DNA of 64,000 bases from Candidatus Undivivens industriae (GTDB lineage Bacteria; Omnitrophota; Gorgyraeia; Gygaellales; Profunditerraquicolaceae), in NCBI GenBank assembly GCA_012514745.1, contig JAAYZR010000015.1, positions 7,479-71,478 of the forward strand. The letters are read 5' to 3'. Of the stretch, positions 1-64,000 are shown piece after piece. Position 1 is the first letter of the stretch; each line of letters starts with the position of its first letter. The position numbers were made by a program, and so were the translations under genes. The notes under the pieces are model-generated. The model saw nothing but the letters and a program-made list of their open reading frames with translations, had not been told where the DNA came from and did no database searches.

Positions 1-977
1 AACCCGCAGGAAACCCCGATGTTAATCAACGCCCTGATGCAAAGTAAAGAGACCAGTCCGAGGCTGAAAAAATAACTGAACTTATCGGGCGAATTCTTTA
101 TTATCTTGACGCCCTGCAGTATAAATACCATGAACAAAAGCACCACCCCCACCGTTCCTATAAGTCCGAGTTCCTCTCCCATAATGGAAAAAATGAAATC
201 CGTATGAGCGGCCGGAAGATAAAAAAGCTTCTGTTTGGAATGCCCCAGCCCAACCCCGAAGAAACTGCCGGACCCCAGAGCGACCTGCGACTGTATGATC
301 TGGAAACCGGTGCCGCGCGGGTCGGCCCAGGGATTGAGGAACGCCAGTATGCGCATCTTGCGGTAAGGCACCCGGAAGATCAACAGATAGAGAGCCGGTA
401 TGGACGCCAGGAACAACGACAATAAATAAGATACCCTTGTCCCGGCGACGAAAAGCATGATAAGCACGGTAGCAGCCAATGCCACCACCGTTCCCAGGTC
501 CGGTTGGGCGAGTATCAGCACCACCGTGCAGCCCATCGCCGCCATAGGAGGAAAGAAACCTTTCCAGAACGAACGTAGTAGATTATCCTTGCGGGCGATA
601 AAATCGGCTATATATGCTATCAGCGCCAAATTGGCCAGCTCGGAAGGCTGGAAACTTATAAACTTGAAACGGAACCACCTGCGCGCGCCGGAGACCTCGC
701 GGCCGAGTCCGGGGACCAGTACCAGCAACAGCAGAAACAAGCAGACCAGAAGCAGAGGTTTGGAATAACGTGAAAATTTCCGGTAGTCGGAGACCATGGC
801 CAGAAACGCCAGCAGCATCCCGAACAGCAGAAAACAAATGTGCCTCTTCACGAAGAAAAGGCTGTCTTTATACCTGTCCAGCGCGTAGATACTGGAAGCG
901 CTGTAGATCATGACAACGCCGATGCATATCAAGGCCAACGTCACGGCAAAAAGCGTTATCCTGATATTCCTTATCAT
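1..977 (-). CDS. ftsW: Cell division protein FtsW/RodA (SEDS family), partial (runs off window start)
   Basis: Manual translation of the minus strand from ATG at 977 gives MIRNIRITLFAVTLALICIGVVMIYSASS…PDLGT…IINIGVS, a polytopic SEDS protein. The ATGA overlap with the murD stop (974) matches the dcw cluster position. It was not in the ORF track because it has no stop inside the window. Confidence 0.8.
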   Translation of the reverse strand, partial: MIRNIRITLFAVTLALICIGVVMIYSASSIYALDRYKDSLFFVKRHICFLLFGMLLAFLAMVSDYRKFSRYSKPLLLVCLFLLLLVLVPGLGREVSGARRWFRFKFISFQPSELANLALIAYIADFIARKDNLLRSFWKGFFPPMAAMGCTVVLILAQPDLGTVVALAATVLIMLFVAGTRVSYLLSLFLASIPALYLLIFRVPYRKMRILAFLNPWADPRGTGFQIIQSQVALGSGSFFGVGLGHSKQKLFYLPAAHTDFIFSIMGEELGLIGTVGVVLLFMVFILQGVKIIKNSPDKFSYFFSLGLVSLLCIRALINIGVSCG

Positions 978-2239
978 AGCCGTTCCCCCAGCGCGGAGAA
1001 TTCCGCCTTGAACGCCCGCCCCCGCTCTTCATAATTGGTAAACATGTCGAAACTGGAGCACATGGGAGACAACAGCACATAATCGCCCGCAGAAGCTTCC
1101 CGGAAGGCCTTTTGCACGGCGTCCGGCATCCCGGAGGCGTATTCCACAGGCACGCACCCGCCCAGGCAATCCCTTATCTTGTCTTTCGCTTCGCCTATCA
1201 GCAACAGCTTTTTCACCTTTCCCTTCGCGGCTTTGGCTATCAAAGAGTAATCGCATCCCTTATGCCTGCCGCCGGCGATCAGGAACACCCGCCCATTTAT
1301 GTTGTTCAGGGCCCACAGCGCAGATTCGGCGGTGGTCGCTTTGGAATCATTGATAAACTTTACCCCGCGCTTCTCCCCCACGAATTCGAAACGATGCTCT
1401 ATGCCGCGGAAATCTTGAAAGACCTTAACGCAGAGATCCGGGGTTATCCCGAGCAATGAAACTGCGGTCTTTACCGCGCTCTGATTCGGATTCAATCCTT
1501 CTTCCTCGCGGAAATAAACGGCCCTGGATCGCGCCTCTTTTTCCAATCCGCGCAAATACCGGTCCGACGGATTGAGCAAAAGAAAGTCTCCGTCTCCCTG
1601 GTTCAAATAAATACGTTTCTTCGCCTCGAGGTATTCCCTCATCCCCGGGTACCTGTCGAGATGATTCCTGTTTAAGTTCAATATCACAGCTATCCATGGC
1701 CTGAAATCGCGTATCGTCTCCAATTGGAAAGAACTAACCTCAAGACAGACAAAATCTTCGGCGGCCATTTTTTCCACCTCTCCGCAGAAAGGAGCTCCGA
1801 TGTTGCCGCAGACGAAAGCTTTCTTCCCGGAAGCCTTAATGACTTCCCCGATAAGAGTGGTAACAGTGGTCTTGCCGCTGGAGCCGGTGACCGCGATCAC
1901 CCTGGCCGGACAAAGCATATACGCGGCTTCTATTTCCCCTATCACCGGTATGCCGGCCTGCGCGGCGAAACCGAAAACCGGGCTTTGCGGGCCCACCCCC
2001 GGAGACACCACCACCATTTTGCTCCCGTCAAGAAATTCACGCGTGTGCCGCCCCAATTCGACCTCGATATCAGGAGAACAGAGTCCGCCCGCCGCCGTCC
2101 TGGTGAGCATACTGTCGCAGGCGTCGGTCACTCCTACGCGCGCGCCTATCCTGTATAGGAGATTGGCGCAGGCGACGCCTGAACGCGCCAGTCCCGCTAC
2201 CACGATTTTCTTCCCCTTGAAAAACTCCTGGTTTTTCAT
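974..2239 (-). CDS. murD: UDP-N-acetylmuramoylalanine--D-glutamate ligase
   Basis: 421 aa with an N-terminal Rossmann motif (KKIVVAGLARSG) and a Mur ligase ATP-binding motif (GSSGKTTVT). It lies between mraY and ftsW. Confidence 0.9.
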   Translation of the reverse strand: MKNQEFFKGKKIVVAGLARSGVACANLLYRIGARVGVTDACDSMLTRTAAGGLCSPDIEVELGRHTREFLDGSKMVVVSPGVGPQSPVFGFAAQAGIPVIGEIEAAYMLCPARVIAVTGSSGKTTVTTLIGEVIKASGKKAFVCGNIGAPFCGEVEKMAAEDFVCLEVSSFQLETIRDFRPWIAVILNLNRNHLDRYPGMREYLEAKKRIYLNQGDGDFLLLNPSDRYLRGLEKEARSRAVYFREEEGLNPNQSAVKTAVSLLGITPDLCVKVFQDFRGIEHRFEFVGEKRGVKFINDSKATTAESALWALNNINGRVFLIAGGRHKGCDYSLIAKAAKGKVKKLLLIGEAKDKIRDCLGGCVPVEYASGMPDAVQKAFREASAGDYVLLSPMCSSFDMFTNYEERGRAFKAEFSALGERL

Positions 2240-2286
2240 CTCCCGTCTTTCATCCTTGTGTTCTTAATGCTTGAGGACCGAAATCA

Positions 2287-2354
2287 GACCATCTCGCCGA
2301 CTTTTCAGCGGCGGATTCTGTGCGCTGTTTAAAGAACTTATTTAACAGCGCACT
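2287..2354 (+). repeat. Family-2 partial copy (right-end module plus terminal hairpin) in the murD–mraY intergenic region
   Basis: GACCATCTCGCC…GCGGCGG…GTGCGCTGTTTAAAGAACTTATTTAACAGCGCACT has an 11-bp perfect stem. It aligns with the right ~70 bp of copy A. Confidence 0.8.
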
Positions 2355-3444
2355 ACCTCAACTTCAGCGTTACCAGCGTCAGCAGCGCCAGAAGTCCGGC
2401 CACTATCCAGAAACGCACGATCACCTTGCTCTCCTGCCAGCCGAGAAACTGAAAATGGTGGTGCAGCGGGGCTATCTTGAATATGCGTTTGCCGGTCAAT
2501 TTGAAAGAAGCCACCTGCAGTATCACCGAAAGCGCTTCCAGGACGAACACGCCACCGATGACGACCAACAACAGCTCTTTCTTTATCAACAGCGCGACCG
2601 TTCCCAGCGCTCCGCCCAGAGCCAGAGATCCCACGTCGCCCATGAATACGGACGCGGGATAACAATTGTACCATAAAAAACCCAGCCCGGCGCCGAGTAT
2701 GGCGGAACAAAAGACCGACAGCTCCCCGGCGCCTCTTATGTAGGGAATGAAAAGATAACTGCTGAAACGTATATTGCCCGCGACGTAACTCAATATCCCC
2801 AGCGCCAGGGCGGCCATGACCACGTTCCCGGCGGCAAGTCCATCCAGCCCGTCGGTAAGATTAACCGCGTTGGATGACCCGGCGATGACCAGCGCGGCGA
2901 ATAATATATAAAACACACCCAGGTCTATTGTGACCTCCTTCATAAAGGGGATGTCCAGGGCGGTCCCGTACTGGCCGTCTAAAAAAATAACTGCCCCCGC
3001 TATCAACCCCAACACCAGCTGGCTCGCGAGTTTCTGAGCCGCGCTCAGGCCCTTGGAACGCTTTCTGACCTGCTTCAGATAATCGTCCGCGAAACCGGTA
3101 AGCCCGAGCCAGAGAGTGACCGTCAGAGCGATGATAATGTTCTTGTTAAGCGCTTCCGACCAGAGCAGCGTGGAAATAAAGACAGCCGCCAGTATAAATA
3201 TCCCGCCCATAGTGGGCGTATCCTGCTTGTTTATCTGCAGTTTGTAAAGTTCGCCGCTCTCTTTATTATTGCGGATGTTCTCCCCTATCTTTTGCCGTCT
3301 GAGCATGTTTATTATCCGCGGGCCGAGAATCAAACTGAGCAGGAACGCGGTCAAAGCCGCCATCGCCGCCCTGAAGGTGATGTAACGGAATACGTTGAAA
3401 AGAGCTATTTCTCCATGCAGGGGATAAAAAAGGTAGTATAACAT
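2353..3444 (-). CDS. mraY: Phospho-N-acetylmuramoyl-pentapeptide transferase
   Basis: MLYYLFYPLHGEIALFNVFRYITFRAAMA… is the canonical MraY N-terminus and the protein is polytopic. The track ORF begins at a TTG (3480) inside a REP copy. The likely true start is ATG 3444, preceded by GGAGG. Confidence 0.9.
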   Translation of the reverse strand: MLYYLFYPLHGEIALFNVFRYITFRAAMAALTAFLLSLILGPRIINMLRRQKIGENIRNNKESGELYKLQINKQDTPTMGGIFILAAVFISTLLWSEALNKNIIIALTVTLWLGLTGFADDYLKQVRKRSKGLSAAQKLASQLVLGLIAGAVIFLDGQYGTALDIPFMKEVTIDLGVFYILFAALVIAGSSNAVNLTDGLDGLAAGNVVMAALALGILSYVAGNIRFSSYLFIPYIRGAGELSVFCSAILGAGLGFLWYNCYPASVFMGDVGSLALGGALGTVALLIKKELLLVVIGGVFVLEALSVILQVASFKLTGKRIFKIAPLHHHFQFLGWQESKVIVRFWIVAGLLALLTLVTLKLR

Positions 3445-3465
3445 ATGCCTCCGTGTATTCTTCTT

Positions 3466-3536
3466 ATTCCGGGGACACAATACTTAATTCACGCCCGGCT
3501 GTGTTTATGATAATTAAGTATTGTGTCCCCGGAATT
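3466..3536. repeat. REPIN: inverted pair of 25-bp REP (AATTCCGGGGACACAATACTTAATT) with a 22-bp spacer, in the murF–mraY junction
   Basis: Forward copy at 3466..3489, inverted copy at 3512..3536. It contains the murF stop codon. Confidence 0.9.
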
Positions 3537-4950
3537 CAAACACTTTCTCCATCCGCATCCCGCGCGAACCTTTGACCAACACGAGGTCTCTGCGGGTAAC
3601 CTTAAGCGTATCGCGCAGAATACCGGCTGCTTGCGCGGAATCAGCGCAGCAGAATACCTTGTCCGCCGCGAACCCGGCATCCAGCGCGGCCCCGGCGGCG
3701 GCGCGGGCGAGCCCGCCGACAGCCACGAGGACATCGCATACCCCGGCGGCCCGCGTTCCGGCCAGGCGGTGAAACTCGCCGGAGTCCGGCCCCAATTCCA
3801 GCATATCCCCCATCACCAGCACTTTCCTGCCTACGGCGGTTATCGCCCCCAGAGCCTCGACGGCACGCTCAAACGAAAGCGGATTGGAATTATATGTATC
3901 GTCTATGAACACCGTCACATCGCTCTTGAACAGGCTCATCCTGCCGGACGGAAAATCAAAACCGCCTAATTTAGCGCATATCCGATCGTAATCTATACCG
4001 AGTATCCTGCCGACCGCGGCCGCGGCCAGGGCGTTATAAACGTTATGCGCCCCCACGGTCTTCAACCGGCATGGGATTTTCCTCCCGCGCCCGAGCAGAA
4101 ACTCCACTCCGCGCCGCGTGGTTTTTATCCCGGAAGCGATAAAATCGGCTCCCGGAGACATCCCGTAACCGAATGCCCGGCGCCTCTTGACCAGCGGAAA
4201 CAGCATTTTATCGTCGGCATTAAGTATCGCTGCCCCCGGGCGGCGCAGGAATTTCAACAGAGACGCCTTTTCCTTCAGAACCCCGTTCAAACTGCCGAAA
4301 TGTTCCAGGTGAGAAGGCCCTATATTGGTAATAACGGCCATTGTCGGCCTGCAGACCGCGGCAAGATAAGCGATCTCGCCCGGGTGGTTGCTACCCAGCT
4401 CAAAGACAGCCGCCTGGTGCGAGGCCTTCAACTCCAGCAACGCCAGCGGCATTCCTATATGATTATTCCTGGTGCCCCGGTTTTTCAACACCCTGTAACC
4501 GGCGGAAAGCGCGCAGGCGATCATATCCTTGGTTGTGGTCTTGCCGTTAGAACCGGTCACGGCGACCACCGGTATATCGAAACGCATTCTGTGGAAATGC
4601 GCGATAGCGGCAAGCGCCCTGACCGTGTCTTTGACCACAACCACGTCCGGCCCTGACGGTATCCCTGAAAGGCCGCGCCTTGCCGTAACCAGACAGGCAG
4701 CGCCTTTGCGCGCCGCCTCCGCCAGAAAATCATGCCCGTCGAAATGCTCCCCTTTAACCGCGACAAAAACCTGACCCGGCACTACAGAACGGGAATCTAT
4801 AGAGACACCGCGCATACTCCTCTCAACGCTGCCGGGACGTACCAGTCCCCTACTGGGACGTGCCAGCCCCCTACTGGGACGTGCCAGTCCCGTACAGGGA
4901 CGTGCCAGTCCCCCGCCGGTAGCCTTCAGGATCTCTGAGAGCGTAAACAT
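3514..4950 (-). CDS. murF: UDP-N-acetylmuramoyl-tripeptide--D-alanyl-D-alanine ligase
   Basis: 478 aa with Mur ligase motifs (GSNGKTTTK). The last 7 codons and the stop lie inside a REP copy. The N-terminus contains 4×21-bp tandem repeats (4834..4917). Confidence 0.9.
   Translation of the reverse strand: MFTLSEILKATGGGLARPCTGLARPSRGLARPSRGLVRPGSVERSMRGVSIDSRSVVPGQVFVAVKGEHFDGHDFLAEAARKGAACLVTARRGLSGIPSGPDVVVVKDTVRALAAIAHFHRMRFDIPVVAVTGSNGKTTTKDMIACALSAGYRVLKNRGTRNNHIGMPLALLELKASHQAAVFELGSNHPGEIAYLAAVCRPTMAVITNIGPSHLEHFGSLNGVLKEKASLLKFLRRPGAAILNADDKMLFPLVKRRRAFGYGMSPGADFIASGIKTTRRGVEFLLGRGRKIPCRLKTVGAHNVYNALAAAAVGRILGIDYDRICAKLGGFDFPSGRMSLFKSDVTVFIDDTYNSNPLSFERAVEALGAITAVGRKVLVMGDMLELGPDSGEFHRLAGTRAAGVCDVLVAVGGLARAAAGAALDAGFAADKVFCCADSAQAAGILRDTLKVTRRDLVLVKGSRGMRMEKVFEFRGHNT
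4834..4917. repeat. Intragenic 4 × 21-bp tandem repeat in the murF 5′ coding region
   Basis: GGGACGTRCCAGYCCCCTACT ×4. It encodes the N-terminal (T)GLARPSR heptapeptide repeats of MurF. Confidence 0.85.
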
Positions 4951-6395
4951 TCCCTCACGACCTCCCTGTCGTCGAAATGCAGTTTTTCCGCGCCGATTAT
5001 CTGGTAATCCTCGTGCCCTTTGCCGGCGACCAGCACGATATCCCCGGCCGCTGCCATCTTCAAAGCCGCGGCTATCGCTTCTTTCCGGTCGGGCACCACT
5101 CGGTAATTATCGCTTTTCATACCCTCTTCTATGGCGGAGATTATCGAAGCCGGACTTTCGGAACGCGGATTATCATTGGTAACCAGCGCGTAGTCGGAAA
5201 GTTCCGAGACTATCCCTCCCATAAGAGGCCGCTTCTGCCTGTCCCTTTCCCCCCCGCATCCGAACACGGTAATGATGCGTCCGGAAGAGAATTGTCTGAG
5301 CGACGAAAGGACCTTTTCCAGCGCGTCCGGAGTATGGGCGTAATCCACGTAAACGGAGTAGCCGCGCGGAGAATCAATACGTTCCATCCTTCCGGGGACA
5401 TAAGAGAAACTCTCCAGCGCGGTTTTGAGCGTTTTCCTGTCTATGCCGGAACACAGGGCCCAAACGGAAGCCGCCAGCGCGTTGTAAACGTTGTGCCGGC
5501 CTACGAGAGCCGTCCGAAACGACTCCCCGCAGTCCGCGCCTTGCGCCGTGATCCTGAAACTGCTCTCCTGCCCGGAAAGCCGGATATCCACGGCTCGAAA
5601 ATCGGAGCCTTCCAGCAGGCCGTAGCCGTTCACCGCGGCCGCGGTCATCCCGGCCAAGCTGCGTCCGCGTTCGTCGTCGGTGTTGATGACGCAAAACGCC
5701 TTGTCGGAAAGCCCGGAGAACAACAGCGCCTTGGCCCGAAAATATTCTTCTTCCGTTTTATGGTAATCAAGATGATCCCGGGTCAGGTTCGTGAAGACGG
5801 CGGAATGGAATTCCACACCCTCCGTCCTGCGCTGATCAAGCGCGTGTGAGGAAACCTCCATAACCGCGTAAGACGCCCCCTTTTCACGCATGGACGATAA
5901 AAGTCTCTGCAGTTCCACGGCGCCGGGGGTGGTGTTGGTAGAAGGCAGGACTTCTTCTCCCATCCTGTAATTCACCGTGCCTATCACGCCGGCCTTGCCC
6001 CCGGAACAGAAAATGATATGCTCCAGCAGATATGTCAGGGTAGTCTTGCCGTTGGTGCCGGTTATTCCCGCCACCTTGAGTTTCGAAGAAGGCTCCCCGT
6101 AAAAACGCGACGCCAACCTGCCCGCGGCAGTTCTCGGATCTTCCGTTACCAGGCGGGCCACGCCCGCCGGCAGTCCCTCGAGCGCTTTGACATTTCCGGC
6201 TACGACGGCCGACGCGCCTTTGGAGACCGCTTCCGGGATGAACCTGTGCCCGTCCGTTCCGCAGCCGGGCACCGCGATGAAAAGCTCCCCCTTGATAACG
6301 CGCCTGGAATCCACGCATATCCCGCGGATGTCGCGGTCCGGGCCTTCGTCAATCCTCGATACCGCCGTTCCCGAAATCAATCTGCTTAACTTCAT
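4926..6395 (-). CDS. murE: UDP-N-acetylmuramoyl-L-alanyl-D-glutamate--2,6-diaminopimelate ligase
   Basis: 489 aa with the GTNGKTT motif. It overlaps murF by 25 nt and ftsI by 47 nt. Confidence 0.9.
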   Translation of the reverse strand: MKLSRLISGTAVSRIDEGPDRDIRGICVDSRRVIKGELFIAVPGCGTDGHRFIPEAVSKGASAVVAGNVKALEGLPAGVARLVTEDPRTAAGRLASRFYGEPSSKLKVAGITGTNGKTTLTYLLEHIIFCSGGKAGVIGTVNYRMGEEVLPSTNTTPGAVELQRLLSSMREKGASYAVMEVSSHALDQRRTEGVEFHSAVFTNLTRDHLDYHKTEEEYFRAKALLFSGLSDKAFCVINTDDERGRSLAGMTAAAVNGYGLLEGSDFRAVDIRLSGQESSFRITAQGADCGESFRTALVGRHNVYNALAASVWALCSGIDRKTLKTALESFSYVPGRMERIDSPRGYSVYVDYAHTPDALEKVLSSLRQFSSGRIITVFGCGGERDRQKRPLMGGIVSELSDYALVTNDNPRSESPASIISAIEEGMKSDNYRVVPDRKEAIAAALKMAAAGDIVLVAGKGHEDYQIIGAEKLHFDDREVVRECLRSQRS

Positions 6396-8097
6396 TTAAC
6401 TTCCATACCTCCTCGACAGACTGTTTTGTCTTCAGATACCGCAAAGTATCGGATACCACGTTCCTGAACACCGGGGAAGCGACCACTCCGCCGTAATAAT
6501 AGGGCCGCGGCTCGTCGAGCACTACCGCAACCACCAGCGCAGGTTCCTCGGCCGGCGCGAAGCCGACGAAAGAAGCGGTGAATTTACTGTGAGAATACCT
6601 GCCGTCCGGCTCCAGCTTCTGGGCGGTCCCGGTCTTTCCCCCGGCGGTAAAACCCGGGACCTGGGCGAGCTTACCCGTGCCGTGCTGCACCACCCCGGTG
6701 AGTATCTTGCGCATCCTGGCCGCCGTTTCCTGGGAGATCACCTGCCGGATCGCCTGCGGCTTGAACTCCTGGATGGCCTCACCATATTTGTCCCTCACCT
6801 CGCTTACCAGGTAAGGCTTCATCAAAGTCCCTCCGTTGGCGATAACCGAAAAAGCGCAGGCCAGTTGCAGAACGGTCACACCGATCTCCTGTCCCATCGG
6901 CATCGTGGCTATCGATATCTTCGACCATTGTCTCGGATTCTTTGCCACTCCGGAGATCTCTCCGGGGATATCCACTCCGGTCTTGGCGCCGAACCCGAAC
7001 AGCTTGATATAACGGTAAAACTCCGCCGGCCCGAGCTTCTGGGCGATCTTGGAAGTGCCGATGTTGCTCGACTGTTCAATCACCTCGCTGAAAGTGAGCC
7101 AGCCGTGCGAACGGTGATCGTGCAGAACGTGGCTGGCTATGCGGTAGGATCCGTTCTCACAAAAGAACTTCTCGTCCTCCCGGCTTCTCTTTTCTTCCAG
7201 CGCCCCGGCGGCCGCTACTATCTTAAAGACCGATCCCGGCTCGAACATATCGCATACCGCGCGGTTGCGCCTGCTGTCCTGGGAGGAAGACGAATACTCA
7301 TTAAGGTCGAACGTCGGCCTGTTTGCCATAGCCAATATCGCCCCGGTATGCGGATTCATCACCACGATACTCCCGCCTTTGGCGTTGCCCGACTCGTAAG
7401 CCTTCTGGAGTTCTCGCTCGGCGATATACTGGATCACGCCGTCGATGGTCATCACCACGTTGTCGCCGTCTTTAGGCAGGACCATGTTCTCCCATATCTC
7501 AAGCCGTTTCTGCCTGGCGTCGCGCAGGAAATAAGCCCAGCCTCCCTCGCCTTTGAGATATTTGTTATATAAAAGTTCGTTCCCCTCCAGCCCGTTATTA
7601 TCTATGCCGGCGAACCCTATCAGGTGGCTGGACAGGTAACCGTTGGGATAACAGCGCTTACTTTCTTTAACGCAGCCGATACCCTTGATGTTAAGCTTCT
7701 TCGCTTCTTCGCTCTGCTGAGGGGTCATTTTCCGCTGCAGCCAGATGAAATATTTTTTTCTCCCCAGGCGCTCGCTTAAATAAGAACGTTCGACTCCGAG
7801 TATAGGCGCCAGCTGTTTTATCGCTCGCTCCTTGTCCGCTGACGACATCCCCGCAGGCGAGGCGAAAAGCGAATCCGCCGGTATGTTGATGGCCTGCGGC
7901 CGCAGATTGATATCGTATATCGTCCCGCGGCGCGGTTCGAGCTCGACGTAAAGGTTATGCTGTTTACGGGCTATCGAGGCGAGGTATTCTGAGCGAAAGA
8001 ACTGGATGAATAACAATCGTGCTACGCAGAGAAAAAGAAAGAAGAAAAACAGAAAAAAGACCGCATTGAAGCGGCGGCGGTAGGTGGCTATATACAC
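6349..8097 (-). CDS. ftsI: Penicillin-binding protein transpeptidase (FtsI/PBP3-like)
   Basis: 582 aa with an N-terminal TM helix, a PBP dimerisation region and a transpeptidase domain. It has the SxxK-type motif context (GSVFKIVAAAGALE), KTGTA, and a dcw position. Confidence 0.85.
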   Translation of the reverse strand: MYIATYRRRFNAVFFLFFFFLFLCVARLLFIQFFRSEYLASIARKQHNLYVELEPRRGTIYDINLRPQAINIPADSLFASPAGMSSADKERAIKQLAPILGVERSYLSERLGRKKYFIWLQRKMTPQQSEEAKKLNIKGIGCVKESKRCYPNGYLSSHLIGFAGIDNNGLEGNELLYNKYLKGEGGWAYFLRDARQKRLEIWENMVLPKDGDNVVMTIDGVIQYIAERELQKAYESGNAKGGSIVVMNPHTGAILAMANRPTFDLNEYSSSSQDSRRNRAVCDMFEPGSVFKIVAAAGALEEKRSREDEKFFCENGSYRIASHVLHDHRSHGWLTFSEVIEQSSNIGTSKIAQKLGPAEFYRYIKLFGFGAKTGVDIPGEISGVAKNPRQWSKISIATMPMGQEIGVTVLQLACAFSVIANGGTLMKPYLVSEVRDKYGEAIQEFKPQAIRQVISQETAARMRKILTGVVQHGTGKLAQVPGFTAGGKTGTAQKLEPDGRYSHSKFTASFVGFAPAEEPALVVAVVLDEPRPYYYGGVVASPVFRNVVSDTLRYLKTKQSVEEVWKLNEVKQIDFGNGGIED

Positions 8098-8316
8098 AAC
8101 TATATAATAAAGATTATACCGGCGCCGGGTTCTGCGCCGCGCCGGTTTACCGGGGAAGGGCCGTTTCTTCTCCTCCAGCCGGTAATCGTCTGATTATCGG
8201 AATATCCGCCCGCCGGGCCTCCCAGGGCCGCGCGGCGAGATATCTGTCCCGGATGTAAACGCGGGATCTTATACAATAATTGCTCCGGATTGCACTGCCT
8301 GCCGCAAAGCGGAAAG

Positions 8317-8685
8317 TCAATGCTGGATCGTGTGCGCTTCCGCCTGTCTCTTTATGCTGAATATCCTGGAAGCCAGCGTGAAAACACCGCCCTCTTCCCG
8401 GCCGGCCGGCGTTCCGCTCGCAACGGAGCCCACTTTCACCACCCGGCAGGTATCCGGCATCTGGAACTGATCGTCCCTGGAGACCTTATTCCCTATCCGT
8501 ATCAGGGAAGCGCTCTTCTCTATATTGTAACGCAGAACGTTGTTCTTATCGAGAAGTTCCTGGAAGGCTGATTGTTTCCTCTCCCCCTCGTAAGCCAGAC
8601 GAAAGATCTCCGCCTGTTGATAAACGTAGAGAACGGAAAAGACCGTACCTAACAATATGACGACTATTAATCGCGATATTCTCAT
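8317..8685 (-). CDS. ftsL: Cell division protein FtsL-like (bitopic)
   Basis: 122 aa with a single N-terminal TM helix followed by a coiled-coil-like region. It sits between rsmH and ftsI. Confidence 0.65.
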   Translation of the reverse strand: MRISRLIVVILLGTVFSVLYVYQQAEIFRLAYEGERKQSAFQELLDKNNVLRYNIEKSASLIRIGNKVSRDDQFQMPDTCRVVKVGSVASGTPAGREEGGVFTLASRIFSIKRQAEAHTIQH

Positions 8686-8686
8686 T

Positions 8687-9610
8687 TTACCGCCTTTCCG
8701 CCACCCGCAGCTTGGCGCTGCGGCTGGGAGGATTATCCTTTATTTCGCAAGTGGTAGGAGTCAAAGGTTTGTGCGTTATTATATCAATCTTCCCCGCCGA
8801 AGCAAGCTCCCGGAAAGCCAGCTTTATCGTCCTGTCTTCCAGGGAATGAAAAGAGATAACGCAGAGCCTGCCGCCCCGCTCAAGCAGGTCCACGGCTTTG
8901 TTCACCGCGCTGCCCAACACCTCCAGTTCCCTGTTGACGGCGATTCTCACCGCCTGAAAAGTGCGGGTGGCCGGATGCAGACGCTGATGGCGGAACCTGC
9001 CGGGGATAGCCCGGAGCACGATATCGCTCAACTGACGCGTCGTGGAGATCGGAGATTTCTGGCGTTCGCGCACCAGCAGGCTGGCTATGCGGTTGTGCCA
9101 CCTCTCCTGCCCGAAATTCCGCAACAGCGACGATATCTCTTCCTCATTCAGATTGTTCACCAGGTCGTAAGCCGAAATATAACTATTCCTGTCCAGCCGC
9201 ATGTCCAACGGCCCGTCGTTCTGAAAGCTGAAGCCGCGCTGGGGATTGGAAAGTTGATAGGAAGAAATGCCCAGATCCATCAGTATCGCGCCTGCGCCGG
9301 TCACGCCGAAAGAAGCCGCCACCTTGTCGATATCGTAAAAATTGCTGTAAGCGAGGTCGAAAGAACCGCTGTAAGCCTCCAGCCTTTGTCCGGCTATCCG
9401 CAGCGATTCCTCGTCCCTGTCTATGCCGATCAGCCTTCCTGCCGGCATGATGCGCTCCATAAAGGCCAGGCTGTGTCCTGCCGTACCCACGGTGCAATCA
9501 ATGACCGTCATCCCGGATGCCGGACGCAAATACTCCAGGACTTCGTTAAGCATAACCGGATGATGAATTACTGGCTCCATAACCTGTTCCTGCATTACGC
9601 CTGTGATCAA
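8687..9610 (-). CDS. rsmH: 16S rRNA (cytosine1402-N4)-methyltransferase RsmH (MraW)
   Basis: 307 aa: HxPVMLNEVLEYL…VIDCTVGTAGHS…GIDRDEE SAM-methyltransferase motifs. Confidence 0.9.
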   Translation of the reverse strand: MITGVMQEQVMEPVIHHPVMLNEVLEYLRPASGMTVIDCTVGTAGHSLAFMERIMPAGRLIGIDRDEESLRIAGQRLEAYSGSFDLAYSNFYDIDKVAASFGVTGAGAILMDLGISSYQLSNPQRGFSFQNDGPLDMRLDRNSYISAYDLVNNLNEEEISSLLRNFGQERWHNRIASLLVRERQKSPISTTRQLSDIVLRAIPGRFRHQRLHPATRTFQAVRIAVNRELEVLGSAVNKAVDLLERGGRLCVISFHSLEDRTIKLAFRELASAGKIDIITHKPLTPTTCEIKDNPPSRSAKLRVAERR

Positions 9611-9611
9611 C

Positions 9612-10049
9612 TTAACTCCCTATCAATCTCTCGGCGATCTGTTCAAAAGCCGGCTGGGAATTCCGGCAGAATTCCTGCCATCTTTCCTTGTCCCATATTT
9701 CTATGCGGGTAGAGACGCCGACTAACACGACTTCGTTTTTTATTCCGGCAAAATCCTTGAGGGACGCCGGCAGGAGTATGCGCCCCTGTCCATCCGGCAC
9801 CACTTCAAAAGCTCCGGAGAAATAAAGACGGTTGAAGGTCCTGGCTTCCTGTCTGGTAAAAGAGAGTTCTTTCAGGCGGGACTCGTTGATGCGCCATTCA
9901 TCCTCCGAGAACATAAAAAGACATTTCTCGAAACCGCGGTTCAGGAAAAATTTCTCTATAGAATTGGCTTTCGCCGTTTCGCGAAATTTAGACGGCAGGA
10001 TAATACGCCCTTTGCGGTCTATGGAGTGTTGATATTCTCCGTAAAACAT
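9612..10049 (-). CDS. mraZ: Transcriptional regulator MraZ
   Basis: MFYGEYQHSIDRKGRIILPSKFRE… has two MraZ repeats. The start was chosen at ATG 10049 (RBS AAGGATGG). The track ORF extends further into the promoter. Confidence 0.85.
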   Translation of the reverse strand: MFYGEYQHSIDRKGRIILPSKFRETAKANSIEKFFLNRGFEKCLFMFSEDEWRINESRLKELSFTRQEARTFNRLYFSGAFEVVPDGQGRILLPASLKDFAGIKNEVVLVGVSTRIEIWDKERWQEFCRNSQPAFEQIAERLIGS

Positions 10050-10061
10050 AGACCATCCTTT

Positions 10062-10095
10062 CCACTTTAAGCCACTTTGTTCCACCAGTATCCAC
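10062..10095 (-). promoter_or_regulatory. Putative MraZ operator: 4 direct GTGG repeats at exact 10-bp phasing
   Basis: CCAC (plus strand) lies at 10062, 10072, 10082 and 10092, between the -10 element and the mraZ start codon. Confidence 0.55.
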
Positions 10096-10096
10096 A

Positions 10097-10124
10097 AGTA
10101 TAACAAATTGCCTTTTAATGTCAA
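10097..10124 (-). promoter_or_regulatory. Sigma-70-type promoter of the mraZ/dcw operon (-35 TTGACA, 16-bp spacer, -10 TATACT)
   Basis: Read on the minus strand: TTGACA (10119..10124) and TATACT (10097..10102), both near consensus, in an AT-rich intergenic stretch. Confidence 0.55.
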
Positions 10125-10300
10125 GGCAAAAATGCATAGAAAAGTCCTTTTTTTATTCTTGTTAATCGAAGCAAAAGTTAGTTGTAGAAACAAATTCTAC
10201 TTCCTGCAAACAAACGGAAGGGACCGAGAAAAAACCTTTTATGTCCGGAGCGGGGATCCAGTCTCTCGGAGCTGATCCTTCAACACATCCTGGTATGGGC

Positions 10301-11338
10301 CTATCGGGTTACTTCGGATGAACTGCGGATAAGAGATCTTTTATTGCGGCTTCCGGCTCCTCGATTTTTCTTACTTTTACCAGCGCCGTTAACACGACAC
10401 CCGGGAGCGGTTTTTATATTGAGTTTCCCACGAAAAAACCCTCTTGCTTTCTCCACATCCTTCGCTATCTGTTCTTTCAACGCGGCAACGGAAGGAAATT
10501 TTCTGTCTCTACGCATCATACGGAGAAAATTTATCGAAAGATCATATCCGTAGAGGTCACGCGCGCAATCGAAGATATACACCTCGATGCGTCTTTCGCT
10601 CCCCTTCCCCAGAGTCGGCCGCCTGCCGATATAACAGAGGCCGTTGAGCGGCCGTGACCGGCCGGGGATGTCCGGCAGGACATTCACCGAGTATACGCCG
10701 GCAGGAGGGAGTATCTCGTGATGAGGATCTATGTTCGCCGTCGGAAAACCTATCCGCCTCCCGAATCTGTCCCCTTTTATCACCGTCCCGTATACGCTCA
10801 CCGGCCTGCCCAGCATACGCTCCGCCTCGTTCAGCTTCCCTGCCAGGATGAATTTTCTTATCAACGTGCTGCTGACCGGCCTGCCTCCGCAACGCATCCT
10901 TGGGAACACGCGCACCCCGAAACCCAGTTTTCGGCCGAAGGCTCTCAACAAACCGACTCCGCCGGCCGCGCCTCTGCCGAAACGAAAATTATCGCCCACG
11001 TAAACATGGCGCGCGTTCAATCTCGCATATATGATATCCTTGAGGAACTCTTCCGCCGTAAGCGCGGAGAAGGCCGAAGAGAAATCCAGCACGACGCAGA
11101 CGTCTATGCCGCATTCGGCGATAAGCTTTATCCTGTGCGCCAGCGAATAAAGACTTTTTTGGCTCTGCGGATGGGGATAAAAAGTCAAGGCCACCGATGT
11201 CCCGCCGGACGCCCCGGCCTTTTTCGCCGCCGACTCCAGTATGCGGCGGTGGGCAAAGTGCACCCCGTCGAAAACCCCTATCGCCACAACCGGGGAGGGA
11301 CGACGAAAAAAACGCGGCAGGCCCGAAAAAACCTTCAT
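10301..11338 (-). CDS. ribF: Bifunctional riboflavin kinase / FMN adenylyltransferase
   Basis: VAIGVFDGVHFAHRRIL… (FAD synthetase) plus a C-terminal riboflavin kinase region. ATGA overlap with nrnA. Confidence 0.85.
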   Translation of the reverse strand: MKVFSGLPRFFRRPSPVVAIGVFDGVHFAHRRILESAAKKAGASGGTSVALTFYPHPQSQKSLYSLAHRIKLIAECGIDVCVVLDFSSAFSALTAEEFLKDIIYARLNARHVYVGDNFRFGRGAAGGVGLLRAFGRKLGFGVRVFPRMRCGGRPVSSTLIRKFILAGKLNEAERMLGRPVSVYGTVIKGDRFGRRIGFPTANIDPHHEILPPAGVYSVNVLPDIPGRSRPLNGLCYIGRRPTLGKGSERRIEVYIFDCARDLYGYDLSINFLRMMRRDRKFPSVAALKEQIAKDVEKARGFFRGKLNIKTAPGCRVNGAGKSKKNRGAGSRNKRSLIRSSSEVTR

Positions 11339-12300
11339 AAGATCTTCCCTTTTACCGCCGATAGAACTTTTCTCACCGCTGCTTTCATTCCCCCGGCGAC
11401 GGTGCAGCCGCTGGCAGTGGCGTGCCCGCCGCCGCCGAACATTCCGGCGATATTATTCACGTCTATCCTGCCGCGCGAACGGAAGTTCACGCGGATACCT
11501 CCTTGGACGCCGAAATTCTCCCTGAAAAGCACGACCACCTCCGCCTCTTTGACGGAACGCGCGTAGCTCAATATCTGCTCGGTCAGATCCATTGACATCC
11601 TGCGCCTGGGCATCATGCTCCTCTCCACCGCGAACCAGACAAGTTTACCCGATTGGTCTTTCTTCATCGTGCCCAGGATGCGCGCCAACGCCTGCATATC
11701 GGAAAAAGAAGACGCCTCATAGATCCTTCTGTAAACGTCGGCGGGGGCTGCCCCGCAACGCATCATCTCCGCCGCAGCGAGATGGGTCCTGTCGGAGGTG
11801 TTCGTGTAACGAAAAGAACCCGTATCGGTCATTATCCCGGTGTATAAAAGCAGGGCGCTGTCTCTATCGAAAGGAACTTTCATTTTGCGGTAAAGATCGT
11901 AGATCATCTCGCTCGCCGACGAGCTGGAAGGATCCACCCAATTGACGCTGCCGAACTTCACGTTGCTGACGTGGTGGTCTATGTTCAGGACGCACTGCGC
12001 GCCGCGCGCCGCCTCCCCCGCCTTACCGCACCTCTTGAGGTCGGAACAATCCACGGCGACGAAACAGTCGAAACCTGAAAGCGGGCGTGCCGGCGTCCGC
12101 GTTATGCGCGAAGTCCCGGGCAGAAACGAATAAACCTGGGGAACGGGATCGTCGTTAATCACCGCCGTCTTCTTCCCCAGTTTCTCCGCCAGCAGGCAAA
12201 ACGCCAGGGCTGCCCCCACCGCATCCCCCTCCATATTCACATGCATGGTAACCAGGAAACTCTTGTTATCCCGTATGCACTCAACAGCTTTTTTCATCAT
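11335..12300 (-). CDS. nrnA: DHH/DHHA1 family phosphoesterase (NrnA-like nanoRNase/pAp phosphatase)
   Basis: DHH motif (DHH in …NIDHHVSN…) and DHHA1 GGGGH motif (…FGGGGHATASG…). Confidence 0.8.
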   Translation of the reverse strand: MMKKAVECIRDNKSFLVTMHVNMEGDAVGAALAFCLLAEKLGKKTAVINDDPVPQVYSFLPGTSRITRTPARPLSGFDCFVAVDCSDLKRCGKAGEAARGAQCVLNIDHHVSNVKFGSVNWVDPSSSSASEMIYDLYRKMKVPFDRDSALLLYTGIMTDTGSFRYTNTSDRTHLAAAEMMRCGAAPADVYRRIYEASSFSDMQALARILGTMKKDQSGKLVWFAVERSMMPRRRMSMDLTEQILSYARSVKEAEVVVLFRENFGVQGGIRVNFRSRGRIDVNNIAGMFGGGGHATASGCTVAGGMKAAVRKVLSAVKGKIL

Positions 12301-12640
12301 CTTTACGCCCTTTCAATTCATTCAATATCTCCTCGATATGCATGCTGTATTCGCTGGAACGATCCACCTTAAATACCATCTCCGGGCTGAAACGCAATTT
12401 AATCCTCTCGGAGACCAGCTTGCGGATGAACCCCAACGCAGACTCAAGCGCTTCGCCGCTCTTTTTGCGCGTCGCCTCTTCTCCCAGCACGCTGTAAAAG
12501 ATCTTGGCAAAACGCAAGTCGTCGGTAAGCTCCACCCTGGTGATGGTGATAAACCCCAGCCTGGGGTCTTTCATCTCGTTATGTATTATGTTGCTCACTT
12601 CTCTCTTTATCGCCTGGGAAACTTTATCGCTCCTGCTCAT
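12281..12640 (-). CDS. rbfA: Ribosome-binding factor A
   Basis: 119 aa: RVELTDDLRFAKIFYSV… is typical RbfA. Confidence 0.85.
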   Translation of the reverse strand: MSRSDKVSQAIKREVSNIIHNEMKDPRLGFITITRVELTDDLRFAKIFYSVLGEEATRKKSGEALESALGFIRKLVSERIKLRFSPEMVFKVDRSSEYSMHIEEILNELKGRKDDEKSC

Positions 12641-13952
12641 TTCGGCCCGCTCCTTTCACTTCCCTGTCCGCGGCGGCGTACCTGCGTATCAAACTGCGCG
12701 CCAGGGCCAGTTCATCCTGCCTGCTTTGCACTTCTCCGTTAAGCCTGGCCTCGAGCACGGCGGAAAATATCCGCTGGTAAAGCGGCCCCGGCCCGCAGCC
12801 AAGCTGATGTATATCCCTGCCGTTTATACGAATGGGCATCCCGTTATAAAAACAGAGAAAGTCTTCTATGTTTTTTCTGAACTGCCCGCCGCCGTGTTTT
12901 ATGCTCAAGAAAAGTATGCTTTCGTAACTCAACGGCTCGAGTATCGAATATATTTCCGACGGCCTGGCGCGCGCGGAATGAAGCCGCTTCAGGCGCGCCG
13001 CGCCGAGCTGTTTGACTGCCAGGACTCTTTTTTCGTCGCCTCGGCGCATGCCGAACCTGCGGCAGAATTCCACCGTCTGGGCTGCCGTTAAGGCGTCCAG
13101 AAGGATCATCAGATTGACCACCCAGATATCCGGACGCCTGCGGTGCGGCAGTCTTAGGCTGAACCAGGCGTCCCTTGCAGGGACGCGCCTGAATAAAGAA
13201 CATTCTTCCCTGCCGAGGGAAACCCGCGGATGCAGAAAATCCAAACCCGCCGTGCGTTCAAGCCTGCGCAGTTGTCTGCAGGGGGACTTCTCTTTAAGCA
13301 TCAACAGCAGTTCGTCGCGCAGCCTGTGCGGATGCACGGAATGGAGCATCCCGGCACCGGCGGATTTTTTCAATAAGGACAGTGTTCTCGGCTCTATCCT
13401 GAAACCATACCTCTGTTCGAACCGGACGGCACGCAGGATGCGGGTCGGATCGTCAATAAAACTCTCCTTATGCAATACCCGTATCTTCCCTGCCTTTAAG
13501 TCGCTCAGCCCGCCGAAGGTATCGATCAACCTGCCGAAATCACCATCGTTTATGCTGGCCGCCATGGCGTTGATCGTGAAATCCCTGCGGTAAAGATCGT
13601 CCCCTATCGTCCCCGGTTTGACCGAAGGCAGGGAAGCCGGCACCGGATAAGTCTCGGTCCTGGCGGTGGCCACGTCGACCTTCAGGCCGCCGTGCGCGAC
13701 GGTCGCGGTCCCAAACCTGTGGTGGTGGACAACATTTCCCTTGAGCAATACCGCCAATTTCCGCGCCGTTTTCATCCCGTCTCCCTCAACTACGAAATCG
13801 AGGTCGTAACTGTCGGCACGCAATAAAAGGTCCCGCACGCAACCGCCTACCAGGAATATTCTGCCGCCGCTGTCTTCCGCCGCTGCGGCCGCGAGGCCGA
13901 TCGCATCCCGGGCATCCTCAGGTAATTTTAACAGAAGCCGGTCAATCTTCAT
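12624..13952 (-). CDS. cca: tRNA nucleotidyltransferase (CCA-adding enzyme) / poly(A) polymerase family
   Basis: GGCVRDLLL…DLDF is a head-domain motif of the Pol-beta nucleotidyltransferase family, plus an HD-less bacterial CCA architecture. Confidence 0.75.
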   Translation of the reverse strand: MKIDRLLLKLPEDARDAIGLAAAAAEDSGGRIFLVGGCVRDLLLRADSYDLDFVVEGDGMKTARKLAVLLKGNVVHHHRFGTATVAHGGLKVDVATARTETYPVPASLPSVKPGTIGDDLYRRDFTINAMAASINDGDFGRLIDTFGGLSDLKAGKIRVLHKESFIDDPTRILRAVRFEQRYGFRIEPRTLSLLKKSAGAGMLHSVHPHRLRDELLLMLKEKSPCRQLRRLERTAGLDFLHPRVSLGREECSLFRRVPARDAWFSLRLPHRRRPDIWVVNLMILLDALTAAQTVEFCRRFGMRRGDEKRVLAVKQLGAARLKRLHSARARPSEIYSILEPLSYESILFLSIKHGGGQFRKNIEDFLCFYNGMPIRINGRDIHQLGCGPGPLYQRIFSAVLEARLNGEVQSRQDELALARSLIRRYAAADREVKGAGRNEQER

Positions 13953-14046
13953 ATTCCCCCCAGTCTAATACATTGTTACAAAAGTTTTCTTAGTGTTTGA
14001 TAATCGAAAGCAGAAAGTCGACCGCAAACGAGAACTTCCATCTAAG

Positions 14047-14160
14047 CGGAGCCCCTCGGGCTAAACAGGCCGGGGATTTCCGGGCGAGGGGATTAAATCT
14101 CGATTTTCTACTCTCCATTACTCCGTGCGCTGTTTAAAGAAATTATTTAACAGCGCACTA
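14047..14160 (+). repeat. Composite repeat: GGAGCCCCTCGGGCTAAA + CCGGGGATTTCCGGGCGAGGGGATTAAAT module + family-2 terminal hairpin
   Basis: The hairpin at 14125..14159 is identical in its stem to the 2325..2359 copy. The left modules recur at 49401..49429 and 49689..49720 (inverted). Confidence 0.8.
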
Positions 14161-15045
14161 CGGCCTGGGATGGAACATCTTGTGCACAGATTTCAGCCGG
14201 TCTTTATTGATATGCGTGTATATCTGCGTCGTGGAGATATTCGAGTGCCCCAGCATCTCCTGAACCGAACGCAGGTCCGCCCCGCGCTCAAGAAGGTGCG
14301 TGGCGAAGGAATGCCTCAACAGGTGCGGTTTGATCTCTTTCTTGATGCCCGCCTTCAAGGCGTAGCTTTTGATCATCTTCCAGACCGACTGCCTGGAGAG
14401 GCGCCGCCCCAATCTGCTGACAAACATATAATCGCTCTGTTTCTTCCCAAGCATCTTCCGGCGGCTCTTCTCGAGATAAAACCTGACGCTCTCGACCGCC
14501 TTACCGCCGAGAGGCACAACCCTTTCCTTGTTGCCCTTGCCGATACAACGCAGAAACCCGACATCCATGTTCACCGACCCGGTCTTGAGATCGACCGCCT
14601 CGGAAACGCGCATGCCTGTGGCGTAAAGCGTCTCCAGTATTGCCCTGTCTCGTATGCCGCGCGCCCTGCGCAGGTCCGGCTGCGCCAGCAGAGCCTCCAC
14701 TTCCTCCACGGAAAGAGTATCCGGTATCTTCTTCCAGAGTTTCGGGGTATCTACCAACCCCGAAGGGTCATCCTTAAGCACCCTCTCCCGCACCAGAAAA
14801 CGGTAGAACATCCGTATCGCCGCCAGCCGTCTCGCGATGGAATTGGAAGATATGCCGCGCGCCTTCTGGGCAGACATAAACTCCACGATATCGCTGCGCG
14901 TAACCCCGGATAACGCGCCGGCGGAACGCTCGGATAAAAACGCCGCATATTTCTTAAGATCTCCCCGGTAGGAAACGAGCGTATTGAAAGACAGCCCGCG
15001 TTCCACGGAAAGATAATTCAGAAAGGTTTCCACCAGCTCTTTCAT
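14158..15045 (-). CDS. Tyrosine site-specific recombinase, XerC/XerD family
   Basis: 295 aa with R…HxxR…Y catalytic residues (HSFATHLLERGADLRSVQEMLGHSNISTTQIYTH). The stop codon lies inside a family-2 repeat hairpin. Confidence 0.85.
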   Translation of the reverse strand: MKELVETFLNYLSVERGLSFNTLVSYRGDLKKYAAFLSERSAGALSGVTRSDIVEFMSAQKARGISSNSIARRLAAIRMFYRFLVRERVLKDDPSGLVDTPKLWKKIPDTLSVEEVEALLAQPDLRRARGIRDRAILETLYATGMRVSEAVDLKTGSVNMDVGFLRCIGKGNKERVVPLGGKAVESVRFYLEKSRRKMLGKKQSDYMFVSRLGRRLSRQSVWKMIKSYALKAGIKKEIKPHLLRHSFATHLLERGADLRSVQEMLGHSNISTTQIYTHINKDRLKSVHKMFHPRP

Positions 15046-15078
15046 ATCGTGATTTTAGTCCCGGGCGATATCACCTGA

Positions 15079-15699
15079 TCAGCGCAAAAAAGGATTCTTC
15101 CTTTTCTCCTCGCCTATGGTAGTGCTTTCCCCGTGACCGGGATAGACCGGGGTGTCTTCGGAGAGCGTCAATATCCGCTCGCGCAAAGACTCCAGCAATG
15201 CATCCCCGTCGCCGCAGGGCAGGTCGCTCCTGCCTATACTTCCGCGGAACAGGCTGTCGCCGCTGAAAAGGATCTTCCGCCCTTCATCTTCGCAAAGAAG
15301 CGCTATACCTCCCGGTGTGTGACCGGGCAGATGGATCACGCGCATCTCAACTCCGCCGGCGGTAATGACCTGGTTATCCTCGAGTTCCCTTATCTCCGCG
15401 GTAACGCTGAAAGGACTTCCCAGCGCAGCGGACATATTCAGCTCCGGTTTAAGCAGAAAAGCCCTGTCGAGCATGTGCACGTATACCGGCAGACCAAACT
15501 CGTTGTCACAGCCGATATGATCGGCGTGGCCGTGCGTATTGATCACGCATTCCGCCGACAGCTTGTGTTTTTCCAGCCGGCGCTTGATAACCCGGATATC
15601 CGCCCCGGGGTCTATCACCGCGGCCTTGCCTCCGGAATGCGCGGCCACGACATAACAATTGGAATCGAGTTCCCCCACCACTATGCGCTCAATCAACAT
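15079..15699 (-). CDS. MBL-fold metallo-hydrolase (glyoxalase II-like)
   Basis: HxHxDH motif (INTHGHADHIG). Confidence 0.75.
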   Translation of the reverse strand: MLIERIVVGELDSNCYVVAAHSGGKAAVIDPGADIRVIKRRLEKHKLSAECVINTHGHADHIGCDNEFGLPVYVHMLDRAFLLKPELNMSAALGSPFSVTAEIRELEDNQVITAGGVEMRVIHLPGHTPGGIALLCEDEGRKILFSGDSLFRGSIGRSDLPCGDGDALLESLRERILTLSEDTPVYPGHGESTTIGEEKRKNPFLR

Positions 15700-16192
15700 G
15701 CCTTGGGCCCTCTGCGGCGGGAACCATACTGTTGAGATAAACCGATATTTCTTTTTTCAATACTTCAGCCGGATTCCTGAAACTTTCCACCCTATTGCCG
15801 TAAATATCCGACTCGACCCCGCCGCGCAATTTCAAGATCCTGTTTACATACTCCCGTGCGGCAGGCTCTTCGGCGGCACCGGCGATGCCGATACAGGCGC
15901 GCAAATGTTTCAATGATTCATCGAGACAATATAACTGCCGCTTACGGTTCCCTCCGGGAGAAAGCGCGGAAAGGAATTCATCGTACCAACTCCTCCAATA
16001 TAGAAGGTTCTGGCGGTAGAGTTCCTGCGGATCCTGTCCCGGCGCGGAGTACTCCTCCGGAGCCAGCACCATCTCCACCTCGCGCTCCGCGCTCTTTTTA
16101 CGGGTAAACTTCCTGGAAAACGATTCGCAGCCGGCCGTCAATAACATAACCGCGGCCATAACGAACGCTAATACGCGATCGAACGAACGCAT
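15689..16192 (-). CDS. Hypothetical lipoprotein
   Basis: Signal peptide with lipobox LTAGC. No recognisable domain. Confidence 0.45.
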   Translation of the reverse strand: MRSFDRVLAFVMAAVMLLTAGCESFSRKFTRKKSAEREVEMVLAPEEYSAPGQDPQELYRQNLLYWRSWYDEFLSALSPGGNRKRQLYCLDESLKHLRACIGIAGAAEEPAAREYVNRILKLRGGVESDIYGNRVESFRNPAEVLKKEISVYLNSMVPAAEGPRHVD

Positions 16193-16220
16193 CGACTACC
16201 TCCATTTAGTAAACGGTGAA

Positions 16221-18511
<2,291 letters not shown>

Positions 18512-18638
18512 AGGACCACCCCGGATTTTAATTATAACACGATAATTATGCGAAGAGAAATCAATTCGGAGCGCCCGGCTAAAGGCCGTGGTGCGCTTAT
18601 GATTTTTACAGGTAACTCTTGAAGGGAAGTAAGATCGG

Positions 18639-18962
18639 TCAGAAAAGAAGGGCCAGCGCCTGTTTCACCGTCTGGCCTGCCGCTATACCGAGCTCGGCGG
18701 CTGCCGGACTGCATTCGCTTACTTTGGCTTCCAGGGCCTCCTCTATGGAAGCCGCGCCGGAAAATTTAAAGGCGGCGTCGCCGAATTTAACGACGGCGCC
18801 CATATCCAAATAACCGCACATCCCGTAGCCTTTATTCGCTTTGAGAACAATAAGATTCCTGCCGCCCAGCGGCAGCTGCAAGGCGGTTATTTTATACTTT
18901 GACGGAGCTAAAACCGCGCCGAATTGATCCCCGTTAATGCATATCTCTTTGCTTATCAGCAT
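18639..18962 (-). CDS. DUF1805 (YunC-like) domain protein
   Basis: About 107 aa. …LIVLKANKGYGMCGYLDM… resembles the YunC/DUF1805 family. Confidence 0.5.
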   Translation of the reverse strand: MLISKEICINGDQFGAVLAPSKYKITALQLPLGGRNLIVLKANKGYGMCGYLDMGAVVKFGDAAFKFSGAASIEEALEAKVSECSPAAAELGIAAGQTVKQALALLF

Positions 18963-18996
18963 ACCGAAATATCTACGCGGATGACATTATCTCCGT

Positions 18997-19713
18997 TTAA
19001 GACTGCTCCTCGCTGGATATGCAGGATAAATTACGTTCGATGAAACTTATCAGCTTTTCCTGTCCGGAGCAGGAAAAATTGCAAAACTCCACACCCATGC
19101 CCGGGAATATGTTCTTCTGTATCTGCTTATCCGGCAGCCATACCACCTTGGCCTCCAGTTCCAGATCCTCCTGTTTCGGCGGCAGCTTGATCTTAAGGAC
19201 GACCGCATCCCCCAGCTTTAACTTGTCCACGCCGTACACATAAGCGCCCACCGCGCTGAGATTAAGTATATCCACGTGCGCTTTACCGCCGGCGTATTCC
19301 AGTTCCGCCTTTATATCCAGCGGCAGGCGTTTAAACCTCCTGCGCAGCTGCATCTTCTTTATCTTCTCTATAATACGATCCTCGCGGAAGCTGTTTTCCG
19401 CCAGATCCAGAGAAGGGTACATCTCTATCGTTCTGTCCAATCCGGAGACCGAGAAAACGTTCTTCAAGTGCGAAGGGATACAGCAAAAACGCATCCTGCC
19501 GTTGTTGTTCACCACTTCCTTATAGGCGATGATGACTACGGAAATCCCCATATAATCCACCGATTCCACTTCCTCGAAATTACAGAGGATGTCGGTATAC
19601 CCGTCTCTCAGGCATTGCCCGACGGTCTCGATGAAATTGGCGGAATCGACGTCCACCTTGCCGATCAACTCCATTAGGATTATCCCGTTCTTAAGCCCGA
19701 CGCGTATGTCCAT
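18997..19713 (-). CDS. STAS-domain (anti-sigma-factor antagonist-like) protein with C-terminal PilZ-like domain
   Basis: The N-terminal 100 aa are SpoIIAA-like STAS (…VDYMGISVVIIAYKEV…). The C-terminal half resembles a PilZ c-di-GMP-binding barrel (…RRFKRLPLDIKAELEY…). Confidence 0.5.
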   Translation of the reverse strand: MDIRVGLKNGIILMELIGKVDVDSANFIETVGQCLRDGYTDILCNFEEVESVDYMGISVVIIAYKEVVNNNGRMRFCCIPSHLKNVFSVSGLDRTIEMYPSLDLAENSFREDRIIEKIKKMQLRRRFKRLPLDIKAELEYAGGKAHVDILNLSAVGAYVYGVDKLKLGDAVVLKIKLPPKQEDLELEAKVVWLPDKQIQKNIFPGMGVEFCNFSCSGQEKLISFIERNLSCISSEEQS

Positions 19714-19800
19714 GATTGTCTCTCCCGAGAGCTTAACGGCTGCCGCCGTATGTTGAAAGGTTACCTCGTATATCTAAATTATAACACAAAAACTCCGCTT

Positions 19801-20181
19801 TCACCGTTTCTCCCGCACGAAGAATTCCGCGGCGGCGGCGGCGATCTCCGCCTTTTCGCGGTTGAACACCTCGACCTGCAAGGTCACGATATTCTTGCGC
19901 ACGCGGATTATCCTGGCCTCGGCAAAGATATCACCCAGCGCCTGTTTCAGGAATCTGATGGTAAACTTCACCGTGAGGAAACTGCTCCCGGCATACCTGA
20001 CCAGCAGAGCGTTGGCCGCGGCGGTGTCGGCTAAAGCGGCTATGGCCCCTCCGTGCAAACTGCCGTGCGGATTGGTAAACCTCCGGCGGAAAGGAAGCTT
20101 CAGCAGGGCCCGCCCGTCCTCCAGTTTCAGCACCTGTATGCCCAATAATCTCTCGAATTCAGCCTGGACTTTCTTTTCCAT
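19801..20181 (-). CDS. PaaI/hotdog-fold thioesterase
   Basis: …HGSLHGGAIAALADTAAANALL… is the PaaI-family signature. Confidence 0.75.
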   Translation of the reverse strand: MEKKVQAEFERLLGIQVLKLEDGRALLKLPFRRRFTNPHGSLHGGAIAALADTAAANALLVRYAGSSFLTVKFTIRFLKQALGDIFAEARIIRVRKNIVTLQVEVFNREKAEIAAAAAEFFVREKR

Positions 20182-20187
20182 ATTCTT

Positions 20188-21193
20188 AATTCCGGGGACA
20201 CAATACTTAATTCAAGAAAACGACAAGAAATCGTGTTAGATTTTACCATTTTCTTGCGTCTATTATAAGAGAATAGAATTATAGCATAAGTTTCTAATTC
20301 CGGGGACACAATACTTAATTCCCCTTCTCAAATTATACGGCTCCGCGGGATACCGTTTGTTCTCGGAAGGATTTTCTTGAGATAGCGGCCAAACCTCATC
20401 TGCTCCATAAATGGCGCGCTTTTTGTATAAACCAACAAGAAGGAGGCTTTCAATGGCAAGGATAGCGAGATTAGTCGTGCCCGGAATCCCCCACCACATT
20501 GTGCAGAGAGGCAACAGACGCCAAGATGTTTTCTTTAACGACGATGACAGAAGGGCCTATCTTAATTATCTAAAAGCATACGCTATTCCTTCTGGGATAG
20601 AATTCCTGTCATATTGTTTAATGGATAATCACGTGCATATTATTGGTATCCCGAGTAACAAGGATAGTTTTGCCGACGGTTTCGGAGAAGCACATCGCAG
20701 GTACACAAGAATGATCAATTTTAGAAAAGGATGGAGAGGATATTTGTGGGAAGGCAGATTCAAATCGTACCCCTTAGGGGGCGCTTATTTATATGCCGCG
20801 CTTCGTTATATAGAAATGAATCCTGTAAGAGCGGAAATGGTGAAGAACGCCTGGGACTATCCATGGTCAAGCGCAAAAGCACATGTCTTGAACCACACTG
20901 ACATTTTACTAACAAATAATTGTATCGCTTCGGAAGTGGAGGACTGGAGATCTTTTCTTTCCGAAGATGACAAACAAGATCACGCCGACTTATTAGAAAC
21001 GCATTTGATGAGCGGACGGCCGTTGGGAGATAATAAATTTATCGAGAAGGTAGAAAGATTAACCGGCAAAATACTGTATAAGCAGAAACCGGGACCGAAG
21101 AAGGCTGAGGATTAATTATACGGGGATACGATACTTAATTATCGCATCTCCGGCATGAGCTGCTTAATAATTAAGTATTGTGTCCCCGGAATT
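20188..21193 (+). mobile_element. RAYT/REP locus: REP-associated tyrosine transposase gene flanked by REP copies (2 direct upstream, one REPIN downstream)
   Basis: REP at 20188..20212 and 20296..20320. RAYT CDS. Degenerate REP 21116..21140 plus inverted REP 21169..21193. Confidence 0.8.
20453..21115 (+). CDS. REP-associated tyrosine transposase (RAYT, TnpA_REP; IS200/IS605-like Y1 HUH transposase)
   Basis: MARIARLVVPGIPHHIVQRGNRRQDVF…, HUH motif in …LMDNHVHIIG…, catalytic Tyr region …YLYAALRYIEMNPVRA…. Start set at ATG 20453 (AGGAGG 7 nt upstream). The track start 20411 is an upstream in-frame Met. Confidence 0.85.
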   Translation: MARIARLVVPGIPHHIVQRGNRRQDVFFNDDDRRAYLNYLKAYAIPSGIEFLSYCLMDNHVHIIGIPSNKDSFADGFGEAHRRYTRMINFRKGWRGYLWEGRFKSYPLGGAYLYAALRYIEMNPVRAEMVKNAWDYPWSSAKAHVLNHTDILLTNNCIASEVEDWRSFLSEDDKQDHADLLETHLMSGRPLGDNKFIEKVERLTGKILYKQKPGPKKAED

Positions 21194-21196
21194 ACG

Positions 21197-21270
21197 CGCG
21201 CCTGGCAGGACTCGAACCTGCAACGCCCAGCTCCGAAGGCTGGCGCTCTATCCAATTGAGCTACAGGCGC
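21197..21270 (-). tRNA. tRNA-Arg (anticodon TCG)
   Basis: Hand-folded cloverleaf: acceptor GCGCCUG/CAGGCGC, D-arm GCUC…GAGC, anticodon stem CCAGC/GCUGG with loop CUUCGGA (anticodon UCG), T-arm GCAGG-UUCGAGU-CCUGC. CCA is not encoded. Confidence 0.8.
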
Positions 21271-21454
21271 ATAATTAATGTGTACTTGCGCAATTCCTCA
21301 TAAGCGCAAGGTGCGCATAATTAATGTGTACTTGCGTAATTCCTCATAAACGCAAGGTACGCATAATCAATGTGTACTTGCGCAATTCCTTACAAGTGCA
21401 AGGTACGCATAATTAATGTGTACTTGCGCAATCCCTTACAAGTGCAAGGTACTC
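21271..21454. repeat. Tandem repeat, 4 × 46 bp, directly abutting the 5′ end of tRNA-Arg
   Basis: Units at 21271, 21317, 21363 and 21409 (about 90 % identical). Each unit contains the inverted repeat CTTGCGC…GCGCAAG. Confidence 0.85.
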
Positions 21455-21559
21455 AAAATCCAAATCTTCAGCGGCGGGCGCATAAGCGCAACGCGCGCGC
21501 ACACACGGTACTTTCATTTTTCCAGGAATCTATAACCCCGCACCCAGGGCCCGCTTGTA

Positions 21560-22294
21560 TTACACCGCCTCCGCCGACGGCCCGAGGACGCGCATAATTT
21601 CTTCTATCCTCTGTTTGTCCAAAGGAACAACGCCTTCTTCCGCCGGCTTGCGCACCGGGGAATTAACCTGTATTTTGTCCGGCTTTATGCGTTCCACGGC
21701 CTGCTTCAACCCGGCGATATCCTCCGGCGAGTCGTTAAGGCCGCGCACAAGCATTATTTCCAGCCAGATCTTACCGGGATATTCCTTCCGGAATTCCTCC
21801 AGAGCGTTTATTATATCCGTTATCCTTGTCCCGGGGACCGGCCGGTCTATCTTTTCGAAGGTTTCCTGCCTTGCCGCATCCAGGGAAGGCACCACAAGGT
21901 CGGCTGACAGGAGCTCTTTACGAACTGAAGGCGACACCAGCATGGAGGAATTGGTGATCACCGCCACCGGCAGATCTACCATTTTCTTTATATCTAAAAT
22001 CATCTCCCCCAGCTTATTGTTAAGACAGGGTTCGCCTGTGCCGGCGATGGTCACGTAACTCAGTTTGGCAGCGGTATCTTTATGCTCATCAAGCCACTCC
22101 CGCAGAGCGGAAAGTACCTGCCCGGCGGAAGAATATTCTTTTCGTTCGCCGGTCCTCATAGTCGTCCTGCCCGCCTGGCAATATACGCAGTCAAAACTGC
22201 AGGTCTTGTAAGGAGTAAGATTAATCCCCAGAGAAAGACCGAGCCTGCGGGAGTTTATCGGACCGTAGATATACAAGTTTTTGCCGCGAATCAT
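21560..22294 (-). CDS. Radical SAM domain protein (function unknown)
   Basis: CxxxCxxC motif (CSFDCVYC) near the N-terminus, about 244 aa. Confidence 0.65.
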   Translation of the reverse strand: MIRGKNLYIYGPINSRRLGLSLGINLTPYKTCSFDCVYCQAGRTTMRTGERKEYSSAGQVLSALREWLDEHKDTAAKLSYVTIAGTGEPCLNNKLGEMILDIKKMVDLPVAVITNSSMLVSPSVRKELLSADLVVPSLDAARQETFEKIDRPVPGTRITDIINALEEFRKEYPGKIWLEIMLVRGLNDSPEDIAGLKQAVERIKPDKIQVNSPVRKPAEEGVVPLDKQRIEEIMRVLGPSAEAV

Positions 22295-22457
22295 GATAAA
22301 TCCGGGTTCCGGGTTATAGACGCCGGGTTCTGAAATACCGACGCACGAAAGAGGATGGGTAAGAACCGTTTCTAAACCAAAGGCATACCGGGAAGCTGTC
22401 GTTCTTCATCTGTATCAGGCTTATTGTTTACCGCGCCCCCTGTCGTTAATGAAGCTC

Positions 22458-22521
22458 TCTATATAAAAAGAACCCCCCGGCATCCTTGGAAGACTTGAGT
22501 TTCGCATAAGGAAGCCGGGGG
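22458..22521 (-). terminator. Rho-independent terminator downstream of the CBM48 gene
   Basis: On the minus strand: GC-rich hairpin CCCCCGGCTTCC…GGATGCCGGGGG followed by a TTCTTTTTATAT U-tract. Confidence 0.5.
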
Positions 22522-22526
22522 ATGAA

Positions 22527-22802
22527 TTACTTTACTTCTATTACGGAATTCTGCGTACCGAAAGAATTTACTGCTACCGCGTTGTTATTGGGATCATTGA
22601 TCCAGTTGCCGTCCACAAAGAACTTGTATTCGTACCTGCCGGGTTTAAGCGATATTTTCGCAGACCAATTACCCTTGCTGTCTTTCTTGGCTGCCGCACC
22701 TTTCAGGTTCCAGCTGTTGAAATCTCCAGCCAAATTGACCTTCCTCGCTTTCGGCGCGTAAATCTTGAATTGTGTCGGCTTCGTTGCAACTTTTCTGACC
22801 AT
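22527..22802 (-). CDS. Glycogen/starch-binding domain protein (CBM48 / AMPK-beta-like GBD)
   Basis: …FKIYAPKARKVNLAGDFNSWN…GNWSAKISLKPGRYEYKFFVDGNWINDP… is typical CBM48. Confidence 0.7.
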   Translation of the reverse strand: MVRKVATKPTQFKIYAPKARKVNLAGDFNSWNLKGAAAKKDSKGNWSAKISLKPGRYEYKFFVDGNWINDPNNNAVAVNSFGTQNSVIEVK

Positions 22803-22913
22803 CTCTCCCTCCTTTTATGGATTTAATTTACACGAGTATGAGGTGGATGTCAAGATTTTTTCACCGGCTCCGCGCAGCGCAAGTCGGTGTCTCGTCTATA
22901 ATAAAGAAAAAAC

Positions 22914-23717
22914 TTATACGGCGGTGATAATAAGCCCCTTGCGCTCGGCAAGGGCGAGAGAAGCCTCCTTGTCGATAAAAAGCGTCTTGCCGGCTTCTAT
23001 CGCCAGGCACGCCGCGCCGCAGCGCAGCAATGTTTTCACGGTGCACAGGCCCACCACCGGGACGTCGAACCTGGGGTCCTGCCTGGGTTTGCTCACCTTA
23101 ACCACGGTAAAACCGCGGCCGGCTATTTTCCCGGCGCGGCGGATAAGATTATCCGTGCCTTCAAAGGCTTCCACCCCCACTATCGCACCGGATTTAACGG
23201 CCACGGTCTGCCCTATATCGAGACCGGCTACTTCTTTGGCCAGTTTAAAACCGAATTCAATATCCTTGGACTGCTCGCAGGAAGGCTCAGAGCCGCAAAG
23301 CAGGCCGCGCCCCGGCATCATCTCCCCGAGGAACGCGGTGGAATCGAGAAATTTTACGCCCGATTTCTCCAGATGCCGTATAACCGTCGAGAAAATGGTG
23401 TCCGCCCTTTTATCTTTCATGCCGGCAAACACTTCACGCAGCCCGGCGTCGCGCATCACCTCGGAGCTGAAAAGACGACCGGGAGAGATCTGCCCGGCCA
23501 TGACGACTTCATTTATACCCTCTCTTTTCATTATATCGCCGAGCCTGCCGAATTCCCGCAAACGCAGCCATACCACTTTGTCCGCGCACTTGTTTATAGC
23601 GCGCCAGGCGTCACCTTTAACGGCAAAAACGACAACTTTATACCCCCTGTCCCGCGCCGCCCGCGCGAATATGAGAGGGAATTTTCTGCTTCCTGCTATT
23701 AAACCGAGTTCGGACAT
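22914..23717 (-). CDS. lpxI: UDP-2,3-diacylglucosamine hydrolase, LpxI family (DUF1009)
   Basis: LpxI-like N- and C-domains (MSELGLIAGSRKFPL…), located in the lpx cluster. Confidence 0.65.
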   Translation of the reverse strand: MSELGLIAGSRKFPLIFARAARDRGYKVVVFAVKGDAWRAINKCADKVVWLRLREFGRLGDIMKREGINEVVMAGQISPGRLFSSEVMRDAGLREVFAGMKDKRADTIFSTVIRHLEKSGVKFLDSTAFLGEMMPGRGLLCGSEPSCEQSKDIEFGFKLAKEVAGLDIGQTVAVKSGAIVGVEAFEGTDNLIRRAGKIAGRGFTVVKVSKPRQDPRFDVPVVGLCTVKTLLRCGAACLAIEAGKTLFIDKEASLALAERKGLIITAV

Positions 23718-23826
23718 ACTTTATATAAATAAGTGTAGCTATGCTTTATCATGTTCCGCGCTTCACGCCGCGCGCCGTTGGCTTTTTACCTTTTACGCGC
23801 CAAGGAGCTATTTCCCATATGTTAGA

Positions 23827-24648
23827 CTACGAATTAATCTTCTCTGTCTCATCTGCGGCGGAATGCGCCGTGCGGCAGGAACGGGCTACGCCTCTCTGCG
23901 AATTCTTTATGAAATCGATGAGGTAAGCCGTTTCTTTGGAGAGGGTGTTTTCCGCTTCGAACTTGATTGCTGCCTTGCGCAGCGGCATCCCGGAATAGAA
24001 AATTGCCCGGTAAGCCTTGTTAAGTCCGCCGACGGCTTCTCTGTGGAATCCGTTCCTGCGCAGGCCGATAAGGTTCAAGCCGTAAACGCGCGCCGGATGC
24101 CCGTCGCAGGTGGAATAAGGAGGTATGTCCTGGATCACCTTGGAACATCCGCCGAGAATGGAAAACATCCCCACGCGCACGAACTGGTGAACGGCGGTTA
24201 TGCCGCCGATTATGGCCTTATCTTCCACGCACACATGCCCGGCAAGGGTCCCGTTATTGGCCATGATACAGCCGCTGCCCACACGGCAATCGTGCGCAAC
24301 ATGGCAGTAGGCCATAAGTAAGTTGCCGTCTCCGACGACGGTCTTGCCGCCTTCACCAGTGCCGGGGTTCAAAGTGCAGTATTCCCTGATGATATTCCTG
24401 TCGCCTATAATAAGGTAACTCTTCTCGCCCTTGAATTTAAGGTCCTGGGGCCTGCTGCCGACCACCGCCCCGCTGAATATTTCGCAATCCCGGCCTATGG
24501 TCGTATTACCTTCAATGACGCAATGCGCCCCGATCCTGGTGCCCGGGTTGATAGTCACATTATCGCCGATAATGGAAAATGGTCCGACTTCCACGTCTTC
24601 AGCGAGCTTTGCCTTATCTGAAACTATGGCGGTGTTGTGTATTGACAT
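23827..24648 (-). CDS. lpxA: Acyl-ACP--UDP-N-acetylglucosamine O-acyltransferase
   Basis: Left-handed beta-helix hexapeptide repeats with an LpxA N-terminus MSIHNTAIVSDKAKLAEDVEVGPFSIIG. Confidence 0.9.
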   Translation of the reverse strand: MSIHNTAIVSDKAKLAEDVEVGPFSIIGDNVTINPGTRIGAHCVIEGNTTIGRDCEIFSGAVVGSRPQDLKFKGEKSYLIIGDRNIIREYCTLNPGTGEGGKTVVGDGNLLMAYCHVAHDCRVGSGCIMANNGTLAGHVCVEDKAIIGGITAVHQFVRVGMFSILGGCSKVIQDIPPYSTCDGHPARVYGLNLIGLRRNGFHREAVGGLNKAYRAIFYSGMPLRKAAIKFEAENTLSKETAYLIDFIKNSQRGVARSCRTAHSAADETEKINS

Positions 24649-24686
24649 ATATGCACCTTCTATATCCGGTTGTTACGCCGGGGCCC

Positions 24687-25988
24687 TTATCCGAAAGCAA
24701 ACATCAAGGTGGCTTCGGCCACCACTTTTCCATCCACGTAAGCCTTGCCGTAAACCTGCCCGGTCCTGGATTTCACTTTACCTGCCGCGACCTCCATCAC
24801 CAGCCTGTCCCCGGGCACCACTACCTTGCGAAACTTCGCGTCGTCTATAGCCATGAAATAAGCGAGCTTGCCGCGGTGCTCCTCCGAAGAAAGCATCATC
24901 ACTCCGCCGACCTGGGCCATCGCCTCCAAGATAAGCACGCCCGGCATCACGGGTTTACCGGGGAAATGCCCCTGAAAAAACGCGTCGTTGATGGTAACGT
25001 TTTTTATTCCGACCACCCGTTTGCCTTGCTCCAGATACGTAATCCTGTCCACAAGAAGGAACGGGAAACGGTGCGGCAGCACATCCATTATCGCCTGCAC
25101 ATCCATCACGCAGCCTTCTCCGGAACAAACATTCGCGCCTGCCAAGCTTTTCTGCTTTTGCTGTAATATCGACTTGACCATCCTGGCGTTAAGAGAATGG
25201 CCGCTCTTGACCGCAATTATGTGGGCCTTCAAAGGCTGTCCGAGCAGACTGAAGTCTCCGATAAGGTCGAGGACCTTGTGCCTGACGAACTCATCCGGAA
25301 ATCGCAGTGTATTGCCGACGACACCTTTTTCTCCGACGACAAGCGTGTTCTCGTAAGTCGCCCCCTTGCCCAGCCCCTGCTTCTTCAGCTCCTCGGCCTC
25401 CTCTTCCAGGCAAAAAGTCCTTGCGCCCGCAATGCCGTCGCGGAAGGACTTCTCCGTGATCTCCATATCGAAAAACTGGGAAGCCAGCATGGAATGTTCA
25501 TAATTGAGGGTGTAGGAAACCCGGAAAGTTTCGCAGGGCACAGCTACCAGGGAGACTCCGGATTCGTTAATATAAATCGGTTCCGTCAACGAATAATAAT
25601 CCCTTGGTTTGTCCAGCGTCTGTATGCCGGCTCTGTCCAGCGCCTTCAGGTATTCCAGCGCGCTGCCGTCGAGGCCGGGTAATTCCTCGCCGTCGAGTTC
25701 TACCACAAGATTGTCTATGCCGCAGGCCGACAAAGCGGCCATCATATGCTCCACGGTATGTATGCCGGCGACGCCGCTGCCGATAGTGGTGCGGCGCTTG
25801 CTGCGAGGATAAGACGAAACGCAGTCAACGCTGGCCTTCATCTCCGGCCTATCCGGCAGATCGGTCCTCACAAAGGTAACGCCGCTGTCGGCAGGCGCCG
25901 GCTTAAGCGTAACGGCGGCCTTATTTCCCGTATGCAGGCCTACGCCTGTAATAGTAATCTGCCCTTTTATAGTCTTCTGTAGATCCAT
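24687..25988 (-). CDS. lpxC-fabZ: Bifunctional UDP-3-O-acyl-GlcNAc deacetylase / 3-hydroxyacyl-ACP dehydratase (LpxC–FabZ fusion)
   Basis: The N-terminal ~280 aa are LpxC (GVGLHTG…, [10 protein letters not shown]). The C-terminal ~150 aa are FabZ hotdog (…[13 protein letters not shown]…[16 protein letters not shown]…). Confidence 0.85.
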
Positions 25989-26095
25989 TTGTCTCCCCGC
26001 CGGTTATACCTTGACGGCGTTCAAATCGCGCCTTTTATGGCGCGGATAATATAATAATAAGCAAGCCGCGGTCTTCAGACCGTGGCGGGCCGGAT

Positions 26096-27130
26096 TTATT
26101 TCAGTCTCGACTCCAACTCTTCTATCTTTTTTTTCAACTCCGCTACGGTCTTGGTGAGCTTCGGAAGGTTCTGCGCGCAGGCATTTATTCTCTGCGTGGA
26201 CATAAATTCTCTTGCCGGATACCCCGAAACCATCGTCCCCGGAGGCACCGACTTGGAGACCCCCGCCTGGGCCGTGACTATCGCTCCCTCCCCTATAACG
26301 AGGTGCCCGGCCAGCCCCGCCTGCCCGGCTATTATGGCGCCGTCGCCTATCCTGGTGCTGCCTGAGATCCCGGCCTGCGCGATGAGCAGCACGTTACTGC
26401 CGACGTTAACGTTATGCGCTATCTGCACCAGATTGTCGATCTTGGTCCCGCTGCCGATCACGGTCTTGTCGAAACGCGCGCGGTCGATGGTAACATTGGC
26501 GCCTATCTCGACGTCGTCTCCGATCACCACCGTCCCGGTCTGCGGTATTTTATGATGCGCTCCCTTCACGGTAACATATCCGAACCCATCAGAGCCGACC
26601 ACTGTCCCGCTGTGGATGATCACCCTGTCCCCGATGACGATATCTTCTCTGACCGTAACATTGGGATACAGGAGACAGCGGGCCCCGATCTTGGCCCCGT
26701 AACCGATATAACATCCGGAGTAAACAATAGTGTCGTCGCCGACGCTGGCGCCGTCTTCTATAACGGCGTAAGCGCCGACGGTAACATTCTTGCCCAGGGA
26801 CGCTCCGGGGGAGACCGCCGCCGCCGGGTGTATTCCCCGGGGATGGCGCGCTTTATTCTCTCCGAACAACTGGACTACCTGCGTGAAAGCCAGTGAAGGA
26901 TTCTCCACCCTGATCAGAGCCGCGCGCTTCGGGGGAGAGACTTGGGGAGAGGTTATTACCGCCGACGCGCCGGTTTTTTCCAGAAACGGCGCGTATTTGG
27001 GATTGGATAAAAAAGCTATGTCCCCCGGGCGTGCCTCTTCTATCCCGGAAAACCCGGTTATCTCCAGGTCTGCCGGTCCGATTACTTCGCCGCCGATAAT
27101 CTCGGCGATTTCTTTGAGGGTCTTACGCAT
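26096..27130 (-). CDS. lpxD: UDP-3-O-(3-hydroxyacyl)glucosamine N-acyltransferase
   Basis: 344 aa with an LpxD N-terminal domain and hexapeptide repeats. Confidence 0.9.
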
Positions 27131-27184
27131 AAAGCCGGGAGAAAACCCTGCGGGAGAGGGCGCCGCCCTCTCCCGCGCGGGATT

Positions 27185-27694
27185 TTATTTCTTTGTGTTG
27201 CCTTTATTGAGGGCGGCTATTATCTTATCGCTGATCTCCAGGCTCTTGGTCTGGTAAACAAGCACCCTGTCGTTGAAAACGAAGGTATATCCTTCTTTCT
27301 CCGCGTAGGCCTTCACCGCGTTCTCTATATCCTTGAGGATCTCCTTCATCTTTTCATCTTGCTCCTTGCGCAGGTCCGTCTGCTTCTGACGGTCGAATTC
27401 CTGCAGGGCCTTAACCTTGGTCTCGATGTCGCCCTTTTTGGATTCCTTCTCCTTATCGCTGAGAAGGTTGATTTTCTCCTGGAGCTGTTTGATTTCGTTG
27501 ACCTTTTTTGTCCTTTCGGCGTCGTAGGCGGACTGTTTGTCGCCGAGCACCTTATCGTAATCCTTGGTTTTGTAATACTCGTTGAATGTGCGGCTCAAGT
27601 CGATATATCCCAGTTTATCGGCTGCCGAGGCGCTGCCGGCTAACATGGCCAACACGAAAAGTCCCCCAAGAACAACCCCTATTCCCTTTTTCAT
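27185..27694 (-). CDS. skp: Periplasmic chaperone Skp (OmpH)
   Basis: 169 aa with a signal peptide and a K/E-rich coiled coil. It sits between bamA and lpxD as in the canonical locus. Confidence 0.8.
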   Translation of the reverse strand: MKKGIGVVLGGLFVLAMLAGSASAADKLGYIDLSRTFNEYYKTKDYDKVLGDKQSAYDAERTKKVNEIKQLQEKINLLSDKEKESKKGDIETKVKALQEFDRQKQTDLRKEQDEKMKEILKDIENAVKAYAEKEGYTFVFNDRVLVYQTKSLEISDKIIAALNKGNTKK

Positions 27695-27789
27695 TTCCCC
27701 TCCTCCTTTTTTTATCCTTTGATTGTTTGTTTGGCAAGGATAGTGCCGAATTGTTTGATTACATTGTTATACAAGTTTCTGATAAATGA

Positions 27790-27892
27790 GAATCGGGATT
27801 AGACCGAAATCGAGAACTTTCATCGAACAAATCTCGGTTTTCGATTCTCGATTACTCCGCGCGCCGGCTAAAAAAATTATTTAACAGCGCAT
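27790..27892 (+). repeat. Family-2-related partial element (TTTCGATTCTCGATTACTCCG module plus half-hairpin) at the bamA 3′ end
   Basis: Shares AATCTCGRTTTTC…ATTACTCCGYGCGC…AATTATTTAACAGCGCA with the 14100..14160 copy. Confidence 0.7.
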
Positions 27893-30300
27893 TAGAACCC
27901 GTGGCTCATATTGAAATGGAACCTGCCGTCGCCTCTCGAGTCCTCCCCCGAAGCCTTGTTGAGCGGGATACCGTAATCAAGCATGATCGGGCCGATAGGC
28001 GTCTTGATGCGGAAGCCTATACCAGTGCCTGCTTTCAACCCGCCGCTGCCCAATTCGTTGGCTTTTTCCCAAACATTGCCGATATCGTAGAAAAACGCCA
28101 CGCGCAGGAAATTCATCAGCGGATACGTGTATTCGGCGTTGGCAACCATTATCGCCTGACCGCCCTTAGGGTCATCATTTCCGTAGTGCGGGCCGATCTT
28201 GCGTTCCTTGTAGCCGCGGATGGTGTTGGCGCCTCCGGCGAAGTATCTTTCGTAGATCGGCACGCTGGTGCTGTCGTCATAAGGCTTAGCCACGCCCGTG
28301 CGCAGCCTTAATTCTATCACCGACTTCATGAACAGCGGCTGATAATGCGACATCCTCAAGAAAAGCTTGTAGAAATCTTTGTCTCCTCCGAACGGGCCGC
28401 CGGCGACGTCTATAGTGCCGCTGACAAGGTCCCCCCTGCGCGGGTCGAACACATTGTCCCTGCTGTCGTAGGTGAGGCCGTAACTCGTGCTACTGATATC
28501 ATATTTCCCCATTTCTTCTTCTACAAATTCTGTGTTTTTATTTAAGTCGTCGCTGGGATTACTGATCTTGATCTGCTCATACTTATACATCACGCTGCCC
28601 TTGAGATACTCGCTCAACTCCTTAGTCAGGCGCAGGTCGCCGCCGGTGACGTCTTCATCGTAGCCGTAACCGGAGTCGGAATCGCGCTCGTGCGTGCGCT
28701 TGTAAATATCGAAACCGAAAGAAACCGGATAATCGAATATCCAGGGCTGGGTAAAGCTAAGTTCATATCCCTGGGTCAGGCTGCCGATAGAGGCCCTGAT
28801 CTTCAAGTCCTGCCCGCCGCCGGTGAAATAGGGGAAATTCTTCCAGTCGAAATTCCGCTGTTCTATCTCCACGAAACCGATGAATTGGTCCACGCTGCTG
28901 TAGCCGCCGCCGAAGCTGAACATACCGGTCTTCGACTCTTTCACATCCACCACCAGGTCTTTGCGGTTAGGGACATCGGTATCATCGGTATCGTAGCTGA
29001 TCTCTTCGAAAAACCCGAGGTTCTGCAGCCTTTCCTTGCTCCTGCGCAGCTTGTCTCCGTCGAAACGGTCGCCGGGATGTATCCGCAGTTCACGACGGAT
29101 GACAATATCCCTGGTCTTGACGTTGCCGCGTATCTTGATCTTGTTCACGTAGGCGATATCGTTCTCGACTATACGGTAAAGGATATCCACGTTGCCGTTT
29201 ACCAGGCTTAAGGACGTGCTTTCCAGCACCCCGGCAAAGATGTAGCCTTTGTCGAAATACAGACCTTGGATGGAAGCGATATCTTCGTGCATCCCCTCCT
29301 GGCTGAACACCTTGCCCGGCGCGCAAACCTTGATCCTCTCCATTATGTCTTTCTGCGCGATCTCTTTGTTCCCTTCTACCTTCACGGAACCCACGAAATA
29401 TTTCCTGCCCTCGTTTATGGTGACTATGACCGACAGGGTATTACGGTGTTTGTTCGGGACCACTTCGTAGGAGACCGTCATATCGGCGTAGCCGCTGCGC
29501 CTGTAGAAATCGCGCAGCCGGTCCATATCTTCCTTTATCACTTCTTCCTTAAGTATACCGGAATTGAAAAGCCAGGCTCGCCTGGTCTTCATTATCTTTA
29601 ATATCTTGCCTTTTTTGTAGGCCTTGGCGCCGCGGACGAAAATGTCCCGTATCTTGGTCCTGATGCCTTCTTCCACCTTGAAAATGACCAGCGCCTTGCC
29701 GTTTTCTTTGTTAAAATCAACGGAATATTCGACTTTAGCGCTGCTGTAGCCGCGTTTCTCGTAAAGCGCCTTCAACGTCGCGCTGTCATCGGTCAATGTC
29801 GGATGGTCGAGATACTGCGCTTCTTTGGACTTTATCATCCCTTTAAGCTTATCCTCTTTCATACGAAGGGTTTTTACCCCTGAAAAAGAGATTTTTTCTA
29901 TAAGCGGACGCTCGTTGACTGTTATCACGAGCTTGAGCCCGCCGTTATAAGGCTTGACGTCGGTATTGATATCACTGAAAAATCCCAGCAGATACAGCCT
30001 CTTGATATCGTCGCTTACAACGTTCTCCTGGTAAAGGCCGCCGACTTTCGTTTTTATTTTGGCTATTATGGTATTGGTGCTGATGGTCTTGTTGCCGGCG
30101 ACTTCTATTGCAGTAACCTTGGAATCCGGGGATATTGTCGGAGAGTTCTCTGCCGGGGGAAGCGCTGCGGCCGGAGAAGGAGCGGCCTGCGAAACGCCGC
30201 TGCCGGCAGACTGAGAATCCTGCGCGAATACGGCGGCCGCCGTGAAAAAGACGAGAACAAAAGGTATTGCCCGGAATACATTCTTATGCGTCATATTCAA
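27892..30300 (-). CDS. bamA: Outer membrane protein assembly factor BamA
   Basis: 802 aa with a signal peptide, POTRA repeats and a C-terminal 16-strand barrel ending in an aromatic residue (…HGF). Confidence 0.9.
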   Translation of the reverse strand: MNMTHKNVFRAIPFVLVFFTAAAVFAQDSQSAGSGVSQAAPSPAAALPPAENSPTISPDSKVTAIEVAGNKTISTNTIIAKIKTKVGGLYQENVVSDDIKRLYLLGFFSDINTDVKPYNGGLKLVITVNERPLIEKISFSGVKTLRMKEDKLKGMIKSKEAQYLDHPTLTDDSATLKALYEKRGYSSAKVEYSVDFNKENGKALVIFKVEEGIRTKIRDIFVRGAKAYKKGKILKIMKTRRAWLFNSGILKEEVIKEDMDRLRDFYRRSGYADMTVSYEVVPNKHRNTLSVIVTINEGRKYFVGSVKVEGNKEIAQKDIMERIKVCAPGKVFSQEGMHEDIASIQGLYFDKGYIFAGVLESTSLSLVNGNVDILYRIVENDIAYVNKIKIRGNVKTRDIVIRRELRIHPGDRFDGDKLRRSKERLQNLGFFEEISYDTDDTDVPNRKDLVVDVKESKTGMFSFGGGYSSVDQFIGFVEIEQRNFDWKNFPYFTGGGQDLKIRASIGSLTQGYELSFTQPWIFDYPVSFGFDIYKRTHERDSDSGYGYDEDVTGGDLRLTKELSEYLKGSVMYKYEQIKISNPSDDLNKNTEFVEEEMGKYDISSTSYGLTYDSRDNVFDPRRGDLVSGTIDVAGGPFGGDKDFYKLFLRMSHYQPLFMKSVIELRLRTGVAKPYDDSTSVPIYERYFAGGANTIRGYKERKIGPHYGNDDPKGGQAIMVANAEYTYPLMNFLRVAFFYDIGNVWEKANELGSGGLKAGTGIGFRIKTPIGPIMLDYGIPLNKASGEDSRGDGRFHFNMSHGF

Positions 30301-30422
30301 AGTGGGATTTTATACCGCATACACGTTGATCCCGGCCGCATCACCGTCTCAAAATACACGGCCGCAACAATTTGTTTCAGTATAACACACCGCGTTCAAA
30401 AAGCAATAGAAAAATCTTTTGC

Positions 30423-30475
30423 TTCCGGGGACACAATACTTAATTATAATAATTAAGTATTGTGTCCCCGGAATT
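30423..30475. repeat. REPIN (5-bp spacer) at the dnaB 3′ end
   Basis: Forward copy 30423..30445, inverted copy 30451..30475. The dnaB stop TAA is at 30474..30476. Confidence 0.9.
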
Positions 30476-31820
30476 AAAACTCTACCCTGGCGTAATTTTC
30501 AAAACGGGTATATTCTTTTATAAAGGAGAGTTTGACCGATCCGACCGGGCCGTTGCGTTGTTTGGCGACTATGATTTCGGCGATACCTTGATTTTCCGGG
30601 GTGGGATTATAATATTCTTCCCTGAGAATAAGCACCACCACGTCCGCGTCCTGCTCGATGGCTCCCGATTCCCTCAAATCCGATAACTGCGGGCGGTGAT
30701 CGTCGCGGCGCTCCACGGCGCGCGAAAGCTGGCTGATGGCGATAACCGGCACGTTCAGCTCTCTGGCCAGCGCCTTCAAAGAACGCGATATCTCGGATAT
30801 CTCCTGCTGTCGGCTCTCGTCCGAACCGCTGCCGCTGCCGCGCATCAACTGCAGGTAATCCAGGATTATAAACTGGATATCATGGTGAGCCTTGAGCCTG
30901 CGCGCCTTGGCGCGCAGTTCCATTACCGAAATGCCCGGGGTATCGTCGATATAGATGGGCGCCTCGGAAAGCCGTCCGGCGGCCGCGGTGAGTTTGGGCC
31001 AGTCGGACGCGGAAAGGTATCCGGTCCTGACCTTATGGGCGTCAACCCTGGCGTGAGAACAAAGCATCCTTTGCACGAGCTGTTCTTTGGACATTTCCAG
31101 GCTGAATATAGCGGTGGGCACTTTGGCGGACACCCCGGCGTATTCGGCCATAGACAAAGCCAAAGCGCTCTTCCCCATGGAAGGGCGCGCAGCCACGATC
31201 ACCAGATCGGACGCCTGCATACCGGAGGTTATCGTGTCGAAATCCAGGAAACCGGTGGGGATACCGGTGACATGCGCCTTCTTCTGGTAGAGGCGGTCGA
31301 TATTCTCTATGCTGTCCTTGATGATCTCTTTCAGGTGGATGGCGCTTCCCCGGTGGCGGCGGTCGCTCACTTCGAAGATGAGTTTCTCGGCGTTATCGAC
31401 CAGCTCGCGGACGTTCCCCTCGTTCTCGTAACAGGAGGAGATGATGCGTGTGGCGCTGCTGATCAGCCCGCGCAGAACGCTTTTATCGCGCACTATCCCG
31501 CTGTAATGACGGATATTGGCCGCGCTCGGCACCGCATTGACCATAGACGCCAGATAACTGGCCCCGCCGGTCTCCTCGAGTATCCCCTTGCGGCGCAGTT
31601 CGTCTGTCAGCGTGATAAGATCAACCGCCTTGTTGACGTTGAAAAGATCCAGTATGGTTTCGAATATCTTGCGGTGGGAATCTTTATAGAAACATTCTTT
31701 GCCGAGGTGCTCCGCGGCGACCGCTATCGCCTCTTCATCCATAAGCATGGAACCGAGGACAGCCATTTCGGCGTCCAGGTTCTGCGGCGGGAGTTTCTCG
31801 ATGGAACTTTCCGTAGGCAT
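30474..31820 (-). CDS. dnaB: Replicative DNA helicase
   Basis: Walker A GKS/T motif (ARPSMGKSALALS) and a DnaB N-terminal domain (LPPQNLDAEMAVLGSML). The start is probably ATG 31820. The stop abuts a REPIN. Confidence 0.9.
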   Translation of the reverse strand: MPTESSIEKLPPQNLDAEMAVLGSMLMDEEAIAVAAEHLGKECFYKDSHRKIFETILDLFNVNKAVDLITLTDELRRKGILEETGGASYLASMVNAVPSAANIRHYSGIVRDKSVLRGLISSATRIISSCYENEGNVRELVDNAEKLIFEVSDRRHRGSAIHLKEIIKDSIENIDRLYQKKAHVTGIPTGFLDFDTITSGMQASDLVIVAARPSMGKSALALSMAEYAGVSAKVPTAIFSLEMSKEQLVQRMLCSHARVDAHKVRTGYLSASDWPKLTAAAGRLSEAPIYIDDTPGISVMELRAKARRLKAHHDIQFIILDYLQLMRGSGSGSDESRQQEISEISRSLKALARELNVPVIAISQLSRAVERRDDHRPQLSDLRESGAIEQDADVVVLILREEYYNPTPENQGIAEIIVAKQRNGPVGSVKLSFIKEYTRFENYARVEF

Positions 31821-31935
31821 GGTTTTACAAAATGGGACGAAAGCCGAAGGATGAAGCGCGGGGCGCGCGAACCGCGACGAAGAGCGAAGAGCATCTCTTT
31901 CGTCCTTCATTCCTCATCATTAGTCTTTCATTCAA

Positions 31936-32379
31936 TCACTTTTTGACCACCCATACCTTGACCTTACCTTCGACTTCAGGGTGGAGTTTGACCGGCACTT
32001 CGTAGATCCCGAGGGCCCTGATAGGCTCCTCGAGCAGTATGTCGCTCTTCTGCAGGATAATGCCCTCGTCTTTCAAGGCCTGCAGGATATCCACGGAGGA
32101 GATACCGGCGTACAGTTTATCGTCCTCCTGCGTGAGCACCGGCATGGTCAAAGAGAGAGCCTCAAGGCGCGCGCGCGTCTTCTCGGCTTCATTCTTCAAG
32201 GCCTCCAGTTCTTTGGCCTTTCTCTTCATTTTCGCTTCCAGCGCCTTCAGGTTTCCCGGAGTGGAAGGAACCGCCAGCTTCCTGGGGAACAGAAAATTAC
32301 GGGCGAACCCGTCTTTCACGTTAACCATAGTCCCCAGTTTGCCGATTTTCTCGATATTATCGGTAAGTATCACTTTCAT
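31936..32379 (-). CDS. rplI: 50S ribosomal protein L9
   Basis: MKVILTDNIEKIGKLGTMVNVKDGFARNFLFPRKLA. Confidence 0.9.
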   Translation of the reverse strand: MKVILTDNIEKIGKLGTMVNVKDGFARNFLFPRKLAVPSTPGNLKALEAKMKRKAKELEALKNEAEKTRARLEALSLTMPVLTQEDDKLYAGISSVDILQALKDEGIILQKSDILLEEPIRALGIYEVPVKLHPEVEGKVKVWVVKK

Positions 32380-32380
32380 T

Positions 32381-32650
32381 TTAAGCCCTCGAATAAGGTA
32401 ACAGGGCCAGGAACCTCGCCCTTTTGATTGCGGTCACAAGTCTCCTCTGATGCTTGGCGCAATTCCCCGAGAGACGGCTGGAAACAATCTTGCCCCTGTC
32501 CCTCATGAAGAATTCAAGCCTCTTGATGTCTTTGTAATCTATGTTTTCCATCTTGTCGGCGCAGAAACGGCAGATCCTCTTGCGGCCGGAAGAACCGGAA
32601 TCCTTTCTTCTCTTGTTTCTGTTAGGCGTTTTCCTGATTTTCTCTTTCAT
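32381..32650 (-). CDS. rpsR: 30S ribosomal protein S18
   Basis: …CRFC…[43 protein letters not shown]…. Confidence 0.9.
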
Positions 32651-33071
32651 TGAACTTCTCCTCGCTTTCTCCCATCCATTCAGCTTCAGTGGAATGTTCC
32701 ATATTAGTCTCTGCCGGCGCCGCCGCTCCGTCCCTGGCCCCGCCTCCGCCGAGGAATTGCACCCGCTCGGCCCTCACTTCTATCGTGCTGCGTTTTTGCC
32801 CGCTGGCGTCTTCCCAGGAACGCGACTGCAGGCGCCCCTCGATGAAAACCGGACTGCCTTTGCGCAGATACTGATTGCAAGTCTCGGCCTGCTTATCCCA
32901 GACTACCGCCGTCACGAAACAGGTCTCTTCTTTTAATTCCTGGTTCCTGTCCTTGAACCTGCGGTTGACCGCCAGGCGAAGGTTGACCACTCCGGTCCCC
33001 TGCGGGGTATAACGCAACTCCGGATCCTTGGTCAGATTACCGATAAGAAACACCCGGTTAAAATTAGCCAT
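32622..33071 (-). CDS. ssb: Single-stranded DNA-binding protein
   Basis: [22 protein letters not shown]… OB-fold, with a Gly-rich, acidic C-terminal tail. Confidence 0.9.
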
Positions 33072-33104
33072 ATCGCATCCTCCCCCGCCCGGCTAGAAAA
33101 GCAA

Positions 33105-33398
33105 TTACTTGCTCTCATGCACGGTTATAAGCGTCCTCAACACGTTATCGTTCAGTTTATACACCCCTAGTATCTTTTCTACAGCCCCGGGTGCAGCCGA
33201 GAAATCGATCAGATAATAAACGCCCTCCGCGTGCTTCTTGATGGGGAACTGCAGTTTCTTGCGCTCGGCCCAGACTCCCGCCTGCGCCACGGTACCCGTG
33301 TTTGCGGTTATCGTATCCGTAAGCTGCGCCAGAACGGCCTTCCTCTCGTCTTCGGAAAGTTCCGGCTTCATAATCACCATAGCTTCATACTTATTCAT
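33105..33398 (-). CDS. rpsF: 30S ribosomal protein S6
   Basis: MNKYEAMVIMKPELSEDE…, in the rpsF-ssb-rpsR-rplI order. Confidence 0.85.
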   Translation of the reverse strand: MNKYEAMVIMKPELSEDERKAVLAQLTDTITANTGTVAQAGVWAERKKLQFPIKKHAEGVYYLIDFSAAPGAVEKILGVYKLNDNVLRTLITVHESK

Positions 33399-33448
33399 CC
33401 TGTCTTGCTCCTTTTCTATTCTTACTGTTATCCGGCCCCGCCTGGCTG

Positions 33449-33478
33449 AGGTAAAACCGGCTTAAGACCCCGGGATTT
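33449..33478 (+). repeat. Third copy of the CCGGGATTTCCTGGCGGAGGGGATTGAAA module, between rpsF and pth
   Basis: Compare 14070..14098 and 49401..49429 (inverted). Confidence 0.6.
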
Positions 33479-34049
33479 CCTGGCGGAGGGGATTGAAACG
33501 ATTCATCGCCTTCTCCGTTCCTTCCGTAAGCCAAGTCTTGCAACACTCTATAGCCGTCTCCAGTACTCCCGGCAGGGAGCCCTTTTCAAACGGACCGAAT
33601 TTCTCAAGAACGTATACGGCAGCGTCGGTCCCGGCGGACGGCCTGCCTATTCCCATCCGCAGACGGCAGAAGTCTCCATTCCCCAGGGATTCGATTATCG
33701 AAGCTATCCCCTTATGCCCTCCGGAGGACCCGCCGCGCTTGATCCGAAGCGTCCCGAAATCGAAATCCATATCGTCGCAGACGACCAGAAGTTCGTAACC
33801 GCCCTTGCCGTATTTGGCGGCCATGGCCTTCACCGCGCGCCCCGATAAGTTCATATACGTGTACGGCAAGCCCAGGACGACTTCCTCTCCGCAGAAAGTT
33901 CCGCGGGCGATAAATGAATACACGCCGCTGTCCCGCCTGAAAGACAGTCCGGCCTCGCATCCCAGCGCCTGCACCAGAAAGTTACCCAGGTTATGCCTGG
34001 TATTCACGTATTCTTTCCCGGGATTCCCCAGGCCGACGATGAATTTCAT
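33462..34049 (-). CDS. pth: Peptidyl-tRNA hydrolase
   Basis: MKFIVGLGNPGKEY…TRHNLG…. Confidence 0.9.
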   Translation of the reverse strand: MKFIVGLGNPGKEYVNTRHNLGNFLVQALGCEAGLSFRRDSGVYSFIARGTFCGEEVVLGLPYTYMNLSGRAVKAMAAKYGKGGYELLVVCDDMDFDFGTLRIKRGGSSGGHKGIASIIESLGNGDFCRLRMGIGRPSAGTDAAVYVLEKFGPFEKGSLPGVLETAIECCKTWLTEGTEKAMNRFNPLRQEIPGS

Positions 34050-34053
34050 CGGT

Positions 34054-34734
34054 TTACTTCTTCTCTTTGTCCTTGGATTCTTCCGCGGGCGTTTCTTTTT
34101 TCTCTTTTATGACTTCCGGCTCGGCCTTCGCTTCACCCTCCGCCGCCGCTTCTTCCTCCGCCGCCTGCACCGTCGGAGCCGCGACCGTGAAGAGCACGCT
34201 TTCCGGTTCGGTCAGGGCCTTTACCCCGGACGGAAGATTCAGATCCTTGACGTGTATGGATTCGCCGAGTTTCAGTCCGCTGATGTCCACTTCTATCTTT
34301 TCAGGGATATCGGTAGGAAGACACTCTACCTCTATTTCCCAGAGGATATGCTCCAGCGACCCGCCTTCCTGCTTTACACCCGCAGGTTCGCCGTTACCGA
34401 TGATCGGCACGTTCAAACGCAGTTTTTTGTCCATCGAAATAGAGTTGAAATCGACGTGGATGATATCCCCGTGCAGCGGATCCAGCTGTATGTCTTTCAT
34501 AAGACAGGGCTTTTCCGCCTCGCCTTCTATCTTCAAGGTCACGAGCGCATTCTCCAGCCTGTGTTTATGCACCAGGTCGAAAAGCTGGCGCATGGAGACC
34601 TGCACGGAGCGCCCTTCCTTGCCTTCTCCGTAAATGACCGCCGGAATAAAACCTTTATCGCGGAGCGCCTTGACCTTGCTCCTGCCGGTCTCGGCCCTGA
34701 CCTCGACGTTAAGAAACATTTTTTCCATTACCAC
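34054..34734 (-). CDS. rplY: 50S ribosomal protein L25 / general stress protein Ctc
   Basis: N-terminal L25 domain (RAETGRSKVKALRDKGFIPAVIYG) plus a Ctc-type C-terminal extension with an acidic/K-rich tail. Confidence 0.85.
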   Translation of the reverse strand: MVMEKMFLNVEVRAETGRSKVKALRDKGFIPAVIYGEGKEGRSVQVSMRQLFDLVHKHRLENALVTLKIEGEAEKPCLMKDIQLDPLHGDIIHVDFNSISMDKKLRLNVPIIGNGEPAGVKQEGGSLEHILWEIEVECLPTDIPEKIEVDISGLKLGESIHVKDLNLPSGVKALTEPESVLFTVAAPTVQAAEEEAAAEGEAKAEPEVIKEKKETPAEESKDKEKK

Positions 34735-34858
34735 TACCTCTCTTCCTTATGCAGTACTGCCTTGTGCTTGAATACCGGAGTAAAGCCCGCCGCGGCTGCC
34801 GCCCGGCGGACATTGGCCTGCTTCCGCTGATCGGCGGCCTGGACGCTCGGGGGAAACT

Positions 34859-35797
34859 CTAATCGAACAGAGAGCTTACCGACTCCTCGTTATGTATCCT
34901 TCTTATCGCCTCTCCCAATAGAGCCGCGACCGACAACGTTCTTAACCGCGGATGCGTCCTGTTACCTCCGGAGGGGATACTGTCTGTGATAACCAGTTCC
35001 TCGAGCCAGCGGCAGGCATCCAGGCGCTCCATAGCCGGACCGGAAAGCACCCCGTGGGTAATGCCCGCCCTGATCGACCTGGCTTTATGCTTATGCAATA
35101 TCTCCACTGCTTCGAAAAGCGAACTGCCGGTGGCGACCAAATCGTCTACGATAAGAACATCTTTTCCTTCCACATCGCCCAATATATGCACGACCTCGGC
35201 CTTGTCCGGCGATACCCGCCTTTTGTCTATAATTGCCAGCGACGCCATCAGCCTCTTGGCATACGACCTCGCCATTTTTATGCTGCCGACATCGGGAGAT
35301 ACCACCACGACATTCTGTAATCCCAGGCTCTGAATGTAATCTATGAAAACCCCCACGGCGAACAGATGGTCCACCGGGATATCGAAAAATCCCTGTATCT
35401 GCCCGGCGTGCAGGTCCATTGTCAGCACCCTGTTTGCCCCGGCGGTTGTCAAAAGATTAGCCACGAGCTTGGCGCTGATGGGAACGCGCGGCTGGTCTTT
35501 CCTATCCTGCCTGGCGTAACCGAAATAAGGCATCACCGTGGTTATGCGCTGGCTGGATGCCCTCTTGAGGGCATCGATCATCACCAGCAGCTCTACCAGG
35601 TTCTCATTCACCGGAGGGCACGTCGGCTGAACGATAAAAACGTCCTTGCCCCGGATATTGTCGTTTATCTTTACCCTTACCTCGCCCTCGCTGAATCTGC
35701 CTACCATCGCATCCGAGATATCTATCTTGAGGTAATTGCAGATGTTCTTAGCCAGTTCAGGATGAGCGTTACCGGTGAATACCGCGAGTTTATTCAT
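34859..35797 (-). CDS. prs: Ribose-phosphate pyrophosphokinase
   Basis: 312 aa with the PRPP-binding motif DLVATGSSL and an N-terminal Prs domain. Confidence 0.9.
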   Translation of the reverse strand: MNKLAVFTGNAHPELAKNICNYLKIDISDAMVGRFSEGEVRVKINDNIRGKDVFIVQPTCPPVNENLVELLVMIDALKRASSQRITTVMPYFGYARQDRKDQPRVPISAKLVANLLTTAGANRVLTMDLHAGQIQGFFDIPVDHLFAVGVFIDYIQSLGLQNVVVVSPDVGSIKMARSYAKRLMASLAIIDKRRVSPDKAEVVHILGDVEGKDVLIVDDLVATGSSLFEAVEILHKHKARSIRAGITHGVLSGPAMERLDACRWLEELVITDSIPSGGNRTHPRLRTLSVAALLGEAIRRIHNEESVSSLFD

Positions 35798-35886
35798 CTC
35801 TCTCCGATTCCTCCGTATGGCAAAAAAAACTTGGTCTTGGAATGAAGTCTCCCCGGCTTGAACGCCGGGGATCTCTGCGCCGCGAT

Positions 35887-37155
35887 TTACCGCCGCTTAC
35901 TCCTGTTCAAAACCCTCGCCGGCACTCCCGCCACCACTCCTCCGTCCGGGACGCTGCGCCCCCTGGTGACTACGGAACCGGCGCCGGTTTTCGCGCCCCT
36001 GCCTACGCGGACCGGGGCGATCAACACCGTGTCCGAACCGATGAAGGCGTTATCTCCTATCACCGTATTGTGCTTATTGGCGCCGTCAAAATTAGCGGTC
36101 ACCGTTCCGGCGCCGATATTGGCGCCGCGCCCGACGCGCGTATCGCCAAGATAGGAGAAATGCTTCACAAAAACGTTTTTTCCCACGTCGGCGCGCACCA
36201 TTTCTATAAAATTCCCGGCGCAGACATTGTCCGCCAAACGAGTCCCTTCACGCAAATGCGCAAACGGCCCTATCGAACAGTTTTTCCCGATTTTAACATC
36301 CCTTTCTATGACTGTAAAGGGATAAATAACGGTGTCTTCGCCTATCTTCGTGCCGTGATTGATGAAGACCGTCTCCGGCGCCGTCAGGCTGACGCCCTGC
36401 TTCATATAGCTCTCGTTCAGGCGCGCCTGCATTATAACGTTTGCGGCCGCCAGCTCGACTCGAGAATTGACTCCCATTCCCTCGCGATTATCCTTGAGAC
36501 GCATCCCGCCGATCGCCTTGCCCATCGAATACAATATCCCTATGCAATCGGTGAGATAATACTCTTTCTTGCGGTTACGCGGCTTTACCTTCTTCAGGCT
36601 CGCAGCCAGGCAGTCTTTGTCGAAACAGACTACCCCGGTATTGATCTCCTTGATCTCTTTCTGGTAACCGTCGGCCTCCGCCGCTTCCACGATGCCGCTT
36701 ATGGCGGAATACTCGTCCCTGACGATCCTTCCGTATTCGGCCGCGTCCTCCACCACCGCGGTCAGCACCGTGACCGCGGCCCCGCTCCTGCGGTGTTCCG
36801 CGGCCAGCTTCTTCAATGTGTCCGCCTTAAGCAAAGGCATATCGCCGTAAAGCACGATGACGTCGCCGCTAAAGTCCTTAAGCAGACCAAGCGCCTGAGA
36901 CACCGCGGAAGCCGTGCCGTTTATCTCTTTTTGCACGGCGATACGGACATTGCCGGACAGACAGGCGGCGACCTGCTCGTGCTTGTATCCCAAGACGGCC
37001 ACGCATGGTCCGGTCTTGAATTCATCGGCCTGATCCAAAACATATCCCAGCATCGGCCTGCCGCACAGAGGATGCAGCACTTTCGGCAGGCTCGAACGCA
37101 TGCGCGTGCTCTTACCGGCGGCAAGAATTATACAAGCTGTTTTCCGTGAGCTCAT
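35887..37155 (-). CDS. glmU: Bifunctional UDP-GlcNAc pyrophosphorylase / GlcN-1-P N-acetyltransferase
   Basis: N-terminus LAAGKSTRMRSSLPKVLHPL plus a C-terminal hexapeptide-repeat acetyltransferase. Confidence 0.9.
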   Translation of the reverse strand: MSSRKTACIILAAGKSTRMRSSLPKVLHPLCGRPMLGYVLDQADEFKTGPCVAVLGYKHEQVAACLSGNVRIAVQKEINGTASAVSQALGLLKDFSGDVIVLYGDMPLLKADTLKKLAAEHRRSGAAVTVLTAVVEDAAEYGRIVRDEYSAISGIVEAAEADGYQKEIKEINTGVVCFDKDCLAASLKKVKPRNRKKEYYLTDCIGILYSMGKAIGGMRLKDNREGMGVNSRVELAAANVIMQARLNESYMKQGVSLTAPETVFINHGTKIGEDTVIYPFTVIERDVKIGKNCSIGPFAHLREGTRLADNVCAGNFIEMVRADVGKNVFVKHFSYLGDTRVGRGANIGAGTVTANFDGANKHNTVIGDNAFIGSDTVLIAPVRVGRGAKTGAGSVVTRGRSVPDGGVVAGVPARVLNRSKRR

Positions 37156-37339
37156 GCTTTATTCCGGATCCAAATTAAGAGCTTTTTACCGTCATCGCGG
37201 GTTAAAGGCGAAGAACCAGGCTTCCGCCGGGAGTTTTCCTCGTCCGCCGCTGAAACACCGGCGAGACCCCGTAATCCGCCTTTTCAACTCTCTATTTTCG
37301 ACTTTCGATTCTCTATTTTTTTCGCCGGAGGCGAAAAAA

Positions 37340-37410
37340 TTGCCCGGTGAGGACTCGAACCTCAACGCTCAGACCCAAATTCTGATGTGCTACCATTACA
37401 CTACCGGGCA
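37340..37410 (-). tRNA. tRNA-Gln (anticodon TTG)
   Basis: Hand-folded: acceptor UGCCCGG/CCGGGCA, D-arm GUGU…GCAC, anticodon stem UCAGA/UCUGA with loop AUUUGGG (anticodon UUG), T-arm UGAGG-UUCGAGU-CCUCA. Confidence 0.75.
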
Positions 37411-37487
37411 GTAGGTTCGTTCCTCCGCAGTGATGCGTAAAAACGCGATTCCCCCGGGATAGGTGTATTTAAAGGCGGCTTCGGGGT

Positions 37488-37910
37488 TTATTCGACGCTG
37501 AATTCCTGATCCGCGCGCATTCCTGTGCCGTCCCGTCTCCTCTCCTGCTCATAGATATCCAATATCTTCTTCTGGAGATATTCCCTGAAGGATTGAGTAA
37601 TGGGATGGGCTATATCTTTATGTTCCGACTGAGCCCCGCCGGCCGCGTCGGTTTCCGCCGGAGCGGAGGTAAAAGGCAGCTGCGCTCCGCACTGGTTGCA
37701 ATATTTACTGCGAATTTCATTCTTGAAACCGCATTTCGGGCAGGCGAATTTAAGCTTACGCGACGGCATGGCGATGAAAACACCGTTATTGCCCTCTATA
37801 ACCTTGATATTCCTGACAACGAACGCGTTATCAAAAGTTACCGTGGCATAAGCCTTGAGCTTCTTGTCGGGCGAGTCTTTCAGGAAGACTCTTACTTCGG
37901 TGATCTCCAT
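37488..37910 (-). CDS. spoVG: SpoVG-family protein with an inserted C4 zinc-ribbon
   Basis: [13 protein letters not shown]…[34 protein letters not shown] is the SpoVG core. It is followed by CPKC…CNQC. Confidence 0.8.
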
Positions 37911-38881
37911 CGGCCTACCTCCTTATGCTGTTGCTTCCGGGGTAACGCAGTCCCCGCGGTCCAAACACGCCACCGGCGGTTCATTCCGCTAATCAGACGC
38001 GCCAAATTAGAAGCCTCACGATGTGAAGATACCACGGCGAACACGCAAGAACCGCTGCCCGACATGGCATTAGCTTCTATCCCAAGGCGCGCAAAAGATT
38101 CTTTTACGCGCCTGACTTCCGGATATAAGTCAACAGCAACACTTTCCAGGCCGTTGAATAACTCGCCATTATAGCCGGGAAAAACATGCCGGCTATAACC
38201 TGAATTTATTATTTTAACATTATTTAAAGATTTTGTCAATACGTCTTTCTTGCGGAGAGAGCGCTTTCTATCCCACTCCCGGTAAGTCAAAGGAGTAGGC
38301 GCGCTTACGGAAGGAAAGACCAGAACGTGATAAAAAAACAGTTTGTCCAGCCTGTGTAATGGTTTGATTTTTTCTCCTCTGCCTGTCCCAAGCCCGAAAG
38401 GACATTCGTGAAGAAAAAAGGCCGTGTCCGAACCGATAGAGGACGCTATCCCGTATAACTTGCTGAATGGTAACTTCAAACCGGCCATACGGTTCAACCC
38501 CAGTATCACCGCCGCCGCGTTTCCCGAACCGCCGCCCAAACCCGCGCCGGGTGGAATGTTCTTGCGTATGCTGATATCCGCTCCGGCCTTATCCCGAACG
38601 CCGCAAAGTTTGAATAACTCATCGGCGGCCCGATAGGCCAGGTTGCCTTCATCCTGCGGAACCCCCGGATAACCGCAGGAGACCTTGATAACGCCGTCAT
38701 CTCGAAGCCGGACGCTAATCTCGTCGCACAAATCTATGCACTCGAAAAGAGTGCGGATATCATGATACCCATCCCTGCGCCTGCGCAGGATCTCCAGATA
38801 AAGATTTATCTTGGCGTATGAGGGAAAAACCGCCCGGATCCCCGAGGGTATCTTCCGTAAAAACATGGGTTTGCGCCTCAA
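37892..38881 (-). CDS. ispE: 4-diphosphocytidyl-2-C-methyl-D-erythritol kinase
   Basis: GHMP kinase motif [15 protein letters not shown] and an N-terminus …AKINLYLEI…. The start is uncertain (Met 38881 or 38866). Confidence 0.85.
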
Positions 38882-39813
38882 CCGCGGATGCTTTCCAAAG
38901 CCGCTCTTTCCACGTCTTCTGCGGTAAGTTTATAGCTTTTGATCAGCTCATCCGGATCGCCGGACTGCCCGAACCTTTCCTTTATAGCGACAGCGGCCAC
39001 CCTGCCGCAATAACCTTCTTCCTGCAAGGTTTCCGCGACCGCCGAGCATAACCCGCCGACTATAGAATGTTCTTCACAGACCACTATGCCGCGAACCGTC
39101 CCCGCCGCCTCTTTCACCGCGTCCGCGTCGAAAGGCCTCAAGGTATGCATATTGATCACGCGCGCCCGCACGCCTTTGCCGGCCAGCTTTTCCGCGGCCT
39201 TCAAGGCGTTACCTACCATCATACCGCAGGCGATAATGGCGACATCGCCGCCTTCCCGGAGCACCTGCGCCTTGCCCAGGCGAAAATCCTCCGTTCCCTC
39301 TATCGTCGGGACCTTCGCGCGGCCCAGGCGTATGTAAAAAGGCCCCGGGGTCTCCGCTGCCGCCAGCACCGCCGCTTTAGTCTGCGGACCGTCGCAGGGA
39401 ACGACCACGTTTATTCCAGGTATCACGCGCACCAAAGCCAGATCTTCCAGCGCCTGATGGCTCGCCCCGTCAGGCCCGACCGTCAATCCGGCGTGAGTGG
39501 CAACTATCTTAACATTCAAATGATTGTAGCATATCCCGTTGCGCACCTGGTCCCAGGCGCGGCCGGTGGCGAAGATGGCGAAAGTGGAAGCGAATACCGT
39601 TTTGCCGGACACCGCCAGCCCGGCGGCGACGCCCATCAGGTTTTGCTCCGCCACCCCCATATTGAAAAACCTCTCCGGGAACGCCTTGGCGAACAGACCG
39701 GTCCTGGTGGAGCTGGAAAGATCCGCGTCCAGCACCACTATATCCGGATTCTTGCCGCCCAGTTCCACGAGAGTCTTGCCGTAAACATCCCTTTGATAGA
39801 ATAATTCAGCCAT
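38878..39813 (-). CDS. Transketolase, C-terminal (pyrimidine-binding) subunit
   Basis: 311 aa from a split transketolase. …FNMGVAEQNLMGVAAGLA…. Confidence 0.85.
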   Translation of the reverse strand: MAELFYQRDVYGKTLVELGGKNPDIVVLDADLSSSTRTGLFAKAFPERFFNMGVAEQNLMGVAAGLAVSGKTVFASTFAIFATGRAWDQVRNGICYNHLNVKIVATHAGLTVGPDGASHQALEDLALVRVIPGINVVVPCDGPQTKAAVLAAAETPGPFYIRLGRAKVPTIEGTEDFRLGKAQVLREGGDVAIIACGMMVGNALKAAEKLAGKGVRARVINMHTLRPFDADAVKEAAGTVRGIVVCEEHSIVGGLCSAVAETLQEEGYCGRVAAVAIKERFGQSGDPDELIKSYKLTAEDVERAALESIRG

Positions 39814-39833
39814 AGAATTTTTCTCCGCGACGG

Positions 39834-40655
39834 CTACGCCAATTCCTTCAACGCCTGTTCCGTCTCTTCTTTAGTGGGCGCGCGCCCGTGGAACTCCACG
39901 TTATTTTCCATGAAAGAAACGCCTTTACCTTTTATGGTATGGGCGATAATCACGCTCGGCCTTCCTTTTACTCCGGCGGCTTCTTTATAGGCGCCGAGAA
40001 TCGCCGCCATGTCGTGCCCGTCTATTTCGATCGCGTGCCAGCCGAAAGCCTCCCATTTGGCCTTTATCGGCTCAAGGCCCATTATATCCGACGTCCTGCC
40101 GTCTACCTGCAGCCCGTTATGATCGACTATGCCGCAAAGATTATCGCATTTGTAATGAGCGGCGGACATCGCGGCTTCCCAGATATTGCCTTCCTGTGTC
40201 TCGCCGTCTCCCATCAACACGTAAATCCTGCTTTGTCTGCCGTCCAGCCGCGCCGCCAGCGACATACCCACACCCACGGAAAGCCCCTGCCCGAGAGACC
40301 CGGAGGACAATTCTACTCCCGGAGCGCGCCTGTCCGGATGACCCTGCAGTATGGAGCCGAATTTACGCAAAGTGGACAGCTCGCACTGCGGCATGTAACC
40401 GTCCGCCGCCAACACCGAGAACCAAAGCGGACAGCAATGCCCTTTTGACATATGGAACCTGTCTCTGTCGGGCCACGCGGGATCGGACGGGTTATGCCTC
40501 AGCACGGAAAAATAAAGAGCGGTAACCAGATCCGCGGAAGAAAGACTTCCCCCGGGATGCCCGGAGCCGGCGGCAGATACCATCTGGATTATGCTTCTTC
40601 TGATCTGCCTTGCCTTTTCTTGAAGTTGCCGTATATCTAAAGTTTCATTTCCCAT
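39834..40655 (-). CDS. Transketolase, N-terminal (TPP-binding) subunit
   Basis: 273 aa with GDG…N TPP motif context (LMGDGETQEGNIWEA). Confidence 0.85.
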   Translation of the reverse strand: MGNETLDIRQLQEKARQIRRSIIQMVSAAGSGHPGGSLSSADLVTALYFSVLRHNPSDPAWPDRDRFHMSKGHCCPLWFSVLAADGYMPQCELSTLRKFGSILQGHPDRRAPGVELSSGSLGQGLSVGVGMSLAARLDGRQSRIYVLMGDGETQEGNIWEAAMSAAHYKCDNLCGIVDHNGLQVDGRTSDIMGLEPIKAKWEAFGWHAIEIDGHDMAAILGAYKEAAGVKGRPSVIIAHTIKGKGVSFMENNVEFHGRAPTKEETEQALKELA

Positions 40656-41673
40656 TTTTGACCGGTTCTCCGTTCTTCTCCGCCTGCCCGGACAGTTTTT
40701 CCAGTTTCGCTCTCACTTCTTCCTGTTCGGGGTCGAGCCGCAGAGACTCCCGCCATTCCTGCGCGGCTTTATCTTTATCTCCAGTCTTAAGATAGAAATC
40801 ACCAAGGTGGTCAAGTATCACCGGATCGTTCAACAGTGAAGCAGCTTTTCTCAATTCCCTGCCCGCCTCTTTTATCATTCCCTTCTTGAAATAAAGCCAG
40901 CCCAGGCTGTCGACATAAGCGCCGTTGTCCGGAGCCAGGGAAACGGCCTTTTTTATCATCGCCTCCGCTTCCCTGATGTGGCGGCCTTCCTCAAGGTACA
41001 TATACCCGAGATAATTAAGGGCCTGGTGGCAATCCCCGTTTAAAGCTATGGTCTTGACCAGTTCGGCCTCGGCGCCTTTCTTGTCTCCCAGACGGTAACG
41101 TATATCCCCGAGATAAAAATGCGCCTCCCAGGAAGAAGGCGACAGATTTACTATCCTGCGGAACACCTGCTCGGCCTGCTCCAGCTTACCGCGGTAAAGA
41201 TACAGCCGCCCCAGGCTGACGGATATCCTGGCGTCGTCAGGTTTGGTCTCCGCCGCCGCACGCAAGGCGCTTTCGTATTCCTGTATGGCTTTATCGGGCT
41301 CTTCCAGCAGATAATAGACCAGCGACAGCAAAGCGTGGGGTTCCGCCATCTCCGGGCGCAACTTTGCCGCCGACTGCAGTTCCACGACGGCGCCGGGATA
41401 ATCCTCCTCGCCCATGTAACAAACGGCGAGTTTCATGCGGATGTAAACGTTTTGCGGGTCGGCCTTGAGCGCCTTTTTGAATTCCCGTATGGAATTTTTT
41501 TGCTCGCCGCGGCGGTTGTAAATCAATCCGGTTATATAATGGCTCAACGCAGAGGCTTTCGCGCTTTCCGCCGCCCGGCAGGCGCCGGCGCAGATGAGGA
41601 CAAAGAACAACAATGCGGGTATTGAACCCCGGGAGATAAAACTCTTTATGCTGAAAGGTTTCGGAAGGGCCAT
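40645..41673 (-). CDS. TPR-repeat lipoprotein
   Basis: Signal peptide with a lipobox-like AGAC, then multiple TPR repeats. Confidence 0.65.
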   Translation of the reverse strand: MALPKPFSIKSFISRGSIPALLFFVLICAGACRAAESAKASALSHYITGLIYNRRGEQKNSIREFKKALKADPQNVYIRMKLAVCYMGEEDYPGAVVELQSAAKLRPEMAEPHALLSLVYYLLEEPDKAIQEYESALRAAAETKPDDARISVSLGRLYLYRGKLEQAEQVFRRIVNLSPSSWEAHFYLGDIRYRLGDKKGAEAELVKTIALNGDCHQALNYLGYMYLEEGRHIREAEAMIKKAVSLAPDNGAYVDSLGWLYFKKGMIKEAGRELRKAASLLNDPVILDHLGDFYLKTGDKDKAAQEWRESLRLDPEQEEVRAKLEKLSGQAEKNGEPVKNGK

Positions 41674-41703
41674 TTTTATCCCGGAACTCGCGCGTGACGG
41701 CGT

Positions 41704-41770
41704 AATTCCGGGGACACAATACTTAATTGTGTGTGCTTTTAGGAATAATTAAGTATTGTGTCCCCGGATT
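41704..41770. repeat. REPIN between the TPR lipoprotein gene and the small basic ORF
   Basis: Forward copy 41704..41728, inverted copy 41747..41770 (1-nt deletion). The spacer GTGTGTGCTTTTAGGAAT is homologous to the spacer of the 45427 REPIN in reverse. Confidence 0.9.
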
Positions 41771-41777
41771 ACGTTTA

Positions 41778-41879
41778 CTAATTCCAGTCTCTCTTCTTCA
41801 CGTGACGCAGACGGCGGCGCATTTTCTTGCGCTTATGCGTCCGTATCTTGATTCTTTTTCTTTTTTTGCCGCAAGGCAT
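41778..41879 (-). CDS. Small, highly basic protein (33 aa), co-transcribed downstream of hisG
   Basis: MPCGKKRKRIKIRTHKRKKMRRRLRHVKKRDWN. The RBS GGAGGAG lies 6 nt upstream and the gene is 13 nt after the hisG stop. It is below the ORF-track length cutoff. Confidence 0.45.
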   Translation of the reverse strand: MPCGKKRKRIKIRTHKRKKMRRRLRHVKKRDWN

Positions 41880-41892
41880 TTGACTCCTCCGC

Positions 41893-42792
41893 TTAATATA
41901 TTACTTTATTCAAAGGATATTCGATTATCCCTTCAGCGCCGGCTTTTTTTAAACCGGGTATCAACATGCGCACAACCTTCTCGTCGATAATAGTCTCCAC
42001 GGCGCACCACTCTTCCTGCGCCAGACCGGAGATGGTCGGCCTCTTGAGAGCCGGGAGGAGAGAGATGACTTTATTCAAGTCCTTCCTGCGGACGTTCATC
42101 TTCAAACCTACCTTTTCCTCCGCGTTTATCGCGCCCTTCAAAAGCATCGCTATCTGTTGCATTTTATCGTTCTTCCAGGAGTCCTTGAAGGCTTTCTTAT
42201 TGGCTATGAACTGAGTGGTCGACTCGCAGATAGTAGCGATTATCTTTAGCTTATTGGCCTTAAGGCTTCTGCCGGTCTCGGTCAAATCCACGATCGCGTC
42301 CACCAGCCCGGAATTCACCTTCACCTCGGTGGCGCCCCAACTGAATTCGACCTCGGCGTTAACTTTCTGCTCCTTGAGATATTTTCTGGTGGCGTTGGCC
42401 AGCTCGGTGGCGATACGTTTATTGTTCAACTGCTTTACAGAATCGATCCCCGAGCATTCCGGTACCGCCAGCACCCAACGCACCTTGCTCATACTCTGTT
42501 TGGCGTAAGCCAGGTCGGTGATCCTGACGACGTCGGACCCGTTCTCGATTATCCAATCCTCGCCGGTTATGCCGCAGTCAAGCACGCCTTCCTGGACGTA
42601 ACGAGACATCTCCTGGGCCCTGAGCAGTATCGCTTCTATCTCCGGATCGCCTGTAGAGGGGAAATAAGAACGCTCCGAAGGCAGGGTGACATTAAAGCCG
42701 GCTTTCCGGAACATTTTGAAAGTCGCTTCCTGAAGGCTACCTTTTGGCAAGCCGAGCTTTAAAACCTTATTCTGTTTTTTATTCACAACCAT
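41893..42792 (-). CDS. hisG: ATP phosphoribosyltransferase (long form with C-terminal regulatory domain)
   Basis: [22 protein letters not shown]… The start was chosen at ATG 42792. The track ORF has a 30-aa N-terminal extension. Confidence 0.85.
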
Positions 42793-43349
42793 ACTGCCTC
42801 CGATAAATGCGGTCATTCTTTCCGGACTCCCCTGAAGCCCACAGGCAAACGCCGGGCAGCCGGAAAGAACAGAAAGAAACACCTTTATTGTAGAAAGAAT
42901 TAAGCTCCCCAGGCTTTAGACCGTGGTAATGCTTAGACAAACCACGAATAAGTTTACCCTCATACCGGCCACAACAATAACCACGGGGAAAACGCAAAAA
43001 ATATCCTTTTATGCTCCTTTTTTAGAAGCACTTCCGGAATAGTTTCTTAATTATACAGATGGAAAAGCCTTTTGTAAAGCAACTAATTGATTAAAACATA
43101 AGCTGGATCCCGTGCCTCAGGTCGTCCTTGCGGGGAACAAAAAGGCAAAGCAACCGTTCCCCGCCGGATCACTCCGTAAAAAAAGCCTGCAATGACCATA
43201 TATCCTAAGAAGTATTGCTCGGGAGGACAAGATTCCGAGGCATTTTCTTGCTCCCGCCTTTGCTTTTATTTTTGCTGTCCCGACATTTCAAATATTAATT
43301 ATTGTCTCTACGGTTCGAAAAGAGTATAATTGGATAAAAGGATAACGAT

Positions 43350-43589
43350 ATGGCGATAATTATACGCAATATCTTCACGCTCACGTTCATAGCCTGTTGC
43401 TTTTATTATCTCTATATCTTCCTTTTTCGCAAAATAAACGACCTCTCCGGCTTCTCCAGCGGAGAGGATATCTGGAACCACCCCGAAGCCTATTTCGATC
43501 CCGAAGTTTGCAAATACATACATGTCCCGGCCTATATAGCGGTCTTTAGTTGGTGCGCGGCTGCGCTCATCCATCTCGTCACCGCTTAA
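43350..43589 (+). CDS. Hypothetical small membrane protein
   Basis: 79 aa and hydrophobic, with an AAAGGA RBS. It lies just upstream of the ppiD-like gene. Support is weak. Confidence 0.3.
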   Translation: MAIIIRNIFTLTFIACCFYYLYIFLFRKINDLSGFSSGEDIWNHPEAYFDPEVCKYIHVPAYIAVFSWCAAALIHLVTA

Positions 43590-43625
43590 GTAACCCGGCA
43601 CAATCCCCCTGCGGAGGTTAATATC

Positions 43626-45044
43626 ATGTGGAGCAAAAGAACAAAAAAAACCATCTGGATCATACTTTTGATAGCCATTTTGCCGGGTTTCGTTCTCTGG
43701 GGATTTTTCGATTCCATAAAGAAATCCCCCGGCCAAAGCCACTACGCCGGCAGAATATACGGCAGGAAGATTACCAGCCGGGAATACCAGTCCGCTCTCC
43801 AGGCGGTTAATACGGCTGCCGCTATGCGTCTCGGAGATAAACTCCAGCAAATGCAACAGTATCTCAACCTCGAAGGGCAAGCATGGCAGCGTCTGCTCAT
43901 GCTTGAAGAAGCATCCCGCCGCAGAATAAGAATCCCGGACAAGGAAGTGGTGAGAACGATTCGGAGTTATTCTTTTCTGCAGAATAAAAAGGGAGAATTC
44001 GACGAAAAGCAATACCGGCAGGTTCTGCGCTACGTATTCCACGTCCCCGCCAGAGCTTTCGAAGAGCAGGTGCGCGGGGACATAGCCATAGAGAAGCTGT
44101 TTCAAGAGGTGACCGCCGGAATCGAAGTCGGGGACACCGAGATAAAAGAATCCTACAACAAGGCCAACGAAGAAATAAGCGTCAAATACATAGCGGCCCT
44201 GCCCGCGGAGATAGCCGCCGATTTTTCCGTGCCGGATGAAGAAATAAAAGCCTATTTCACCGCCAACAACCTGCTTTTCAAGAAACCGCTCACCTACAAC
44301 CTGGAATATGTTATGCTCGGGGCGGACGCGCCGGAGAATAAGATACAAGAAACCCTGCAGCGTTTCGTCAAAGCCGCCGATCTCAGGGATGAGGCCAAGA
44401 ATATGGGACTTGAGGCCAAGGAAACCGGACTCTTCGCCGAGAACGGCCCTATCCCGGGAATAGGCTGGTCGCAGAAATTGATGGAACGCCTCACCAACTC
44501 CTCCGCCGGTAAATTCCTGCCGCCGGTCAAAACCTCTACCGGGATCTTCCTGCTCAAAATCAAAGAAAAAAAAGAGCCGTATATCCCTCCGTTTGAGGAG
44601 ATCAAAGACGAAGTGAAGAAAAAGATGGTATCGCAGAAGTCCGTCCAGGAAGCGAAGAAAAGAATAGAAGAATGCCTCTCAAAGATCAAAGCCGCGGCGG
44701 CAGCCAAAGAACCGGTGTCGCTCGAACAGCTGGCTAAATCCCTGTCGCTTAAGTCTGGCAAGACCGGGGATTTTAAATTCGGCAGTTATATCGAAGGCAT
44801 CGGGGCCTCCGACGCTTTTTACACGGAAGCGAAGAAACTTTCGCCCGGACAATACAGCGGCGTGATAAAGGCCTCCTCCGGTTTTTATATCATCTCTCCG
44901 GATTCGTTCAAGCCGGTGGATGAGAATAAATTCGCCCAGGAGAAAAAAGAGTTCGCCCGCGGCCTGCTTTTCAAGAAACAGAACGAAGCCTTCGATCAAT
45001 TCATGCGGGAAGTAGAGAAGAAATCCGCGGCGAAAAAGTTCTAA
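43626..45044 (+). CDS. Membrane-anchored periplasmic chaperone / PPIase, PpiD/SurA-like
   Basis: N-terminal TM helix (TIWIILLIAILPGFVLWGFF) followed by a SurA_N-like domain. 472 aa. Confidence 0.65.
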   Translation: MWSKRTKKTIWIILLIAILPGFVLWGFFDSIKKSPGQSHYAGRIYGRKITSREYQSALQAVNTAAAMRLGDKLQQMQQYLNLEGQAWQRLLMLEEASRRRIRIPDKEVVRTIRSYSFLQNKKGEFDEKQYRQVLRYVFHVPARAFEEQVRGDIAIEKLFQEVTAGIEVGDTEIKESYNKANEEISVKYIAALPAEIAADFSVPDEEIKAYFTANNLLFKKPLTYNLEYVMLGADAPENKIQETLQRFVKAADLRDEAKNMGLEAKETGLFAENGPIPGIGWSQKLMERLTNSSAGKFLPPVKTSTGIFLLKIKEKKEPYIPPFEEIKDEVKKKMVSQKSVQEAKKRIEECLSKIKAAAAAKEPVSLEQLAKSLSLKSGKTGDFKFGSYIEGIGASDAFYTEAKKLSPGQYSGVIKASSGFYIISPDSFKPVDENKFAQEKKEFARGLLFKKQNEAFDQFMREVEKKSAAKKF

Positions 45045-45058
45045 AAAACGTCCGCAAT

Positions 45059-45091
45059 GAAAATCCCCGGGGTTGAAAGCCGGGGATTTTT
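45059..45091. terminator. Bidirectional rho-independent terminator between convergent ppiD-like (+) and ferredoxin (−) genes
   Basis: Symmetric AAAATCCCCGG-GGTTGAAAG-CCGGGGATTTTT. A second hairpin lies at 45105..45133. Confidence 0.55.
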
Positions 45092-45155
45092 GCGGTTTGA
45101 TTTAGAAGCCCCGCATGCAAACGCGGGGCTTTTAAATCGTTATTCGGTGTTCTGA

Positions 45156-45338
45156 TTACTCCACTTTGATGGCGCTGACCGGGCACTGCTCGGCGATCTC
45201 GCTTATATTATGCGTATTGCAGGTATCCGCCTTGCTATGCGCGACACCGTCAGCCTGAATCTCGAATACCTCCGGGCACAACTGCTCGCACAATCCGCAG
45301 CCCACGCACACGGAAGCGTCAATAGTCACCTTTGCCAT
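45156..45338 (-). CDS. 4Fe-4S ferredoxin
   Basis: 60 aa with two Cys clusters (CVGCGLCEQLCP … C…C). Confidence 0.8.
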   Translation of the reverse strand: MAKVTIDASVCVGCGLCEQLCPEVFEIQADGVAHSKADTCNTHNISEIAEQCPVSAIKVE

Positions 45339-45426
45339 TTTTCATTCCTCCTGAATGGAACCTTGGAACTAAAACCAGAGGCCCCTGTTTTTTCCGGCGA
45401 AGCTCCGGCTCCCCCGGTACATGGTC

Positions 45427-45492
45427 ATTCCGGGGACACAATACTTAATTATTTCTAAAACCACACACAATTAAGTATTGTGTCCCCGGAAT
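45427..45492. repeat. REPIN between the ferredoxin and rubrerythrin-like genes
   Basis: Forward copy 45427..45450, inverted copy 45469..45492. The rubrerythrin-like stop abuts it. Confidence 0.9.
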
Positions 45493-45493
45493 C

Positions 45494-45973
45494 TTAGCGC
45501 TCCATAAGATTCTCAAACATCTCTTCGTGTTCGATTTCCTCGGCGAGTATATGCACAACCAACTGATAGGTTACGTGGTCCTTACCGAACGTCTTCTTAG
45601 CGATCTTGTTGTAAACATCTATCGCGGAAGCCTCGGCTTCGGTAACGATGCGGATTATACGGTTGATATCCGCTCCGTTCTTGGGAGGCATTATGTAAGG
45701 CGCGTTGGCGTTTTTTTCAAGTTCCATCGGATTGGCTATCGGGACACCGCCCAGTTTCGTGATCAGGTCGGCCAGTTCTTCAGCGTGTTCCTTCTCATCC
45801 GCGGCGATTTTCTTCAGCAATTCCTTCATATCCTCGTAGGCCTTGCCGCAGACTATCTGGGCCATATACCAATAAAGATAATGCGCCAGCCATTCGTCGG
45901 CGTAAGCTTTCGTCAGGTCTTTGACGATATCCTTAAGTGGAATTTCCGTTATCGCCCTTGCCTGCTTTCCCAT
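45494..45973 (-). CDS. Ferritin-like diiron protein (rubrerythrin/bacterioferritin superfamily, no rubredoxin domain)
   Basis: Paired E…ExxH motifs (EKEHAEEL … EEIEHEEMF). Confidence 0.6.
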   Translation of the reverse strand: MGKQARAITEIPLKDIVKDLTKAYADEWLAHYLYWYMAQIVCGKAYEDMKELLKKIAADEKEHAEELADLITKLGGVPIANPMELEKNANAPYIMPPKNGADINRIIRIVTEAEASAIDVYNKIAKKTFGKDHVTYQLVVHILAEEIEHEEMFENLMER

Positions 45974-45989
45974 GACCTACCCCCTTCCG

Positions 45990-46877
45990 CTAATTCCCGG
46001 AGACCTGGTCCCTGAGCCCGTATTTCCTGACATTATTGTCAGCGATCTCCTGGATCTTCTTTATTTCCTCGGCGGCACCTGTGAGGTGCTTAAACCTTCC
46101 CTGCATTTTCAGGTACTCTTCCACAGGTTTGGCCTGTGTTAGTTTACGCACGGCGGAGAGCTGTCCATTCTCATACTCAAACAGCGGATAAAGACCGGTT
46201 TCTACGGCTGCTTTCGCCACGGTAAGGGTAAGGCTCGAATCGTGCCTCCACCCGAGCGGGCATGGGACATGTATCTGCATATATTTGGGGCCTTTTATTG
46301 AAAAGGCTTTCTTGACCTTTCTCTGGATGTCCTGCGGGAACGCTACCGAGGCCGTCGCTACATACGGGATGCCGTGCGCCACGGCTATCTCCGGCAGGGC
46401 TTTCTTGGGCCGCAAATTGCCGAAAGACTGTTTGCCGGCCGGGCTGGTGGTAGTGTTGGAATCGAAAGGCGTCAGGCCGCTGCGCTGGACACCGGTGTTC
46501 ATATAAGCTTCATTATCGTAGCAAACGTAGAGAATGTCGTGACCGCGTTCCAGCATTCCCGAGAGAGCCTGCAGGCCGATATCGGCGGTCCCGCCGTCGC
46601 CGGCCTGGGCAATAACGTTGATACCGTCTTTCTTGCCCAGGAACTTGAGTGCGGATTCGACTCCGGAAGCCACTGCCGCGCAGTTCTCGAATAAAGAATG
46701 GATAAACGGGACCTCCCAGGCTGACTCCGGGTATTTCGTGGAAAACACCTCCAGACAGCCGGTGTTATTGACTACTATAGTGTTCGGCCCGCCGGCGTCT
46801 ATGACAAGTCTCGCCGCCAAAGACTGGCCGCATCCCGCGCAGGCGGTATGACCCGAGACAAAAAGGTTCTTATTCAT
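45990..46877 (-). CDS. porB: Pyruvate/2-oxoacid:ferredoxin oxidoreductase, beta (TPP-binding) subunit
   Basis: …GHTACAGCG… N-terminus and the TPP-binding GDG motif (AQAGDGGTADIG). Confidence 0.85.
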   Translation of the reverse strand: MNKNLFVSGHTACAGCGQSLAARLVIDAGGPNTIVVNNTGCLEVFSTKYPESAWEVPFIHSLFENCAAVASGVESALKFLGKKDGINVIAQAGDGGTADIGLQALSGMLERGHDILYVCYDNEAYMNTGVQRSGLTPFDSNTTTSPAGKQSFGNLRPKKALPEIAVAHGIPYVATASVAFPQDIQRKVKKAFSIKGPKYMQIHVPCPLGWRHDSSLTLTVAKAAVETGLYPLFEYENGQLSAVRKLTQAKPVEEYLKMQGRFKHLTGAAEEIKKIQEIADNNVRKYGLRDQVSGN

Positions 46878-48051
46878 AACTCTCCTTTAGAAGTTCCGGC
46901 TTCAGGTCTATGAACTCGCCGTTTCTTTCCCTGCCGTTTAGTAATTTTATCACTTCCCTGATCGAGTCTTTGGTAATGTCCCTGCCGCCGAGCCCGACCA
47001 CGAAACTGCTGATCACAGAAGGGGCCTTTTTCTTGCCGAAGAAAGCCGCTTTGACTTCCGAAGCCAGCGGGGCGGTCGACCCCAGAGACAACGCCCTGTC
47101 TATCACGGCGACCTTGGAGGCGCCTTTGAGCGCGTCGTATATTTGCTGCGCCGGGAACGGCCGCAGACAGGATACTTTCAACATTCCTATCTTCTTGCCC
47201 TTCGCCCTGGCTTCGTCTATGACTTCTTTGATGGTGCCGCAGACGGAGCCGATGGCGACGATCACCTTTTCGGCGCCCTCGAGATGATAACCTTCCACCA
47301 ATCCGTTATACTTTCGGCCGAAGGTCTTGGCGAACTCCGCGGTTATCTGAGGGAGCATATCCAAAACCTTCTTGTGCGTCTCCTGCAGGGCATAACGCGT
47401 CTCCGTGTAATATTCCGGATCCACCAGCGGCCCCATGGTCACCGGGGCTGCCGGGTCGAGCTTATACGGAGCGATATATGGAGGCAGGAAACTATCCACC
47501 ATCGCCTGCTCGGGGATATCGACCGTCTCGATCCCGTGAGTAAGGACAAATCCGTCCATGCAGACCATAACCGGGAGCATGATCGATTTATTCTCGGCGA
47601 GTTTGTAAGCTATAAGGTGCAGGTCCACCGCTTCCTGAATATCTTCGGCGTGCAGTTGTATCCAGCCGCTGTCGCGCAGGGATACCGCGTCTTGCTGATC
47701 GTTCCAGATATTAATGGGAGCCGAAACAGCCCTGGCCGCGCAGGTCATCACCACCGGCAATCTCATCCCGGCGATGTTAAAAAGCACTTCGAACATATAA
47801 AACAATCCCTGGGAACTGGTCGCGGTGTAAGAGCGCACGCCGGTAGCCGACGCCCCCAGCACCACGGAGGCCGCGGAATGTTCCGATTCCACGTTCACGG
47901 TCTGCGCCGCGAGTTTCCCGTCGGAAACAAACTGCGCCAAGTCCTCTACGATGTGCGTCTGCGGGGTTATGGGATAGGCGGATATCACGCCGGGTTTGCA
48001 TTGGCGCACGACCTCCGCTACTGCGTGTGAACCTTCAACGAACTCTTTCAT
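46870..48051 (-). CDS. porA: Pyruvate/2-oxoacid:ferredoxin oxidoreductase, alpha subunit
   Basis: 393 aa with PorA N- and C-domains. It overlaps porB by 8 nt. Confidence 0.85.
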   Translation of the reverse strand: MKEFVEGSHAVAEVVRQCKPGVISAYPITPQTHIVEDLAQFVSDGKLAAQTVNVESEHSAASVVLGASATGVRSYTATSSQGLFYMFEVLFNIAGMRLPVVMTCAARAVSAPINIWNDQQDAVSLRDSGWIQLHAEDIQEAVDLHLIAYKLAENKSIMLPVMVCMDGFVLTHGIETVDIPEQAMVDSFLPPYIAPYKLDPAAPVTMGPLVDPEYYTETRYALQETHKKVLDMLPQITAEFAKTFGRKYNGLVEGYHLEGAEKVIVAIGSVCGTIKEVIDEARAKGKKIGMLKVSCLRPFPAQQIYDALKGASKVAVIDRALSLGSTAPLASEVKAAFFGKKKAPSVISSFVVGLGGRDITKDSIREVIKLLNGRERNGEFIDLKPELLKESYE

Positions 48052-48083
48052 AGCTATTCCTTTTCAGTATAGGGATGACGCGG

Positions 48084-48341
48084 TTAGTTTTCCTCTTTAA
48101 CCATTTCGATGTCCTGTTTAGGACAAACGGAGGCGCAAAGACCGCACCCCTTGCAGAAATCCGGGTCGAATCTGTAGGTATTCTTCCCTTCTCCTTCTAT
48201 GCAGGCTTCGGGACAAACCAAAAGGCACATACGGCAGGCGATGCAGTTCTTCTGCAGGTATTTCGGCCTTTTTTCGGTCCGCCATGAACCTGTTTTATTA
48301 TTTTTGCTGGAACCGGGCTTGGAAATAAGTGGACCGAACAT
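48084..48341 (-). CDS. porD: Pyruvate:ferredoxin oxidoreductase delta (2×4Fe-4S ferredoxin) subunit
   Basis: 85 aa with two CxxCxxCxxxCP motifs. Confidence 0.8.
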   Translation of the reverse strand: MFGPLISKPGSSKNNKTGSWRTEKRPKYLQKNCIACRMCLLVCPEACIEGEGKNTYRFDPDFCKGCGLCASVCPKQDIEMVKEEN

Positions 48342-48901
48342 TATTTTACCTCGTTATATTTATGTTTCACGTACTCAAACCCCTCTTTTACCGACGCTAT
48401 ATTCCCATCCAACGCTTTACCGCTGAATCTCTTCTTGATCGCCTCCAGCAGCGCCTCCTGGCTGAACTCTCCGGTGGCTGCGGCAAACGCGCCAAGCAGG
48501 GCCGTGTTGGCCAGCGGCCTGCCGATAGTCTTCATGGCTATATCCGTCGCCGGAACCAGCAAGGCCTTCTGGCGCGCCGACAGTTTCGGGATTTCCACTT
48601 CGCCGTCCTTGCCGTTTATCACGGCGATGCCGGCGTCTTGCAGACCGGAAAAACAGTTGAACCCGCGCATCAGAGTCGGATCAATCACCAGCAGATAATC
48701 CGGTTCGTAAATTTGGCTGCGCAGGCGCACGGGTTTGGAATCCACCCGCACATACGCGTTCATCGGCGCTCCCATACGCGCGGCCCCAAAATTCGGAAAG
48801 GCGTAAGGATACATCCCCTGCAGGGAATAAACATACCCCAGCAACGAAGCCGTGGTAATGGCGCCCTGCCCCGCCCTTGCGTGAATACGTATTTCTTTCA
48901 T
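48341..48901 (-). CDS. porC: Pyruvate:ferredoxin oxidoreductase gamma subunit
   Basis: MKEIRIHARAGQGAITTASLLG… The start is at ATG 48901 (RBS AAGGAG). The track's longer ORF runs into a repeat element. Confidence 0.8.
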   Translation of the reverse strand: MKEIRIHARAGQGAITTASLLGYVYSLQGMYPYAFPNFGAARMGAPMNAYVRVDSKPVRLRSQIYEPDYLLVIDPTLMRGFNCFSGLQDAGIAVINGKDGEVEIPKLSARQKALLVPATDIAMKTIGRPLANTALLGAFAAATGEFSQEALLEAIKKRFSGKALDGNIASVKEGFEYVKHKYNEVK

Positions 48902-48973
48902 TATGGTTGCTCCTTGAGGAATGGAACTTCCCAGGCTGGTCCTTCGACTTTGCTCAAGCCCGGCACCCTGGGG

Positions 48974-49104
48974 TACATTCGGGATGAAAGACAAGTTGGG
49001 TTCTGTTGGTTACTGTAACCGAAAATCGAAAGTTGACCGTCTCGCCACTGAAGCGTTGGCGGTTTCGTGCGCTGTCCAAAAAACTTACTGAACAGCACAC
49101 TCCC
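48974..49104 (+). repeat. Family-2 mosaic intergenic element (about 131 bp), full copy A
   Basis: About 85 % identical to the reverse complement of 52335..52474. It contains GGTTACnGTAACC and GCCRCYGAAGCGTTGGCGG inverted repeats and the terminal hairpin GTGCGCTGT…ACAGCACAC. Confidence 0.85.
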
Positions 49105-49400
49105 CGGAATTCAAGAGGTTTTGTAGTATTTTACTGCCGCCCTCCGGGGCTGTCAAACATTATTTTTAAGACATAGGTGTAACTTGCTGCGGCAATTAAA
49201 GTTATAGCATACAGCCATCAAAAGGGCCCGGCAGGCGATTTCTACAGTAAAAGGAACGGATCTAAGCAGTTCAACAGTTTCACTACAAAGGGTTGTCGAA
49301 GGAGTCAACCGCGGCGCGCCGGGTAGATTGCTTCAAGAAGGACGGCCGACTTTCATCCGGCTTACCGCCTCCACTAACCGGGCCCCTCATAATGCGTTAT

Positions 49401-49720
49401 ATTTAATCCCCTCGCCCAGAAATCCCCGGGTTTTAACCCGGGGGTACCTTAGCCTATAGGATGGCTAAGTATTCACCTGTGTGTTATACCTTAGCCTATA
49501 GGAATAACACCCTGCCTTAAAGGAAAGGCAGGTGTTCACCAGTGTGAAAGTATTCGCTCGTGCGTTATACCTTGGCCAATTGGGATAACACCCTGCCTTT
49601 AAAGGAGAGGCAGGTGTTCACCAGTGTGAAAGTATTCGCTCGTGCGGTACACCTTAGCTTATTGGAAAGCTAAGTGTTCGCTCGTGCGAAGGAGCCGCGG
49701 GCTTTAGCCCGAGGGGCTCC
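49401..49720. repeat. Composite repeat region: 28-bp GGATTAAAT/CCGGGG module (inverted), a CCCCGGG hairpin, about 3 tandem ~82-bp units (49446..49688), and a GGAGCCGCGGGCTTTAGCCCGAGGGGCTCC hairpin
   Basis: Units: 49446..49487 (partial), 49488..49568, 49569..49650, 49651..49688 (partial). Each full unit contains CTGCCTTAAAGGAAAGGCAG and TTCACCAGTGTGAA hairpins. Confidence 0.8.
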
Positions 49721-49839
49721 ACAATAGTTACAACGCCGGATCTTTAAGTTCCTTGATCTCCAAACCCGAGAAGCTGATTTCCAGCGGACTGTTGATTTGC
49801 TGCGGTTTGATTAATTGGTACTGTGCGCTCGGCTCTGTT

Positions 49840-51132
49840 TTAGCGCCCTATTCCTTTATATAGGAATCCGAATCGCTCCATTGTCTCCGGATTAAAAATG
49901 TTCCTGCCGTCTATGATAAACCGGCTGCGCATCACTTTTTTAAGTTCGGCCGGGTCAAGGCGCCGGAATTCCTCCCATTCAGTAACTACCAGCAGACAAT
50001 CCGCTCCTGTGGCGGCGGCGTAGGCGTCACGGCAGAACTTCACCCCCTTTAATTCCCGCGCGGCTTTAGGCATCGCGTGCGGATCATAAGCCCGGATCCT
50101 GGCGCCTGAGCGCTGCAGCGTAACTATGAGCTCAAGAGCGATGGAATTACGTATGTCATCGGTGTTCGGTTTGAAGCTTAAGCCCAGCACGGCGATGGTC
50201 TTGTTTTTTATTTTACCGAGCCCAGCTTTTACTTTCTTGAAGACGACTTTCTTCTGCTCCTTGTTTATACTGCGCACTGCTTTCAGCAATTCAAAGTTAT
50301 AGCCTTTTTTCTGGGCGATATGAATAAAGGCGTCCAGGTCTTTGGGAAAACAATACCCCCCGAACCCGGCCCCGGCGTCGAGAAAAGAGGCGCCGATGCG
50401 CTTGTCGAGCCCCATGGCGTGCGCCACCTGCTTGACATCAGCCCCGACAAGCTCGCAAAGATTGGCCACGGCGTTTATAAAGGATATCTTGGTGGAAAGA
50501 AAACCGTTGCAGGCATGCTTGATGATCTCCGCCGTGGGAATATTGGTCACTACAACCGGGGCATTGATCGGGGCATAGAGCCTGCGCATTATCTTCCCGG
50601 CCTTCTCGCTTTCCACCCCTATCACAATGCGGTCGGGATGCATGGTATCGGAAATGGCCTGCCCCTCACGCAGGAACTCCGGGTTGGAGGCCACGTCGAA
50701 TTCGTATTTGCCGCGCGTTAACCTTTCCACGGTCTGCCGGATACGTTCCCCGGTCTGTACCGGGACCGTGGATTTAGCGACGATCACTTTGTAGCCGTTC
50801 ATAGACCCGGCGATCTCCTGCGCCGTATATTCCACCGCCGAAAGGTCCGCGCCGCCGTCAGCGTTGGCCGGCGTGCCCACGCAAATGAAAATAATATCCG
50901 ACTTGCGCGCGGCTTCTTTGATGCTGTGAATAAACCCTATCCTGCCGGACTTTCTGTTCTTTCTTATCAACTCATTCAGCCCGGGTTCATAAATGGGAAC
51001 GCCGCCTTTCCTCAGTCTTTCCAGTTTCCCGCGGTCGTTGTCCACGCAGAGCACTCTATTGCCGATCTCCGCTAAGCACGCCGCCGTCACCAATCCTACG
51101 TATCCGGCACCTATCACGCAGATGTTATACAT
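49840..51132 (-). CDS. ugd: UDP-glucose 6-dehydrogenase
   Basis: MYNICVIGAGYVGLVTAACLAEIG… with a catalytic Cys region (GFGGYCFPKD). Confidence 0.9.
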   Translation of the reverse strand: MYNICVIGAGYVGLVTAACLAEIGNRVLCVDNDRGKLERLRKGGVPIYEPGLNELIRKNRKSGRIGFIHSIKEAARKSDIIFICVGTPANADGGADLSAVEYTAQEIAGSMNGYKVIVAKSTVPVQTGERIRQTVERLTRGKYEFDVASNPEFLREGQAISDTMHPDRIVIGVESEKAGKIMRRLYAPINAPVVVTNIPTAEIIKHACNGFLSTKISFINAVANLCELVGADVKQVAHAMGLDKRIGASFLDAGAGFGGYCFPKDLDAFIHIAQKKGYNFELLKAVRSINKEQKKVVFKKVKAGLGKIKNKTIAVLGLSFKPNTDDIRNSIALELIVTLQRSGARIRAYDPHAMPKAARELKGVKFCRDAYAAATGADCLLVVTEWEEFRRLDPAELKKVMRSRFIIDGRNIFNPETMERFGFLYKGIGR

Positions 51133-51137
51133 TTAGA

Positions 51138-52148
51138 TTACTCCTTATCCTTCTTGCGTTTAGCGCCCTTCGAGTTCTTCTGCTGCCATTCCCACGCCGA
51201 GGATATTATCTGTTCCAGGCCGAGCTTGGGCCTCCAGCCAAAGAGTTCTTCGGCTTTAGCGTAGGAGGCCACCAGTTCCGCGGCGTCCCCGGGCCTGCGC
51301 GCGGCTATTTTGACCGGGAGGGGACTGCCGGTGATTTTTTCGACGGACGAGACCATTTCTTTGACGCTGTATCCCCTGCCGCTGCCCAAGTTTAAGGCGG
51401 CGTTTTTCACGCTCTTGTCCAGCGCCTCCAAGGCCAGTAAATGCGCCCGGGCCAAATCCATCACGTGTATGTAATCCCTGATACAGGTACCGTCGCGCGT
51501 GGGATAGTCATCCCCGAAGATGTTCAATGCCGGGATATCACCCGCCGCCGCCTTCAGCGCGTTGGGAAGTAGATGCGTCGCCTCTTCAAGCGGCTGCCCT
51601 ATCCTGCCGCTCGGGTGCGCTCCGGAAACGTTGAAGTAACGCAAAGCCAGATAATCCATCTTTCCGGCGGCGGCGCAGTCACGCAATATCTGCTCCACCA
51701 TCATCTTGGAAGTTCCATAAGGGTTCTCCGGCCGCAGGGGGGCTTCCTCGTTCACCGGCACCAGCTCCGGCTGTCCGTAAACCGCGGCCGAGGAAGAAAA
51801 AATGAATTTGCGCGCGCCGTGCTTCAGGCAATGTTGAAGCAGGTTGACAGATCCCCAGACGTTGTTGTCGTAGTACTTCAACGGCTCGCTCACCGACTCC
51901 GGGACCACTATCGAGGCCGCGAAATGCAAGACGGCATCGAAGCGGAAGCGCGAAAAAAGATTCTCCAGATCCTGCGCGGACCGCAGATCGCCCCGCACGA
52001 ATTCCACGCCCTCCGGGACGCGCTCCCTCCTGCCGGTAGATAGATCGTCGAACACCACCGCTTCTCTTCCCTGCTCAAGCAAGAGGCTCAACATATGCGA
52101 ACCGATATACCCGGCACCGCCGGTGATCAGAATGAGGTCATTTTTCAA
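51138..52148 (-). CDS. galE: UDP-glucose 4-epimerase (NAD-dependent epimerase/dehydratase)
   Basis: ITGGAGYIGSH…YxxxK. The likely start is TTG 52148 (GGAG RBS). The track ORF's first 13 aa derive from a degenerate REP. Confidence 0.8.
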   Translation of the reverse strand: MKNDLILITGGAGYIGSHMLSLLLEQGREAVVFDDLSTGRRERVPEGVEFVRGDLRSAQDLENLFSRFRFDAVLHFAASIVVPESVSEPLKYYDNNVWGSVNLLQHCLKHGARKFIFSSSAAVYGQPELVPVNEEAPLRPENPYGTSKMMVEQILRDCAAAGKMDYLALRYFNVSGAHPSGRIGQPLEEATHLLPNALKAAAGDIPALNIFGDDYPTRDGTCIRDYIHVMDLARAHLLALEALDKSVKNAALNLGSGRGYSVKEMVSSVEKITGSPLPVKIAARRPGDAAELVASYAKAEELFGWRPKLGLEQIISSAWEWQQKNSKGAKRKKDKE

Positions 52149-52160
52149 CGTTAACTCCGT

Positions 52161-52185
52161 AACTCCGGGGACACGATACTTAATC
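52161..52185. repeat. Degenerate single REP (AACTCCGGGGACACGATACTTAATC) at the galE 5′ end
   Basis: 3 mismatches to the consensus. Confidence 0.7.
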
Positions 52186-52334
52186 AAGCCGCAGAATGCG
52201 GCGCAGGTTACCCCGTAGAGTGCCGGGAAAATGTCGAAGAGATTTCCCCGGTATCTTACGACATGGGGTTAATTTGGGAAGCTCCCCAAGGGGAGCTTCA
52301 TTACTCGGTAACGCTTACGGTCACGAAGCCCGTT

Positions 52335-52474
52335 AGTGCGCTGTTTGATAAGTTTTTTACAGCACACAGAGGCCGCCAACGCTTCGGCGGCGGGACGGTC
52401 AAATTTCGCCTTTCGATTTTCGGTTACGGTAACCAACAGAACCCAACTTATCTTTTTCCCCGAATGGGTCCCCC
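52335..52474 (-). repeat. Family-2 mosaic intergenic element, full copy B (inverted relative to A)
   Basis: Hand alignment with copy A across its full length. Terminal hairpin GTGCGCTGTTTGATAAG…CAGCACAC. Confidence 0.85.
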
Positions 52475-52727
52475 TCCGCTTTTTCCTCCCCTCGATGAGG
52501 AGGATTTAGGAGAGATATTAATCTTCCCTGTCCTCCGATGGAGAGAATGAAGGAGGGGTACAAGACTAAAAACAAGGGCATTGTAACCGGGAAACGACAG
52601 CCGAGATTTAATCAAACCGCAGAAATCCCTGCTTTTCAAGCCGGTTATAAGAAACAATCTTAAGGATTGGAGCCGGATTTTTCAATGCTTATTTTGAACA
52701 TAAAGGATATTTGCTGCTTAATATTCT

Positions 52728-53858
52728 TTATCTTACCGCTTTTTTAAGCAGTAGCAGGGCGAGACGAATGCGGTTTTTCATCCCGCGGTTCCGCCAGACG
52801 CAAAGCAAATAATGCATGAACACAGGTAATATGCCCCGTACCGGAAGGCCGAATATTATCCCGCAGGCCCGGTCGTTTGCCATCGGGATGATATAGCCCG
52901 GGTCAAAAGTCCGGTATTCCCTCGGCGGAAGCGAATCCATATCGTTTAGGATATTCCTGGCGCAGGATTCGCCCTGGGTGATGGCGAATTGCACCGACAT
53001 ACGTAAACAACCCTGCCCTGCGGATAAACAGGCGTTGTCCCCGGCGGCAAAACACGTCCGGGATATCCGCAGACACTCATCTACCTTCAGTCTGCCTTGC
53101 GGCGTGCGCCGCGCGGGAATACGGTCTATAAAATCCGGCGTCTTTACCCCGGCCGCCCAAACCACGATGCTTTTGCCGAAAACACTTCCGTCGGAAAGCA
53201 CGCTCCTGCCGGCGCGCGTCTCAGTAACGGAAAGCCCCGTCTTCACTTCTATCCCGCAGGCGGCGAGATCGTCCTTAACGTAAACCTTCATCCATTCCGG
53301 CAACGGGCCCAGGATCGACGGGGATTTTTCTACGATGATTATCCGGCTCCTGCGCCGTTTTTCGCGCAGGAAAAGCGAAAGATTGGAAGCGATCTCGATG
53401 CCGGTATAACCTCCCCCGGCAACCAGGTAATTATCATAACAACCGATTTCGAGGGCCTGGCGGAGTTTCAGGGCGTCGGAAACATTGTCAAGTTTATAAG
53501 TTGACTCGGACAGGGAGACATTCCCGTGGAAATCGGTTTCCGTGCCGCAGGCAAGCAGGAGATAATCGCAGTCGATATTCAGCCCGCTTCCCAGGTGCAG
53601 GCTTCTGCCGTCGGGTGAGACCGCCTGGGCGATATCCTGAATGAAACGCGCCTTTAATCCCGAACAGATATCCTTAAAAGGATATGCCATCAGCCCCGCC
53701 GGGATGCCTCTACCCAGAACGTCCGGCAGCAGAGGCAAGAAATTAAAACACTGTCTCCTGTCCACCAGCGCCGTTTCCAGGTTTTTACCGCGGCGGGACA
53801 ATATCCCGGCAGCAGCCAGCCCGGCGAATCCTCCCCCGACTATCACTACTCGTTTCAT
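52728..53858 (-). CDS. FAD/NAD(P)-binding oxidoreductase, NDH-2 (type II NADH dehydrogenase) family
   Basis: MKRVVIVGGGFAGLAAAG… and a second dinucleotide-binding motif (YLVAGGGYTGIE). Confidence 0.7.
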   Translation of the reverse strand: MKRVVIVGGGFAGLAAAGILSRRGKNLETALVDRRQCFNFLPLLPDVLGRGIPAGLMAYPFKDICSGLKARFIQDIAQAVSPDGRSLHLGSGLNIDCDYLLLACGTETDFHGNVSLSESTYKLDNVSDALKLRQALEIGCYDNYLVAGGGYTGIEIASNLSLFLREKRRRSRIIIVEKSPSILGPLPEWMKVYVKDDLAACGIEVKTGLSVTETRAGRSVLSDGSVFGKSIVVWAAGVKTPDFIDRIPARRTPQGRLKVDECLRISRTCFAAGDNACLSAGQGCLRMSVQFAITQGESCARNILNDMDSLPPREYRTFDPGYIIPMANDRACGIIFGLPVRGILPVFMHYLLCVWRNRGMKNRIRLALLLLKKAVR

Positions 53859-53985
53859 AACACAGATTCTATCATAAACTTCCTTTGAGCTTAAGGTATA
53901 TTTATTCCCCGGCCCGGATACCGGAGCAAATATACATCCTTTTTAAGAAAGCCGGTATTCAGCATGGCGTATAGAACGAACACCT

Positions 53986-55485
53986 TTAAGGCTGGGCCAT
54001 GCTTCTATATGTTCCGGAGAGGATCCTTCTGCAGGCGAGGTCGGCGCTGATCAGGCACATCGGCACGCCGATGCCGGGGAGAGTGTTGCCTCCGGCATAG
54101 AACAGGTTGCGTATTTTCCTGCTCCTGTTAGCCGGCCTGAACATCGCGGTCTGCCCGAGAGTGTGCGCCAGCCCGAGCGCGGAGCCGCGGAAACTGTGGT
54201 AACGCGAAACGAAGTCCTTCACGCAAAAATGATGTTTGACCTGCAGTCTTGACCGCAGAGACGGGATATTCATTTCTTTTTCCATCATGTGCAGTATCCT
54301 GTCCGTATAGGCGGACAATTCCCCGGGCCCGTATTCCAGCCCGGCAGGGATCGGCACGAAAACGAACAGGTTCTCCTTGCCGCGCGGCGCGACGGCGGGG
54401 TCGGTTTTGGAGGGGCAGCAGACGTAGAAAGAGGGATCCCGCGGCCAGCGCGGCTCGTCGAAGATGTCGGAAAAGTTCTTCCCCCAGTCCGCGCTGAACA
54501 ACAGGTTGTGATGAGCGAGCGAAGGTATCTTGTCTTTCACTCCCAGATAAAGCACAAGCCCGGAAGGAGCGACGACCCGCGTCCGCCAGTAACGCCGGCT
54601 GTAACTGCGCAGACGCTGTTCTTTGATCAAATCCGTCTCGGTATGATAAATGTCCGCGTTGGAGATGACGACATCCGCGGGCACCTTATCCCCGGCTGCC
54701 AGCTCGATGCCGTCGGCCAGGCTGCCATAGGTCAGTATGCGCGAAACGTCCGAGTTATAATGGAACTGCGCCCCGGAGCGGGCCGCTATTTTTTCCAACG
54801 CCTCGACGATCTTGTAAAGCCCTCCCTGTGGATAGAAAACACCCATATCCAGGTCAACGTGGCTCATGATATTGTAGAATGCCGGGGTGTTATACGGAGA
54901 ACTTCCCAAAAACACCAGCGTGTACTGGGCGACCTTCTGCATCTGCGGACTCTTGAAGAACCTGCCGACATAATCCTGCATACGGCTGAAAACTGAAAGC
55001 TTGACGCCCTGACTGAGCATGCGCCAGTTGAAAAAATCCAGCGGCGAGTCGTAATTACGCCAGACGAACTTACCCATGGCGATATTATACTGGTAAGCGG
55101 CCATCTTCAGGTATTCGCGCAGCCTCTGCCCGGCTCCCGGTTCCAGAGAATCCGCCGTCTGCGCGTCGCGCGCGAGGTCGGAGTAGAAATCCACCTGCCT
55201 TCCTCCCTTAAAAAAGACCCGGTAAGAAGGGCTCAATTTCACCAGTTCCAGGTGGTCATCCACACGCTCATTGAGAAGCGCGAAAAATTTCTCGAAGATG
55301 TCCGGCATAAGGTACCAGGACGGCCCCATATCATAGACAAAACCCTGGGCCTCCATAATATTGCAGCGCCCGCCGGCTTTGCGGTTATTGTCGAACACTT
55401 TCACATCCCACCCTTCTTTGGCAAGGATGCAGGCTGACGCCAGGCCGCCGATGCCGGCCCCGATGACCGCGGCTTTCTTCTTCAT
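53986..55485 (-). CDS. crtI: Phytoene desaturase family protein (CrtI/CrtN-like)
   Basis: AAVIGAGIGGLASA…GGRC…, 499 aa, with a C-terminal FAD motif …YAGGNTLPGIGVP…. Confidence 0.8.
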   Translation of the reverse strand: MKKKAAVIGAGIGGLASACILAKEGWDVKVFDNNRKAGGRCNIMEAQGFVYDMGPSWYLMPDIFEKFFALLNERVDDHLELVKLSPSYRVFFKGGRQVDFYSDLARDAQTADSLEPGAGQRLREYLKMAAYQYNIAMGKFVWRNYDSPLDFFNWRMLSQGVKLSVFSRMQDYVGRFFKSPQMQKVAQYTLVFLGSSPYNTPAFYNIMSHVDLDMGVFYPQGGLYKIVEALEKIAARSGAQFHYNSDVSRILTYGSLADGIELAAGDKVPADVVISNADIYHTETDLIKEQRLRSYSRRYWRTRVVAPSGLVLYLGVKDKIPSLAHHNLLFSADWGKNFSDIFDEPRWPRDPSFYVCCPSKTDPAVAPRGKENLFVFVPIPAGLEYGPGELSAYTDRILHMMEKEMNIPSLRSRLQVKHHFCVKDFVSRYHSFRGSALGLAHTLGQTAMFRPANRSRKIRNLFYAGGNTLPGIGVPMCLISADLACRRILSGTYRSMAQP

Positions 55486-56372
55486 ATATTTCCTCCGGGC
55501 AAAGTTAAAAGCGTTCTTAAAGCCAGAACCGTTTTCTCGGCCGTCCCGCTGCGGGCGCGGCCCAGGAATATGTTATAATCCATCTGTTTTATCTTCACCA
55601 GGATGCGGCTGTAGAAAGCCGAGGCCACGCGCACCGCCAGCCTGCCGCGCTTGTCCAGCATGGCGATCCCGGGCTGGGCGCGGCGGTAAAGCCCCGCAGA
55701 ACGCTCTACCTGTAATTTCATAAAATCCCGGAATGCCGGCGAGAAACGCCTGCGCGCGATGTCTTCACGCGAAAGCCCGCAGGCAGCCAGCTCGTCGCGC
55801 GGCATGTATATCCTTCCCCTCTGCCGGTAATCCTCGTCTATATCGCGCAGAAAATTGGTCAGCTGCATCGCTTCTCCCAGGCAGGAGGCGTATTCCAGCG
55901 CGCGCGGGTCGTTGAAACCGATGATATAACAAAGCATCAATCCCACCACGCAGGCCGAGCCGTACATATATTCGCGCAATTCTGCGTAATTCGCGTATTC
56001 CCGCTTCTCGCTATCCATGAACATCGAGCGGAAGAAATCCTCGCTGTAACCATAGGGGATATTATGTCTGCGAAACGCGCTCAGCGCCGAACGCAGGACA
56101 GGTTCATCCGAAACATCCTTGCGGCAGGCGACGCGCCATTTCCCCAGCCAGGCGGAAAGCTCTGCCTTTATGCGCTCTTCGCCGCCGGAACGGTTATTGT
56201 CCGCGATCTCATCGGGGACGCGCAGAAAGGCGTAAAGCGCATAGACGGAACGGCGCAATTCCGCCGGGAAAAAAGCGGCGGCGTAATAATAATTCAACCC
56301 GTGCTTTTTGTTGAGCGAACGGCAGATCCGCAGATCCTCTTTTTCCGTGCCGGAAACTACAGACATATTCAC
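55482..56372 (-). CDS. crtB: Phytoene/squalene synthase family protein
   Basis: …YYYAAAFFP…YAFLRVPDEIAD… and a second Asp-rich motif (RDIDED). Confidence 0.8.
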   Translation of the reverse strand: MNMSVVSGTEKEDLRICRSLNKKHGLNYYYAAAFFPAELRRSVYALYAFLRVPDEIADNNRSGGEERIKAELSAWLGKWRVACRKDVSDEPVLRSALSAFRRHNIPYGYSEDFFRSMFMDSEKREYANYAELREYMYGSACVVGLMLCYIIGFNDPRALEYASCLGEAMQLTNFLRDIDEDYRQRGRIYMPRDELAACGLSREDIARRRFSPAFRDFMKLQVERSAGLYRRAQPGIAMLDKRGRLAVRVASAFYSRILVKIKQMDYNIFLGRARSGTAEKTVLALRTLLTLPGGNI

Positions 56373-56662
56373 CGATTTTGCGCTTTTTCCCAGACGATCA
56401 GGCAGAAGCCGACCATACTGAAACCGAAGAGAAAATCCTCCAACGGGATGCTCCCCAGCCTTATACCGGAGAACATCGCCGGGTTATAGATAACTATTAG
56501 TCGCGAGGTAAGATATCCGTTCACCAGCAGTTTAAAGAAAAAAATCACCGCCAGGAAAACGTAAAAGAGGCGGTTCTTCATCAGCCCGGTCCGGAAGATC
56601 CTGTCCATTACCGGGATCGCCGCGGCAAAAATGATTGCGAGCAGGGTATATTCCCGCATCAC
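56369..56662 (-). CDS. Lycopene cyclase domain protein (heterodimeric CrtYd-type subunit)
   Basis: 97-aa membrane protein with a lycopene_cycl-domain-like PLEDFLFGF motif. Confidence 0.6.
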   Translation of the reverse strand: MMREYTLLAIIFAAAIPVMDRIFRTGLMKNRLFYVFLAVIFFFKLLVNGYLTSRLIVIYNPAMFSGIRLGSIPLEDFLFGFSMVGFCLIVWEKAQNR

Positions 56663-56973
56663 GCCTTCCTGTATTTGCGTTCCAGATACTTGAGAGTTTC
56701 CCAGGTAAAAAGACAGCAGAACGGTATGACCACAAAGAAAAGTATTTCCTCAAGCGGGAGGCCGAGGAAACGGAACGGCCGCACCGCCTCCTGACGAAAA
56801 GACCAATGGCCGCGAGCGGCCGCCAGGACATCCCAGCCGCCGAAAACCAGCAAAGTAGCGCCTATCGCGGCGGTAAACGCCGAAAAACGACGGTAGAATT
56901 TTAAAGGAGGCCAGAAACTAAGAAGCAGCGGCAGGGAAAGGGAAATCAAAAGAACCGCCATGTATTCCGACAT
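56659..56973 (-). CDS. Lycopene cyclase domain protein (heterodimeric CrtYc-type subunit)
   Basis: 104-aa membrane protein with a …LGLPLEEILFFVVIP… motif. It overlaps its partner by 4 nt. Confidence 0.6.
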   Translation of the reverse strand: MSEYMAVLLISLSLPLLLSFWPPLKFYRRFSAFTAAIGATLLVFGGWDVLAAARGHWSFRQEAVRPFRFLGLPLEEILFFVVIPFCCLFTWETLKYLERKYRKA

Positions 56974-57230
56974 GACCTTATTTTATCCTAACCGCCGAAT
57001 ACGTCAACAGTATTTAAAGGTCTTGTGTCTTGTGCCGTATCTTTGTCTTTTTTGTCGAGCGTTTCATCATCACACAATCGAACACTTGACAATCCAATAA
57101 GCTAAGGTGTAGGCCCGACACCTCAAAAATGCATGGCGTTTTAGACTATTCGGGGGAGGCACTTATGCCGCAGCTCTCTGCGGCAGCTAAAATAAAAGAC
57201 ACCCGGGGCCGCGACGGGACAAGACAATAA

Positions 57231-58286
57231 TCAACAGGCGAGCAGACGTTCGGCGTAATCGGCAAGGGCCGTTCGGCAGGTTTGGCGCATACGCAGTGAA
57301 TTACCTATCTTCACGGCCTTTTCGCGCAAGGCAGAAACTTCTTGTTTGACGCGTTCCAGTGCGCCGCAGCCGGCGATAATCCCGCGCATCCGTTCCAGAT
57401 CGGCGGCGGTGACCAGTCTTTTTGCCAGCACGGCCTTGATCTCGGCGCGCTGACCGGAATTCCCCATGCGATAGGCGTAATACATCAACACCGTCTTCTT
57501 GGCTTCCTGAAGGTCGCTCAAGGAAGGTTTTCCGCTTTCATCGGAGTTCGAGAACATACCGATAATATCATCCTTAATCTGAAAGGCCCTGCCGAGGCAG
57601 ATGCCGTATTCGTCAAGTTTTTTTATTTCGGACGCGGGAGCGTTAGCCAGGATGGCGCCCACGGACAACGGGCAGGAAAATGTGTAGTAAGCGGTCTTGT
57701 AATCGTAAATCTTGTATATGTCCGCGAGTTTGACACGGCTGAGTTCTTCTCCCCCCAGAAGCAGTTCAATGAATTCCCCGGCGCCGGTATAAAGCGCGGC
57801 GTCCACGAATTTGCGCAGGCCCTGTTCTTTATATTTCATATCCACCTGGACCTCCAGGAAGGCGTGAATGGCCATGGCGTAAACCACGTCGCCGGCAACG
57901 ATCGCCAGATCCTGCCCGCTGAATTTGACCTTAGAGGCGCCTCTGATACCTTTACGCAGGAGGACGTGCATCGCCGGTTTACCGCGCCGCAGGTCTGATT
58001 TATCGATGATATCATCGTGGATAAGCATGAAATCGTGCAACAGCTCGATGGAGAGAGCCGAGGTATACAACCCCGGCGCCGGTTTTCCGGCATAGCCGAG
58101 ATAGCCTATCACGAGCATTATCGGACGGATGCGCTTGCCGTCCCTGCCGATGAACTCGCTAATGGCCCGCTCAAGGGAAGGTGATACTGCTTTTAGACTG
58201 CGGAAACGCCCGCTTCTCAGGAATTTTACGAGTTCTCCGTCGATTTCTTTTTTCAGGATTTCAAACATCTCTGCCTCTTTCCGCAA
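57231..58286 (-). CDS. Polyprenyl synthetase (GGPP synthase-like, CrtE/IdsA)
   Basis: First DDxxD (LIHDDIID) and second Asp-rich motif (FQIKDDIIG). Confidence 0.85.
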   Translation of the reverse strand: MRKEAEMFEILKKEIDGELVKFLRSGRFRSLKAVSPSLERAISEFIGRDGKRIRPIMLVIGYLGYAGKPAPGLYTSALSIELLHDFMLIHDDIIDKSDLRRGKPAMHVLLRKGIRGASKVKFSGQDLAIVAGDVVYAMAIHAFLEVQVDMKYKEQGLRKFVDAALYTGAGEFIELLLGGEELSRVKLADIYKIYDYKTAYYTFSCPLSVGAILANAPASEIKKLDEYGICLGRAFQIKDDIIGMFSNSDESGKPSLSDLQEAKKTVLMYYAYRMGNSGQRAEIKAVLAKRLVTAADLERMRGIIAGCGALERVKQEVSALREKAVKIGNSLRMRQTCRTALADYAERLLAC

Positions 58287-58289
58287 TAC

Positions 58290-59204
58290 TCAATATCCGA
58301 GGTCCTTTAATATATACGGATCGTCTTGCCATCCCGCGCGGACCTTGACGTGCATCTGCAGGAAGACTTTTTTGTCCAGCAGTGTCTCCAGTTCGACGCG
58401 GGCCGTCTCCCCGGCTTTTTTCAAAACGCTGCCGCCCTTGCCGATGACTATTGACTTCTGTGAATCCCTCTCCACCAACACGACCGCGGAGATGAACATC
58501 ACTTTACCCCGCCTCTGCGCCGTCTCTTCCACATACACCGCCAGGGAATGCGGTACTTCATCTTTGAGAAGAAGGAAAAATTTCTCTCTAATGATATCGG
58601 CGATCGCCAGCTTCTGGGGAAAATCCGTAAGAACTTCCGGCGGGTAAAGCAACGGCGCTTCCGGCAGCAGTCCGAAGAGGACGTCCACCAGCTTGTCGGT
58701 ATTGATACCGGTCATCCCGGATACCGGCATAAGAACGAACCTATCCTCCGTCTCCGTCGCCGGCTTGCCGAGCGCCTTTTCCCATTCTTTGATGTAGCCG
58801 TCCATATAGGCGGCCTTGCGATCAACCTTGTTCATCGCCAGGATTACCGGAGTCTTCCTGCCGCTGAGTTTCTCTATGATCATGCCTTCTTCGCGGCCGA
58901 GCCGCTCGCAGGCGTCCACCAGATGGATTATAACGTCTGCCCCTTCAATGGCGCTGTCTATGTCGCTAAGCATGTGCCGGCCGAGTTTGTTGCGGGAAAG
59001 GTAAATCCCCGGGGTGTCGAGAAAAACGATCTGCCCGCGTTTTTCGGTGAGCACGCCGCGTACCTGGTAACGGGTCGTCTGCGGCACCGGAGAGACTATC
59101 GCCACCTTCTCCCCCAAAAGAGTATTCATCAATGTGGATTTTCCGGTGCTCGGCCTGCCGACTATGCAAACTACGCCGCAGCGTTGACCTTGTTGATCAT
59201 TCAT
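58290..59204 (-). CDS. era: GTPase Era
   Basis: G1 GRPSTGKST, G3 DTPG, G4 NKVD and a C-terminal KH domain. The start is at ATG 59204. The track ORF has a 29-aa N-terminal extension. Confidence 0.9.
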   Translation of the reverse strand: MNDQQGQRCGVVCIVGRPSTGKSTLMNTLLGEKVAIVSPVPQTTRYQVRGVLTEKRGQIVFLDTPGIYLSRNKLGRHMLSDIDSAIEGADVIIHLVDACERLGREEGMIIEKLSGRKTPVILAMNKVDRKAAYMDGYIKEWEKALGKPATETEDRFVLMPVSGMTGINTDKLVDVLFGLLPEAPLLYPPEVLTDFPQKLAIADIIREKFFLLLKDEVPHSLAVYVEETAQRRGKVMFISAVVLVERDSQKSIVIGKGGSVLKKAGETARVELETLLDKKVFLQMHVKVRAGWQDDPYILKDLGY

Positions 59205-59303
59205 AACCTGTTGAAAGATATAAGAAACGGGTTGAACAATAATATTCGCATCTCTGTCGGTGCCGTTATGATAACACAGCGGGGAAAACAAGGCAAACCT
59301 TTT

Positions 59304-59369
59304 AATTCCGGGGACACAATACTTAATTATTGTTGTCGCCTTACAATTAAGTATTGTGTCCCCGGAATT
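59304..59369. repeat. REPIN in the divergent era–mutS intergenic region
   Basis: Forward copy 59304..59328, inverted copy 59345..59369. Confidence 0.9.
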
Positions 59370-59380
59370 ACAGGTATAAA

Positions 59381-61978
59381 ATGTGGACTATGGAAAATTT
59401 GACCCCTATGCTTAAGCAATACCGGGAAATCAAGGCAAAATATCCCGATTGCATTCTTTTTTTTCGCCTTGGCGATTTCTATGAGATGTTCATGGAAGAC
59501 GCCAAAACCGCCAGCCCTATACTGGAGGTAGTCCTCACTTCCCGAGACGCCGGCAAGGCGGGCAGGATGCCGATGTGCGGGGTCCCTTATCATGCCGGGG
59601 ACAATTACGTGGCAAAATTGGTTAAAGCAGGTTTCAAAGTCGCTATATGCGAGCAGGTTGAGGACCCGGCACTCGCCAAGGGACTGGTGAAGCGCGAGGT
59701 GATCCGGGTAATTACAGCAGGCACTTTCATAGATGAAACCAGCAACGACCAGCGTTTCACCTGTTGTATATATCCTGGCACAGACGGTGTAGGCCTGGCT
59801 TTTTCTGAAGCGTCTTCAGGGGTGATCCAACTGGCGCGTTTTACCGGTAATGAAGCCGCGGTGACGGTAATGGCGAAACTACCTCTCTTGGAATGCCTTT
59901 TCCCTCAGCAGGATGAACAGCAGGTAAAAGAATTATTAGAGCACCCGCTATTGAAAAATAAAGGGCTCTCCCTCAGCCCTTATGAAAACTGGAATTTTAA
60001 CCCGGAGATCGCGGAAAAGAATTTAACCGAGCATTTCGGGACAAACAGCCTGAAAGGTTTCGGCATAGAGGAGATCTCCGCGGCGGTATCCGCGGCAGGA
60101 GCGCTTCTGGAGTATTTGAAAAGCGTGCACCGTTCTTCTTTGAAGCACATCGACCGCCTTGCGCTGTATTCCGAAACCGGCAGTGTATTCATCTCTCCCG
60201 CCGCCTGTTACGGTCTGGAACTGGAAGAGCTTTTCCAGACGCTCGACCGAACCGTCACTCCGCTCGGCAGGCGCATGTTTAAAGAGTGGCTCTACCGGCC
60301 ATTGAGCGATCTGGAAGAGATCAAAAAACGCCAGCAGGCGGTGAGCATCCTGAAGAACGATCCTATGCTGAGAGATAACCTGGGCAAGACGCTCAAGAAC
60401 ACTCCCGATATAGAAAAAAACCTTTCCCGGCTTAGCTGCGGTTCAGGAGGAGCTAAAGACCTACTGGCCCTGCGCAACGCGCTTAACCGCGTGCCGACAC
60501 TGCAATCGTTGCTCTCCGAAGCAGGCAAGGACACTGAATTACTCCGGCTCAAAGACGCCGCGCGCATAAGAGAACTGCTTGAACAAACCATCAACCCGGA
60601 GATGCCGCTTTCGCTCTCCGAGGGAAAAGTCATACGCCCGGGATACCACAGAGAGCTGGACGAATTGCGCGATCTGCAGGAAAACGGCAGACAATGGCTG
60701 CAGTCCTACCAGGCGCAGCAAGCCAAAGAAACCGGGATAAATTCCCTGAAGATAGGATTCAACAATGTGTTCGGTTATTATATCGAAGTCACGCGCGCTA
60801 ATCTGAAGAATACCCCGCCCCATTTCACGCGAAAACAGACCCTTGCCAACGCCGAGCGTTTTGTCACCGGAGAATTAAAGGAATTCGAGGAAAAGATCCT
60901 GACTGCTCAAGGAAAGATCGCGGCGATAGAACGCGAAATAGTCAACGGGCTCTGCTCCCAGGTATTGAAAGACGCGACTGCCCTGCATGAAACGGCCTCC
61001 GGCATCGCGTCTCTCGACGCCTTGTATTCGATGTCCGCTATCGCATCCCTTCCGGGATATATCATCCCGGAGGTGAACTCCGGCGAAGAGATTCACATTA
61101 AAGACGGACGCCACCCGGTAGTGGAAAAACTCACCGGCAACGCCTTTATTCCCAACGACACACTGCTCGACCGCAACGAGAACCAGCTTATAATACTCAC
61201 CGGTCCAAATATGGCCGGTAAATCCACTTATATAAGGCAGACCGCCTTGCTGGTTATTATGGCGCAGATGGGAGGAACGGTGCCGGCGGCAGAGGCGCGC
61301 ATCGGCATGGTAGATAAGATATTCACCCGCATCGGAGCGCACGATGAGATCAGCAAAGGACAGAGCACATTCATGGTGGAGATGACCGAGGCCGCCGGGA
61401 TATTGAACAATCTTTCCGAGCGCAGTCTGGTAGTTCTCGACGAAATCGGACGCGGCACAAGCACCTACGACGGGCTCAGCCTCGCCTGGGCAGTGGCGGA
61501 ATTCCTGCAGCAACGAAAAGTCAGGACGCTTTTCGCCACGCATTTCCACGAACTCACCGCGCTGGCCGAGGAATACCCTGGTGTGAAAAATTATAACGTC
61601 TCGGTAAAAGAATGGGACGACCGCATCATATTCCTGCACAAGATAATACCCGGCGGCAGCGACCAAAGCTACGGCATCTACGTGGCAAAGCTCGCCGGCA
61701 TCCCGAAGGAAGCAGTTTCCCGCGCCGGGGCGATACTGGCGAAGCTCGAGCTGCACGGCAGCCTGCAGGAAACCATCCGCCACGGCGGCAAGTCAACCGA
61801 ACGACAAATGGCGATATTCGAAAAGGAAAACAAAGAAGCACGGCGTTACGAGGAAATAGGCAGGGCGCTTGAAGAAACCGACATAGACTCCCTAACGCCC
61901 CTGGAAGCGCTGAACAAACTTCAACAGCTAAAAAGGATAGCGGAGAAAAATGGCAAAAGTTCACCAGTTACCTCCTGA
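59381..61978 (+). CDS. mutS: DNA mismatch repair protein MutS
   Basis: MENLTPMLKQYREIK…FFRLGDFYEMF (mismatch-binding Phe) and Walker A GPNMAGKST. The start is 59381 or 59390. The track start 59354 lies inside a REP. Confidence 0.9.
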   Translation: MWTMENLTPMLKQYREIKAKYPDCILFFRLGDFYEMFMEDAKTASPILEVVLTSRDAGKAGRMPMCGVPYHAGDNYVAKLVKAGFKVAICEQVEDPALAKGLVKREVIRVITAGTFIDETSNDQRFTCCIYPGTDGVGLAFSEASSGVIQLARFTGNEAAVTVMAKLPLLECLFPQQDEQQVKELLEHPLLKNKGLSLSPYENWNFNPEIAEKNLTEHFGTNSLKGFGIEEISAAVSAAGALLEYLKSVHRSSLKHIDRLALYSETGSVFISPAACYGLELEELFQTLDRTVTPLGRRMFKEWLYRPLSDLEEIKKRQQAVSILKNDPMLRDNLGKTLKNTPDIEKNLSRLSCGSGGAKDLLALRNALNRVPTLQSLLSEAGKDTELLRLKDAARIRELLEQTINPEMPLSLSEGKVIRPGYHRELDELRDLQENGRQWLQSYQAQQAKETGINSLKIGFNNVFGYYIEVTRANLKNTPPHFTRKQTLANAERFVTGELKEFEEKILTAQGKIAAIEREIVNGLCSQVLKDATALHETASGIASLDALYSMSAIASLPGYIIPEVNSGEEIHIKDGRHPVVEKLTGNAFIPNDTLLDRNENQLIILTGPNMAGKSTYIRQTALLVIMAQMGGTVPAAEARIGMVDKIFTRIGAHDEISKGQSTFMVEMTEAAGILNNLSERSLVVLDEIGRGTSTYDGLSLAWAVAEFLQQRKVRTLFATHFHELTALAEEYPGVKNYNVSVKEWDDRIIFLHKIIPGGSDQSYGIYVAKLAGIPKEAVSRAGAILAKLELHGSLQETIRHGGKSTERQMAIFEKENKEARRYEEIGRALEETDIDSLTPLEALNKLQQLKRIAEKNGKSSPVTS

Positions 61979-63779
61979 AGTAATCAGTAAAATAGCGGCC
62001 GGGGAAGTCATTGAACGCCCGGCTTCCGTGGTCAAGGAATTAATGGAGAATTCAGTGGATGCCGGCGCCGAGCGCGTCGAAGTCGAGATCAAATCCGCCG
62101 GAAAGGAACTGATCTCCGTGCGCGACGACGGATGCGGCATAGGGCCGGAAGACATGGACAACGTCTTCCAGCGGCACTCCACCAGCAAGATAGCCAAGGC
62201 CGAGGATATCTATATGGTCGGGTCTCTGGGATTCAGGGGAGAGGCCCTCTACAGCATCGCCTCGGTCTCGGACGTGCTCCTGCAAAGCCGGACAAGAGAC
62301 AACGACGCCGGATGGGAGATACACCTGCGCGGAAACAAACGCCTCAAATCGGCGCCTGCCGGGGTCTCCTACGGAACGACACTCGAAATAAGAGAGCTTT
62401 TTTTCAACACCCCGGCACGGCGCAAGTTCTTGAAGAGCGATACCACGGAAACTAACGAAATAATCGACGTTTTTATGCCTTACGCGCTGCTCTACCCCGG
62501 CAAGGAATTCAAGCTCGTATCCAACGGGAAGGTACTGCTGGAGCTCGAGAAACACGACAGCCACAGGCAAAGGATGGCGGCGGCCCTGAACCTCGAGTCT
62601 AAGAACCTCATCGAGACGGAAAAAATCTTCCCGCAGGAACGCTTGAACATACACCTTGTGCTGGGCAATATAAATCTTCAACGGAAACGGCGCGATATGC
62701 AGTTTATTTTTGTCAACGGCAGGCCGGTATCTTCGAAAGATATCTCCTTCCACGTCAACCAGGCTTATCGCCTGCTTATGCCGGACGGAGTTAACCCTAT
62801 TTTTTCAGTCCATCTGCGCCTGCCGCAGGAGAATATCGACGTTAACGTGCACCCCGCCAAACGCGAGATCAGGATCAAGGACGAACGCAACATCTTTCTG
62901 CTGCTAAGAAACTGCTGTGAGCATGCACTGATGAACATCTCGCCTGCCAGACAATTCGGACAGCAGATATCCAGTTTCCATTTCAACGGCGAACCGCCGC
63001 ATTCCCCCGGAGTAAACACTCCTCATCCGAGAGCGTCAGGAGAAAAAGAGGACAGGACCGCGGAAAGCGGGAAACCCTACCGGGTGCGGAGCGAATTCCC
63101 GTTCCCTTCCGGGGGACGTCCGCCGGCGATGGAACGCCAGAACGTGTTTTCGCAGGAGGAAAGCGCCATGCTCCTGCGCAAAGAAGAGATCGCTGCGGAG
63201 AAAAACGAAGACCTCAAGTCCACGCTCAAAAGCGCGCGCTTTATCGGTTCGCTGAAAAAGAAATATCTGTTATTCGAATCTACGGCCTCTCTCTTGCTGA
63301 TAGACCAGCACGCCGCGCAAGAAAGGATCACCTATGAAAAGCTTTCCCGTCAGATGGCAACCGGAAAAGTAGAAATACAGAACCTGCTGGCTCCGCTGAC
63401 GATACGACTCAACAAAAAAGAGATACTGGCCTGGGAGATATTGAAAGAAAAACTGGAGAAAATCGGTTTCTCAACCACGCTTTTCGACAAGGAGACCGTG
63501 GCGGTCCATTCGCATCCGGCGCTGCTCGCGCAACCCGAAGCGGCTGTGCGCGACATACTCTGCGATGAAGAATCAAAGATTTACGATACCGATATGCTGG
63601 CAAGAAGGGCATGCAGACAATCGCTTATGACGGGATACGATATGAAGGCCCAAGAAGCGGAGTATCTGGCAGAGGAACTGCTCAAATGCGCCGACCCGTT
63701 CACCTGCCCGCACGGCAGGCCTACGGTAGTGGAGATAACGATGCTTTCGCTGGATAAGAATTTCTTCCGAAGGCTGTAG
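61950..63779 (+). CDS. mutL: DNA mismatch repair protein MutL
   Basis: …ISKIAAGEVIERPASVVKELMENSVDAGA… is a GHKL ATPase. The C-terminal dimerisation domain ends FTCPHGRPT…. The stop lies inside a family-2 hairpin. Confidence 0.9.
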   Translation: MAKVHQLPPEVISKIAAGEVIERPASVVKELMENSVDAGAERVEVEIKSAGKELISVRDDGCGIGPEDMDNVFQRHSTSKIAKAEDIYMVGSLGFRGEALYSIASVSDVLLQSRTRDNDAGWEIHLRGNKRLKSAPAGVSYGTTLEIRELFFNTPARRKFLKSDTTETNEIIDVFMPYALLYPGKEFKLVSNGKVLLELEKHDSHRQRMAAALNLESKNLIETEKIFPQERLNIHLVLGNINLQRKRRDMQFIFVNGRPVSSKDISFHVNQAYRLLMPDGVNPIFSVHLRLPQENIDVNVHPAKREIRIKDERNIFLLLRNCCEHALMNISPARQFGQQISSFHFNGEPPHSPGVNTPHPRASGEKEDRTAESGKPYRVRSEFPFPSGGRPPAMERQNVFSQEESAMLLRKEEIAAEKNEDLKSTLKSARFIGSLKKKYLLFESTASLLLIDQHAAQERITYEKLSRQMATGKVEIQNLLAPLTIRLNKKEILAWEILKEKLEKIGFSTTLFDKETVAVHSHPALLAQPEAAVRDILCDEESKIYDTDMLARRACRQSLMTGYDMKAQEAEYLAEELLKCADPFTCPHGRPTVVEITMLSLDKNFFRRL

Positions 63780-63885
63780 TGCGCTGTTAAATAAGCTCTT
63801 TAGACAGCGCATTCCCCTCCTTCATCATCCCCATCGAGGAAAAGGAAGATTAGTTGAACTCTGTTGGTTCCCGTAACCGTTGCCG
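63776..63885 (+). repeat. Family-2-related rearranged element (terminal hairpin + CTGTTGGTTCCCGTAACC module) at the mutL 3′ end
   Basis: Hairpin AGTGCGCTGTTAAATAAGCTCTTTAGACAGCGCAT. …CTCTGTTGGTTCCCGTAACCG matches the core of copies A and B. Confidence 0.7.
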
Positions 63886-63908
63886 AATTAAGTATTGTGT
63901 CCCCGGAA
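63886..63908. repeat. Single inverted-orientation REP downstream of mutL
   Basis: AATTAAGTATTGTGTCCCCGGAA, adjacent to a family-2 element. Confidence 0.85.
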
Positions 63909-64000
63909 CCCGGAACCCGGCCTATCCGCACAATTCCTGCGACAGGTTCTCCACCTTGTAAGTGGGGCGTTTATAAATGGAACTCCCCGCTATCTTTAGC

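Follow-up and report, generated by a model that had tools for sequence, protein, structure and literature searches.

Probable insertion of a TIRtron-type inverted-repeat dimer at the end of murF in an uncultured Omnitrophota bacterium

The murF-mraY junction

The window, which is the whole 64,000-nucleotide (64-kb) stretch of DNA analysed here, comes from a Candidatus Omnitrophota bacterium. At the junction of murF and mraY it carries an inverted repeat that reaches into the murF reading frame. The features of this junction are:

3514..4950, minus strand: murF (UDP-MurNAc-tripeptide:D-Ala-D-Ala ligase), 478 aa as an open reading frame, with Pfam Mur_ligase, Mur_ligase_M and Mur_ligase_C and with Omnitrophota orthologues
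3514..3534, minus strand: repeat-encoded MurF tail FRGHNT (3517-3534) and TAA stop (3514-3516), inside the right arm of the dimer
3465..3536, no strand: inverted dimer with arms at 3465-3489 (plus) and 3512-3536 (minus) and a 22-nt spacer
2353..3444, minus strand: mraY, 363 aa (orthologues 362 aa), with its real start at ATG 3444 and GGAGG upstream

The right arm matches the 25-nt repeat unit AATTCCGGGGACACAATACTTAATT at 25 of 25 positions and pairs perfectly with the left arm. As RNA, the element 3465..3536 forms a perfect 24-bp stem (-46 kcal/mol, z = -6.3). The murF frame runs six codons into the arm and stops at a TAA in the inner end of the unit (CTTAATT), which is in frame in one of three frames. 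The gene ends GTG TTT GAA TTC CGG GGA CAC AAT ACT TAA, or ...VFEFRGHNT and stop, and the last six sense codons and the TAA lie inside the repeat, as a sequence-only reading of this DNA had claimed. Translation of the tail, and any effect it may have, are predictions from sequence.

The Mur_ligase_C domain of MurF ends at residue 463, and orthologues carry 0-25 unconserved residues beyond it. Relatives at 65-69% identity are without the element and have different ends after a conserved ...ME[KR]VF[ED]. After ...MEKVFE, the protein of L002 stops as ...VFEET, and those of L003 and L005 have longer and different tails. These repeat-free relatives do not share the terminal residues, as they would if the likeness of the MurF end to the repeat were the coincidence for which the earlier reading had allowed. 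The FRGHNT tail does recur in P0001, a 95%-identical MurF whose contig (L001) ends inside the repeat. The murF-repeat junction in L001, an independent assembly from an independent sample, is identical.

Taking 3467..3534 (68 nt) as the mobile core, deletion in silico leaves an in-frame GAA TAA located 17 nt before the mraY ATG. The predicted empty junction is GTGTTTGAATAAGAAGAATACACGGAGG and reads ...GTGTTTGAATAAGAAGAATACACGG; the boundary of the element is ambiguous by 2 nt because AA/TT is carried at both ends. The evidence favours an element that came in directly behind the last sense codon, ahead of the old TAA, and that extended MurF by six residues without replacing any. The ancestor would have read ...GTG TTT GAA/TAA GAAGAATACACGGAGGCATATG. 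No empty murF-mraY allele was found in close relatives, and a metagenome scan for the predicted empty murF site returned nothing, so that the ...VFE-TAA ancestor remains a reconstruction. The nearest repeat-free relatives have at least two residues after VFE or VFD (ET in L002, more in L003 and L005), and a small replacement is conceivable in place of a pure extension.

Such an insertion would probably have been tolerated. The tail lies beyond Mur_ligase_C, the hairpin has no U-tract, and beyond it mraY retains an intact ribosome-binding site and ATG. Since there is no U-tract, the operon is presumably read through. In the murF mRNA, a terminating ribosome would have to melt the 24-bp stem. 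E. coli REPs located <16 nt from a stop stall ribosomes and downregulate translation (Liang, Rudd and Deutscher 2015, as summarised in PMC12306157). By analogy, the murF hairpin may reduce the amount of MurF made or provoke cleavage of the mRNA. Protection of upstream mRNA and recruitment of RNase III are further possibilities. Both cases place a stable repeat hairpin immediately at a stop inside an operon. However, the murF stop is part of the stem, whereas in E. coli it precedes the hairpin; the murF stem, with its perfect 24 bp, is also much longer, and its effect is a prediction from sequence.

The repeat family and its transposase

The 25-nt unit has 16 copies with up to six mismatches in the window, where none is expected, and its 23-nt core TTCCGGGGACACAATACTTAATT gives 15 matches with up to three mismatches against none in 100 shuffles. 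These 16 units, called family 1 here, form six dimers and singles. Besides the murF element, the copies and the associated transposase gene are:

20188..20320, plus strand: two direct units (20188-20212 and 20296-20320) upstream of the transposase gene, with the same layout at the homologous locus L119
20453..21115, plus strand: Y1/HUH tyrosine transposase of TIRYT type (Pfam Y1_Tnp, HVH, RYIEMNP tyrosine), which presumably mobilises the repeat
21116..21193: downstream end of the transposase unit, with a degenerate unit at 21116-21140 (plus) and an exact one at 21169-21193 (minus)
21196-21270: tRNA-Arg, after the downstream unit of the transposase
30421..30475, no strand: tight dimer with a 5-nt spacer at the 3' end of dnaB, whose stop (30474-30476) shares 2 nt with it; the site compared in L125 and L126
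41704..41771, no strand: dimer between hisG and a TPR gene, touching no stop; same element and spacer as 45426..45493
45426..45493, no strand: dimer between convergent genes, abutting the stop of a ferritin/Dps-like gene (45494..45973)
52161..52185, plus strand: degenerate single unit with three mismatches that gives the galE reading frame a false start
59304..59369, no strand: dimer between the divergent era and mutS genes that gives the mutS reading frame a false TTG start at 59354
63886..63925, minus strand: single unit (63886-63910) downstream of mutL, then short tandem partial copies of the outer end (CCGGAAC CCGGAAC CCGG)

A single unit lacks both an internal stem and a GTAG. Folding is seen in dimers only, and in this the unit differs from the hairpins to which characterised Y1 enzymes bind. 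The dimers form stems of 24-27 bp (-40 to -46 kcal/mol). Two of them, at 41705-41768 and 45429-45492, are 97% complementary across 64 nt with the spacer included, and this shared spacer indicates that family-1 dimers move as units. Rfam 15, searched at gathering score over the whole window, recognised two tRNAs and no family matching the repeats, and a full-text literature search with the repeat sequence found no paper.

The presumed mobiliser matches Pfam Y1_Tnp with E = 2.8e-10 (40.8 bits against a cut-off of 23). Its HVH and RYIEMNP motifs align with HMH and YIYINP of the E. coli TnpA_REP structure 4ER8, to which it is similar by sequence at E = 1e-4. An AlphaFold model of the protein (pLDDT 86.5) has 4ER8 as its top PDB fold match (E = 6e-8), followed by the IS608 and ISDra2 TnpA enzymes. 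On NCBIfam REP_Tyr_transpos (NF047646, the equivalog of E. coli TnpA_REP) it scores 51.5 bits, which is under the cut-off of 80. A C-terminal extension of ~85 aa is conserved and helical; Pfam finds no domain and no HTH in the C-terminal 97 aa even at E = 10.

Homologues with 58-68% identity (L119, L121 and L124) have the same arrangement of transposase and inverted units. Many transposase homologues are found on contigs of 1-2 kb. The terminal inverted repeat (TIR) is not the same in every member of this transposase family, since a homologue with 56% identity (L123) has the different TIR GGGGGACAGCTACCATAATT, and L121 and L124 have ACACGATAC.

Family 1 had been labelled a REP. The label does not fit a unit that lacks GTAG and is not palindromic; family 1 is instead recognisable as the TIR that belongs to a Y1 transposase gene of TIRYT type. 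TIRtrons, which carry TIR-associated tyrosine transposases (TIRYT; Di Nocera et al. 2013, PMC3733652), correspond to subclass 2.1 of Quentin et al. 2018 (PMC6006769). They share with the system in the window a Y1/HUH gene that is related to RAYTs and has long inverted repeats on its flanks in place of GTAG hairpins, and TIR copies scattered as singles, dimers and clusters. The family-1 TIR contains GGGGACAC, which fits the published TIRYT consensus GGGGWSAS (PMC3733652, PMC6006769). In some cases a TIR runs into the 3' end of the transposase gene, and the stop of the TIRYT gene in the window touches the degenerate unit 21116-21140. There are also differences. Omnitrophota are not among the hosts in the two surveys, subclass 2.1 members carry Bac_DnaA_C, HTH_23 or HTH_28-like domains whereas the extension here has no Pfam HTH, and Quentin et al. 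reported no repeats near subclass 2.1 genes (PMC6006769) whereas here they are obvious.

Family-1 dimers also resemble the REPINs of REPIN/RAYT systems (Bertels and Rainey 2011, PMC3116915; PMC3337134). Both consist of two inverted short repeats with a short spacer that form a long hairpin, are non-coding and multi-copy, are copied as dimers, and accompany a Y1 transposase gene that is present once and has the same repeats on either side. However, the family-1 unit is not palindromic and has no GTAG head, and the protein falls under the NCBIfam RAYT threshold.

Mobilisation by the transposase in the window is suggested by adjacency and by precedent in the family. This enzyme or a relative may have copied TIR dimers via single-stranded hairpin intermediates without target duplication. 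The murF element 3465..3536 is probably a non-autonomous, MITE- or REPIN-like dimer of TIRtron TIRs that was inserted before the native murF TAA and gave a six-residue extension. The window as a whole is a compact and complete TIRYT example from an uncultured phylum, with a transposase, TIRs and six dimers.

Rickettsia palindromic elements (RPEs) and bacterial MITEs that adjoin or overlap genes are, like the murF element, small palindromic mobile repeats that can lie inside reading frames and add residues to a protein that survives, and in both settings one peptide is added to unrelated proteins. RPEs insert internally and in frame, whereas the murF element contributes a short tail at the C-terminus together with a stop. 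The parents of classical MITEs are of DDE type, and such MITEs show target duplications; no duplication accompanies the dnaB insertion described below or the murF reconstruction. RPEs and the bacterial MITEs NEMIS/Correia, ERIC and RUP are cited in PMC3733652.

Repeats at other stop codons

Stop codons of other genes in the window also lie at repeat ends, as the sequence-only reading had noted. Two of them adjoin family 1. The dnaB stop shares 2 nt with unit 30451-30475, and the stop of the ferritin/Dps-like gene (45494-45496; earlier called rubrerythrin-like) directly abuts unit 45469-45493 without overlap. The mraY, xerD (xerD-like in the first reading), bamA and mutL stops are the first three bases after the leading G or C of a different hairpin, (G)TAG-TGCGCTGTTAAATAA..., which is called family 2:

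2320..2356, minus strand: family-2 GTAG REP hairpin whose TAG is the mraY stop (2353-2355)
14125..14161, minus strand: family-2 GTAG REP hairpin whose TAG is the xerD stop (14158-14160), in the same place in L003
27859..27895, minus strand: degenerate family-2 hairpin with a CTAA head whose TAA is the bamA stop (27892-27894)
63776..63812, plus strand: family-2 GTAG REP hairpin whose TAG is the mutL stop (63777-63779)

GTAG thus heads three of the four family-2 copies. These three form uninterrupted stems of 10-11 bp (12-13 pairs in all) with energies of -18 to -20 kcal/mol, and the bamA copy, at -13 kcal/mol, is no better than shuffles. GTAG-tagged REPs that provide TAG stops have been published (Di Nocera et al. 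2013, PMC3733652). Family 2 resembles them in its GTAG head and ~14-bp palindrome, its position downstream of genes and the use of its TAG as a stop, but it has only 4-5 copies and no cognate RAYT in the window. A tblastn search found no second Y1 gene in the window; at L102, a locus in a related genome, a 27%-identical Y1 gene located ~350 nt from a family-2 hairpin is a candidate. The mraY, xerD, bamA and mutL genes carry a GTAG-headed REP, different from family 1, with its (G)TAG on the stop.

At dnaB, a filled and an empty site can be compared. The repeat-free relative L126 reads ...ATA TAA/AGATTTTTTATTTG, that is, TAA/AGATTTTT. In the 98%-identical L125 the sequence is ...TTC TAA, then the 51-nt dimer, then AGATTTTTCTATTGC, so that the dimer sits exactly between TAA and AGATTTTT. 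These junctions were read directly, as the MAFFT alignment misplaced the short empty-site sequence. From this comparison the position of the dnaB stop is ancestral, and the family-1 element would have been inserted exactly at or after the existing TAA. The pair shows insertion without target duplication, and a search for such duplications at murF, dnaB and the cross-phylum dimers found none. The predicted empty dnaB junction is GAGTTYTAAAGATTTTTC, for which a metagenome scan returned nothing.

The ends of the other proteins are similarly old where they can be checked. Hairpin-free relatives also have a MraY that ends ...TLVTLKLR, and the G-TAG (as GGTAGTG) is present at the mraY end of hairpin-free L003, which indicates that the TAG pre-dates the hairpin. 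XerD ends ...HPRP also in L003, with the same hairpin in the same place. BamA follows the Omp85 profile through its final residue and, on this comparison, ends at its native C-terminus. The dnaB, mraY and xerD stops are, by these alignments, ancestral in position. The repeats thus sit on or beside existing stops, and a protein is extended only where a repeat lands one codon early.

One rival reading, possible although doubtful, is that Y1 enzymes home on stop codons. As in IS200/IS605, they would insert 3' of a short target that coincides with stop codons: (T/G)AA in the case of the TIR element, GTAG in that of family 2. Stop codons would then be what insertion aims at and not what it produces, and a TAA or GTAG at the head of a repeat would belong to the host. 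The dnaB dimer exactly after TAA, the murF element between GAA and TAA, and the GGTAGTG of hairpin-free L003 all fit this reading. In 131 family-1 units from many phyla, the base preceding AATT is mostly T or G (T, giving TAA at the outer end, in 29-39%; G in 32%), and sequence beyond it is random. Conservation in unselected partner arms is lowest over the six outer positions of the unit, AATTCC. Yet a TAA stands at the outer end in only 29% of the 131 units, which also rules out that this TAA belongs to the unit itself, and many units adjoin gene starts or stand between divergent genes. Purifying selection alone would leave surviving insertions just outside coding sequence, and GTAG is described as part of the REP in characterised RAYT systems (PMC3733652).

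Less likely is that the hairpins have been exapted as RNA elements. They would be kept as 3' exonuclease barriers, RNase III sites or termination attenuators that set protein ratios in operons such as murF-mraY, and overlap with the stop would be part of their function. The great stability of the family-1 stems would suit such roles, and E. coli offers a precedent in REPs within 15 nt of stops. A terminator scan of the stretch 2000-15000 found nothing at 3465-3536, 2320-2356 or 14125-14161; the sequences after these three hairpins are AAUAAGAAG, AGAAUCC and GGAGUAA. Without a terminator-like T-tail, the murF-mraY dimer and the mraY and xerD hairpins are not intrinsic terminators. The xerD hairpin keeps its position in a relative whose MurF is only 65% identical, and the murF and dnaB dimers are kept in relatives that are 95-98% identical, which come from samples SRR8476420 and ERZ27257415. 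However, retention in near-identical genomes is expected without selection. Relatives at 65-79% identity lack the murF and dnaB insertions, which are therefore young, and dimers also occupy promoter regions between divergent genes.

The first reading went further and held that repeat insertion had repeatedly rewritten the 3' ends of essential genes. Insertions would have replaced the ancestral C-termini and stops of murF, dnaB, the ferritin-like gene, mraY, xerD, bamA and mutL, making repeats a general source of gene ends. All seven stops do touch a repeat, the MurF tail and stop are repeat-encoded and differ from those of repeat-free relatives, and DnaB ends ...ARVEF where most orthologues end ...ARIE. 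This general claim is nevertheless improbable. The stop position before insertion was unchanged for four genes: the dnaB TAA stands in the same place relative to the downstream flank in empty L126, the MraY and XerD tails are the same in relatives, and BamA is complete. The ferritin-like gene is merely abutted, and the murF reconstruction is an extension. Chance resemblance of the murF end, or mis-assembly across the repeat, can be dismissed as hardly credible: assemblies often break at this repeat, as the L001 contig and the short contigs of the transposase homologues illustrate, but the right arm is an exact and perfectly paired copy where none is expected by chance, an independent sample has the same murF junction, the protein cluster of that sample's MurF has 44 members, and an independent contig spans the dnaB junction.

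Distribution and consequences for gene ends

Insertion of a TIRtron-derived dimer, the preferred account of the murF end, involves a sequence with a wide distribution. The exact 21-nt core of the unit is found in genomes of a dozen or more phyla. Groups in which the whole 25-nt end would be kept base for base include Omnitrophota, Alpha-, Gamma- and Zetaproteobacteria (with the cultured Kordiimonas), Planctomycetota, Clostridia, Desulfobacterota, Elusimicrobia, Desantisbacteria, Nitrospirae, Spirochaetota, Saccharibacteria and WOR-3. The transposases adjoining these cross-phylum copies are only 37-63% identical to that of the window. Plasmid and phage collections searched with the dimer gave no convincing match and no transfer vehicle, the matches being one of 24 nt at 92% in a Candidatus Thiodictyon plasmid and others at chance level. 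Neither PMC3733652 nor PMC6006769 appears to mention that the TIR is the same, base for base, in different phyla. Tentatively, conservation of the 25-nt end in at least a dozen phylum-level groups may reflect an unusually rigid, ancient recognition site for a protein-DNA (or host-factor) contact, or ongoing spread of a tiny element between phyla.

Repeat ends supply ready-made stop codons, as had been proposed, because the unit contains a TAA in one frame on each strand. The sequence FRGHNT and stop ends long reading frames at four other loci, three of them verified by Pfam and belonging to other phyla: a DOPA-dioxygenase (L020), an FkbM methyltransferase (L025) and CstA (L045). Repeats also generate false gene starts. 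The reading frames 2353..3480, 41291..41719 and 59354..61978 begin TTG TGT CCC CGG AAT inside a unit, in agreement with the 'MCPRN' starts claimed for them; a fourth such start, listed as '3521..', belongs to 3523..3969, which begins VSPEF. The galE reading frame 51138..52187 starts (L)IKYRVPG within degenerate unit 52161..52185, and this proposal was also borne out. The listed mraY start at 3480, a TTG in the repeat, is evidently an artefact. The family predictably yields false TTG and GTG starts ('CPRN...') along with a real repeat-derived FRGHNT tail, and gene callers and protein clustering should allow for both.

Repeats that overlap gene ends and give them stops are already published, and the finding is therefore confirmatory rather than new. 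TIRYT elements, however, have been little studied. The murF junction offers a clean case in which a Y1-transposase-associated repeat, landing within a codon of the stop, appears to extend an essential enzyme with no apparent harm, and the filled and empty dnaB sites document insertion that leaves no target duplication. If the tentative reading of the cross-phylum copies is true, the family would be unlike REPINs, which are described as lineage-specific and vertically inherited, and a fixed hexapeptide, FRGHNT, with its stop codon would be spreading onto the ends of unrelated proteins throughout the bacterial domain.

Family-1 units and the transposase they surround

The element at the murF-mraY junction (3465..3536) is one unit arranged as an inverted pair, TATTCCGGGGACACAATACTTAATT - 22 nt - AATTAAGTATTGTGTCCCCGGAATT. 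Its 23-nt core has 15 matches in the window at three or fewer mismatches, compared to none in 100 shuffles. The complete 25-nt unit, AATTCCGGGGACACAATACTTAATT, occurs 16 times, in six inverted dimers and four single copies.

Family-1 units in the window
3465-3536, inverted dimer (murF-mraY)
20188-20212, single unit
20296-20320, single unit
21116-21193, inverted dimer
30421-30475, inverted dimer
41704-41771, inverted dimer
45426-45493, inverted dimer
52161-52185, single unit
59304-59369, inverted dimer, example of the exact 21-nt core
63886-63910, single unit

As RNA, the murF-mraY dimer folds into a perfect 24-bp stem (-46 kcal/mol, z = -6.3), and the remaining dimers reach -40 to -45 kcal/mol. 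The dimers at 41705-41768 and 45429-45492 are 97% alike over 64 nt. Because these two have even their spacer in common, family-1 dimers are taken to be copied as units.

Ready-made stop codons, which a sequence-only reading had attributed to these repeats, follow directly from the unit sequence, with TAA in one frame each way. From outside to inside, one frame reads TTC CGG GGA CAC AAT ACT TAA; from inside to outside, one frame reads AAT TAA. Among 131 units, 39% have T and 32% have G immediately 5' of AATT, positions further out are random, and an outer TAA occurs in only 29%. Units also supply the spurious N-termini that the same reading had recognized. The ORFs 2353..3480, 41291..41719 and 59354..61978 begin with TTG TGT CCC CGG AAT inside a unit, and the galE ORF begins (L)IKYRVPG within a degenerate one; such starts are artefacts. 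The true start of mraY is the ATG at 3444 behind GGAGG, yielding 363 aa versus 362 aa in orthologues.

An ORF at 20411..21115 matches Pfam Y1_Tnp (the IS200-like transposase family). Its homologues begin MARIAR..., and the gene is therefore taken to be 20453..21115, which has GGAGG upstream. In an alignment with E. coli TnpA_REP (PDB 4ER8), the HUH motif HVH and tyrosine helix RYIEMNPV fall opposite HMH and YIYINPV. This structure is also the best match to an AlphaFold model of the protein (32 homologues, pLDDT 86.5), followed by the IS608 and ISDra2 transposases. The NCBIfam canonical-RAYT score of 51.5 bits falls below the cut-off of 80. At E <= 1e-30 the family comprises 546 clusters among 1.84 billion representatives. 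By their names, the best hits for the transposase, MurF and DnaB indicate a Candidatus Omnitrophota host.

Units around the transposase gene are inverted, with two (+) copies upstream and a degenerate (+) and an exact (-) copy downstream. TIRtrons consist of a RAYT-like TIRYT gene between long terminal inverted repeats (TIRs) that share GGGGWSAS, and their TIR copies are dispersed as singles and dimers (Di Nocera et al. 2013, PMC3733652). Most TIRYTs belong to subclass 2.1 (Quentin et al. 2018, PMC6006769). The window unit contains GGGGACAC, and here likewise a RAYT-like gene is flanked by units that are scattered elsewhere as singles and dimers. Homologues for a comparison of layout were picked irrespective of the repeat. 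One (L119, 68% identity) has an identical unit in an identical arrangement, two (L121, 63%; L124, 58%) have ...ACACGATACTTAATT, and a fourth (L123, 56%) has a different TIR. The matching layouts indicate that the window dimers are MITE- or REPIN-like derivatives of transposon ends. Thus, family 1, which had been called a REP, is not a classical REP but the TIR of a TIRYT-type gene. Together with the GTAG REPs of family 2 (see below), these TIRYT/TIRtron-derived dimers form a system of a kind already described.

Several other repeat features were observed. In four loci (L121 2167-2191, L124 914-938, L009 and L090), the transposase gene takes its own stop, a TAA, from the inner end (AATTAAG) of the TIR downstream. 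Of 110 units, 24 (22%) are immediately flanked by truncated direct copies of the unit's outer end (AATTCCG..., some up to AATTCCGGGGACACAA), versus 2 of 110 (2%) in a control stretch. Examples are found at window 63908-63925, beside the single unit 63886-63910, and in L121, L123, L024, L043, L052, L060, L089 and others. These copies may have been left by nested insertion, or by an end that was repeatedly cleaved and rejoined. A tandem array of about five 46-nt units (21268-21497; neighbours 88-90% alike, the last one degenerate) starts at the 5' end of a tRNA-Arg gene (21196-21270, minus strand) that adjoins the transposase unit. Inverted repeats of ~57 and ~46 nt (91% and 85% complementary; 48976-49062 and 52373-52466) bracket a 3.4-kb segment with UDP-glucose dehydrogenase and galE, and the intergenic regions on both sides are long and repeat-rich. 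The region upstream of the UDP-glucose dehydrogenase gene contains 81-82-nt tandem repeats (49467-49689), with an inverted relative 7.4 kb off (57070-57111).

The murF tail

The murF gene (3514..4950, minus strand) encodes Mur ligase domains and ends ...GTG TTT GAA TTC CGG GGA CAC AAT ACT TAA (...MEKVFEFRGHNT*). As had been proposed, the repeat encodes the last residues and the stop: the final six codons and the TAA lie inside the right arm of the dimer. The Mur_ligase_C domain extends as far as residue 463 of 478, and orthologues share ...GSRGM[RH]ME[KR]VF[ED] followed by 0-25 unconserved residues. One orthologue (P0001, 95% identity) also has the FRGHNT tail, and its contig stops inside the repeat. 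Three relatives (L002, L003 and L005; 65-69% identity) are without a family-1 element at this junction. Their proteins end differently (...VFEET*, ...VFEETRGTKHEARG... and ...VFDEARGMKHEARRR*). The outcome named beforehand as refuting a repeat origin, identical C-terminal residues where the repeat is missing, is thus not seen, and the FRGHNT tail is therefore repeat-derived.

Deleting 68 nt, TTCCGGGG...CCCCGGAA (3467..3534), leaves GTG TTT GAA TAA GAAGAATACACGGAGGCATATG, with an in-frame TAA straight after the conserved VFE and 17 nt before the mraY start. The mraY-side flank aligns with the relatives' ...ACGGAGGCATATG. In the simplest history, the 68-nt element would have inserted between the last sense codon of murF and its old TAA. 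By this sequence reconstruction, MurF was probably lengthened by six residues rather than rewritten. No empty murF allele was found in metagenome scans.

A different short repeat, GAGGNACGAAGCATGA, encodes the MurF tails of L003 and L005 (...RGTKHEARG...), so a repeat-made tail has arisen in more than one lineage. It is located at gene 3' ends (L003 3861, 11361, 12701 and 14015; L005 6116 and 7339), and in L003 it appears to provide the TGA stop of a ribF-like gene. Variant family-1 units (TTCCGGGGACACAGTACTTAATT, AATTCCGGGGACACAGTATTTAC) reside in the mraY-murD spacer at L003 12760-12790 and L005 7395-7425; family 1 is thus present at other sites in sister genomes. Near the N terminus of murF (4829-4912), a 21-nt tandem repeat encodes GLARPSR-like heptapeptides, about four in the window, two fewer in P0001 (464 versus 478 aa) and none in more distant orthologues. 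An essential enzyme thus carries an insert whose copy number varies.

Within the cell-division/cell-wall (dcw) operon, the stop of murF is placed at the top of the 24-bp stem's 5' arm, and ribosomes terminating there would have to melt the whole stem. A duplex of 24 perfect base pairs could plausibly also be cut by RNase III and hold back 3' exonucleases. REPs of E. coli that lie fewer than 16 nt from a stop codon are summarized as reducing translation of the upstream gene by stalling ribosomes and causing cleavage of the mRNA (Liang et al. 2015, in PMC12306157). In a terminator scan of 2000-15000 the stem is not followed by a T-tail, and mraY keeps an intact ribosome-binding site 3' of it, so continued read-through of the operon is expected.

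Stops of other genes and family 2

Repeat ends also abut or overlap two further stops, as reported previously. The dnaB stop (30474-30476) has two bases in common with the unit 30451-30475. The stop of a rubrerythrin-like gene (Pfam Ferritin and Rubrerythrin, NCBIfam Dps-like; 45494-45496) directly abuts the unit 45469-45493. A repeat-free relative (L126, 78% DnaB identity) reads ...GAA GAG ATA TAA followed by AGATTTTTTATTTG, and a close one (L125, 98%) reads ...GTA GAG TTC TAA, then TTCCGGGG...CCCCGGAA, then AGATTTTTCTATTGC. By this comparison, the dimer is positioned exactly at or after the ancestral TAA. Comparison of filled L125 with empty L126 revealed no target duplication, metagenome scans yielded no empty dnaB site, and orthologous DnaB proteins in any case differ by 0-2 residues in their tails. 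At its other end (31821-31910), the dnaB ORF has ~30 more N-terminal residues than most orthologues (478 versus ~445 aa), and translation probably begins at the internal Met of ...MPTESSIEKLPPQNL.

Family 2, (G)TAG-TGCGCTGTTAAATAA-n-TCTTTAAACAGCGCAC, is a GTAG-headed REP with a palindrome of ~14 bp behind the GTAG. In all four gene-proximal copies the upstream gene uses the TAG (mraY, xerD and mutL) or, for bamA, the TAA of the repeat as its stop, in agreement with the earlier claim. Folding energies are -18 to -20 kcal/mol for the three GTAG copies, and the degenerate bamA copy is no more stable than shuffled sequence. There is no T-tail at the mraY and xerD copies in the scanned stretch 2000-15000. 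MraY ends ...TLVTLKLR* in L002, L003 and L005, all without the hairpin, and L003 has AGG TAG TG at this position; the GTAG is therefore older than the hairpin. XerD ends ...HPRP* in L003, where a family-2 hairpin occupies the identical place, and BamA covers the Omp85 profile through its last residue. A second, distant Y1 gene in a related Omnitrophota genome (JBAZDY01, L102 1176-1631; 27% identical, motifs NHVHLL and YIHKNP) lies ~350 nt from a family-2 GTAG hairpin (1981-2020) and is a candidate RAYT for this family.

The repeats lie on or next to stops that already existed, and the view that insertions repeatedly rewrote the ends of essential genes therefore fails: the dnaB, mraY, xerD and bamA ends are ancestral, and murF was probably extended. 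Among these genes only murF really has a repeat-encoded tail and stop, and dnaB shares two bases of its ancestral stop with a unit. These positions might reflect a target preference of the enzyme or mere survival of harmless insertions; enzymes of the IS200/IS605 type place their insertions 3' of a short target. Repeats that overlap gene ends and provide stop codons are already published, and since this includes GTAG REPs (Di Nocera et al. 2013, PMC3733652), the family-2 part of the finding is already in the literature.

The unit across phyla

The exact 21-mer CCGGGGACACAATACTTAATT is present in at least 112 stretches (L007-L118) from species-representative genomes of a dozen or more phyla. 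Hosts include complete gammaproteobacterial chromosomes, three cultured Kordiimonas species, Planctomycetota, Clostridia, Desulfobacterota, Elusimicrobia, Desantisbacteria, Nitrospirae, Spirochaetota, Saccharibacteria and WOR-3. Unit borders in these genomes are sharp, and transposases beside exact units are only 37-63% identical to that of the window. REP-like repeats are normally lineage-specific, whereas an exact family-1 core in many phyla is very unusual. Universal conservation of the unit is ruled out by the other TIR of L123. Plasmid and phage collections contained no convincing copy.

Long ORFs ending FRGHNT* accompany 5 of 147 units from the window and other genomes, and several more ORFs stop at the outer T-AA. 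Of the four FRGHNT* ORFs from other genomes, three are bona fide, unrelated genes, encoding a DOPA-dioxygenase family protein (L020), an FkbM methyltransferase (L025) and CstA (L045); the fourth (L058) has no Pfam match. Among the loose ends, the cross-phylum identity of the 25-mer and this recurring FRGHNT tail are of most interest.

Follow-up and report, generated by a model that had tools for sequence, protein, structure and literature searches.

A Likely TIRtron and Its Dispersed Repeat Hairpins in an Omnitrophota Genome

Introduction

In Candidatus Undivivens industriae (Omnitrophota), a 64,000-nt stretch of contig JAAYZR010000015.1, hereafter the window, carries a tyrosine transposase gene bracketed by copies of a 25-nt repeat that recurs elsewhere in the window, also as inverted pairs. 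An initial annotation read the locus as an active, domesticated REP-associated tyrosine transposase (RAYT) with its REPINs. The question raised by the locus is which kind of enzyme and repeat it represents, and whether the repeat units move.

Results

The transposase gene and its bracketing repeats

The gene at 20,453..21,115 (+ strand), whose ATG is closely preceded by AGGAGG, encodes a Y1/HUH tyrosine transposase of 220 aa, with the HUH motif at H60-V-H62 and the catalytic Tyr119 within RYIEMNP. The product aligns with Y1 transposases (Pfam Y1_Tnp, 2.4e-10); its earlier description as a 221-aa HUH-Y1 protein of RAYT type is thus sound as to the HUH-Y1 domain and the RAYT superfamily, and off by one in length. 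The AlphaFold2 model (pLDDT 83.5) is nearest in fold to TnpA_REP, with a sequence alignment to 4er8 that covers only residues 50–141. H60, H62 and Y119 are invariant across 21 aligned homologues, and the gene is intact, retaining every residue invariant among them. The transposase does sit alone: one copy is present in the window, at the same chromosomal locus and with the same neighbours in 7/7 carrying contigs from several samples. No tnpB-like ORF adjoins it in the window's ORF list, and a promoter/terminator scan of 20,100–21,300 gave no signal above shuffled expectation.

Two exact copies of the repeat lie upstream on the + strand, the outer at 20,188..20,212 and its direct repeat at 20,296..20,320, with the ATG 132 nt further on. 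An exact inverted copy lies downstream at 21,169..21,193 (− strand), 2 nt from the 3' end of a tRNA-Arg gene, in the arrangement originally reported. To this is added a degenerate + strand copy with six mismatches at 21,116..21,140, right after the stop codon, which pairs with 21,169–21,193 (−18.7 kcal/mol). The arms bracketing the gene extend to 26 nt and are 100% complementary (20,187–20,212 or 20,295–20,320 versus 21,169–21,194).

The 25-nt repeat and its hairpins

Searching the window for AATTCCGGGGACACAATACTTAATT with up to three mismatches recovered all 15 copies previously counted, against 0.00 expected in 100 shuffles; the degenerate copy is a 16th. Copies start at 3465/3512, 20,188, 20,296, 21,169, 30,421/30,451, 41,704/41,747, 45,426/45,469, 52,161, 59,304/59,345 and 63,886, within 1–2 bases of the positions first listed, and all occupy short intergenic spaces between core genes. 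The edges of the conserved unit are sharp at 25 nt. An Rfam scan of the whole window at the gathering threshold returned two tRNAs only, and an E-value scan of 49,000–52,800 returned no match.

The repeat had been called an imperfect palindrome, which the fold check contradicts: as single-stranded DNA the lone 25-mer has an MFE of 0 kcal/mol, 200/200 shuffles fold equally well or better, and neither end carries a GTAG/GTGG tag. Folding is confined to inverted pairs, with stems of 24–25 bp, energies of −23.5 to −27.2 kcal/mol and z of about −11 to −13. Six such pairs are present in the window. They satisfy the operational REPIN definition of Bertels and Rainey (a conserved sequence of some 21 nt present once on each strand within less than 130 bp, the two copies enclosing a variable spacer and folding into a hairpin), so that the recurrence as dispersed inverted pairs, as originally described, is borne out. 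The spacers were given as 5–22 bp; the lower end is correct, whereas the range reaches 28 nt.

Besides the pair downstream of the transposase gene, a hairpin with a 22-nt loop occupies the interval between a murF-like gene and mraY (3465..3536), its right arm containing the stop and final six codons of the murF-like gene. One with a 5-nt loop lies immediately 3' of dnaB (30,421..30,475), where the dnaB TAA overlaps the outer AA of the repeat. Two with 18-nt loops are paralogues of each other, at 41,704..41,771 and, immediately after the stop of a ferritin gene, at 45,426..45,493; their spacers (41,729–41,746 and 45,451–45,468) are reverse complements at 16/18 positions and not exactly, as had been stated. 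The last, with a 16-nt loop, separates a divergent era-like gene and mutS (59,304..59,369). A single + strand copy with three mismatches at 52,161..52,185 overlaps an 8-nt tandem duplication (TAACTCCG x2, 52,152–52,167), which ends at CCG/GGGACAC and is reduced to one unit in a related lineage. The other single copy, at 63,886..63,910 (− strand), has its outer end duplicated in tandem (7 nt, CGGAACC x2, 63,904–63,917).

Over all loci compared, close pairs were convergent in 37 cases, tandem in 13 and divergent in 0. Information content outside the 25-mer was about 0 at all 20 flanking positions on both sides, revealing no target-site consensus. A MITE of a DDE transposon was rejected since, on direct reading of the flanks, no matching nucleotides indicative of a target-site duplication stand directly outside the arms of the six window hairpins. 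Derivation of the loops from sequence just inside the repeats of the gene-bearing element was also discarded, no similarity being visible by eye.

Class of the enzyme and of the repeat

The motifs DNHVHII, YLWEGRF, RYIEMNP and YPWSSA of the 220-aa protein fit the TnpA_Y1 subclass 2.1 signatures of PMC6006769 (Table 1), namely NHVH or NH[YF]H for HuH, W[EQ] for the W motif, YIELNP or Y[IV]HLNP for the Y motif, and an SS motif in the proximal tail. Subclass 2.1 corresponds to Group 1 RAYTs and, according to Quentin et al. 2018 (PMC6006769), probably to the TIRYT/TIRtron class; a C-terminal extension with helix-turn-helix similarity (Bac_DnaA_C, HTH_23, HTH_28) is a further criterion. Within the 25-nt repeat, GGGGACAC fits GGGGWSAS, the motif of TIRYT terminal inverted repeats (TIRs) described in 2013 by Di Nocera, De Gregorio and Rocco (PMC3733652). 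Judged from these motifs, the enzyme probably belongs to subclass 2.1/Group 1 RAYTs and probably to the TIRYT class.

The likeness extends to the whole layout: TIRtrons combine a Y1 gene of about 220–240 aa with NHVH, W[EQ], YIELNP-like and SS signatures, low copy number and chromosomal location with long TIRs that are not self-complementary, contain GGGGWSAS and at times make up dimer-arranged families of moderate abundance. The host differs, being Omnitrophota here, and the population is relatively dense, with 12 dispersed copies in 64 kb, compared with about 12 per replicon for the 16-mers flanking Group 1 genes (PMC5581495). We therefore consider it likely that 20,188–21,193 is a TIRtron and that the dispersed inverted pairs are mini-TIRtrons, for which nicking and rejoining near the outer G-run is proposed below. 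The pairs carry no gene and are non-autonomous; they are REPIN-like since their 24–25-bp stems and variable loops (5–28 nt) fit the operational definition. Quentin et al. found no REP-like structures in subclass 2.1 (PMC6006769), and Bertels et al. restrict REPINs to Groups 2 and 3 (PMC5581495).

Under a canonical RAYT–REP/REPIN reading of the E. coli/Pseudomonas type (Group 2/3), a domesticated RAYT would instead copy self-folding, GTAG-guided REP hairpins. The Y1/HUH fold nearest to TnpA_REP, the single gene copy in the window and the dispersal of extragenic inverted pairs would all suit such a system. However, the 25-mer neither folds alone nor carries GT[AG]G, the protein scores 51.8 bits on NCBIfam NF047646 (REP_Tyr_transpos) against an equivalog cut-off of 80, its alignment to 4er8 by sequence is limited to residues 50–141, its motifs are those of subclass 2.1 and not of 2.2 or 2.5, and the repeat is common to several phyla rather than lineage-specific. 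In the E. coli REP/BIME system (PDB 4ER8; subclass 2.2/Group 2 RAYT), the REP, unlike the 25-mer, folds into a hairpin by itself and bears GTAG as its 5' guide. REPs are species-specific. E. coli TnpA_REP, at 165 aa, lacks the C-terminal extension, unlike the 220-aa protein. Pseudomonas and Neisseria REPIN–RAYT systems are closer in form, sharing inverted conserved arms with a variable spacer that yield a long hairpin, a single-copy cognate gene, and positions that persist over strain divergence. Yet the present arms lack the palindromic form of REPs, the enzyme paired with them is of Group 1, and the arm sequence is common to phyla instead of co-diverging with the host. The canonical reading was rejected as highly improbable.

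Homologues and repeat conservation across phyla

To the initial annotation the repeat family appeared undescribed. The repeat is, however, not confined to this lineage: the exact 21-mer core occurs at no fewer than 112 loci under about 15 phylum-level labels, and its GGGGWSAS core was published in 2013. Full-text literature searching with repeat substrings, which does not reach sequences given only in figures, returned no paper.

A homologue search of the protein gave 5176 hits at E ≤ 0.001. Among 80 metagenomic homologues (44–71% identity), 60 have a recognisable and correctly oriented repeat copy beside them, typically 36 nt before the ATG and 0–60 nt past the stop. The association of gene and repeat thus holds over about 60 independent homologous loci. 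Three homologues with 47–50% protein identity (loci L110, L003 and L084) are bracketed by copies with 0–2 mismatches to the 23-mer. In homologue-flanking copies, repeat positions 7–14 (GGGGACAC) are the most conserved and positions 5–6 the least. Whereas the papers cited here describe only a shared 8-nt motif, here the whole 25-mer is conserved across phyla. The dispersed copies of the window amount to 0.19 per kb, compared with a mean of 0.065 per kb beside the 80 homologous genes; some homologous loci are denser (0.48 per kb at L116), and the view that the family is far denser than typical REP families was overstated.

A protein search of plasmids yielded distant homologues only, annotated 'transposase' and at most 38% identical. 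Two of these (35–36% identity) have other TIRs in a similar layout, with GGGGWSAS kept as GGGGACAG and GGGGTCAG; on the P. aeruginosa plasmid NZ_CP116719.1, there are likewise two direct copies upstream and one inverted copy downstream. The exact 21-mer was absent from viral contigs, and the sole match of a 66-nt hairpin among PLSDB plasmids covered 21 nt of its loop and is attributable to chance.

That the carriers are mostly MAGs would fit a cross-phylum artefact arising from adapters, vectors or mis-binned contigs. The 25-mer, however, is carried by cultured isolates of Kordiimonas as well as by contigs or chromosomes 0.5–4.5 Mb long, its copies are contig-internal, paired in inversion around unique loops and at fixed distance from a homologous gene, and the carrying loci span 33% to 69% GC. 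Given the isolates, the megabase contigs and the fixed geometry, we rejected contamination, whose probability is practically negligible.

Strain comparison and turnover

At the ferritin site, a 72-nt segment (45,412–45,483) is missing in strains L197, L206 and L223. L223 is 99.75% identical to the window and lacks exactly these 72 nt between direct CCGGGG repeats, one partly within one arm of the hairpin and the other 9 nt past the other arm. Since a more distant lineage (97.8%) retains the hairpin, it was lost rather than primitively absent. In that more distant lineage, the loop is inverted in L199–L205, and the outer end at this site varies among strains from one to three 7-nt units. The 41,704 hairpin has identical arms in both lineages, with 3/18 loop differences and a 4-nt indel at its outer edge.

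Changes at the outer end recur: each of the three sites for which the two lineages were compared has either an indel or a small change in unit number there. Across phyla, 26 perfect tandem duplications overlapping the outer end were found, with the last periodic base at repeat positions 3–11 (mode 7–9) and never further in. Allowing one mismatch, such a duplication is present in 31/288 copies, compared with 2.75% at random positions.

The available contigs showed no presence/absence polymorphism at 3465, 30,421, 59,304 or the gene locus, and no new insertion was seen in the approximately 60 kb compared among strains. For activity of the system, as first claimed, support is limited to a single precise loss, a single flipped loop and micro-indels at the repeat ends, and includes no new insertion. 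Recent copy-and-paste of whole REPINs is not supported: the 41,704 and 45,426 hairpins are both occupied in lineages about 2.2% diverged, which places their duplication before that split. Turnover is slow, with hairpin positions stable over about 2% genome divergence.

These data also bear on an autonomous, selfish IS200/IS605-type insertion sequence in a recent MITE burst. The arms of all copies are near-identical (0–3 mismatches), as a burst would leave them, and Bertels et al. 2017 (PMC5581495) describe Group 1 as the RAYT group that most resembles insertion sequences, duplicates making up 6% and some members being plasmid-borne. Against this, the window has one gene copy, whose locus and neighbours are constant in every carrying contig, tnpB and small subterminal hairpins are absent, lineages 2.2% apart keep their hairpins at the same positions, and searches of viral contigs and plasmids did not recover the exact repeat. 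IS200/IS605 TnpAs such as those of IS608 and ISDra2 share the catalytic fold, but IS608 has small subterminal hairpins, no TIRs, many copies and often tnpB, unlike the element at 20,188–21,193. On the single copy in the window, the constant locus and the missing tnpB we set this reading aside as improbable.

Discussion

The hairpins could alternatively be DNA or RNA elements that serve the host (mRNA 3' stabilisers, attenuators or protein-binding sites) and are under selection, with the Y1 gene a passenger or inactive, and with the loss, loop flip and end indels produced by hairpin-induced replication errors. Three of the six hairpins lie against or across the upstream gene's stop codon, arms are invariant between lineages while loops change, no new insertions were seen, and the loss is bounded by direct repeats, all of which such elements would accommodate. 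On the other side, the scan of 20,100–21,300, covering the 21,116–21,193 hairpin alone, found no terminator-like site; no T-run straight after any hairpin was seen in flanks read by eye; and one hairpin lies inside the dcw operon. The Y1 gene is intact, with all residues invariant in the 21 homologues kept. The 25-mer stands at a fixed distance around the Y1 gene in dozens of unrelated genomes, as would suit a substrate of the enzyme and not a host regulatory site. We regard the host-element explanation as unlikely.

For the TIRtron reading, we propose that the DNA, when single-stranded or extruded as a cruciform, would be recognised by the enzyme through its stem. Strand nicking and rejoining would then occur close to the outer G-run (about AATTCCG^GGGACAC). 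By analogy with IS608 TnpA and E. coli TnpA_REP, catalysis would use Tyr119 and a metal bound by the HUH motif, and in trans the hairpin units could be excised, re-inserted or flipped. We model the proposed reaction on IS200/IS605 TnpA: one strand would be cut at two sites alike in their 5' sequence and then resealed precisely, with no target duplication. The spread of the duplication boundary over positions 3–11 marks no single bond. The papers cited here on subclass 2.1, TIRYTs and Group 1 RAYTs report no activity, substrate or biochemical evidence.

Direct repeats flanking a hairpin are a classic substrate of replication slippage. The 6-nt repeats flanking the ferritin-site hairpin are such a case, and the single loss therefore needs no enzyme. 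We infer the enzyme as the cause of the strain polymorphisms, as we do the exact cut site. The loops of different hairpins are mostly unrelated, contrary to what simple copying of whole hairpins predicts, and since a lone 25-mer cannot fold, the model leaves the recognition of single copies unexplained.

The TIRtron is a known kind of element; what is added to the initial annotation is a repeat nearly unchanged across phyla and the clean loss of a hairpin between strains. Tentatively, a large Group 1 RAYT/TIRYT clade spanning a dozen or more phyla may share one near-invariant substrate, AATTCCGGGGACACAATACTTAATT, with REPIN-like hairpins maintained by nicking and rejoining at the outer G-run. 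If this holds, REPINs would not be confined to Group 2/3 RAYTs, nor such repeats to single lineages, contrary to two current generalisations. A substrate and a predicted cut site would then be defined for Group 1 RAYTs (subclass 2.1, probably TIRYT), the largest and most widespread RAYT group. The 55–72-nt hairpin is a candidate minimal natural substrate; its predicted break region derives from a natural excision allele and from repeat-end duplications in many phyla, and hairpin turnover is measurable from metagenomic reads in a well-sampled natural population. Protein identity has fallen to about 47%, yet the 25-nt site is almost unaltered, in contrast with the fast co-evolution of REPs and RAYTs in Groups 2 and 3. 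If this contrast holds, it would point to a recognition site under exceptionally strong constraint, or to repeated horizontal spread.

Classification of the Y1 element

The Y1 tyrosine transposase gene (20453-21115, forward strand) encodes 220 aa and has an AGGAGG motif close upstream of its ATG; a tblastn search of the window found no second copy. The product matches Pfam Y1_Tnp above the cut-off (2.4e-10), and its sole PDB sequence match is E. coli TnpA_REP (4er8; E 1e-4, residues 50-141), in agreement with the superfamily named in the initial annotation. H60, H62 and Y119 are invariant among homologues, as judged from an alignment that also shows a conserved C-terminal extension, and the AlphaFold2 model (21 homologues) has a mean pLDDT of 83.5. 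No DNA-binding fold could be assigned to that extension. The NCBIfam model REP_Tyr_transpos scored 51.8 bits, below its cut-off of 80; the protein therefore misses the curated NCBI threshold for the name REP-associated tyrosine transposase. Together with the failure of the 25-nt repeat to fold alone, this score argues against the canonical RAYT with palindromic REPs that had been proposed. At the same locus in a contig of JGI 3300009642 (L213, 1078-1572), the Y1 gene was called at only 164 aa, which may represent a truncated or frameshifted allele.

TnpA_Y1 proteins were split into subclasses by Quentin et al. 2018 (PMC6006769), whose Table 1 equates subclass 2.1 with the Group 1 RAYTs of Bertels et al. 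2017. The window protein carries NHVH, W-E, Y-I-E-M-N-P and, beyond the core, an SS motif and the conserved C-terminal extension; at the sequence level, this set agrees with the one that Table 1 gives for subclass 2.1. The system thus belongs to a known kind, subclass 2.1/Group 1 RAYT, and adds a new member from Omnitrophota. This kind is probably the TIRYT/TIRtron class: subclass 2.1 takes in 20 of the 26 TIRYTs described by Di Nocera et al. 2013 and "probably corresponds" to TIRYTs pending further analysis (PMC6006769).

Instead of REPs, TIRYT genes have long terminal inverted repeats (TIRs) on their flanks, and most of these repeats share GGGG[AT][CG]A[CG] (PMC3733652). The window repeat resembles them in carrying GGGGACAC at positions 7-14. 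On the P. aeruginosa plasmid NZ_CP116719.1, a homologue of 35% identity is flanked by a 38-nt TIR with GGGGACAG in the same layout as the window, with two direct copies upstream and one inverted copy at the stop codon. Another homologue, of 36% identity and on the R. rubrum plasmid NC_007641.1, is flanked by a 19-nt TIR with GGGGTCAG, placed 36 nt ahead of the ATG and 3 nt past the stop. Given this architecture in the window and in annotated isolate plasmids, the element at 20188-21193 is a TIRtron. A GTAG-REP/RAYT pair was considered and rejected on the same architecture and on the NCBIfam score.

Conservation of the repeat across phyla

In a scan for exact matches with one genome per species, the 21-mer core CCGGGGACACAATACTTAATT was found in at least 112 loci, and a tally of record titles gave about 15 phylum-level names among the loci listed. 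These carriers include Omnitrophota; Alpha-, Gamma- and Zetaproteobacteria; Desulfobacterota; Planctomycetota, Elusimicrobia, Clostridia and Desantisbacteria; and Nitrospirae, Spirochaetota, Saccharibacteria, WOR-3 and Hydrogenedentota. The repeat is therefore not the new lineage-specific REP family initially suggested. Three cultured Kordiimonas species are among the carriers listed, as are contigs or chromosomes of 0.5-4.5 Mb, and the GC content of carrying loci ranges from 33% to 69%; this excludes an adapter or binning artefact. The exact repeat sequence was absent from papers searchable by text, from viral contigs and from PLSDB plasmids.

A Y1 homologue is present in 11 of the 112 listed loci. 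At three loci with 47-50% protein identity (L110, L003, L084), copies that differ from the 23-mer by 0-2 mismatches lie on both sides of the gene. A metagenome scan ascertained by protein found a recognisable, correctly oriented copy (≤6 mismatches) beside 60 of 80 homologues at 44-71% identity, typically 36 nt ahead of the ATG and 0-60 nt past the stop. Positions 7-14, 18-19, 22 and 24-25 of the repeat are best conserved, positions 5-6 and 15-17 least, and at about 35% protein identity GGGGWSAS alone survives in the TIR. The 25-nt site is thus kept while homologues diverge, and is far more conserved than the protein.

Dispersed copies and their genomic setting

At ≤3 mismatches the window contains 15 copies of the 25-mer AATTCCGGGGACACAATACTTAATT, with none expected from 100 dinucleotide-preserving shuffles; a looser search added a 16th, degenerate copy (21116-21140, 6 mismatches). 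The initial annotation had thus delimited a real system correctly, placing the repeats to within 1-2 bases. Its description of the 25-mer as an imperfect palindrome did not hold: as single-stranded DNA the lone copy is unstructured (MFE 0 kcal/mol), and 200 of 200 shuffles fold equally well or better. Folding is restricted to inverted pairs, with 24-25-bp stems, loops of 5-28 nt and energies of -23.5 to -27.2 kcal/mol (z about -11 to -13). Such pairs lie at 3465-3536, 30421-30475, 41704-41771, 45426-45493 and 59304-59369, while the degenerate-arm pair at 21116-21193 reaches -18.7 kcal/mol; single copies start at 52161 and 63886.

Pooling the window with the 112 loci listed from the one-genome-per-species contig scan gave a conserved unit with sharp 25-nt boundaries and information content near zero in the 20 nt on each side. 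Close pairs in this pool were 37 convergent, 13 tandem and 0 divergent, which sets the outer end as AATTCC... and the inner end as ...TTAATT, the same as around the gene. By the operational definition of Bertels and Rainey (conserved inverted arms <130 bp apart with a variable spacer), the six window pairs are REPINs; structurally, they are gene-less TIRtrons. The hairpin population accompanying the Y1 gene is therefore REPIN-like. For Group 1 RAYTs, 16-mers flanking the genes were reported to occur only about 12 times genome-wide (Bertels et al. 2017), REPINs were later stated by Bertels et al. to be confined to Groups 2 and 3, and no REP-like structures were found for subclass 2.1 (Quentin et al., PMC6006769). 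Di Nocera et al. (PMC3733652) described "moderately abundant" TIR families as dimers. Dispersed copies reach 0.19 per kb in the window versus a mean of 0.065 per kb beside the 80 homologous genes, a comparison scored with the window's own consensus and so disadvantaging homologues with diverged repeats. Among loci with ≥4 kb of flank, 24 of 34 have zero dispersed copies and a few are denser (e.g., 0.48 per kb in L116). One contig (L159, Ga0105104_10075829, 280-1440) carries ten same-orientation copies clustered to either side of a homologous Y1 gene, an arrangement that departs from the usual inverted bracket.

The window is contained in the JGI metagenome contig Ga0209723_1000319 (93.6 kb), and the same gene set recurs in the NCBI MAG GCA_036847085.1 and in contigs of several other samples. 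Neighbours are core chromosomal genes, including ligA, dnaB, bamA, lpxC/D, mutS/L and the dcw cluster, and the named DnaB relatives among the matches listed are all Candidatus Omnitrophota (76-79% identity). All repeat copies in the window occupy short intergenic spaces, and three hairpins extend up to or into the stop codon of the preceding gene. The repeat encodes (at 3514-3536) the last six codons (FRGHNT) and TAA of a murF-like ORF (3514-4950, minus strand), and the 69-nt murF-mraY spacer inside the dcw cluster is wholly filled by the hairpin in 10 of 10 contigs examined. The outer AA of the repeat supplies the dnaB TAA, the ferritin gene TAA abuts the repeat, and the downstream repeat at 21169-21193 lies 2 nt from the 3' end of tRNA-Arg(TCG) (21196-21270, minus strand).

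Tandem arrays also lie in these surroundings. A 21-bp repeat (4834-4913, 3.8 copies) falls in the 5' part of the murF-like ORF, whose start differs between gene callers (478 or 433 aa). A 46-bp repeat (21268-21459, 4.2 copies, 91% matches) begins at the tRNA-Arg(TCG) 5' end, and each unit holds a TTGCGC...GCGCAA inverted repeat.

Strain variation at the hairpins

Syntenic contigs of other samples, gathered by exact look-up of window protein sequences, revealed three haplotypes around the ferritin gene: the window type (L216 and L219, identical), a second type (L223, L197, L206; L223 99.75% identical to the window) and a third at about 97.8% identity (L217, L218 and L220-L225, L223 being counted in the second). 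In the second type the hairpin at 45426-45493 is missing. The empty allele reads ...TAA GATTCCGGGG GAGCC, and the occupied one GATTCCGGGG, arm ACACAATACTTAATT, loop, arm AATTAAGTATTGTGTCCCCGGAATGACCATGTACCGGGG and GAGCC. The missing segment is exactly 72 nt (45412-45483) and lies between direct CCGGGG repeats. Because the more distant lineage keeps the hairpin, the empty allele represents loss, not the ancestral state; it occurs in two independent assemblies whose k values per contig names (119 and 141) both exceed the hairpin.

In the ~97.8% lineage the 18-nt loop at the ferritin site is inverted, and the outer right end carries 2-3 tandem 7-nt units (GAATGAC/GAATAAC) versus one. At 52161 the window has TAACTCCG twice right before GGGACAC, and the other lineage one unit. 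At 41704 the arms show 0/50 differences and the loop 3/18, with a 4-nt indel at the outer edge. Each of the three sites comparable between lineages thus shows a change at the repeat's outer end. In the available syntenic contigs, sites 3465, 30421, 41704 and 59304 and the gene locus gave no further case of a hairpin gained or lost. The initially proposed recent copying and pasting of whole REPINs is not supported; the two spacers described as reverse complements do correspond, at 16 of 18 positions, and the match is not exact.

Strain differences also occur elsewhere. An 82-bp tandem repeat (49467-49667, 2.5 copies), without Rfam match, lies within a long intergenic region that shows indels between strains of 316 nt (L217 type) and 42 + 78 nt = 120 nt (L223). 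A 428-nt segment (~52197-52624) of the window lineage is lacking in the 97.8%-identical one; 17-nt direct repeats (TTCTGCGGYTTGATTAA) delimit it at the inner end of the 52161-52185 copy, and pieces of it recur at 48987-49062, at 63860-63879 and in other Omnitrophota loci (L004, L040, L065), which suggests a second repeat family. At ~37200-37340, beside tRNA-Gln (37340-37410), related strains carry a three-gene insertion (L217/L218 18863-20001) lacking in the window lineage, including an NTP_transf_2/HepT-like toxin-antitoxin pair.

Outer-end duplications and a candidate cut site

In an unbiased search of the 55 nt surrounding the outer end of 288 copies, with the window kept in both sets and its sister contigs left out, 26 perfect tandem duplications overlapped the repeat. 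The last periodic base of these tracts lies at repeat positions 3-11, at positions 7-9 in 17 of 26 and past position 11 in none of the 26; the boundary is a cluster, not a single bond. Duplications right before GGGACAC in different phyla include TAATTCCG, TGAATTCCG and CAGTTCTG, each present twice. With one mismatch allowed, 31 of the 288 copies (10.8%) carry such a duplication versus 2.75% at random positions. The duplicated unit extends over 0-4 nt of unique flank, which marks the event as local and post-insertion.

The excision junction within CCGGGG, the clustering of the duplication boundary at CCG|GGG and the place of GGGGACAC as the most conserved block together point to a candidate cut site at the outer G-run. 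We infer from these sequence patterns that the Y1 enzyme may nick and rejoin single-stranded DNA near AATTCCG^GGGACAC, at the base of the two-arm stem. The 72-nt loss would then be an IS608-type same-strand double cleavage with resealing, using two cut sites with a common 5' sequence and leaving no target duplication. Replication slippage between the 6-nt direct repeats across the hairpin, which needs no enzyme, yields the identical 72-nt deletion. Under enzymatic cleavage, the loop inversion and end duplications would arise as side products of recurrent cutting and religation. The proposed mechanism does not account for the unrelated loops in most hairpins or for how single unfoldable copies are recognised.

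Together, our results describe a 25-nt repeat that stays near-invariant from phylum to phylum while protein identity falls to about 47%. An excision allele found in nature and the duplications at the repeat end provide a testable candidate cut site for Group 1 RAYT enzymes.

Follow-up and report, generated by a model that had tools for sequence, protein, structure and literature searches.

Integrative elements classically duplicate the 3' part of a tRNA gene and carry an integrase, and the REP hairpins of E. coli protect the 3' ends of upstream mRNAs. A further arrangement, in which direct repeats adjoin a tRNA gene, is found at tyrT and tyrV of E. coli; Egan and Landy in 1978 and Rossi et al. 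in 1981 are said to have thought the tyrT repeats due to unequal recombination. In our own check, the tyrV array has a period of 178 nt and 3.1 copies (3.14 for the tyrT/tyrV repeats) and overlaps the last 19 nt of the tRNA. One repeat unit encodes the rtT/RttR RNA (PMC3318445), and the same source, citing Bosl & Kersten 1991, describes the array as co-transcribed with the tRNA and the unit as yielding a small RNA (PMC3318445).

Here we describe an array at the other end of a tRNA gene. In the window, by which we mean the whole 64-kb stretch of DNA that was analysed, four head-to-tail 46-nt units (21271-21454, minus strand) adjoin the 5' end of tRNA-Arg(UCG). As at tyrT/tyrV, the array adjoins the tRNA in register and each unit carries terminal tRNA bases. 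However, the E. coli array lies at the tRNA 3' end and the Omnitrophota array at the 5' end; the E. coli units measure 178 nt with 19 tRNA nt, the Omnitrophota units 46 nt with 3-4 tRNA nt. The unit, called module A below, is unlike the E. coli repeat in being palindromic, conserved, common to two isoacceptor genes and part of a mosaic leader. Whereas the E. coli array is co-transcribed with its tRNA, the Omnitrophota array is predicted to be. It is a 5' mirror of the tyrT 178-bp repeats, its nearest precedent.

Three other kinds of element invite comparison. The array is also an ordinary VNTR: its intergenic copies stand head to tail with few substitutions, their number is polymorphic at the orthologous site (4, 2, 1 or 0 copies in near-identical genomes) and the period is not a multiple of 3. 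Unlike a typical VNTR, the unit is much older than the array, is conserved between lineages with nearly saturated synonymous sites and keeps to a single kind of gene. The locus recalls the attL and attR sites of integrative elements in having short exact copies of a tRNA end near an intact gene, tRNA-Arg being a recurrent site, but the fragments here come from the 5' end of the tRNA; the inserts measure 40-180 nt, lack an integrase and include several tandem local copies. Like REP and BIME sequences, module A is a short extragenic palindrome in a spacer that is probably transcribed, but it is undispersed, has no sequence in common with REP and occurs at loci that have no RAYT (REP-associated tyrosine transposase).

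Anatomy of the array

The units and their neighbours are collected in Table 1. TRF reports a period of 46 with 4.2 copies, 91% matches, a score of 293 and no indels (21268-21459), the repeat search of the window gives unit spacings of 46, 46 and 46, and four copies of a 23-nt unit core are present in the window, all within the array, vs none in 100 shuffles. An earlier note on this DNA had described four 46-bp repeats abutting the 5' end of tRNA-Arg(TCG), and on this ARAGORN, Rfam, TRF and the unit coordinates agree.

Table 1. Features in and around the array, in window coordinates
Feature	Position	Strand	Remarks
RAYT	20411..21115	+	Pfam Y1_Tnp, flanking REPs; convergent with the tRNA
REPIN	21121..21195	.	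Two inverted REP copies, directly 3' of the tRNA end
tRNA-Arg(UCG)	21197..21270	-	ARAGORN, Rfam RF00005 and relatives; no CCA encoded
U1 (module A, tRNA-proximal)	21271..21316	-	GCGCACCTTGCGCTTATGAGGAATTGCGCAAGTACACATTAATTAT; hairpin perfect
U2	21317..21362	-	Stem pair altered on both arms, CTTGCGT/ACGCAAG
U3	21363..21408	-	Derived CACTTGTAAGG variant, common to U3 and U4
U4 (distal)	21409..21454	-	Head GAGTACC
Module Y remnant, internally deleted	21455..21481	-	GCGCCCGCCGCTGAAGATTTGG^ATTTT; aligned by eye with L020 and L023
TTGCGCTTAT	21482..21491	-	Equals module A positions 8-17; 11-nt match 21491-21481; comparison with L008
Radical-SAM gene (unclassified)	21560..22294	-	Upstream neighbour of the tRNA, co-directional
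Sigma-70-like match TGGACA-16-AATTAT	21594..21621	-	9/12, consensus only; within the 3' end of the radical-SAM gene

In tRNA-strand orientation, the unit consensus is GCG[C/T]ACCTTGCGCTTATGAGGAATTGCGCAAGTACACATTAATTAT, and the base directly after U1 is tRNA +1. The tRNA begins GCGCCTGTAG..., which carries the repeat register 3-4 nt into the gene; the array called by TRF runs 3 nt into the tRNA because GCG is common to both. The unit heads read GCGC, GCGT, GCGT and GAGT against GCGC of the tRNA, and the array ends at tRNA +3. The amplified segment corresponds to -43 to +3 of the tRNA, each junction reading ...TTAT/GCG (slash at the junction). A common unit start GCGCACC, as given in the earlier note, is found in U1 only; U2 and U3 begin GCGTACC, and U4 differs again.

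The inverted repeat CTTGCGC-N12-GCGCAAG pairs in seven of seven positions in U1 and U2 and in six of seven in U3 and U4 (CTTGCAC/GCGCAAG), and the stem can be extended to 12 pairs with one bulge. The 7-bp stem that had been ascribed to every unit is accordingly exact in U1 and perfect though altered in U2, but imperfect in the two distal units. U2 has the same variant as L005_a, the first full unit of the tRNA-Arg(ACG) array, and U4 is homologous by position to the leading unit of the pair in L013 and in L006. Because the derived substitutions are common to U3 and U4, they probably mark these two as the most recent duplicate.

The array is real and not an assembly artefact. Two independent Logan read sets (SRR5007708 and SRR12814722) contain the distal two units in identical form and then break within the array, and two-unit versions are present in other assemblies; short-read assemblies fragment here because of the array. 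Since no copy of the unit was found outside the array, either in the 64-kb window or in the fetched loci other than the two tRNA-Arg gene types, module A is not a dispersed repeat.

A number of other identities were considered for the units and set aside. The array has no terminator-like site, its hairpins being followed by the tail TACACATTAATTAT and no T-run, which speaks against an intrinsic terminator; module Y in relatives does combine a hairpin with TTTTCT. A REP or REPIN is excluded by 0 copies of the 46-nt unit elsewhere vs at least 16 for the true REP family, a CRISPR array by contiguous units without spacers, and an att site of an integrative element by units that hold no ORF and the lack of an integrase between the radical-SAM gene and the tRNA. 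The sole ORF across the array (21370-21597, plus strand) was judged spurious, and a 46-nt period, not being a multiple of 3, does not suit a coding array. A phage or integrative origin was likewise rejected: the 26-mer at the tRNA 5' end matches only phage-encoded tRNA-Arg(TCT), and in viral contigs the cores of A and X have 0 matches and that of Y six, in unrelated sequences and at chance level. At gathering thresholds, Rfam 15 recognizes only tRNAs in the window, and the modules of L004, L006, L008, L009 and L012 have no Rfam 15 match at E <= 1. Resemblances to the ARG box and to sigma-54, ECF and boxA sequences, judged by eye, were not convincing.

The tRNA gene and its 3' side

ARAGORN places an Arg(tcg) tRNA at 21196-21270 on the minus strand, and with the RF00005 model 21197-21270 reaches 68.8 bits (threshold 29), with cloverleaf and anticodon. 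The discriminator is G73, at 21197, vs A73 in all fetched relatives except L021. On the 3' side, the earlier note had placed a RAYT and REP sequences, and both are there: the RAYT scores 40.8 bits against Pfam Y1_Tnp (cut-off 23), matches NCBIfam REP_Tyr_transpos with E = 9e-14, yet under the cut-off, and is bracketed by REP arms of 21 nt that are 100% complementary. This REP family is represented by at least 16 copies in the window. While the REPIN does stand beside the tRNA 3' end, the gap once given as 4 bp is 1-7 nt depending on the REP end chosen, as the perfect inverted-repeat arm stops at 21189 and the dispersed REP consensus, (G)TAATTCCGGGG, reaches 21195. This neighbour is real but unrelated to the array, because L015 and L021 lack a RAYT and keep modular leaders, and the tRNA-Arg(ACG) locus has an array without RAYT.

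Copy number in relatives and a second locus

The window, from Candidatus Omnitrophota, matches a JGI metagenome contig (L001). The genomes that have the same tRNA 5' half are Candidatus Omnitrophota MAGs, bar one labelled Planctomycetales. Identities of relatives are given for the radical-SAM gene at the nucleotide level, unless marked as protein. The window has four units at the tRNA-Arg(UCG) locus; L013 and L014 (98.5%) possess the window-type leader with two units adjoining the tRNA. In L006 (98.5%) two units are followed by a 16-nt copy of the tRNA 5' end, a block X of ~100 nt and then the tRNA, and L008 (about 96%) displays three diverged units in a 163-nt period composed of unit, 16-nt fragment and X. 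A single unit is present in L020 and in L023 (77%), in the latter between two Y copies. L007 (95%) has 0 units; its junction retains the X tail AAAGTCTCTTTGC, which identifies the absence as a secondary deletion, and the lack of any module in this genome shows that the modules are dispensable and none is essential. The hotspot-like character attributed to the site in the earlier note is upheld by these 0, 1, 2, 3 or 4 copies among relatives and by unrelated tRNA-headed repeats at the same site in other Omnitrophota.

Module A also occurs, in identical register, upstream of tRNA-Arg(ACG) at an unlinked locus, where the array lies 3' of a PAS-GGDEF-HD-GYP gene. It comprises two units in L004, four in L005 and two each in L032 and L033; the array of L032 bears a 45-nt insertion in a hairpin loop, with stems and tail kept. 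We assign L004 and L005 to the lineage of the window or a very close one, because the contigs of both carry the window's REP family. The first 26 nt of tRNA-Arg(UCG) and tRNA-Arg(ACG) are identical.

Module A of the window and that of L023 agree at 42/46 positions, whereas third codon positions of the neighbouring gene agree at 59.6% (P about 2e-6). This conservation far above synonymous sites, together with the survival of stems and tail around the 45-nt loop insertion, indicates that something maintains the hairpin. Identity to the module of the window is 76% in the close relative L008 and 91% in the distant L023. Because the divergence of A departs from the host tree, exchange or conversion, beyond constraint alone, shapes the module; exchange between the two tRNA-Arg loci is suggested by the same departure and by the ACG-locus stem variant carried by U2.

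A leader built of tRNA-headed modules

A mosaic of short hairpin modules (A, Y and X) makes up the spacer that separates the radical-SAM gene from the tRNA; each module opens with the tRNA 5' end, as a copy or as a relic, and finishes with TTAT or TTGA. Module Y, of ~50 nt, reads GCG[C/T]CCGCCA-loop-TGGCG[A/G]GAC, then TTTTCTG...ATTCTTGA; full units of ~50 nt, with hairpin and T-run, are found in L020, L023, L021 and L015. Module X measures about 100 nt. A CUCUUUA motif was observed in its tail. The order of modules is Y(remnant)-A-A-A-A-tRNA in the window, Y-A-Y-tRNA in L023, Y-A-fragment-X-tRNA in L020, Y-Y-Y-tRNA in L021 and Y-Y-...-X-tRNA in L015. A reading of 21455-21484 in the window as a decayed tRNA D-arm was dropped, comparison with L020 and L023 showing an internally deleted Y there; the segment next to this remnant (21482-21491) resembles an older copy of A, truncated and lying upstream of Y.

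Distant lineages have unrelated modules that follow the same tRNA-headed logic. In L009 a 68-nt unit occurs twice, each time headed GCGCCTG[T/C], in L012 a 184-nt block is headed by 12 tRNA nt, L025 contains a 51-nt module headed GCGCCTG, and L029 has two modules with the heads GCGCCCAT and GCGCCGA. In a census of exact copies of a tRNA's own 5' end within 330 nt upstream, for which we estimate a chance occurrence of about 0.04 per locus, the first 7-16 nt of the tRNA were copied in 8/15 tRNA-Arg(UCG) loci, corresponding to about 6 independent events; control tRNAs (Gln, Ser, Lys) gave 0/6. The copying events are local and recurrent, since the fragments carry the tRNA variant of their own lineage (GCGCCTATA in L015, GCGCCCAT in L029). 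They could stem from a mechanistic bias, for instance a replication-transcription conflict at a tRNA situated directly behind a gene, or from an unrecognised insertion process.

How much of the module bodies derives from tRNA? Module X can be aligned with tRNA positions 17-46 (p < 0.002) and the L012 insert, likewise significantly, with positions 23-40; L029b has significant tRNA similarity too. On the strength of their alignments, the X and L012 blocks are decayed tRNA-Arg copies. The notion that every module is a decayed tRNA copy was dropped: beside these three cases, module A, module Y and the L025 module have no significant tRNA similarity. A likeness of the A stem to the anticodon stem of tRNA-Arg(ACG) (ACTTGC...GCAAGT), noticed by eye, falls short of significance.

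Transcription of the leader

In every fetched Omnitrophota locus, tRNA-Arg(UCG) comes next after the radical-SAM gene, over a range of 55% to 100% protein identity. In L010, L011 and L007 the tRNA +1 lies just 3-18 nt past the radical-SAM stop codon, a gap that implies co-transcription of the two. The match within the end of that gene (Table 1) is the only sigma-70-like one near the tRNA on the tRNA strand. Most likely, the tRNA is part of the radical-SAM transcript or is driven by a promoter within the end of the radical-SAM gene, and the gene itself is a likely source of read-through transcription. The earlier note's idea of the array as part of the tRNA 5' leader is supported. At the tRNA-Arg(ACG) locus, TTTACA-17-TATAAT, which agrees with the sigma-70 consensus in 11/12 positions and is conserved in L032 and L033, stands upstream of the entire array.

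Discussion

Based on these observations, we propose that the array is a copy-number-variable minisatellite of a conserved 46-nt palindromic module in the pre-tRNA leader, generated by local duplication; we put the probability of this reading at about 0.65. Tandem duplications would have arisen locally and repeatedly, their right-hand end falling inside the tRNA gene, within its first 3-16 nt (perhaps 3-25 nt). They would be created by slipped-strand mispairing, or by unequal recombination, between microhomologies, with which the unit junctions GAG/TACC, GCG/TACC and GCG/CACC are consistent. The upstream copies would decay after duplication, recombination between repeats would expand, contract and delete arrays, and the two tRNA-Arg genes may exchange via their identical first 26 nt.

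The array would be transcribed as part of the pre-tRNA, either through transcription that runs on from the radical-SAM gene or from a promoter that precedes the array, and RNase P would cut the leader off in one piece at 21270/21271; both the transcription and the RNase P step are what we infer from the sequence. A separate RNase P cut of each unit seems unlikely, because the units contain no acceptor-stem mimic. Module A may be kept for its hairpin. Our guess is that it serves as a 3' cap that protects the upstream RNA after RNase P cleavage; alternatively, the hairpin might be released as a small leader RNA. Copy number is probably near neutral. Hairpin covariation was not significant on either strand, and the fold of the whole leader with the tRNA displays promiscuous pairing between units and is uninformative. 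The origin of A and Y by tRNA duplication is putative, as their likeness to the tRNA is not significant past the first 3-7 nt. Pure tandem duplication cannot yield the mutually unrelated bodies of A, Y and X, and some insertion process may be involved.

A bolder version, to which we give a small chance, would make the 5' ends of Omnitrophota tRNA-Arg genes an active site at which tRNA-headed hairpin cassettes are created or inserted. Module A would then be an exchangeable tRNA-Arg leader cassette, released by RNase P as one or more hairpin RNAs dosed by copy number, in the manner of an rtT RNA at the 5' side, or moved by an unfamiliar kind of targeting.

Unlikely, in our judgement, is a miniature mobile or site-specific cassette, comprising module A and perhaps Y and X, that targets tRNA-Arg 5' ends, duplicates the first tRNA bases and spreads between isoacceptor genes. 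Near-identical A modules that stand in one register at two tRNA-Arg loci not linked to each other are what such a cassette would leave, as are mutually unrelated module bodies that are nonetheless all headed by tRNA 5' bases, the direct repeats of 12-14 nt that flank the inserts in L025 and L012, and a divergence of A that does not follow the host tree. Y-type hairpins, moreover, are dispersed in the window (three more, vs 0.07 expected). However, the modules have neither an integrase nor a transposase linked to them, and the RAYT serves a different repeat family and is missing at several module-bearing loci. The modules have no terminal inverted repeats, A is at no other site in the 64 kb or the fetched loci, and the viral contigs hold no match to A or X and chance-level matches to the Y core. 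The head length, which ranges from 3 to 16 nt, is unlike a fixed target-site duplication. Tandem duplication with gene conversion via the common 26-nt segment covers the same facts.

It is doubtful that the palindrome acts as DNA, with CTTGCGC-N12-GCGCAAG as the site of a dimeric regulator at tRNA-Arg genes and the copies tuning its occupancy. Arms and spacing of the palindrome are conserved, but its 12-nt centre differs in L008 and takes the 45-nt insertion in L032; one pair is altered symmetrically on both arms, RNA pairing has no clear strand preference and the element occurs at two tRNA-Arg genes only, all of which speaks for an operator. Yet the 45-nt insertion in L032 between the half-sites would abolish cooperative dimer binding, whereas an RNA or DNA hairpin stays intact; no candidate regulator is linked to the element, L007 is entirely without it, and the match to the ARG box is poor (12/18, by eye).

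Equally doubtful is the amplified promoter cassette suggested by the earlier note, in which each 46-nt unit would be a promoter and four tandem promoters would drive the tRNA. Tandem promoters are common at tRNA and rRNA genes, module A is conserved and invariably lies ahead of a tRNA-Arg gene, the 3' ends of the units are AT-rich (TACACATTAATTAT) and TTGCGC is present twice per unit. But in the consensus scan no sigma-70 match of at least 9/12 occurs in the array on either strand, and in a relaxed scan the best is 8/12; none of these is conserved between units on the tRNA strand, the matches being unit-specific or having a 15-nt spacer on the wrong strand. The units thus do not score as tandem promoters. 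The spacings from TTGCGC to the AT box, read from the sequence, are wrong (7-12 or 21-26 nt), and the AT-rich box of U1 lies at -1 to -9 of the tRNA, where a -10 element would place the start at ~ +3 to +8, inside the tRNA. The canonical promoter used by this organism at the ACG locus precedes the whole array, and in L023, L020 and L006 module A precedes Y or the pseudo-tRNA X rather than the tRNA. The promoter part of the earlier note is therefore not sustained.

Least probable is a function on the strand opposite the tRNA, where the hairpins would stabilise or terminate an antisense transcript, such as the convergent RAYT mRNA at its 3' end: all four units do fold into the same 12-bp hairpin on the plus strand (-10 to -15 kcal/mol, z -1.8 to -3.4), single-unit folds are more stable there, paired cells amount to 92% vs 86% on the tRNA strand and three positions are G.U on the plus strand vs C.A on the tRNA strand, but the hairpin has no T-run on the plus strand, the tRNA-Arg(ACG) locus has an array without RAYT and RAYT-less lineages have modular leaders, the variants of L008, L023 and L004_a have a G.U pair on the tRNA strand instead, and the strand difference lacks statistical support.

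What are the implications of a minisatellite in a tRNA leader? In the literature searched, we came across no account, for Omnitrophota or for other bacteria, of repeats anchored to a tRNA 5' end, nor any of the tRNA-Arg 5'-end copy pattern (8/15 vs 0/6). The array as such is ordinary, and the tRNA-Arg pattern by itself reveals no new kind of system; it is the phylum-wide occurrence of modules headed by the tRNA-Arg 5' end, and a cassette common to two tRNA-Arg genes, that are worth following up. In practical terms, the VNTR provides a strain-level marker for an uncultured Omnitrophota lineage and explains why short-read assemblies break at this spot. If our reading is correct, one conserved hairpin module is common to two arginine isoacceptor genes, with different array lengths in near-identical genomes, and the locus would be a natural example of tRNA leader building, in which duplications across the 5' end leave behind headed modules and pseudo-tRNA relics.

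Variation around the tRNA-Arg genes

Among the leader modules that lie upstream of tRNA-Arg genes, the 46-nt hairpin module A can carry an insertion in its loop. The first A unit of the tRNA-Arg(ACG) locus of a relative (L032) carries a 45-nt insert (3050-3094) of two small hairpins, placed precisely in the hairpin loop, and its stems and tail are unbroken despite this insertion. The tail of the ~100-nt module X, AAGTCTCTTTAT/GC, lies immediately 5′ of the tRNA in tRNA-Arg(UCG) loci of relatives (L006 1163-1180; L007 5199-5212; L020 2353-2366) and includes CUCUUUA, a sequence that resembles the core of boxA, the antitermination motif of E. coli rrn operons.

On the 3′ side (21196-21197), the window tRNA-Arg(UCG) has G73 as its discriminator, while A73 is found in every fetched relative except L021. 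In the related locus L013 (2192-2200) the tRNA and the REP palindrome are separated by the 7-nt CTTGTTT; because this spacer is missing from the window, the REP begins there 1 nt past the discriminator. Public contig Ga0496407_030137, the source of L013, terminates in Illumina adapter sequence AGATCGGAAGAGCACACGTCTGAACTCCAGTCAC (~2296-2347), an artefact of that assembly. Pieces of the tRNA-Arg 3′ end, 12 nt in L029 (~2175-2186) and 10 nt in L032 (~3378-3387), lie 3′ of the intact tRNA at a distance of about 100-116 nt. Partial copies therefore gather on the 3′ side too, and these fragments are of the tyrT type, in which repeats carry the tRNA 3′ end, or of the att type left by integrative elements.

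Dispersed repeats

At least 16 members of the REP family, (G)TAATTCCGGGGACACAATACTTAATT, are spread over the 64-kb window (3466-63908), frequently as inverted pairs (REPINs), and the relatives' loci L004-L008 carry this family too. Another dispersed element, 100 nt or longer, contains hairpin 1, GTGCGCTGTT...AACAGCGCAC, followed by hairpin 2, CCGCCAACGCTTC.G.GGCGRGAC, and a tail that is conserved, ...TTTTCGGTTAC.GTAACCAACAGAACCCAACTT. Hairpin 2 is similar to leader module Y, and no match to the element was found among Rfam families.

Features of the window and of L016
Feature	Coordinates	Strand	Remarks
REP copy (example)	20187-20212		
REP copy (example)	20295-20320		
REP copy (example)	30423-30476		
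REP copy (example)	41702-41768		
REP copy (example)	45427-45492		
REP copy (example)	59303-59371		
Two-hairpin element	49039-49062	-	
Two-hairpin element	52373-52396	+	
Two-hairpin element	L016 2052-2075	-	
Tandem repeat, 82 nt x 2.5	49467-49667		TRF score 309
Tandem repeat, 21 nt x 3.8	4834-4913		TRF score 132
Radical-SAM gene	21560-22294	-	240 aa, unclassified; all NCBIfam scores under cut-off

A conserved gene-tRNA pair

The radical-SAM gene and tRNA-Arg(UCG) form a conserved pair. In all Omnitrophota loci fetched (the window, L007, L009-L012, L015, L020, L021, L023, L025 and L029) the tRNA comes next after this gene, whose product shows 55-100% amino acid identity, and the gap between the gene's stop codon and the tRNA +1 position is just 3-18 nt in some of these loci. 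The pairing may reflect a functional link, the radical-SAM product being, for example, a tRNA-modifying enzyme.
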